Shown piece after piece: positions 1 through 36,574 of a stretch of DNA of 36,574 nucleotides. The stretch is from Nemertoderma westbladi (taxonomy: Eukaryota; Animalia; Xenacoelomorpha). Where the stretch lies: the NCBI GenBank assembly GCA_032718475.1, contig JAUCBJ010008595.1, forward strand, positions 1-36,574, read 5' to 3'. Numbering within the stretch: position 1 is the stretch's first letter; the number at the start of each line of letters is the position of its first letter. The position numbers and the translations under genes were made by a program. The notes under the pieces are model-generated. The model saw nothing but the letters and a program-made list of their open reading frames with translations, ran no database searches and was not told the origin of the DNA.

Positions 1-120
1 ATTTAATTTCGTACACCAAATATACAGATGGGTACACAAAGCACAATAGGTTAATAATACAAGCACTATTATAAAATAATATGATATGTCTAAGTACTGC
101 AGATCTAAGAAGGTAATTAA

Positions 121-3100
121 TTATGATGAGGATACACTATTTAAAATATTACTCAATTCCTGGCGGGTAAAGCCATCTACAATACCTCCGTTGTTTAGGC
201 ACCAAATAATTTCCCTACAAAAATTAACTCGCCACTTATCTGCGTTCAGTAACGGTACATAAGTAAGATTAGATACCGCACGAGATGTCAGCAATTCAAG
301 ATTAAATATGTTACACATGTTTCCTATTTCTCGTAAATTTCTCCCAGACCGGGTACGACAATCAACTAAACATATATTAGCAAGAAAACGAATGCACATT
401 TTGTTAGACCTACGTAATGATAAACAAAATGAAACGAAGCGAGAGTAAAGCATAATACACGGGTGTTTAAACTGCACTAGGTTTTCAACAATATATCGAT
501 GAGAATTAAATGGTAATCCAAAAATCATTCTAACATTTACATTCCAGGTGCTAAAAATTCTTATACATGTTGGCGAAAGAAGGTTCCACAGGTTACTACC
601 GTAGAAACTAGTGCAATAACTACGTTGTACATTGCAAAGCACAAACGGGTCCGAAAAATATAGTTCCTGCCTTAAGGCATTCAATTTGCCTATAAACTGC
701 CCTCGTTTACGCACGATATCAGATTCCATTGAGTTTTTAAAGTCAAGAAGGTTACCGAGATGCAGCGCCTCCTTAACCCATGGAAGAGGCGAACCGTTCA
801 ACTTAATTGTCGCTAAAGGCTTAACCCAGACCCGCCCGAAAGCTATACACTTTGACTTGGACTTGTCCGGATTCGGATTCGTGCTGAATATTAACTTGTT
901 TTCCGATGCAAACTCTTCGCACAATTTAACCATATGCTGAAGGCCTACGATGGACGGACATAGCAAAAATAGGTCATCGGCATAACCAACCGCCCCAAAA
1001 TATACAGACCCCACGAAGCAACCTACTTTGGAATTTCTTAATTTCCTAAACAGCTTATCAAGTAAGATACAGAATAAGATTGGCGAGGCAACAGACCCTT
1101 GGCGTACCCCATTGGACGATGTAAAAGACTCAGAATGCGTATTATTCCATCGCACTACACAAGATTGATTATTGTAGATAAATAACAGAGACCGGATGTA
1201 AAACGGAGAAAACCCCTTCTTTAAGAGCTCAAGGAACAGCTTGCACCATTCCACCATATCAAATGCTTTAGAAAGATCAAGCAAACAGCCAAACACTGGA
1301 GTTGCATTTCTGGAATAGAAACTAATTACCTCAGTTGCAGCCCAAGTACACTGAGTGGTACTAGATCCCCGTTGAAACCCAAACTGTAACTCATCTAATT
1401 TTAAACAATCAGCCTGTGCGAGTAGCATCACCCATTCAAACAATTTAATCAGGAGAGACGACAAAGCGATGGCCCTATAATTTCCGGATACTGTATCATC
1501 GCCCAACTTATCCTTGATCAATGGAATGATAACACAATTCAAAAGAAATTGCGGAACGAATCCGTGAGTCAAAAAGGAATTAAATAGATTACTGAGATGA
1601 AAACAAAGTTCAGGAGGACCATGGATTAGACAGTCAGAATCAAAGCCAAAAGTCACATCTGTTTTAGAACTTTTTAGTCTGTGGAGACCCTCAGCAACTA
1701 AATCCGGAGAAACCCGAGGAACATCGTCCAGAGTACAATTTACCAACTTGGCATCAATTAGTGCCTTCAATGCTTCTAAATCTGAATTGTATGGCTGATT
1801 ATACAAAGATGAATAGATTCCCGCAAATCGATCGGCGATAGACTGCGGGTCTGTACAACCATCGATCGATGAACTAACATTATTCGATGAGAAACGGAGA
1901 TTCCTTATTTCCTTAAAGATGTCAGTATTATTCAACAAGCAGGCCTCAATTAATTTATCCCTTCGCACATTATCAGCTGAGCGTTTCACCCGGCGAACAG
2001 CATATTTATACTGAGCGCGAGAGACCCTTCGCATATGATATAAGTGGCTATTTTGTGATACATTTGGGCAACCCGCCGAGACCCACAAGGAATGCCAAAA
2101 CATAGCATCATCTCTGAACGGTTTCACCCGTTCAGACCACCCGGGGATAATAGGATGATTAAAGGGGGATCCCCTACTTCCATTACTACGATGTAAAATA
2201 TTACTGCTACACTGGTCAATAGCTTCCAATATATCTAAGGCATATTTCTCAGTAGATAACAAATGTTCTGGAACATTACAAAAAATATTATTACACTGAG
2301 TACACATAGGCAGCGGTTCTGCTAATGAATTCAATCTGATAGTTAATTGGTTAATAAATTCACGTTGCTGATCATTAGTGGAACGTTTAAATTTTACATT
2401 ACCTTCACCTATATTACTACCATTATCATTATCATTGCTATCGCATTGCACATTTGAAACATTTACTTTAAACTTAAGAAAAATTGGGGAATGAAATGAC
2501 AAATTGACACCAGTATGAATAACACCTGAATCAAAAATATTTTCACAAAATTGTGAATTACTGAAAAAATGATCCAACGTTGAATGAAATGCTGAATTCT
2601 CTCTAAAACATGTATATGTATAGTCAACTGGGTAAGAATCCCAAAGGCGATCGAATTGAAATTCTTGTATCATTTGATTAATTAAACTACAGTGCATCGT
2701 AGTGCGGCAGAAGTCAGCATTAAAATCCCCTGTGAGCAGAATATTGCACTGATTAACTGATAAAATAATATCTTTAATATCGTTTATTGTCGTAAGTAAA
2801 TCGTCGCTGATATTATTATCACGCGAGTCAACCGGAAAATAAGAATTGATAATAACCAATGGTTTATCATTTGGTAAATGTAAACGTATTGCTTGTGAAC
2901 GCGTATTCTTCACATTTATTCTAGAAATGTATTGAGATAATTTATTTCGAAAAATATAACATAATCCACCTGATGGCCTGCCTGCACGGATTTCATTCAC
3001 GGGATAAGTTGCAGGCTGTATTATGCACTGATAGTCGCTAAAAGCTGATTTTATTATATAACTATTCTCTCTTAGCACAAAGTGTTCTTGCAAACACACT

Positions 3101-3203
3101 ATGTCACTCCCTAATAATAACATATTTATAAATTCCCGTTTATCCGGCGACAAACCAGTGCTATTGTAGGATGAATAACAACAGTAGGATTTGAGGTAGC
3201 CAT
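121..3203 (-). CDS. LINE ORF2: AP endonuclease + reverse transcriptase, ~1025 aa; probable 1-nt frameshift just after the ATG at 3203
   Basis: APE motifs SYNSTG, CLQEH, GDFNAD, LDHF, SFHSP; RT motifs NYRAIAL, QFGF, LDLSKAFD, GVRQG, YADD. The open frame is closed upstream by TAA at 3205-3207; the nearest ATG (3203, MATSNPTVV) is one base out of frame. Confidence 0.93.
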
Positions 3204-3292
3204 TTTAGTATAATATTGAGTTTAGAATATATACACGCTAATGCTAAAATTAAAATAACAAAACGATTATGAAATGACATCACGACCCCTGA

Positions 3293-4537
3293 TCATGTAT
3301 TATTATCAATGCGCCCCTGCGAGTTATTACTATAATAACGCCAAGGTCGAACACAAATCCCCGCTCCCCATGTTTCAGGGGAGAGTGCCTTCTGATGAGC
3401 AGACTCCGGAACTGATATCTTATAACTATTCAATCTGGTATCGCTATGGGACTTTATTTCAATGTCTGAGACCTGGATTGTGATACCTGATTCAGCGAGA
3501 TCGGAAACTAGATCAGCGGTAGTTACCGACTTGTGAACTCGGAAGACGAAGATGTTAGCCGGAGCAGCGTTTGTTTTACGAGCAGAAACCCCAGACGCCC
3601 CGGTTCCTGCACTACCACTGGTACCGACGATATGTCATCGCCGTTGTTTACGCTGGAGCTGGAATGGCCCCCCCTCATCCACCGGAATCTCCGGCACATC
3701 AGGATGGCTGGCAGGCAGACCACCGCCCCCATCATCGCCGGAGGTGGATGCCGGTCTCAGTCACTTAGCACTGCCTGCCTGTGACGTGACAGATAACGCG
3801 TGATACGGATTGGAACGCAAGGTTGCCGATGGTGTAGCTGGTCTTCGAAGTTCTGGTGCAGGTGAATACGACCGATGAGCTACCGTCTTTGGTCGAACAC
3901 TCTGAGCGCCTGGCGATTCACGATAAACAGGACTCCCGGAGCGAGTATGTACTCCCTTTACAGATAGCGCCTCTCGATACGAGAGACCTAGTCGTGATAG
4001 ACGTGGTCCACCTTCTGTAGCTTTACTGTTACCGGAACCCAGGGAGCACAGACTGTGCACCATCGATTCGAGGGAACTAAATCTCTTACTGAAATCTTCT
4101 CCCAATGTTCGCAAACCCTTGTCGAACTTGTCCTCCATTAAACCTAACTTAACACAGGCTTCTGTGTCTCTCAGAGAACTACTGGTAGGAGATTCAATTG
4201 GTAAACTTCCGCTAGAATCCATTAAACGCATCTTCTCGTGGATGTCTATAATGTTCGCCTTAGCTGCAGTACGTGTAGCTGAGTCACGTCTTTCAATTGG
4301 ATCAAACCCACATAATTTAAACAGTTTATCCTTAGCGCAAACAACTTCGCCTGGAGTAAATCGCATGAGGCAAGATTCTTGCACGGTCCCGGACAGATTC
4401 GACGACAAACCCTGCATCAGCAAGGACAAACAGCAGTCTACAATGGTAACATTGCTTCTATCAATCGTTGTAGTTGTGCCCGTTGGACCTTCATCCATTG
4501 ACGTTGGCTGCGGAAGCTGTAAATCCGCCGCCGCCAT
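3293..4537 (-). pseudogene. LINE A ORF1 (414 codons) with two in-frame TGA stops
   Basis: Reading from ATG 4537 through TGA at 3761-3763 and 3635-3637 gives the C-terminal ANIFVFRVHK...SYKISV...LSPETWGAGICVRPW, matching LINE B ORF1 LRIFVSRFTP...SWPQGILVKRHW (RRM-like). Confidence 0.85.
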
Positions 4538-5138
4538 AATACAGTAATAAATACCCCGTAATAGTATTACTACGGGACTGTCTGTCAGATAGTATGCAGT
4601 ATAAAATGTACCGGTATAGCAGTACAAAGTTGCAGCTCAGTCAGTGTATGTGTTATGCAATCATTGGATTGTTATGGTGGTCGAACTCAGGATAGATTAA
4701 GTTCAGGTAGATCATCTCGCAGCTCCAAATGGGATGAATATGGAAACAAGCCACAACCTCAACTGAAGGAGATAAAGATATTGCGCCATTACTTTGAGGA
4801 TGACAATCATACATTGCACAAGGGTCATGTGCATATGGAAATATGCAGCATTTAACTTTGGTTGGTTCCCATATAATCCTAAACTTACCATATTGTTATT
4901 ATATATATTTTTTAAATATATCTTCACCTACTGGCTACTGTCAAACTGTACTGTACATAGTGTACAACACTATGTGCTGGAATATAGTGCCGTTATTTTC
5001 AGGATTAAATGACTTAGACTCTACCATAAAGGATAAGATAAGTGCACTATTACGTTCCCTTGATTATGGTATGATACCAGTATTAACAATATCCTTCTCG
5101 TTAATGTATATTCATGGAATAATAATAATAATTTATAG

Positions 5139-5976
5139 ACTTTGACCGTCAAAAAAGGAAATGAGTGGATTCGCGGGCTAACCCACATGAAAAGGTTGAA
5201 GAAAACCCTGCAGTATCACGTCTTCACATCAATTACGAGGATGACGATGGTATAGATATAAGTGGAATTAGAAACGAGTTTTTGGATAAATTTTCCTCAG
5301 ATTTGGTGGCCAAATATTTAGATGAGAATGATTCTGGAAATATTCCCAAGCGCTGTCTAAATCCACAAATGGATATCACTGCAATGGTGATAGCATATTC
5401 CATGATTCAAGGGGGTCCTCCTATTCTAATCACAAAGTACTATCTAGCGATGGTTTCTGGAAATGCGGATGTTTTCATACTAGCGCCTACTCAGGAAACG
5501 CATGCTTATTAAAGAATTATTAAAGGTTAAATCTTCCAGTAATACTGAAGAACAGGAAATGTTTATTACTGAGATATATAGTGATACCACCATATCTTTG
5601 GCCGAAAGTGGGTGGGATGCTAGTATACCCATTACTGTTGACTCTGTTGATGAAGTAATAGCAGCTATTCTTCTGGGCGAAGTCGTATATAAAAATAAAT
5701 CACACACAATGGCCTTCACAGATGCACTTGCCTGTGGCCAATTACTGGATGTCATTAAGAACCACAAAGACTAAATGTTCCCTCTCTTTGATAGAAAACC
5801 TCTCGACTGCGATACTCTCATCAATCTCTTCTCGTATCCACCAGTTCATGAACCCCATGAAGTTTGCGCAGAATCGTATGTTAAAGAATATGTCAATCAG
5901 TCCAGGACGAGATTTTTGGGAATGGGGCCTGATTGGTAGTTTAACACTGTTGAGAATTTATACTTTTAGTTTATAA
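5139..5976 (+). pseudogene. Frameshifted HECT-domain (G2E3-like E3 ligase) remnant
   Basis: LHINYEDDDGIDISGIRNEFL resembles the HECT N-lobe motif L.V.F.GE.G.D.GG...EF; MVIAYSMIQGGPP resembles G2E3-like HECTs. Spread over overlapping ORFs 5165-5512 and 5502-5774; no catalytic C-lobe seen. Confidence 0.6.
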
Positions 5977-6191
5977 AATGTTCAACCGGTTCCAGGTAAA
6001 AACTGTTCAGAATTTATACTTTTAGTTTATATACTTTTAGTTTAGAAAATGTTCACCCGGTTCCAGTTTGAATCTGTATGGCATTTTTAAGTTTAGTTTA
6101 GCAAATATAAAATCATAATATTACAAAACATTTCATTTATCAATAACAATTTAATTTGTTAGACATTTCCTTTTGGCAAATTAAGGCAACA

Positions 6192-6423
6192 ATAAACAGC
6201 GCAAATAACTTTAACTTCATAATTTGAGAAATAAAGATTCTAAAAAACAGCTGACATTTCGATTTATTTAACAATAATCATTTTCAAAGCAAAAACAAAT
6301 AAATACCTGAAAATTAGTGAAAGACAGTACTAAATACAATAATAAGGCTGGTGAAGATTGCAATAACAATACAAAAAAAAACAATTTACCAAATAATGGG
6401 TGTGGCTAGTATGCACAAAAAGG
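6192..6423 (-). repeat. Penelope 3' pseudo-LTR
   Basis: Near-identical direct copy of 11274-11497. Confidence 0.88.
6250..6290 (-). ncRNA. Hammerhead copy in the 3' pLTR (GAAATGTC instead of GAAACGTC)
   Basis: Same motif as 11332-11372 with one C>T change in stem III. Confidence 0.6.
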
Positions 6424-6759
6424 TTGTAATTGAATATGGAAGGCGTGTACAGCAGTACAGTACTACAGAAACAACAGAGCGGATAGTACAAGACAGTCCA
6501 GTAAGAAAGTCAGGACCTACCGGTACACGAATAAGGCAGTACGAGGGGTAGGGGCGGGGGGGGGGGGGGGGGGGTTGGATATATCAGGGAACTACAGTAG
6601 GGGAAGGAAAGTCGAAGTGTTTGGTCATTTAAAGTGGGGCGAAGTTTCCTAATGAACAAAGTCTCTTTAATGAGAAGTTCGCGCAAGTTACGGGATGTTG
6701 ATAAGATGCTGAAATTTTCTTTTAACGTGGGATGATCGGCCCTGGAGGAGTGTTCAAAG

Positions 6760-9049
6760 CTCGGGTATTCTTAGAAATATCAGAGAAAGAGATAACTATT
6801 TGTATAAATTTAGGAAATACCGTGTTTTAGCTGATTATAATAATTACTGCAAATATAGAAACCTTGTCCAACGGGAAATAAAAAAAGCTAAATCTGAATA
6901 TTTGTACAACAAAATAAGTGAGAATAAGATAATCCTAAAAGTCTATGGTCTACTGTACCCTAAAATCTTTAGGTTATAAAAAACTTAAATCTAATTCGAA
7001 TATTGTTCTGCAAGATAACGGTGAGCTGATTCATGATTCATGATCATAGTTAGTAATTTATTTAATAATTATTTTACTAATGTTGCCTCTAATTTAGTTA
7101 AGAAGTTACCGTTATCAAGTAATAAATATAATATAGGGTCCGAAACTCTAAATAATTTTTATTTAGAAAAGTTTCAAAATTCAGAAAAGTTATTTTTAAA
7201 ACCCGTTTCTGAGGATTTCGTTTTTCAAAATCACTTAGCCTATCAGCCTCAAAAAGTACCGGTCTAGACCTAATACCTGCCCGTTTTCTTAAGGATGGTG
7301 CTGAAGTACTTAAAGTGCCTATTACTTTTATTATTAATTACTCTATCGTAGATAATGTAGTACCAGACGAACTGAAATTAGCTAAGGTTGTTCCTCTGTA
7401 TAAAAAGAATAGTAAAGTAGAACCCTGTAATTACAGACCTGTTAGTATCTTAAGTATTGTATCTAAAATTCTAGAACGTTCTGTTTTTCTACAGCTGGAA
7501 GCACATCTTAGTAGGCTAAATCTGATCTATGAACTTCAGTCCGGTTTTCGTAAATCATATTCTACAGACAACTGCCTTATTAACTTAACTGATACAATTA
7601 GATGTAATAACGCAAAGGGTTTATATACTGGTATGGTAATGTTGGACCTACAAAGGGCTTTCGATACTGTAGATCACGAAATTCTGCTTGGTACGTTAGG
7701 CCTGATGGGTGTAGGTTCTATAGACTGGTTCAAGTCCTACCTGTCAGACAGAGGTCAAACTGTAGTCATTAGCAAATCACAGTCTACTGTACAAGAGATT
7801 ACCTGTGGTGTACCACAAGATATTAGGTCCTCTGCTTTTTGTATGCTATGTAAATGATCCCGATTTTCAACTCATTTTATATGCCGACGACAGTGCTCTT
7901 ATTTTCTGTCATAAAGATCCTATCCATATTTCCCAAAAGTTAAGTGCAGTTCTAGAATCCTGTATTGAGTGGTTGGTTGATAATAAGCTATCCATTCACT
8001 ACGGTAAGACTGAAAGTATTTTATTTGGTTCCAAAAGAAAGTTAAAGAAGGTAACTAAGTTTGAAGTCACTAGTAATGGACATAAGATTGAAAATAAAAA
8101 GGAAGTTAAATATTTAGGCGCCACATTGGATAACTGCTTATCAGGAGTTAACAGTAGGCTTGGGTTTCTATACAGAAATAAAATTAGTTTAAACACCGAC
8201 TCCCGCAAGTTACTTTGCTCTTCTTTAATACAGTGTCACATGGACTATGCATGCTCTTCTTGGTATGAAGGCTTAACCAAACAGCTTAAATGTAAATTAC
8301 AAGTAGCTCAGAATAAAGTAGTACGATTTATTAAAGACTACAAACCTAGGCACCACCTAACTCCAGATGACTTTTCTGAATCGAGACTACTTAACTTAGA
8401 TAGTAGAGTTAAGCAGCTACGACTTAACCATGTGCATAAAGTGTATAATGGTAAATGTCCCAATTACCTAAAACATAAAATTCAACAGAGTACGCGATAC
8501 ACACTCTTACAGTACCAGAGCTAGTGCTTCAAACTTCTACCTCCCGAATTGTAAATCCTTCGAATCTGATGCTTTCTTTTTTAACGGCATTAAAAATTCG
8601 AACGCTCTGCCTAATGAAATAAAAACCTAAATAATCAACATTCTTTTAATTCTGCAGTTAAATCTCACCTCCGAGTGCAATGTAAAAATAGGTACAATAG
8701 TCCTACAGTAAGTTATTAGTTTATTAATTATTTACTATTTATACTGTAATTACATTTTATAATAAATTGTTCTGCACATTACATCTTTATCGTTGAGGCG
8801 GGCATTGTCACGCTCTCTGTAAAGTTGTACATGTACATAGTGTAATTACGTTTTATATTGGTTTTAGGTTAGCGTAGTGTAATATTGTATTTGTAACCAA
8901 GTAACATAAAGGACCCCCTTGGAAATAAGCTGCAAAGCTTTAGGGGTAATCCTATATGTTATGTTGGACAATACCTTTATACCGGTACATTGTTTGGTGT
9001 ATTTGTTATTGTTTTTACATCATGTATAAATAAATCTATCTATCTATCT
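6760..9049 (+). mobile_element. 5'-truncated, frameshifted Crack/L2-group LINE (RT portion + 3'UTR)
   Basis: [30 protein letters not shown] and YADD across ORFs 7040-8524. 3' stem-loop GGACCCC..GGAAATAAGC..GCTT.AGGGG..ATCC (8911-8952); AATAAA(TCTA)n tail ending at 9049; AAAG at both junctions. Confidence 0.9.
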
Positions 9050-11273
9050 AAAGATAGAATAATTTTTTGGACGGGAGAATTTTCCAGAGTTGTACAAAAA
9101 GCCAGTGTGTTCCTCAACACATTTAGCCAGGTGGCGTACAGTGCGTCCAACGTAAGAAGCATCGCAGCTTCCACAATTATAATGGTTCACAACACCTGAC
9201 CGTATGTGTTCAGGAATCTGATCCTTGCATGGGAATAGGGAGGATAGCCTACAGCTGGTTTGGAAGACAACTTTTAAATATAAGTGAGAAAGACTCTGTC
9301 GGAAAAGGCATAACAGACGTTTCTTTACAAGCACGCCGTGGTGGCCGGTAAAAGGAAGGCAGGTCAAAACACTCCGTTTAGGTACTGTAGTTATAGGGGG
9401 GTGATCGTGGTTCACTAATACAATTGAAGAACTTTTTAATGGCAGAGTTAATGAAAGCCAGTGGGTAACCATTACAACAAAGGGTATGAGTGAGTTCTAT
9501 TAACAAAGAGTGACACATGTTGTAACTAGATCCAATCCAAACTTAAACTGTATAGGGATAAAGCTGTTAAAATTAGATTAGAGACCAGTGTAGGTCGGTT
9601 TTTTATAAGTGCTAGTCTGAAACTTTGTAATAAAATTTTGTTTAACCAAAATATCTAGAAATGGCAGGCACGAGTTTACAGACTGTTCACAGGTGAACTT
9701 GATATTAGAATGTTGAGAATTTAAATAAGACAAGAAATCAATCGACTGAGAGATATTGTTAAACACCAAAAGGTTTCATGTTGTGCAAGGAAAGCATCGG
9801 CTAATACGGTGCCAAGGGGGCTGCCCATTGCTACACTATCTAGTTGTAAGTACATTTAACCATTGAAAATAAATGTACAATCTTTAACAGCTAGCGACAA
9901 TAAGGTTTTAAACTCAGCACGATTGAGACCGGAAATTCTAGGCTCCACACTATTGAGAGGTGTGAAAGAAGATGGATTGGGTTCCGGTATAATAAATAAA
10001 TTGTTTAACACATAATCAATAGTTTTTACTAGAGGAATGTTAGTAAACAAGGAGACTACGTCAAAACTACATAAGTGTACCGCCATTTCAGGACAAAAGT
10101 TTTGAATCTCCTCCATAAAGGTGAAAGAGTCTTTAATGGAGAACTGATTGTTACATATAGGTTGGATTAGCGGTACGAGGAATTTAGCGAGATTATATGA
10201 CGGACTATTGGTTGCGAAGTGGAACACCATCTTTATGGGCTTTAGCCAGTCCATAAAGAACACCCGGATGACTACCAATTGGTCTAATCCGGTGGTAAGT
10301 CTGGTTGTCAATAAGTTTGCTATTCTTCAACATACGTAAGTACCGAGTGATACGTCCTTCTCGACGTAACAATCGTTTGAGCTAATCACCATCTAAATGG
10401 CGAAACTTAGAGGTGTCATTAAGGATCCCCTCCAGTTTCTGATTGTAATCTACCCTATTCATTATTACTACACCATTCCCCTTGTCCATTTTGGCTATGA
10501 CGATAGATTTGTCATGTCAAAGAGTTTTTAAAGCGACCCATTCCTCTCGAGAAAAAAGGTTGGACTTACCAGGCGTGTAGCTATGAGCTGCTGACAAAGC
10601 TATATCTTTGAGTCTGGCCTTAAATCTCTCTTTGGCGATGGAACAATGCTCAAAGGCGATGTCTCTGTACAACCACTCGAAGGGTGGTAAATAGTCTTCC
10701 GGTTTAATCTTCCGAGCTGCTATAGGGCAATTCAACCCTTTAGAGAGGGCAGAAATCTCAATATCATTGAGCTGGCGGGAGGACAGATTGTGCAAAATCT
10801 TCTTGGAATCGAGGGAAGGAGGAAGTTGTGTTTTGACCAAATTTGCGAGCTTCTTAATGTGAACATCTCTCCAACTTTCATCCGAGCGTTTAATACGTTT
10901 AAACACTACGCGTTCCAGGTGGGGCCAATCGAGGAAAGAAGTATTATCCTTTAGGGAAGTTAGGGGTCCGATTTGGTTCCATAAGGAAATTATGTTCCTC
11001 CGCTTAGAACGGATCTCAGAAGAAAGGAAACGTACCTGCGCTGCGCGATAATCGCGGTACGGGATAGATGATGAGGCTAGTTTGAAACTCAGGAAACGCG
11101 GAATAACGTCACGCCTTCTACATTCTTCAAGAATCTCCAAGTCAAGTGTTGATTTTTGCAGTTTGGATTGTAGATGCTCAAATTGCCTATATGAGGCAAA
11201 CGTGGAATCCCCATAATGCCGTTTAACGGTAAATGATAGAGTTTAAGTTGCTGGGAATCTGAAGCTTATTATT

Positions 11274-11497
11274 ATAAACAGCGCAAATAACTTCAACTTC
11301 ATGATTTGAGAAATAAAGATTCTAAAAAACAGCTGACGTTTCGATTTATTTAACAATAATCATTTTCAAAGCAAAAACAAATAAATACCGTACAGTACTA
11401 AATACAAAATACAATAATAAGGCTGGTGAAGATTGCAATAACAATACAAAAAAAACAATTTACCAAATAATGGGTGTGGCTAGTGTGCACAAAAAGG
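11274..11497 (-). repeat. Penelope 5' pseudo-LTR (contains the ORF start)
   Basis: Near-identical direct copy of 6192-6423; includes the ATG at 11302. Confidence 0.88.
11332..11372 (-). ncRNA. Minimal type I hammerhead ribozyme variant (U3-A8 core) in the 5' pLTR
   Basis: Minus strand: GCT-TTGAAAAT-GATT(11 nt)AATC-GAAA-CG-TC-AGC. Stem I GCT/AGC, stem II GATT/AATC, palindromic ACGT stem III, GUC cleavage triplet. Confidence 0.7.
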
Positions 11498-11669
11498 GTT
11501 TTTGGCAACTTTTAGCCCACTTTTGGCAAAGTTTTGAATCTGAATACCACAATCACAACATTCAATGGTGGGATCAGGTATATATATATATAATGCTACA
11601 GGCGTCAACCTGCCAATCACCACATCCTCTGAGGATGAGTCACGGCGGTTCTACCACGCACAACTACCC

Positions 11670-11975
11670 GTTAGTGGTTAGTAGTAGACCTAGTTGTGGG
11701 GTGAGGGGGGGGGGGTGTTTAATGGTTAGTAGTAGAAGTATACGTAGATGTAGTGATAGATGGGGGGGGGCGAGGGGGGGGGTTGTTTAACGCGGTTAGT
11801 ACTGTAGTAGTAGACCTAGTGCGATAGAGGATGGGGTGGGGGTATTTAATGATTAGTAGTAGACATAGTGATAGAGGGTGAGGGGTGGGGGTCATTAACA
11901 GTTAGTAGTATAGGAGGGGGGGGGGTGTTTGTTTAACAGTTAGTAGTAGAGTAGTGATAGGGAGTGGGGGTGTTT
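11670..11975. repeat. Degenerate G-rich tandem repeat (GTTAGTAGTAGA...GGGG units)
   Basis: About six recurrences of GTTAGTAGTAG followed by G-runs. Confidence 0.7.
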
Positions 11976-13038
11976 GTTAATACGATGCATGTTTTCTCTG
12001 ATCGTAATGGTTGTTATCAGGTTAAATGTGTAACCTCTATCTCATATATTGCTCTCGTCATTATTGGTTTATTTTGTATAAGTCAGTGGGATAGTTGGTC
12101 TGTTGACAGTATTTGGGGTTGACAGTATTTGATATTGATGACTTATATTCTGAAGGACTAATAATGCTGCCCGCAGTGTAGGGAATGGAGGGGAGGCTAA
12201 TCCTAAGGTCGGTTATGAGTGTTTCATTAATGGTGTAGGAATGGGAGCATTGCCTGGTGGTTGGAAGGTCTGTAATTCGAGAGTCACTGGTGTTTGTTTA
12301 TTATAGTCCATTAGCTGGAGTCATAAATCAACAGTTGACATGTTTATTCGTTTTAAAAAATTTCCCATAGATGTTGTTGGTTTGTTCTTGGTGAATATTC
12401 AATATAACAGGGGTATAAATATATCTCCATAATTCTATATTATAACAGAGGTATAAAATCGCGCTTTATCAATAAGATGATAGCAAATGGGGTATCTTTG
12501 GGTTGTTGATATCATTATAAATGTAATGAAAAGGCAGTGGTGGTGTGACATTGATTTTTGATGTGGTATAGTGAGATGTATTGGTAATCTGTTAATTGGT
12601 AGGGGAATAGTGTTTAGATGGATTGTTTTGTTGTGTATTTAGGAGAGATATTGTCCGTTATCATTATAGGTATAGAACCTGTATTAAATAGTAATAGTAT
12701 TTATTACTAACTAATCCAATATCAGCCATATTAATTGCCAATTTGTTCGTTAGTTTATATCATGCTAGTTGAGTTACAATCCCAGTATTTGTCAGATTTG
12801 TACAGTACCAATTATACCTTAATTTTTAACATGCATGAGTATGTAAGAGTATGTATTATACATTTATTATGGGAAGGGATCTAGTCTAATCTAGCCTTAG
12901 ATCTAGTCTAAATGTATAATAACAAACACCTCGAAAAATACAGCTTGCCAACACATTCTTACTATCAATAATCAAAAATCAGGGGCTAATAAAATGGCAG
13001 CTGTCTTTGAAATTAATTATCCATATCTCAAGAACCTG

Positions 13039-13091
13039 TGGCCTAGTGGTTGTAGTCTCGGCTTCCGCCTCGAGGTCCCAGGTTCGAATCC
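13039..13091 (+). promoter_or_regulatory. tRNA-derived internal RNA Pol III promoter (A and B boxes)
   Basis: A box TGGCCTAGTGG at 13039-13049; B box GGTTCGAATCC at 13081-13091; anticodon-arm-like CTCGG/TCGAG stem between them; no acceptor stem. Confidence 0.85.
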
Positions 13092-13094
13092 GAC

Positions 13095-13137
13095 ACCACG
13101 CTGATGAGACCCAGTAAGGTCGAAACGCGTACGTGGT
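13095..13137 (+). ncRNA. Minimal type I hammerhead ribozyme
   Basis: ACCACG-CTGATGA-GACC(CAGTAA)GGTC-GAAA-CGCG-TA-CGTGGT: intact core, 6-bp stem I, 4-bp stem II, palindromic ACGCGT stem III; predicted cut after GUA (13131). Confidence 0.9.
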
Positions 13138-14186
13138 TTGGAGAGATATGAGATATTAATTTCAAGAAAAATTACGCGATTCCTAAATTTGTACACTACC
13201 CGGTTAAAAAGTACGCATGTGATGGGATTAGTCCTACAATTGCGCCAATAAAAGATAAGTTATTTTCGGTAAAATAAACTTATCATTCGAGGTTAAGACC
13301 CCTAGATCCCTTCCCATAATAAATGTATAATAACAAACACCTCGAAAAATACAGCTTGCCAACACATTCTTACTATCAATAATCAGAGTATGTATTGACA
13401 CTCGGCGAAATGATAGGTGAGCATTGCAATTAATTTAGTAAAAGTTTTGAACAATATGTACAGTATTCCATTAAGTGAGATTATGACTGATATTCTCAGT
13501 AAATCATGCATTCGTCTTGCAAGCTTACCGCTTTAGTTGTATGATTCAACTTATCCTGTGGGGCGAGCCACAAAGTGAGTGAGCCTTAGCGTAGTGGTAC
13601 CATTAATCAACCTGTCGTTCTGTCGGTTTTTTTTCAGTATTTTATTTTAAACGTTAATAACTCGGCCAATCCTTGATGAAATCTATCCAAACTTGGTACA
13701 CATGTTGTTTGGCAAAAGTTTGAAAATTTTCCAAGTAGAATTTGCGTGGGGCCTTCGTGCAGCATCAGTGTAACTGTTATTGCAGTTATAATAAATTTAT
13801 TTATCCAAATTTAAAATGCGTTAAATTATTATTACTGTAGGATAAATCAGCTGGGTTTCTGGCAAATTTTGCAATTCTGCATGTACCATGTGTACCGGTA
13901 CTGTCAGGCTGTACTCAATCCCTGAATCGAGAATCCTGCAATCAGTCAATACTGCAATACTGGTCAGCCGGTACCATACACTGCAGACATGCCATATCAT
14001 GTAATCTAATTAAACATGGCCCCGGAACCCTTGCGGTGATTATAGTTTAGGCCTAATTAGCCCAGTACCGGCACCAGTAATAATAATATAATAGTTTAGA
14101 TAGTTACCGCTAATCATTCAGTCATTGGCACGGTACACCGTATTGCTGTACTGCCGTTGTAGTGCGCACCGTAGGTACCACCCATA

Positions 14187-16006
14187 GCCTACTACACACA
14201 GGCCATGACAAGGACTTTGCTGTGAAATTAGCGTAGGCTGACTGTGCTGATTATGGTACTGTCAGGCTGTGGTACCTAAGCTATATACTGTTAGGTATAT
14301 TGCTGTATTGGGGTGGGGTTAGGAATAATCCATTTGTTTTAGCATTGAACTGTTGAATCCCCTTATTTATTATAAAACCATTGGAAATATTCGCAAATGC
14401 CGCTCCATTACTGTCTGAAACGCTCCCAACAGTCCGATGTATCTGGACCCGAGCAGCCGAGTTGCTTCAAGAGGTGATTAACGGGGGAATACTACGGAAT
14501 TGCTTGTTTGTCAGTACGATTCTAATTGGGTATTTACTACACTCAAGACACTGGGAATACGGCGGTCAGTCAGATCGTAATGCGGGCCACTGCCAAGTTC
14601 CTCATGCCTCACTCCGGTCACCCACCTTGGAGTGCGGTGGGAAGAGTCCCACTTACTGACTTACGTCGACGACTGGACGAATCGACGAGGATTGCGATCT
14701 GGGTTTAGCGGCGGCCCGGATCCTGGGATTGCCTGGGGGAAATGGTTGAACGTTGGGCAGACGTTATCGCACTGGATTACGTTCTCTGTGACGCGAAAGT
14801 GTGAAGCGAATACGTTGTCGAATTGGGTCGGAAGCTGCGGGAATTCTACTGTTCTACAGGAGTAAACCGCAGCGGTCCGGTGACTACGGACGGATACTAC
14901 TGGGATAAGCAGGTATTTCGATCGAGTTTCTCGTATTCTCGATGCTCGAGGCGGATAGAGAGTTGGTTGTGTTGGGCGGTGTTGTTCAATTCTATCAAAC
15001 ATATTAAATAATTGGTAAAATAATAAAAACACACCAGATATAGATAATGAGCTTATGGTAAAGAGATAGGCCGAACTTACAATTTCCAAATAGATTGTTC
15101 ATATAATAAATATATTTTTGGTATTTGATTTCAAGATAGAACTGGACGCAATAAAAATCCCCTCTCCAGGGGAAATTGGACGCAAATAACAACAGCTGAT
15201 TACTCTCAAAAATAAAACTGTAACCGGTTCTATTGTGTTTACTTTATTGTTTTGGTTAAAATAACGTGCCACTGTAACCTGCTCCTTTCCCAAAATTGAG
15301 AAATTAATATTGAGGCGGGATATTAATTCGCCAAGATGGGATTTGCGTCCAGTCCCACCCCCCTCCTATCTCTTGATTTTACTAAAAAATAGAATACATT
15401 GCATTTTACTGTTATAATTACTGTATTGAATAAAATAATTAATTGATTGTTTATTAAACCGTGCTAAGCACGTTGAACTGGAGCTCTAACAATTCCCCAC
15501 TAGCGGCAGACAGGAACTGTAAAAGTCTCTGTAGAATTTCTAATTAAGCAATGCTCTTAGGTAACTACTACTAAATTTCAGATGAATCTGATCGTTGGTT
15601 CTATAATTACAGCTATTTTTACGTTTCTGTTAATTCGCCCCCTAGCGGCAGACCGGGGAACTGTAGAAGTCTGTCTGTGTGTAGAATTTCTAAATTTTTT
15701 ATAGACTACATGTGTACCAAGTTTGGTTCCATTTCATCCATGATTGACCGACTTATTAGCGTTCAAACATTCCTGCCACAAACACAGCCAGAGGCAGCCA
15801 CAAACGAATAAAAGCTGCAGGAACTCGAGCGATAATTAATTTATTAATTATTAAATACTGTTTCAATTAAATTCTTTACGAAAATCTAGTCATCTTCTTT
15901 TAAATATGGACCTTGCATTCATGGAAAATATAATATTTGATAATTCATCAGTCAGCCTACGCTAATTTCACAGCAAAGTCCTTGTCATGGCCTGTGTGTA
16001 GTAGGC
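14187..16006. repeat. Perfect 58-bp inverted repeat pair (14187-14244 / 15949-16006)
   Basis: GCCTACTACACACAGGCCATG...GCGTAGGCTGACTG and its exact reverse complement. Confidence 0.9.
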
Positions 16007-16251
16007 CATGGTACCACCCTACTACCGGTACCGGCTGACCGCGTGACCGGTGGCAACTAGCACTTCAGCACTTGCACAGCAACAGCACTACCGGCGATAC
16101 ACAGGTTGAAATTTATGTAGAGTTTGCTCAACAGTACAGATATAAAATAGTTATCTAAATTATATATATTACTATTGACAAGTATTGAAATATATACCGT
16201 TATTCGTGTTATCAGTATTTGCAACATCTGACATTGAAGAGGTGAGAGAAG

Positions 16252-16590
16252 ATGAATACCGGCACTCAACAAAACCAACGCTTATCACAGGTCGGTATGG
16301 TTACCTCGAAACCGGCGCGACTGTCCACTCGAATACAACTTCAAAACACAAGCGCCAACAATAAACTGAAAGCGAATCGAACGTCTTCAGAAGAATCTGT
16401 CATTGGGACGAAGAAAAGGAAGCCGAAACCACGGGAATGGACCACAGCTAAGATTGAATGCTCCCATTGTCAGAGTTCCTGGACCGAAATTGAAACACCA
16501 ATTGCCGATGGGCTTGATCTCTCAAACCAAAACTTCCTCTGCGGGGTTTGCGCGGCAGTAAAGATTGAAAGTCTGGAAGCTGGCATCCCT
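16252..16590 (+). pseudogene. Possible N-terminal zinc-finger (PHD-like) fragment of a LINE ORF1
   Basis: IECSHCQSSW...NFLCGVCAAVKIESLE: two CxxC pairs followed by a coiled-coil-like start, as in CR1/L2-group ORF1 proteins; nothing follows downstream. Confidence 0.45.
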
Positions 16591-17284
16591 AGGTATTATT
16601 ATTATAAAGAGCGTCAGCCTGCGTTTAATAAATATATTTTAATACAAAACAGGTAGAACGCAAAGAGGCTTATAATGAAGACGAGTACTGCATTGATTAT
16701 ATTCCTATAAACCACCTGGCTTTGCATATTGAACGTGCGTTTGGAAATAAGTTTGTGCTACCCTTCCGTGGGTGGTAGATGTCGCGGTTATGTATTGGTG
16801 GGTGGGGGAGGGGGGGGGGGGGGTGCAGATTAAAAGGGGTGAACACGTACTGTCCCCCTTTCTTTGATTAATTGGTGGTGTGGGTTAATCTCTCATAACC
16901 TGATTTTGTGATACAGTCGCACAATTTTAATTTGTATCTCATAACTGGGCCTCGTGCTGCGCGAAGGCCCCACGAACGTGTTATTTTGTATTGGGTACAA
17001 TCTTTCAGATCGTAGGTGTGGGTGGGTGTCGCGGTGTGGGGTAGGGTAGTGGGTTGGTGTATGTTGATTTTATGTTCATTTTCGTTGGAGAGTGGGAGTG
17101 GGAGAGGTGATGAGTTGGGGCAGTTCCGCGGCAATAATAATACTGCCTCTCAATAAAGATACCCCCTTTACTGCTATCAGGGACGCGTTGTTCGACAGAG
17201 CCCCGTCCGCAAATTAGCCCGTACCGCTAGTCGGTGGGGTTGACTTGTTGACGAGAGGCTATTTACAGGCGCATCGGTCAACCA

Positions 17285-17705
17285 TTACTGACCGGGATCA
17301 GGTATAAGAACTATTAAGTCTTCAAAATCGCCTATGTTTAGGAAGTCAATGTTGTAAACCTTAGCAGATGACTCCTCGTCATCTGGCACAGAGCCGTTCC
17401 AATCCACTCCATATTGGCTTTCATTACGAATTTGTACATCTAAATCTGGGTTACTGAGTACGCTATTAACGAACATATTTTTAGGAGACCAGTTTCTTTC
17501 TGTTCTGACGGGGTGCACCAATCGGCAGTGAATTCATCTAATGTCTTATTAATTCTCGATTTGAAAATGTAGTGAAGCAAAAACAAGTCTATGGTACTAG
17601 AAGGGTCTAAATAACCATTCTCCTCCATCCAATAGAATAAACTGTAATGTCTTTGGCACACAGTCCTAAATACATTTCTCTGAACTGTCTCGATTCTCTT
17701 GTTGC
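17285..17705 (-). pseudogene. DDE integrase/transposase C-terminal remnant (eukaryotic IS3/IS481-like type)
   Basis: NKRIETVQRNVF..VCQRHYSLFYWMEENGYLDP...LHYIF..RINKTLDEF..W, frameshift, HPVRTERNWSP...YGVDWNG; matches the family pattern NQRIERLWRDV...W..HP.RTE.N.SP as I recall it. Confidence 0.7.
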
Positions 17706-18598
17706 AAAAAGTCGGATGGACATCTTAGATTTATTGTATTCTGATCTCATTGATGCACAGGCGGGTGAGTCTGCAGTGCCTATAATAATAACTATTTAAA
17801 TACTTGTGTGTAGAGTAGCACTTTACAGTGTGATGATCCGAGTGGCTTTGTTACACGAACGAACGTTAGTGATTGAGTGAAAATAAAGCCACGAGGATTG
17901 GAACACTGTAAAGTACTTCGCAACAAGTATGTATGAAGTTTTATTCCAAAATTTTGCACGGCGTATGACCCACTGTGTCTGGGAGACTGAATTCTGAAAA
18001 GTAGGTTAATTTGCATTATTCGATTGATCTCTACTATATAATCTCCAAAAACTATGTTCACTTTCAGGGCAGTATCAACACTTCCTTTCAGATGCTATGC
18101 TTTAAATACTTTTATTATTATTATTTAATTCATCGGGCCAAGGCCCATTGTACCTACACGACACCTATTTATTAGCACACATAATAATATTAAGTAAGTA
18201 GTTCATTCAAGTTTACATTAAATCAATACAAAGGAGTAACATTTAACGGGGAATTACCAATCAAATATTGCAATATTAAACCATTAAACCAAGAACAATG
18301 TTCCAACGACAATGTAAGTAATAAAGAATTAGTGATTGAGCTACAGGCATGATTGAGTTCTCAGAGTTAGCAGTACGGCTAAGTAAGGAGAAAATATTAA
18401 TTCTAAGAACAGCACGAAAGTTATTCACTCTTTACAATGACAATAGTTTATATAAAAGATAGACTAAGAACAAAACACAAAAATAATGTAGTTTAAGTAG
18501 AATAAAAATTCAATAATTTTTACAACGAAAAAATATTCAAAAGATTTTACAGCGGAAAAAAATTCAAAAAATTTTACATAACACACAAAATCAGAAAT

Positions 18599-21402
18599 TT
18601 AGGTTACCCCAAGCACCACTAACCACCTCTTACGCAACACCGAGAGAGGAGAAACGTTAGCAATTACACGAATAATGATGTTTTGTGAAACATCAATACG
18701 TCGTAGCAAAGAAAAAATATTACTTCTCTGCATAGCCCTAAAAGTATTGATCCTATTATTTACAAAAATTTCACTAGCGTCCTCAGTTCTAGAATATTGG
18801 AAAAGTGATCTAAAAGCAGTATTATAAGCTACCTTAACCTTGCGCAAATTCTCAACACGAAATATAGACCAGAGTGAGCAACAGTACATGCTGTAACAGT
18901 AGGATCTAAATAAGGTTAACTTTACATCATATGAACAATTCGAAAATAATCTAGCAATCTGGTTACCCCTACAATACATTGAGCACATTATACGTTTCAT
19001 ATCTGATTCATCGCTTAGATCGCAAGTAATTGTATGCCCAAGGTAATTAACCTCCTTAACACAATGTAATGGTTTACCACAAAGATATACATCACCAGCA
19101 CGGTTAATTCTATAAGGAAGAAAATACATACAGTGAGATTTAAGCGGGTTAAATTCAATATCAAATTCCACCCCAAACTTTTCACAAATAGCAATTAACT
19201 TACGTAGACCAAAAATGCTAGGGGATAATAAACATAGATCGTCTGCATAAAAAAGATTATTAATAATAATGGAACCTACTTTGCAACCAACAAAAGAGAC
19301 GTTCAAGCGTCTACTTAATTCCGTCATATAGATATTAAAGAGAACAGGGCTGAGAAGGCTCCCCTGTCGTACACCATTAGTAACAGTGAAGACATCCGAG
19401 GAAGCACTTCCCCATCTTACAAAAATATATTGATTTGAATACCAAAAGGAAAGAATACGCACAATTGAAACCGGTACATTAATATCCAATAGCTGTCTAA
19501 ACAATTTAAAATGATTTACCCGGTCAAACGCCTTAGACGCATCTAAGAACGCCGAATACACTGGAGATTCTCGACTGACATATAAATAACAGTTTCTTTT
19601 AACGCAAAAATACACATTTCAGTGCCTAGAGCTGACTGAAAACCGAATTGATTATCAGTACATTTAGCACGACCCTTGATAAAAGGCAGTATACATGCCT
19701 CAAATACTTTCGATATCGCGTTAGCAACAGCTATAGGTCTGTAATTAGTGAAATCAGAATAACTAGCATTCTTATTTTTAATTACAGGTAAAATACTAGA
19801 AGTAATAAAGCTATTAGGCAAATAACCATGAACCAAAAAAGCATTAAATAATAGGGCTAACATTACTGACAAACGCGGCCCTGCAAATATTAAACTTTCT
19901 GGAAAAATCCCATCCGGACCTGCAGCCTTTCCTTTAGAAAGACTCTGAACCGCCTCATAAACCATAGACGGAGTAATATGCACATAATTAGAACCATCCC
20001 AATTATCAAACACACCTTTCACGTAGACAAAATCATCATCCTTACACGGCATTGAGTTAAAGATATGCTCATCACTACTCTTAAAAAGATCAGCTATTTC
20101 CGGTTCGGAATTAGCACCACCAACATTATTGGAACGTTTAATTTTCGCGTTATTTCGCGATCGCACTGAACTCCAAAAATCGTTTTTACTATCAATAAAA
20201 GACTGAGCTAATTTGTCGTCTCTGATAGACTGCACAGACCGACGACAATTACGCAGGGCCAATTTGAACTGCGCGGTTGCACGCCGTTTCACGTCCCAAA
20301 TAAAACCGAATCTCGGTCGCCCCTGCTCACACCATATATGAAAGGCCTCCTGCGCCGCTTCATATTTTTCTTTAACAAACTCGTTCCAACCGGGAACAGC
20401 ATTAGTAGTCCTACTGTTATAACTACACTTAGAAGTAGGGATATACTTATCTACACTAGATTTAATAGCACCAATAACTTGGTCGTAAGATATTTTAAGA
20501 CTGCTTAAATGTTCAGGGTTACTACAGTGAACATCACAACAAGTAACAGAGTCCGGTAAATTAAATATAGATAAGCACTCATCTAAACCATTATGGTAAG
20601 CATCGATTACAGTACTATCTACCTTCTTCCAATCGGAACGTGGAGAAGCTGGTTCTACGTGTACGTGCCTGGGAGATGAATCTACAGAGACATCGCACAC
20701 AAAGGATAACGGGAGATGATCATCAACCGAAACATCTGTAACTACTTTAAGACCAGAAATCTTGCCATGGAAACTTGGCGTAGAAACTACATGATCTAAC
20801 CAAGACACCGTACCGTAAATATGACTTATATACGTAAACGTTTCCCTTGGTAATAAAATAACATCTGATACTATCAACGAAGAAAAATTACAGAAATTCT
20901 GTAATTCTGTTCCAAAATTCCGACCGGGCATAGCATTAAAATCGCCAATAACTGCACAAAGATTACCGGGGTGGTCATTAATACTTGTAAAGCACACTGA
21001 TAATAATTCCAAAAATAATTCGAAATTATCCGAATTATCGCACGGAAAATAGGCATTAATTAAAAACATCGTGGATCCATCCGAGCACTCTACAGTAACA
21101 CCTAATAAACGATTGTTATTCAAATCAATTATTTTAACTTTATTATTCAACGACTTATGCCAGAGGATGGCTAGCCCCCCGTGAGGCCTGCCAACACGAG
21201 GACCATCACTTAGATCTACACTTGCCACCCCACTACCAAAATAGTCGCCTTCAATGCTGTTTAAAGAATGCAGGTCCTGCTTGTATTGCCACGTTTCCTG
21301 GAGAAACAATATATCGTGATTTTTACATAGCGACCTAACATGGTCCATATGGGAGGTAAGACCTCCACAGTTATACGAACATATCCGCAAATTATGACTC
21401 AT
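18599..21402 (-). pseudogene. LINE B ORF2 (APE + RT) with a single frameshift near 19585
   Basis: SYNCGG, LQETW, GDFNA, LDH, DDHLP, NYRPIA and QFGF in 19543-21402; FLDASKAFD, GVRQG and YADD in 18599-19615. The frames join at LKETV/YVSRESPVY. Confidence 0.93.
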
Positions 21403-21555
21403 TATCTATACTAAAAAATTACTTTTTAACTAATTAAAACTGTTACTATAAATAACAATGGGTACTGAAGCAAATTGGGTTACTTAGAAATTAAGTTGGA
21501 TTATTTGATTAGAGTCTTTAGTGTAATAGTCTCTAACGCTACTCCCATCCAGCAC

Positions 21556-23205
21556 TTAAACCCGAGACCCATCCATAGGGACCCAGTGCCTCTTCACAAG
21601 AATCCCCTGCGGCCAGGATCTAGTGTCAATAAGTTTTTCATACACATCCTTACTCCGAGTTATTATAATAAACGAGCTATAGGTCTGGTGTAGTTGTTTC
21701 GGGTTAGCAACCACCGAACCAACAGACAAATTATGCTGCGAGTTAATAAACTCCTCGACAACCGCTGCTGTTGTTTCGGGGGTGAAACGAGAAACAAAGA
21801 TACGCAACTCTCGCGGCTCACGGGCAGCCGCAACTAGGCCAGGAAACTCAAAAGTACCGGTTCCAATCGGCGCCGGACGTTTCTTCCGCCTGTCGGCAGT
21901 GAAACCACCAGGGAACGCAGCACGGGTACCAGAAGCAGGAGGAACAGGACCGTCCGATGTAGCAGGTTGCTTGGAGGGACCTCCATCGACACCGCCGCCA
22001 CCCCGGCGTCGTCCTCGTAGACCACGTAGTTTAGCAGATCGAGGACGTCGACTTGCTTCTTCACTGTCGGAAGCAGCCTGATCAGAAGTCAAATCAACCA
22101 GCGGATCAAACCGATTGTGAACTGCTGGCTGGGGACTGGGGAAGTAGGTAGGCAGGGGACGCCTCGGGGGGTGGCCAGGATGGCCACGAACTGCACTCGC
22201 ATATGAGTTGAGCTGGATTTGATTAGAGACCCGAGCCCGATGGAAGTTGCCACTGGATACAGCTGTGGCTCCCTCCTGTCCGGTGTTCGTACCATGTTCG
22301 GAATAATCGGGATCCAGATCTGCCCCGGAGGCGGAGACAAGGTCTGTAACTTCCTCCTCTTCATTACGGGTATAGTCGACGGGGCGAGGAAACTCCCTCT
22401 GGCACAGATTATTCGAAGAAACCCGATCAGAGACCCTCACGGAAACCAGATTAGCGACAATAGGACTGACCAATTCCGGCAGATCATCCTTCTTACAGTA
22501 CGATTCCTTGAGCAGGATGTCATGGCGTTCAATTGAGAGTTTCATTTCTAGGAGGGAATCACGAATATCTCTAAAGTCCTCGTCGCGTACAGCCAAGTTC
22601 ACAGACTGTTTATCCGTCGGCGGTAAACGCGCCGGATTTAGCGTGTAGAAGCATGGACAATTCTCTGAGTCTACAAAACAACTCTCGTTGAATAAATTAT
22701 ACATGTCAAGGACATGATTTCTCTTCGCTTTATTGCCGATACGACCAACCCAGGAAGGCAACGGGCGATCAGGAATAGCACACTTAACTGCCTCAGCGAA
22801 GAGCAATTTATTCGCTAAAACAATATCATCCAGCGAGTAAAAGTTCGCGATCGCAGCAGACAACTGAATTTTGTCTAGCGTGGAAATTCCAAACTGCAGA
22901 AAACAAAGCAGTTCCGAGTGAACGAGCCGACAGTCTGCTCCATGATCATCTAGGATCGGTGCCTCCTCCACCAGCCCCCAATCCTCAGTTTGAGAGATGG
23001 TAATCGAATCACTATCATTACCGTCCTCCTCCACCGTAAACACTTCAGTCACCCTTGGAGTCATACTGTCACAATGCTTCAAGCAACAGGTTTCACATAA
23101 AAGCCTATTATCCAACAATTTAAAGATCACAGATGGTTTACCGTTTACAGCACTAATTGGCAGCTCCACGGTCAGGCAATCTGCACACTTCTTTAGTGAT
23201 GTCAT
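21556..23205 (-). CDS. LINE B ORF1, 549 aa (N-terminal CxxC pairs, coiled coil, C-terminal RRM-like domain)
   Basis: Intact ORF directly upstream of ORF2; ELLCFLQ..FYSLDDI..RLPP and IFVSRF..WPQGILVK motifs. Confidence 0.88.
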   Translation of the reverse strand: MTSLKKCADCLTVELPISAVNGKPSVIFKLLDNRLLCETCCLKHCDSMTPRVTEVFTVEEDGNDSDSITISQTEDWGLVEEAPILDDHGADCRLVHSELLCFLQFGISTLDKIQLSAAIANFYSLDDIVLANKLLFAEAVKCAIPDRPLPSWVGRIGNKAKRNHVLDMYNLFNESCFVDSENCPCFYTLNPARLPPTDKQSVNLAVRDEDFRDIRDSLLEMKLSIERHDILLKESYCKKDDLPELVSPIVANLVSVRVSDRVSSNNLCQREFPRPVDYTRNEEEEVTDLVSASGADLDPDYSEHGTNTGQEGATAVSSGNFHRARVSNQIQLNSYASAVRGHPGHPPRRPLPTYFPSPQPAVHNRFDPLVDLTSDQAASDSEEASRRPRSAKLRGLRGRRRGGGGVDGGPSKQPATSDGPVPPASGTRAAFPGGFTADRRKKRPAPIGTGTFEFPGLVAAAREPRELRIFVSRFTPETTAAVVEEFINSQHNLSVGSVVANPKQLHQTYSSFIIITRSKDVYEKLIDTRSWPQGILVKRHWVPMDGSRV

Positions 23206-24819
23206 TCCGGTCAGTGTAAGCAGTACAGCAGTATAACGCTAGGATTTAGCTAGGCTTCAGCCTGCTGATGTGATAGATACCACCTCAGATAGATTGAGAG
23301 ATCAGATAGATAGATTGACAAATAATTACGATTTACTGCACATTAGTTGCGGTTTCCTAAACATCTTTACAAAAAAAGTTGTAACAACATTCATACAGTA
23401 ATTATCTGCGTCTTCAACTCCTGCTGACCAAATCGTTTCTAGTGTTCTAGAGTAGTTCTAGAGAACCGAATACTAGACAGATAATTACAACGGATTGTTT
23501 AATCGAGACACCGTAATTTACATTCTTTAGGATTGTAGTATTATGTACTCGCACTCACTCCACTGATAATAATACGGAATCACTCTGATTTGCTGACTAT
23601 TACCAATTTTGTTCATGTATAAGGAGTAATTAAGCTCACTTACATTGGTGTTATGAAATAGTATAAATACCACACAGACCACAGTAATTTGAGCCAAATT
23701 GTTACTCATACTTCCCTTCTGCTTACCTCTCGATAATAAAGAAAGTTAGTTGAGATTATCGATTATATATACGTATTCTCCAAATATATACATCCAGCAA
23801 CAATATTACCGAACAAAATGAACAACAGTTCCAAAAACAGTAAAATAACATCGGTGGCGGCAGTTAATCGGCAGTCAGATGTTTGACGTTAATAAGTTAA
23901 AAGCAGTAAGTGTAGAATGAAATGAAGGAATGCAGTGCAATTAATGAGTGAAGGTAACTTACTGGTCCTCGATAATTCACGCCACTGTTGTTTTCTGTGC
24001 TGAATACTATCTCACTGCCTAAGCCTATGCATACTCTGAGTTATAAACACCAGTAAAAGGTGAGTCATAGAATTTTTAGAATCCTGGTCAAAACTCCAAT
24101 CGGGAGCCAGTAATCCAGTCAGCTGTCTGTAACTAAGGGATTCAGTTTCCTGTGTAATGGAACTCTAGGGTCGGAGAAAGTGAAAATTGCATTGATTGGT
24201 CGTTTTGATATCACAGGGGGTATGGAGATATAGAAACCAGGGTTCAGTTTTTGAGTGATTTCGTCAACAGAGTCATATACCAAAAGTAAATGCAAGAAGG
24301 CGTAAGTTTATATGTATACTTTTCCTAATTAACGACAATATACTTCTTGAAACTTGTCAGTTGACATTGGAGGTGCCAAATTCTATGTTATATATACTTA
24401 TTCATATTTATCCATCTAAAAATCAATCAGCCCACTAATTTAGAGGTCCTGCTGCAGCTTGGCAGGTCGTGGTTTAGTAGGTCATGTCTCAACTATCTTG
24501 AGATATTGTTGCGTTTAGAGTAGTTCGCGCATTGCCAAAAAAGATACATTTTTGCTGCAAAAGCTTTTACACTGCTAATCTCGCCATCGACCAACCAGTA
24601 ACACTGGCTGTTCTCCACTTTGAAGTAGACCCCACACTGTTCCTGCCACACAACATGAATCTCCCCCTAGACACCAACAAGAAAGAATTACCATGCGAAA
24701 TGGCTATACAATCCAAAGGCCAAACTATTTTTTTCTGACAACGGTTCTGTGGGAAGCTGTGTAGTGTCCTTATCCATGACTGGTATGGAACTGTTCATAT
24801 AATATAACTTTTACTTTAA

Positions 24820-25243
24820 GGGGCCGTCCAAGTATGACGTCTGCACTTTTCCCCAAAATGTTAACCCCCTCCCTCCCCTAAATCAGATGTCATCAGATAG
24901 GCGTTGATACCCCCCCTCCCTTAAATCAGATTAAAAAAAAATTTTGTAATAAACTATTATATTATGGACTTGTAAATCATTCAATTATTATTTTTAATCA
25001 AATTATGAATTATATAATTATATAGTAAATTATTAATTAATATTATAATATAATAATAGTTATTCAATCAGCCAGGGACTGAATCTATCCTCAATAGTTA
25101 TATCTCTTCTAGCACCTATAAATAAACATGCTGACGTCAGATTTTGGCTGACCCCCTCCCCTCCCCTCATCAGCACGTCATCAGATTTTCCCAACCCCCC
25201 TCCCCCCCCCCCTAAAGTGCTGACGTCATACTTGGACGGCCCC
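24820..25243. mobile_element. MITE with ~30-bp terminal inverted repeats
   Basis: GGGGCCGTCCAAGTATGACGTC(T/A)GCACTTT at both ends in inverted orientation, AT-rich centre; no exact TSD. Confidence 0.85.
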
Positions 25244-26259
25244 AACTCTCGCGTAACTTCGTCGCCACGTTGAACAACCTCGGCTCAGCAGTTACTACCG
25301 CGGTCGCCCCGGTGCGCCTCCACGATCTACGAACCCCGTGAGGGTGAGCGCGTCCTGTAGATCGCTCCCCCGCTCTGCTCGGCTACCGTCGACCAGTCGC
25401 CCTGCATGGAGGCCGACAAAGGATATTCGAGGCGATTCGGGTCACCGCACACCAGGAACCCGACAATCAAGACTCCGTGACCACGTATACGACGTACTCG
25501 CCCGCGCTCCAGTCCTCGTCGACATCATACGGCTATACTACTCAGCTGATAAAGCCCTATGCCGCTATCAGCATAAGCTACATTATATTATTACAGTATT
25601 ATTATATTACGGGTACATCTAAATTTAAATTTCCCACTACAACATACACAACAAACGTCCTTGTGATTGGTTCATAGGCAAGCACCTACGCAAGAAATTC
25701 CTACGCCAAAAAACAATTCTGGCCTATGCGTAAACCTACGCGTAGCTACGCGTAGACCTACGTATACGCAGTAAAGTCAAACCCCCAGAATACACTTGCT
25801 GAAGTCAGACAGTGCTGAGTTGTTGGTTGTTGCTGTACATTCCTGCAGTCTAGTACCGGTACCATACTCTAATGAACCAGTACTGCATTCTGACTGTAAG
25901 TAGAAATTTCAGCCTAAGCAGATTTCTGCCTTTATTGCTGTATTGGACTGCATGGCCATGTATTTAGGTCGCCTTGAGTAATACACTGAACACTGCAGTA
26001 ACCAGCACTTTAACTTGGATATATTTGTATGTTTTTTTTTGGTTAGGGTTAGTTGGTCAGGCCCAAACCCTAATTAAAACTGTCATGTAACCGGATTAGA
26101 TAAGGCTCTAATCTAAGAAATGTTGTGGAATTTTGGACCCTATTTGCAAATTGCAACAATCTGTGTATATCGCTTAAAATTAAATACACCCAAATAGGCC
26201 TTATTACAGTATTAATTAATATGCTAGTACAGTAGTACCCGTACTGGTGTGATGGAAGA

Positions 26260-26940
26260 ATGACCGGGTCTCCTCCAAATCCTCCAGGTTTCCCCTCAAT
26301 TAATCCCCCTTTAATTGCCCCCCCTCACCTCCCCGATGGATACGCGGCAACACCTTACGACCCACACTCCACATCAGTAGGCCCCAATCCATCTCCGCAA
26401 TACTGGAACCCAGTATACAGACAGTGGATGTCGCCTACTGCAGCGGAACGGCGCGCAAGTATGTCGGCGCGGCGGCGCGCCCTCAGACAGTACGGAGCGC
26501 CGGCCGGATTACTCGCCGGTACCGTCGGATTCCTCCTCGGCGGTTCCGGCGTCGTCAGGGCAACCCGCGGGGCAGCCGCCGCTGTTACCGGGGTGATAGT
26601 GGCGCAGGAGGCCACGCGTCGAAGCTGCTTGCGGGATATACTAGGGAGTATGGAGGACTCCCCGATGGGGGATATGGTACGACAGTTCGGTAAGCTGCCA
26701 GGGGATACTCCTAAGTCAGCATGGACTGATCAGCGATCGGGAGAGCAGACCGTTAGCTCGGAACCAGTTTGGGAAACTAACCCGAAACAAGATGAAATAA
26801 TCACCGATTTACCGTACGAGACACATTGGGGCCTAGGTGAGAACGAAACTGTGTTCAATGAAGGTTCTACGCAGAGTAATAAAAACTTCGATGAAGAATA
26901 TGAATTTTCAGATCAATCACGGAATACTAAGTTTAGATAG
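26260..26940 (+). CDS. OCIA-domain-like (OCIAD1/asrij-like) membrane protein, 226 aa, intronless
   Basis: GC-rich ATG-initiated ORF; Pro-rich N-terminus, two small-residue hydrophobic helices, then SCLRDILGSMEDSPMGDMVR resembling the OCIA motif C..K...L.NSPLGEALR; acidic tail. The family call is by eye. Confidence 0.6.
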   Translation: MTGSPPNPPGFPSINPPLIAPPHLPDGYAATPYDPHSTSVGPNPSPQYWNPVYRQWMSPTAAERRASMSARRRALRQYGAPAGLLAGTVGFLLGGSGVVRATRGAAAAVTGVIVAQEATRRSCLRDILGSMEDSPMGDMVRQFGKLPGDTPKSAWTDQRSGEQTVSSEPVWETNPKQDEIITDLPYETHWGLGENETVFNEGSTQSNKNFDEEYEFSDQSRNTKFR

Positions 26941-27494
26941 CTACGGGTACAGCTAGCACTGTGCCCACACACACACATCGTTGTTTAGATAGCTACGGGT
27001 ACAGCTAGCACTGTGCCCACACACACATCGTTGTTTAGATAGCTACGGGTACAGCTAGCACTGTGCCCACACACACACATCGTTGTTTAGATAGCTACGG
27101 GTACAGCTAGCACTGTGCCCACACACACATCGTTGTTTAGATAGCTACGGGTACAGCTAGCACTGTGCCCACACACACACATCGTTGTTTAGATAGCTAC
27201 GGGTACAGCTAGCACTGTGCCCACACACACACATCGTTGTTTAGATAGCTACGGGTACAGCTAGCACTGTGCCCACACACACATCGTTGTTTAGATAGCT
27301 ACGGGTACAGCTAGCACTGTGCCCACACACACACATCGTTGTTTAGATAGCTACGGGTACAGCTAGCACTGTGCCCACACACACACATCGTTGTTTAGAT
27401 AGCTACGGGTACAGCTAGCACTGTGCCCACACACACACATCGTTGTTTAGATAGCTACGGGTACAGCTAGCACTGTGTCCACACACACATCGTT
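26931..27494. repeat. Minisatellite, 11 copies of a 50/52-bp unit
   Basis: GTTTAGATAGCTACGGGTACAGCTAGCACTGTGCCC(AC)4-5ATCGTT; units differ almost only in AC number. Confidence 0.97.
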
Positions 27495-28723
27495 ACGTTT
27501 GTGGGTTAAAATATGCTGTAAAATAGTAAAAGTACTGCATAATTTAATAGTATGTTTTGTTAATAATTGTCCGAAATTTATAATAGGGTTGGTGCGCGAA
27601 AAAATTGTTGGGCTAGAAACAATCGAATAAGGGGTAACAAGGTGCCCTGAATCGAGTGGCGGTGTGTGTTTTTATAATAACACGTGGAAACGTTCGAAAT
27701 TGCGGGTTTAAGTAAGCCCGGGAAGCCAATATTGAAAATCGGCTGTGATTGGCTGCTACATATTTGACGTCACTATGCAGTGTTCAGATAATTTCTTATA
27801 TTGTTTTCTATGGAGGGAGGCATTTAAATACACATTTAATCTTAATCATTTTACACAAGGCTTATATCAATTGAAAGCGGAGAGTCTTGCGCGTCTTTTA
27901 ACACTACAATTAATTAAATTCATGGTGATGAATAGAATATTGATATAATGAATCAACTCACAATTATTAAGTCATTTATATTGATTGGCAAACAAAATAA
28001 CAATATATATTAAGATACCTTCTGAATTCCGGATTCATTTTTTCATTTAAATATAGAAACTTTTGTTTCGATATAGTCTTATATTCTATTAATATAGATT
28101 TTATTATTTTATATAGATTTTGTCTCATTATTTAACGAAGGATTTTTAGATTTGGTGATCAAGCCTTTGCATTCAACAATAAATGACTATTTACTGAATA
28201 CATCTTACCTCTACCAAAACTAACAGATTATTAATGTTTTCAGGGAGGATTAAGAAAAAAAATAAACTAAATTATGTGAATTATTTTTGGATGAAAAAAT
28301 AAATAAACTATGATTGATAAATAAACATAAGTAAGTTGTAATGTAATTATTGGTTGTAAAAATTAATAAAGTAAATTAAGAAAATTTTCATAGGTTAAGA
28401 AAATAAATTAAGTAAATTTTGATAGGTTAAGAAAATAAATTAACTAAATTAAGGCAGTAATCTCTGATTGGTGGAAAAATTAATTAACTATAAATAAATT
28501 AAATATTCTGATTGGTTGAAACATTGTAAATTCAGATTAACAAGATACATGCTGTAGGACTAATAATCAAACAGCAGTCAGACTGTATATCACTCCACTC
28601 TGACTAAGGAAGTAGTCCAATATCTGACTAGCCTAACAGTCATACTGGGTAATTTAGCGTGTTATGTTATTTTTTCAACCAATCAGAATTAAGAATCATT
28701 TCACTATCGTATCTGTACTCTAA

Positions 28724-29030
28724 AGCCTCGTTCACATCCAACGGTGCGTGAGCGGTAAAGTAGTCTAGCGGTATTGAAGCGGTAAGCCAGCGGTACACTA
28801 CCCGGAGCCCGTTCACACCCAACGGTACCGTTGCGGTAACTGATTGTCTATCTGTCGACTGTAAATTCAACAAGAAATTACATTAATTATTTTAACATTG
28901 TTTAAATGGGCTGCGGCAAACCGCGCGGTTTAGCGCACAACTACCTGTTGGGCCGTTCACAGTCAGCGGTGTACCGCTGGCCCTGCGGTACACCGCGCGG
29001 TGTACCGTTCCGTTGGATGTGAACGGGCCT
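28724..29030. mobile_element. MITE, probably PIF/Harbinger-type
   Basis: TIRs AGCCTCGTTCACATCCAACGG / AGGCCCGTTCACATCCAACGG flanked by TAA and TTA; internal GTTCACA..CGGT subrepeats. Confidence 0.8.
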
Positions 29031-29119
29031 TTACCAGGCTATTTCTCTACCGTACCTAATCTAATCTACAACAATTAATAATTAAATGCTTGAGTTAATA
29101 CAATTATTTTATTCTTTAA

Positions 29120-29221
29120 TGTCAAGCTGAAGTAAAAACCTTACCGGTAGGTTTTTATTTTAGTATTTGTATCGTACTGTACTTGCATACCTACCGGTAA
29201 GGTTTTTACTTCAGCTTGACA
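29120..29221. repeat. Perfect 33-bp inverted repeat with a 36-nt loop
   Basis: 29120-29152 is the exact reverse complement of 29189-29221. Confidence 0.92.
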
Positions 29222-31261
29222 ATTAATGAATAAATAATCTACAACAGCTGTACTGTATTTTATTTATACCTGTAACCTAGCAACGCATTCTAACCAGCTG
29301 TGCGTAGTTATTTCATCAACTTTTATAGTCCATTTTACTGTTGTGTATTGATATTAATTAAATGGTTATCTTGTTTAAAAAAAACAAAATGTACAAATCA
29401 AATTAGCCACCGTGAAAAAATAAAATCAGAATTTAGTTAATTTAGTTTGGTAAATAATTAAAGATAAAATTGTAGTATGATTGTTGTGCCATGAATGACT
29501 TTAGCATTAACTTCTGCTATTGTACATTAACCTTCTCGCATTTCTTTCCCCAAGCTCATGAATGGGGTGGTGTTGCATTGGAAAGGTGAGATTAACCTGG
29601 GGTGAAAAGTTATAAGACTTTATTAATAGTCGAGTCAATCTAGCAAAAAACCCGTAAGTATTTCGCAATCAATCCGAACCACATATTTTGGATTCTATAT
29701 TTAATACCTTGTAAAAGACCAAAAAAAGTCTATAAAATTTTAGAAAATTTCTAGAAAATTTTATTTTGCGGATCATAAGTTTATTCATGGACATTCTGCG
29801 TAAATTTGCAAACAAAAGGAACAGTAGGGAAGAGTAAGTAGCAACAGGATACGATACGATACGAAAACGGATTTTCTTATTTCGTATCGCAGTATTTTAT
29901 TCGTATCGTATCACAAAAAATTGACTTCGTATCGTATAATACGAATAAATATTTTTCGTATCTTATTATTTTGTAAATATTAATGTTTTCAACAATCAAA
30001 CCATAGATCACACCACTATTTCTTAAACGTGTTTTTCTCAAAATTGGTGTTTAAGTTAGTTTGCAGCTTACAGTATTATTATGTCAATAAAATGTGTAAG
30101 ACATGAGGATTGTTCATCACTATAGATATAGAATAATGATAAAAATACCACTGATAATATAGCTGATATATACAGTTTAAATAAATTCGTGATAAAAATT
30201 ATAATCGCGCCTACAAGGCATTCGTTGTTATGGCATTCTAGTGAGATAATAAAATAATTTAAACAGTTTTATTCTAGTATTATTAGTTTGACTTCGAAAT
30301 TGAAGTTTTGAATTTTATTCCATATTGGTACATCAAATTCAAAATTATTCCATAAATAACGGCAGTAGGCCAAGGTAGGGACAGTATGCAAAACGTGGAA
30401 TGATATTATGGTAACGCCTACTATTGTGCCGTGTTGCATAACGTCTTACTGGACTGAAACATTGAAATAAAAAAATATTTCCCTATTATAATAGAGATTT
30501 ATATGATTTTCTAAGAGTATTAGAAAATACAATACATACATTTATTTATTTGTGTAATTTATTTATTAGTTTTAGTTTAAAAATCACAATAGTTTATAAT
30601 ATAACAAATACATTTTTTGGGGATAAGGGTATACTATTTTTGAGGTCGATAAATCCGATGGGCGAGGTTACATCCACCCGTTTAGTAGAGAAGGAATGCA
30701 AATAAGCTCTCTATGTTGTAACAACAAAATTGATATTGAAACTGGTTAAATGATTAGACAAATTTCCGTTGCTCTAGAAACTAAATTGGTAACTATCTAG
30801 AAATCTTGAACAATCATATTTTGCACACTACGGTATAGCCTAATAATAATGTGTTACGATCGCAACAACAGCAATATTAATATAATCAGTATAATTTTTG
30901 CACAAACTAAGTAAATATAAAATAAATAACACTTACTACTGTAATATTATTATTTCTAATTAATTAATTATTCGAATAAACTTTTAATACTGCTCCAATA
31001 AATTTACATGGTAGTACTGGTGTACATCTGTAGCGCCACAGCCTGTACCGATACCGGTAGTGGTATCGGTATATTGCAACGTCACTAGTGCCTAGCAACC
31101 AGTCCAGCTGTGAGTTGAGCATTACTTGGACATTTTGAAAATAATTTTTTGCTGATTGATTGTGTACTTATTTTCCTACAATCCGAATGGATTATGGGTT
31201 GACCCGATTTCTTGGGTGGATTGACTCGCCTATAATTCCGATTGACCTCAATCGGAGCAAA

Positions 31262-31444
31262 TTACATTACCGTATAATGCTCGATTCAGGGGGGGGGGGG
31301 TATTCGAAGTGGGTGCTTAACTTCCTAATTTTGTGGTCCGAGGAGGGTGTTACATTACCGTATATGCTCGATTCAGGGTGGGGGGGGGGGGGGTATTCGA
31401 AGTGGGTGCTTAACTTCCTCATTTTGTGGTCCGAGGAGGGTGTT
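31262..31444. repeat. Tandem duplication of ~90 bp containing G-runs
   Basis: TTACATTACCGTAT...GGTCCGAGGAGGGTG occurs twice in tandem. Confidence 0.9.
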
Positions 31445-31752
31445 TATGTTATAGGCAGACTTGATCTGAACTGGCTTTTGAATTGGGTGCTGTTGCGTGT
31501 ATCAGTATCGGATTTTATAATTATTAATATTGCAATCCTTAACACCCCATCCCCTTACTTTTAGAAAGTATAATAATAATTCAATACTAATATGCACCAA
31601 CAACATAAACTAATGTATTTTGTAACGTTACAAAATGGTAACGTTAAAATGGTATTTACCATTCCGCTGGATCAGTATGGATAAATGTGGAACCAGGAAG
31701 GTCCACTTACTGTTTATGGAGTAATATAATAAGATTGATTTACTGTCAGAAA

Positions 31753-31820
31753 CTATCCATGTTGTTCATTTTTGTACCATCCTTCTTTGGATTTCAGCGC
31801 AAAAAGTCATGAGCGGATAA
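31753..31820 (-). promoter_or_regulatory. SECIS element (type II) in the SELENON 3'UTR
   Basis: Minus strand TTATCC-GCTC-ATGA-CTTTTTGCGCTG-AAA-TCC(AAAGAA)GGA-TGGTACAAAAA-TGAA-CAACAT-GGATAG: AUGA/GA kink-turn core, helix 2, apical AAA, ministem, helix 1. Confidence 0.85.
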
Positions 31821-31878
31821 TTACTAAATCCTCATATTATTATTCTGTATAAACAATAAATTCATATCATGTTAATTA

Positions 31879-33408
31879 TTATTCCTGCACTCCCTTATCG
31901 TCAGTAAACTCTCTAAGGAAGTTATAATAGAGCAAATCTGCGGGGTCGTTGAACATTCTTGTTTCCATGACAATTGAAGACGCTTTCTCCAGTAACTCAT
32001 TTGCGTTCACTGATCCTGCGATTGTGCCATTAGGATAGTGAATTATTATTTGGACAGGAAATGTGTAGGTAGAAATGGCTGCCTTTGCGGCCATCCAATG
32101 CGGTCCATTTTCCCTTTTAGATATCCGTTTCAAATCAACCAATAGGGACCACGAGTTGACAAATTTTTTTTCCATCAGCTCCACTATGATTGGGTGGGCC
32201 AATGATCCTTCACGCAAGGACCGGCCCGACCCTCAACACGATTGGTCGGTGAGGGCTCCCCACAGCACTATGCTGTGCACCAACAGACCACTAGATGAAG
32301 CTAAATTTAGGGCCGTTTCAAAATCATGATATTCCAATTTCCTAAAAGGGTAAAATTGTTTTTCAAGAACTGATTCGCAGTAACTCATCGACAGTTGCGT
32401 TTCCCAAGAAATATCGTTTTCAAAATGTTTAACACCTGATGCAATATCAAGATTATTGTTATTATTTGTAATAATTAGTTGAGATGGTCCTAAAGAATTT
32501 ATACCCATGTTTTTAACAAACCCTATATCAACATTGCTAGTTAAAGGTTCCTCGTTTTCTACTGCTACCCATTCCATATCTACATTCAGTGTTTTACTTT
32601 CTGGAACACTTACTTGAAATAGGGCTACTTTGCTGCCGTTTTTAGCTGCTACCAGCCTGCCAGCGAACTGCCCAGGGGTCACCCAGAAAGTATGGCGGGG
32701 AGGCAAATTCAACTGGAATTCTGCATGAAGTCGAAATACTACCTCAACCCAGTGTTCGCTGGTCGACCGTAAGATGGCGTGCATTCCAGTAGGACCGAAT
32801 CTTGGGGCCAAGAATGGTCGAGGATGCCACATCCTGAGTAAATGATAGAGCAGCTCGTTTATATTGCCAACCGGTGGTGGAGGTAGGAACTGGTTGTAAC
32901 CCTTAGAGTTACCAGATCCATCCATGAGCTTCCAGACATGGCCGGTTTTCGAGCCAACTGGAGGAAGGAGTTCACTAAAGTCGTTTGCGTTGAACAATTC
33001 TAATTGTTTACGAGGAGTTCTCCAGTCATTTAAAACAATATATTGTTCATTCGGTTTCCAATAGCTGGAAGACTTATCCTCATCTTTGAATGTCGTCACT
33101 CCAGTAAATGAAGTTTCTAAGACAATAACCTCTCTCGAGTAGTTAATTGGTTTTTCACGCAGACCAGTTGTCTCCCCGACCATGTATTGTGCTGCGATCC
33201 ATCCAACTATAGCGAACTCATTGGAATCGATGCACCCATCCAAGTTGCCATCCAATAATCGAAACACATCGGAAGAATCGTAACCTTCGGCTCTACCAAT
33301 AATCTTCAACAAACTGCTACGGACATCTCTGGTGGTAGATTTGTATGCTAATATCGATATCGCAACAACAACTATAGCCGTTGTCAAACAGAAATTCAAC
33401 CACGACAT
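31879..33408 (-). CDS. SELENON: Selenoprotein N, 509 aa, single exon, in-frame UGA = Sec at 32233-32235
   Basis: N-terminal TM helix, EF-hand DGNLDGCIDSNEF, FRLHAEFQLN, LNVDMEW and [24 protein letters not shown] (the SelN SCUG motif). ORFs 32233-33408 and 31879-32217 share one frame; SECIS downstream. Confidence 0.96.
32192..32232 (-). promoter_or_regulatory. Selenocysteine redefinition element (SRE) hairpin immediately 3' of the UGA
   Basis: GGGT-C-GGGCC-GGTCCTT(GCGTG)AAGGATC-ATT-GGCCC-ACCC folds into a ~16-bp stem; vertebrate SELENON has an SRE at the equivalent position. Confidence 0.8.
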
Positions 33409-34012
33409 AAAGATACTTCAAGCAAATATACAGTGCCAAAACTTCAGTTAGACCTAGTCTATGAGATTAATTATAATAATTAAAAAACAATTAATAATAT
33501 TAATTAATGATAATTGATTATTAACAACCATAAAAGTAGAGAACAACCAAACCAGTTAGTTCATCACCTAAACAATCATCTCAGTTTGTTGGTTTTAAAT
33601 AAAAATAATTATGATGACTTTATACTTCATGCGAAAACTTTATATCCCAACTAACTAATCCTAAATTTATAACTTAATCTTCGTTTTCAAGGTTAATTGA
33701 AATCCTGTTAGGTTACGTTTTGTTTCTTCTCTGTTTCAACTATCTCGTTATGGTAGACTCGATATATAACTAAAATTTCAGCGACAAGTAAATCACAACA
33801 ATTGTTATCAAATGAGATTTTGGAAAATCAATTGTATTAATTTATGGAGATAATGTAAAAATGTAATCATCTAGTACAACTGTAGATATAATTTAAGAAA
33901 TCCAGCAGAGAAAGGAAACATGAAATGGATTTGGAGTTATGGCTAATAAAAAATCTCCACCCTTAATAGTAATTCGATTGATGTGCGAGCGACGAATTCC
34001 CAATATATACAA

Positions 34013-35981
34013 CTAATTAATTAGCATTTGTAACACACTACGAGCTAGGTAATTAATTAGCATAGCTTTGTAACACACTACGAGCTAGGTAATTAATTAG
34101 CATAGCTTTGTAACACACTACGAGCTAGGTAATTAATTTGCATAGCTTTGTAACACACTACGAGCTAGGTAATTAATTAGCATAGCTTTGTAACACACTA
34201 CGAGCTAGGTAATTAATTAGCAGCTTTGTAACACACTACGAGCTAGGTAATTAATTAGCATAGCTTTGTAACACACTACGAGCTAGGTAATTAATTAGCA
34301 TAGCTTTGTAACACACTACGAGCTAGGTAATTAATTAGCATAGCTTTGTAACACACTACGAGCTAGGTAATTAATTAGCATAGCTTTGTAACACACTACG
34401 AGCTAGGTAATTAATTAGCATAGCTTTGTAACACATTACGAGCTAGGTAATTAATTAGCATAGCTTTGTAACACACTACGAGCTAGGTAATTAATTAGCA
34501 TAGCTTTGTAACACACTACGAGCTAGGTAATTAATTAGCATAGCTTTGTAACACACTACGAGCTAGGTAATTAATTAGCATAGCTTTGTAACACACTACG
34601 AGCTAGGTAATTAATTAGCATAGCTTTGTAACACATTACGAGCTAGGTAATTAATTAGCATAGCTTTGTAGCACACTACGAGCTAGGTAATTAATTAGCA
34701 TAGCTTTGTAACACACTACGAGCTAGGTAATTAATTAGCATAGCTTTGTAACACACGACGAGCTAGGTAATTAATTAGCATAGCTTTGTAACACATTACG
34801 AGCTAGGTAATTAATTAGCATAGCTTTGTAACACACTACGAGCTAGGTAATTAATTAGCATAGCTTTGTAACACACTACGAGCTAGGTAATTAATTAGCA
34901 TAGCTTTGTTACACATTACGAGCTAGGTAATTAATTAGCATAGCTTTGTAACACACTACGAGCTAGGTAATTAATTAGCATTTGTAACACACTACGAGCT
35001 AGGTAATTAATTAGCATAGCTTTGTAACACACTACGAGCTAGGTAATTAATTTTCATAGCTTTGTAACACACTACGAGCTAGGTAATTAATTAGCATAGC
35101 TTTGTAACACACTACGAGCTAGGTAATTAATTAGCATAGCTTTGTAACACACTACGAGCTAGGTAATTAATTAGCATAGCTTTGTAACACACTACGAGCT
35201 AGGTAATTAATTAGCATAGCTTTGTAACACACTACGAGCTAGGTAATTAATTAGCATAGCTTTGTAACACACTACGAGCTAGGTAATTAATTAGCATAGC
35301 TTTGTAACACACTACGAGCTAGGTAAATAATTAGCATAGCTTTGTAACACATTAAGAGCTAGGTAATTAATTAGCATAGCTTTGTAACACACTACGAGCT
35401 AGGTAATTAATTACCATAGCTTTGTAACACACTACGAGCTAGGTAATTAATTAGCATAGCTTTGTAACACACTACGAGCTAGGTAATTAATTAGCATAGC
35501 TTTGTAACACACTACGAGCTAGGTAATTAATTAGCATAGCTTTGTAACACATTACGAGCTAGGTAATTAATTAGCATAGCTTTGTAACACACTACGAGCT
35601 AGGTAATTAATTAGCATAGCTTTGTAACACACTACGAGCTAGGTAATTAATTAGCATAGCTGTGTAACACACTACGAGCTAGGTAATTAATTAGCATAGC
35701 TTTGTAACACATTACGAGCTAGGTAATTAATTAGCATAGCTTTGTAACACACTACGAGCTAGGTAATTAATTAGCATAGCTTTGTAACACATTACGAGCT
35801 AGGTAATTAATTAGCATAGCTTTGTTACACATTACGAGCTAGGTAATTAATTAGCATAGCTTTGTAACACACTACGAGCTAGGTAATTAATTAGCATAGC
35901 TTTGTAACACACTACGAGCTAGGTAATTAATTAGCATAGCTTTGTAACACATTACGAGCTAGGTAATTAATTAGCATAGCT
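34013..35981. repeat. Satellite array, ~49 copies of a 40-bp unit
   Basis: TAATTAATTAGCATAGCTTTGTAACACACTACGAGCTAGG, highly homogeneous, no spacers. Confidence 0.98.
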
Positions 35982-36574
35982 GTTCGCGCTTTCAGACCTT
36001 TGGCAGTTTAACCCGCCAAATTAGAATGTCTTCTAGATAATAAATCGCTTTTTAGTCTATGACAAGTATTTGATTCACTACACTAGTCGAAACCAATCCG
36101 TGCGCGACCATTCACCCGCTGGATATTCCCGGGAGATTGGGTTCGACGGTTTAATTTTATTGCTATGTAAGCCTAATGTATTATTCGACTGACAGTATTA
36201 TATATCTCTGACAATATTATTCACCTTCGGTAATATTAACAGTTCCTTTAGGACGTGGCGCTTTATCTATATAAACAGAGTTATGACTTAAACTACTCAC
36301 AACGATATGGCTTAATTATAATCCACATATATGACGCATTCTTTAGGAATTGCTTCTTTAACAGACTCACTCATACACTATGCTGCACAATACTGCACAC
36401 CAATCTGCCAATCTTCACTGATTTTAGTCACATATAAAAGGAACACAGGCTGACTCATGTAGGGTCTATCAAATAACATTAGATTCACTTCAAACCACTT
36501 TAACATAAGTCACAATCGTTTATCTGTAACCCTTCTCTCTTACCTTCGGTATATCAAGAACATTGGGTTTCGGG

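Follow-up and report, generated by a model that had tools for sequence, protein, structure and literature searches.

A young non-coding repeat with a tRNA-like head, a type I hammerhead and a Penelope-type insertion footprint

The closest described systems are Sm-alpha and Sj-alpha of Schistosoma, very-high-copy repeats in which a tRNA-derived Pol III promoter is followed by a type I hammerhead, whose cut parts the promoter from the body so that a tandem arrangement is needed for propagation (PMC6765202, PMC2770079). Metazoan non-LTR retrozymes are described as units of 150-450 nt with a G+C content below 50%, a canonical type I hammerhead and no ORF (PMC7229834), having target-site duplications (TSDs) longer than 4 bp and copies of more than one unit, with Penelope-like elements (PLEs) proposed as their partner. 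A 2020 review presents retrozymes as seemingly promoterless and as carrying no motif that would name this partner (PMC7761336), and for animal retrozymes both the transcriber and the inserter are left open in print (PMC7229834, PMC7761336). A 2026 preprint argues for a PLE partner from co-occurrence and pLTR similarity (bioRxiv 10.64898/2026.07.22.740005). The scars of PLEs comprise an inverted 5'-truncated copy, a one-sided tail and a TSD of 8-10 bp (PMC8557442, PMC3846280), and in vitro the anole element Poseidon has both strands cut and extended from an internal A/C-rich start without homology (PMC11167929).

We examined a window of 36,574 nt (the whole stretch of DNA analysed), which is animal-like and rich in repeats and holds three RT/APE-type retroelements, one broken Penelope element and tandem arrays. 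Self-comparison of the window showed that one insert occurs in it only once, at a locus of 551 nt measured from TSD to TSD (12846-13396). The features that the original prediction had listed for this locus were all located when the sequence was checked, and are given with others in Table 1.

Table 1 Positions of features of the insert and of the terminal repeats of the window's Penelope relic.
Feature	Position	Strand	Remarks
Left target-site duplication	12846-12857	+	12-nt repeat AGAGTATGTATT; last 4 nt, TATT, fit the inverted piece too
Inverted 5' piece	12854-12884	-	reverse complement of 13302-13332; carries the rare 13315 allele
Junction filler, 24 nt	12885-12908	.	short re-used bits, ATCTAG twice
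First 66-nt terminal redundancy	12909-12974	+	opens the 477-nt direct copy
Full 411-nt unit	12975-13385	+	G+C 162/411 (39%), without a long ORF
23-nt stem, left arm	13007-13029	+	upstream of the predicted Pol III start
tRNA-like head	13030-13091	+	A box 13039-13049, anticodon-loop-like 13062-13068, B box 13081-13091
Type I hammerhead	13095-13137	+	geometry of the canonical metazoan form; helix III palindromic
Hammerhead stem I, 6 bp	13095-13100 / 13132-13137	+	
Hammerhead core	13101-13107	+	CTGATGA
Hammerhead stem II, 4 bp		+	GACC/GGTC; no extra base ahead of stem II
Hammerhead GAAA	13122-13125	+	
Hammerhead helix III palindrome	13125-13130	+	ACGCGT; 2 bp of helix III around the palindrome
Hammerhead cleavage triplet	predicted cut after 13131	+	GUA
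23-nt stem, right arm	13143-13165	+	pairs with 13007-13029
T4 run	13263-13266	+	no other T4 on the sense strand; might act as a leaky Pol III terminator
Second 66-nt redundancy	13320-13385	+	68% A+C, predicted unstructured; end = family's common 3' end
Right target-site duplication	13385-13396	+	second copy of the 12-nt repeat AGAGTATGTATT
Penelope relic terminal repeats (pLTRs)	6192-6423 and 11274-11497	-	each with a min-HHR, U3-A8 core variant

The body of the insert is a direct copy of 477 nt (12909-13385), consisting of one 411-nt unit plus a 66-nt redundancy (1.16 units). As predicted, the two 66-nt repeats are exact and stand 411 nt apart, the 31-nt inverted copy of the end at the 5' side forms a perfect pair with its source, and the unit is non-coding, its longest stop-free run being 80 codons. 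The proposed 12-bp TSD stands as a 12-nt repeat; the duplication itself measures 7-12 nt, since 4 of its nucleotides are shared with the inverted piece and 1 with the direct repeat. With this TSD, a unit of 411 nt, a G+C count of 162/411 and no long frame, the insert lies within the dimensions described for metazoan retrozymes. The 5' junction contains 4 nt of microhomology, and the 3' junction has only 1 nt of homology to the target.

The Penelope-type footprint claimed for the locus was likewise recovered, as the inverted 5' piece, a one-sided tail, a TSD near 8-10 bp and a partial tandem are all present; the tail, at 53 nt, is longer than the 30-40 nt usual for PLEs. Penelope/Poseidon elements and non-autonomous riders such as MRC1 share with the insert the inverted 5' copy, the one-sided tail, the TSD of about 8-10 bp, the partial tandem and, as far as its putative RT start goes, the A/C-rich internal position (PMC11167929, PMC3846280, PMC8557442). 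The insert differs from them in lacking an ORF and in having a canonical hammerhead, a tRNA-type promoter and the 53-nt tail. The stretch at its putative RT start is predicted to be unstructured (-0.3 kcal/mol) with no stem-loop, whereas Poseidon starts in a stem-loop (PMC11167929). We infer that the inverted 5' piece is a short cDNA primed from the top strand, and that the 24-nt junction filler is a repair scar.

The A and B boxes of the tRNA-like head stand directly upstream of the hammerhead, and their combined pattern matches once in the window against 0.02 matches expected from 200 shuffles. Local alignment of the head with 126 tRNAs, mostly prokaryotic or phage, gave a score of 64 (best shuffle, 54), with no clear parent isotype among them. 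Neither ARAGORN nor the Rfam tRNA model (no match at E<=10) called a tRNA at the head of the insert, and we therefore describe it as tRNA-like only. Read by the genetic code, its anticodon-like loop corresponds to Gly (TCC), and to Glu (TTC) in the diverged relative described below. The original prediction placed the hammerhead 4 nt behind the boxes; the boxes and their order stand, and the gap between B box and stem I is 3 nt. The T4 run that it listed is also present, at chance level, as shuffles average 1.5 such runs per unit; because its frequency matches that of shuffles, the run was rejected as a meaningful terminator.

The left arm of the 23-nt stem lies upstream of the predicted Pol III start, so that the stem can form only in read-through or circular RNA, in which it would keep the two ends of a monomer side by side. 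Most family members have at 13018, as read by hand, an allele that puts a pair in place of a T-T mismatch in this stem. Folded as a circle, the 411-nt unit reached -99.9 kcal/mol versus -77.4 +/- 5.8 kcal/mol for 60 shuffles (z -3.9). A tRNA-like 5' head with A and B boxes and an A-rich or LINE-derived 3' tail are the hallmarks of tRNA-derived SINEs (SINE2). The insert shares with SINE2 the head and its boxes, a TSD and a high copy number, but its head lies inside a permuted unit, an A-rich or LINE-derived tail is lacking and its length exceeds that of a single unit. With the head internal, and the 3' end internal to the unit, a classical LINE-dependent SINE2 was rejected.

A descriptor of the type I hammerhead found one match in the window and none in 100 dinucleotide shuffles, and the pattern of B box plus hammerhead core behaved in the same way (1 match; 0/100 shuffles). 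The Rfam model Hammerhead_HH9 fitted 13085-13152 in part, with 26.6 bits, under its gathering score of 52 (E-value 0.013 when searching the window and 7.8e-5 when searching 226 nt). The hammerhead had been labelled minimal, a label that we correct, as its geometry is that of the canonical metazoan type I form, with a helix I of 6 bp, a helix II of 4 bp and a short palindromic helix III. This form is the one described for Schistosoma and retrozymes, whereas the min-HHR of PLEs has a short helix I, a long helix II and an extra base before helix II (PMC4209133). In the insert, the B box ends in bases that also serve as helix I's outer arm, and helix III comprises 1-2 bp with a palindromic loop. 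Helix III is absent from the lowest-energy fold of the monomer; in the dimer fold both hammerheads are complete (-32.9 versus 2 x -12.3). G-U and A-U pairs form across the would-be loop 1 in the lowest-energy fold and close it, making an activating loop 1-loop 2 contact doubtful. Since it holds only one hammerhead, the insert copy itself cannot release a monomer or make a circle.

Family-level evidence was drawn from contigs of public sequencing runs aligned to the locus. Of 12 listed runs, 7 (belonging to 5 studies) contained the stretch, whole or in part; run X9 yielded no contigs. Two DNA runs, X1 and X3, contained 3410 and 1279 contigs matching one unit, and 2738 and 912 of these, respectively, were at least 95% alike to it. 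Summed depth ranged from 10^5 to 8x10^5 over the unit and from 10^2 to 10^3 over the flanks, a quantity that is no measure of copy number and supports only "high copy". Depth is even across all 411 nt and the unit closes on itself in contigs. These data from X1 and X3 bear out the predicted repeat family with a monomer of about 411 nt, as a young, high-copy, cyclic unit; the contigs are too short to display two hammerheads, and no such tandem occurs among them. No long continuation beyond the unit is shared in X1 or X3, the share running on unlike being 0. Because depth continues past the common end described below and no common long continuation appears in these two runs, the unit is cyclic rather than being the terminus of some longer coding element.

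An empty site was found in two of the four runs compared: the joint 12845->13385, at which 12 letters can be assigned to either side, is present in X1 and X3 and absent in X4 and X6. The flank is itself repeated (summed depth of hundreds to thousands), so that this site may be a paralogue and not an allele. Run X4 (RNA by guess, under a different organism label) contains a closed contig of 441 nt, that is, 411+30. We did not count this closed 411-nt cycle as an RNA circle; DNA carry-over is likely enough, because a neighbouring high-copy repeat stands at similar depth (17.4 versus 13.8) and 2 of the 3 listed runs with the same label contain none of the sequence words of the locus. In run X6, a 600-nt contig on 13250-13374 has seven listed differences, all T>C and all within 13281-13331, a pattern that could stem from an antisense template edited A-to-I or from divergence of long standing.

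Many copies of the family share a 3' end. Contigs that depart from the unit just past 12971-12972, where unrelated sequence follows (agreement 0.42-0.48), numbered 17 in X1 and 19+7 in X3, and these end groups are the largest among the 15 listed of 414 loose-end rows. The insert's own end at 13385 (= 12974) matches this common end, 12971-12974, which is located 254 nt past the predicted cut and ~60 nt before the tRNA-like head, and which we infer to be an internal RT start. The insert also carries two alleles that are rare in the family: C12958, where G makes up 462866 of 471080 depth in X1 (a difference that appears in the locus comparison table and is missing from the unit comparison table), and C13315, where T makes up 494933 of 495102. 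These rare alleles are common to both 66-nt repeats and both inverted arms. It follows that all parts of the insert came from one template (or identical siblings) of more than one unit, intact across the cut site. From the sequence, this template may have been a circle or an uncleaved multimer; both fit the data.

The majority allele at 12973 (C>A) lengthens the A-rich run at the 3' end. Pieces 13132-13301 and 13029-13192 in X1 and X3 are diverged copies at single loci, in which the likeness sets in either right at the first base past the predicted cut or close to where Pol III is predicted to start; they give a weak hint of linear templates. In run X1, the joint 12884->13091 is a second inverted junction that also ends at template point 13302 (a CTAG palindrome), has a 12-nt filler ending in ATCTAG and rejoins at the hammerhead. 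It represents another locus or a deleted allele, and hints at a recurrent stop point.

Three contigs of sediment run X7 contain a diverged relative. It shows 1 change in the 80 nt of 13075-13154 (B box plus hammerhead) and 11 changes in the 55 nt of head preceding this block; counted by interval, there are 11 changes in 13020-13104 and 22 in 12968-13104. The difference between the ribozyme block and the head gave Fisher p values of 2e-4 to 3e-4, in a comparison of 3 contigs at depth 3-10 from a run that was found via the conserved block. The middle of the relative is unalignable, with a spacing of 173 versus 165 nt. The ribozyme is kept in this relative while the tRNA-like head drifts, which is good but not strong evidence that the hammerhead is under selection.

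Scanning metagenomes for a B box plus core yielded at least 119 loci; among the 112 that were re-matched, an A box followed by a type I hammerhead with a short helix III occurred in none, and blastn of the metagenome loci against the insert returned nothing beyond a 21-nt B-box match. The viral scan gave 73 matches at 72 loci, 0 with an upstream B box and 0 of the insert's geometry; the tRNA-head motif had 0 matches in viral contigs, and the prokaryote genomes scanned gave 0 matches. Two metagenome loci, L051 and L066, are prokaryote- or phage-like tRNA genes with a hammerhead core a few bases past the CCA end, in which helix II is well paired.

The locus is probably best explained as the recent insertion of a young, high-copy non-coding repeat. 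This repeat is likely an Sm-alpha-like retrozyme driven by Pol III, and was likely inserted by a Penelope-like RT/GIY-YIG protein. The design of promoter plus hammerhead is not a new class, as it has precedent in Sm-alpha and the non-LTR retrozymes, to which the sequence suggests that the insert likely belongs, and the Sm-alpha precedent limits the surprise of the design. The insert has A and B boxes and a readable footprint, in contrast to the retrozymes of the 2020 review (PMC7761336). Circles and cleavage have been demonstrated for published retrozymes and are predicted for the insert; Xenopus retrozyme families resemble pLTRs (bioRxiv 10.64898/2026.07.22.740005), whereas no such link was found for the insert. 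Our literature search, which covered few subscription journals, returned no tRNA-promoter retrozyme with a Penelope footprint and an empty site; nor did it return a report of a Penelope-type footprint, or of an internal RT start at a fixed position, for Sm-alpha. No partner element was identified in the window, since the insert shares no significant sequence with the window's Penelope relic. Within 551 nt, the locus of this young family combines a candidate promoter with a predicted cut, and a fixed 3' start with an empty site; with these defined, the proposed mobilisation of retrozymes by Penelope becomes testable.

More tentatively, the family may be a currently active, self-promoting circular-RNA retroposon, in which Pol III transcription, hammerheads and a 23-bp clamp would give a 411-nt circle, and Penelope would prime on both target strands at fixed internal sites. 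In the favoured explanation given above, the RNA-level steps would run as follows: within a tandem source locus, Pol III would initiate near 13030 and pass the T4 run to continue into the following unit, hammerheads would cut after 13131, probably as dimers, and the 23-nt stem would clamp the monomer ends for a host ligase to close the circle. At the enzyme level, the Penelope protein would nick both target strands 7-12 nt apart, and reverse transcription would begin inside the A/C-rich stretch, with homology unneeded. The bottom-strand cDNA would measure 477 nt (1.16 turns) and the top-strand cDNA 27-31 nt, and repair would join the two head to head via the 24-nt filler. If the more tentative circular-RNA reading were true, the locus would be a direct genomic record of retrozyme circles serving as templates of Penelope TPRT, and promoter-bearing retrozymes would recur as a class outside schistosomes. 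A circle is not required, however, since in vitro Poseidon works with RNA that has not been cleaved (PMC11167929), and no cleavage occurred in 8 of 9 retrozyme dimers from Xenopus (bioRxiv 10.64898/2026.07.22.740005).

An uncleaved linear multimer transcribed from a tandem array could accordingly have been the template, with the Penelope partner kept, the hammerhead slow or protein-gated and no circles taking part in insertion. The cDNA does span the cut site intact, and identical adjoining units of a young array would share rare alleles too; the weak helix III and the doubtful loop contact point the same way, as does Poseidon, which inserts from unprocessed RNA and whose hammerhead needs protein (PMC11167929). 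We nevertheless consider this reading unlikely, because the ribozyme is strongly conserved in the X7 relative, the 23-nt stem spans the monomer's cut ends, and the canonical-hammerhead retrozymes of coral, mussel and axolotl accumulate as circles (PMC7229834).

Lower still is the probability that the family is mobilised by LINEs, CR1/L2-type elements being abundant in the window, and that the inverted piece arose by ordinary twin priming. The geometry of the insert fits the twin-priming model of LINEs, and the three RT/APE-type elements in the window, the 4 nt of microhomology at the 5' junction and the longer A-rich 3' run in the majority allele (12973 C>A) are in keeping with it. However, the 3' end falls inside the unit, which is permuted, the insert has no poly(A) or repeat tail, and blastn against the window's LINEs gave nothing above chance. 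Copies of more than one unit and inverted 5' pieces are, by contrast, routine for PLEs (PMC8557442, PMC3846280).

The level depth over 411 nt, the self-closing unit, the lack of a common long continuation in X1 and X3 and the absence of an RT/GIY-YIG frame in the unit make it very improbable that the insert is a solo pLTR derived from a coding Penelope element that has a tRNA-type promoter. Its footprint is of the PLE type, and a short frame begins in the hammerhead core, as in Poseidon (PMC11167929), but this frame ends after 15 codons, and the hammerhead is canonical, versus the min-HHR of the window's real pLTRs. Least probable of all is a SINE-derived satellite spread by DNA-level recombination with the hammerhead as a passenger: such satellites are reported (PMC10702118) and the copies are highly homogeneous, but the TSD, the empty site, the inverted piece with filler and the fixed end in many unrelated flanks indicate retrotransposition, and the ribozyme is selectively conserved.

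The broken Penelope/Poseidon-type element of the window lies on the minus strand at 6192-11497, between two terminal repeats that are 92% alike, and in both repeats an ATG stands where helix II of the minimal hammerhead begins. It retains DKG, RT and GIY-YIG motifs in shifted frames, and a LINE RT fragment (7213-8524, plus strand) is nested inside it. Pfam matched no domain in the three Penelope pieces of the window, which were assigned by motifs and by homologues carrying PF00078. Two RT/APE retrotransposons, both with ORF1-like frames upstream, lie on the minus strand at 121-4636, with an intact frame of 1027 aa, and at 18599-23238. Beside the insert, at ~13550-13750, is a second very high-copy repeat with an inverted relative at 15685-15767. 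A selenoprotein N-like gene without apparent introns occupies 33417-31879 on the minus strand; an in-frame TGA after Ser-Cys (32235-32233) joins its two frames, and its nearest homologues are only 32-41% identical, by which the host of the insert looks unrelated to that of Sm-alpha. The window further contains tandem arrays of 52 nt x 10.9 copies (26931-27489) and 40 nt x 49 copies (34022-35981), and a long hairpin (29103-29238).
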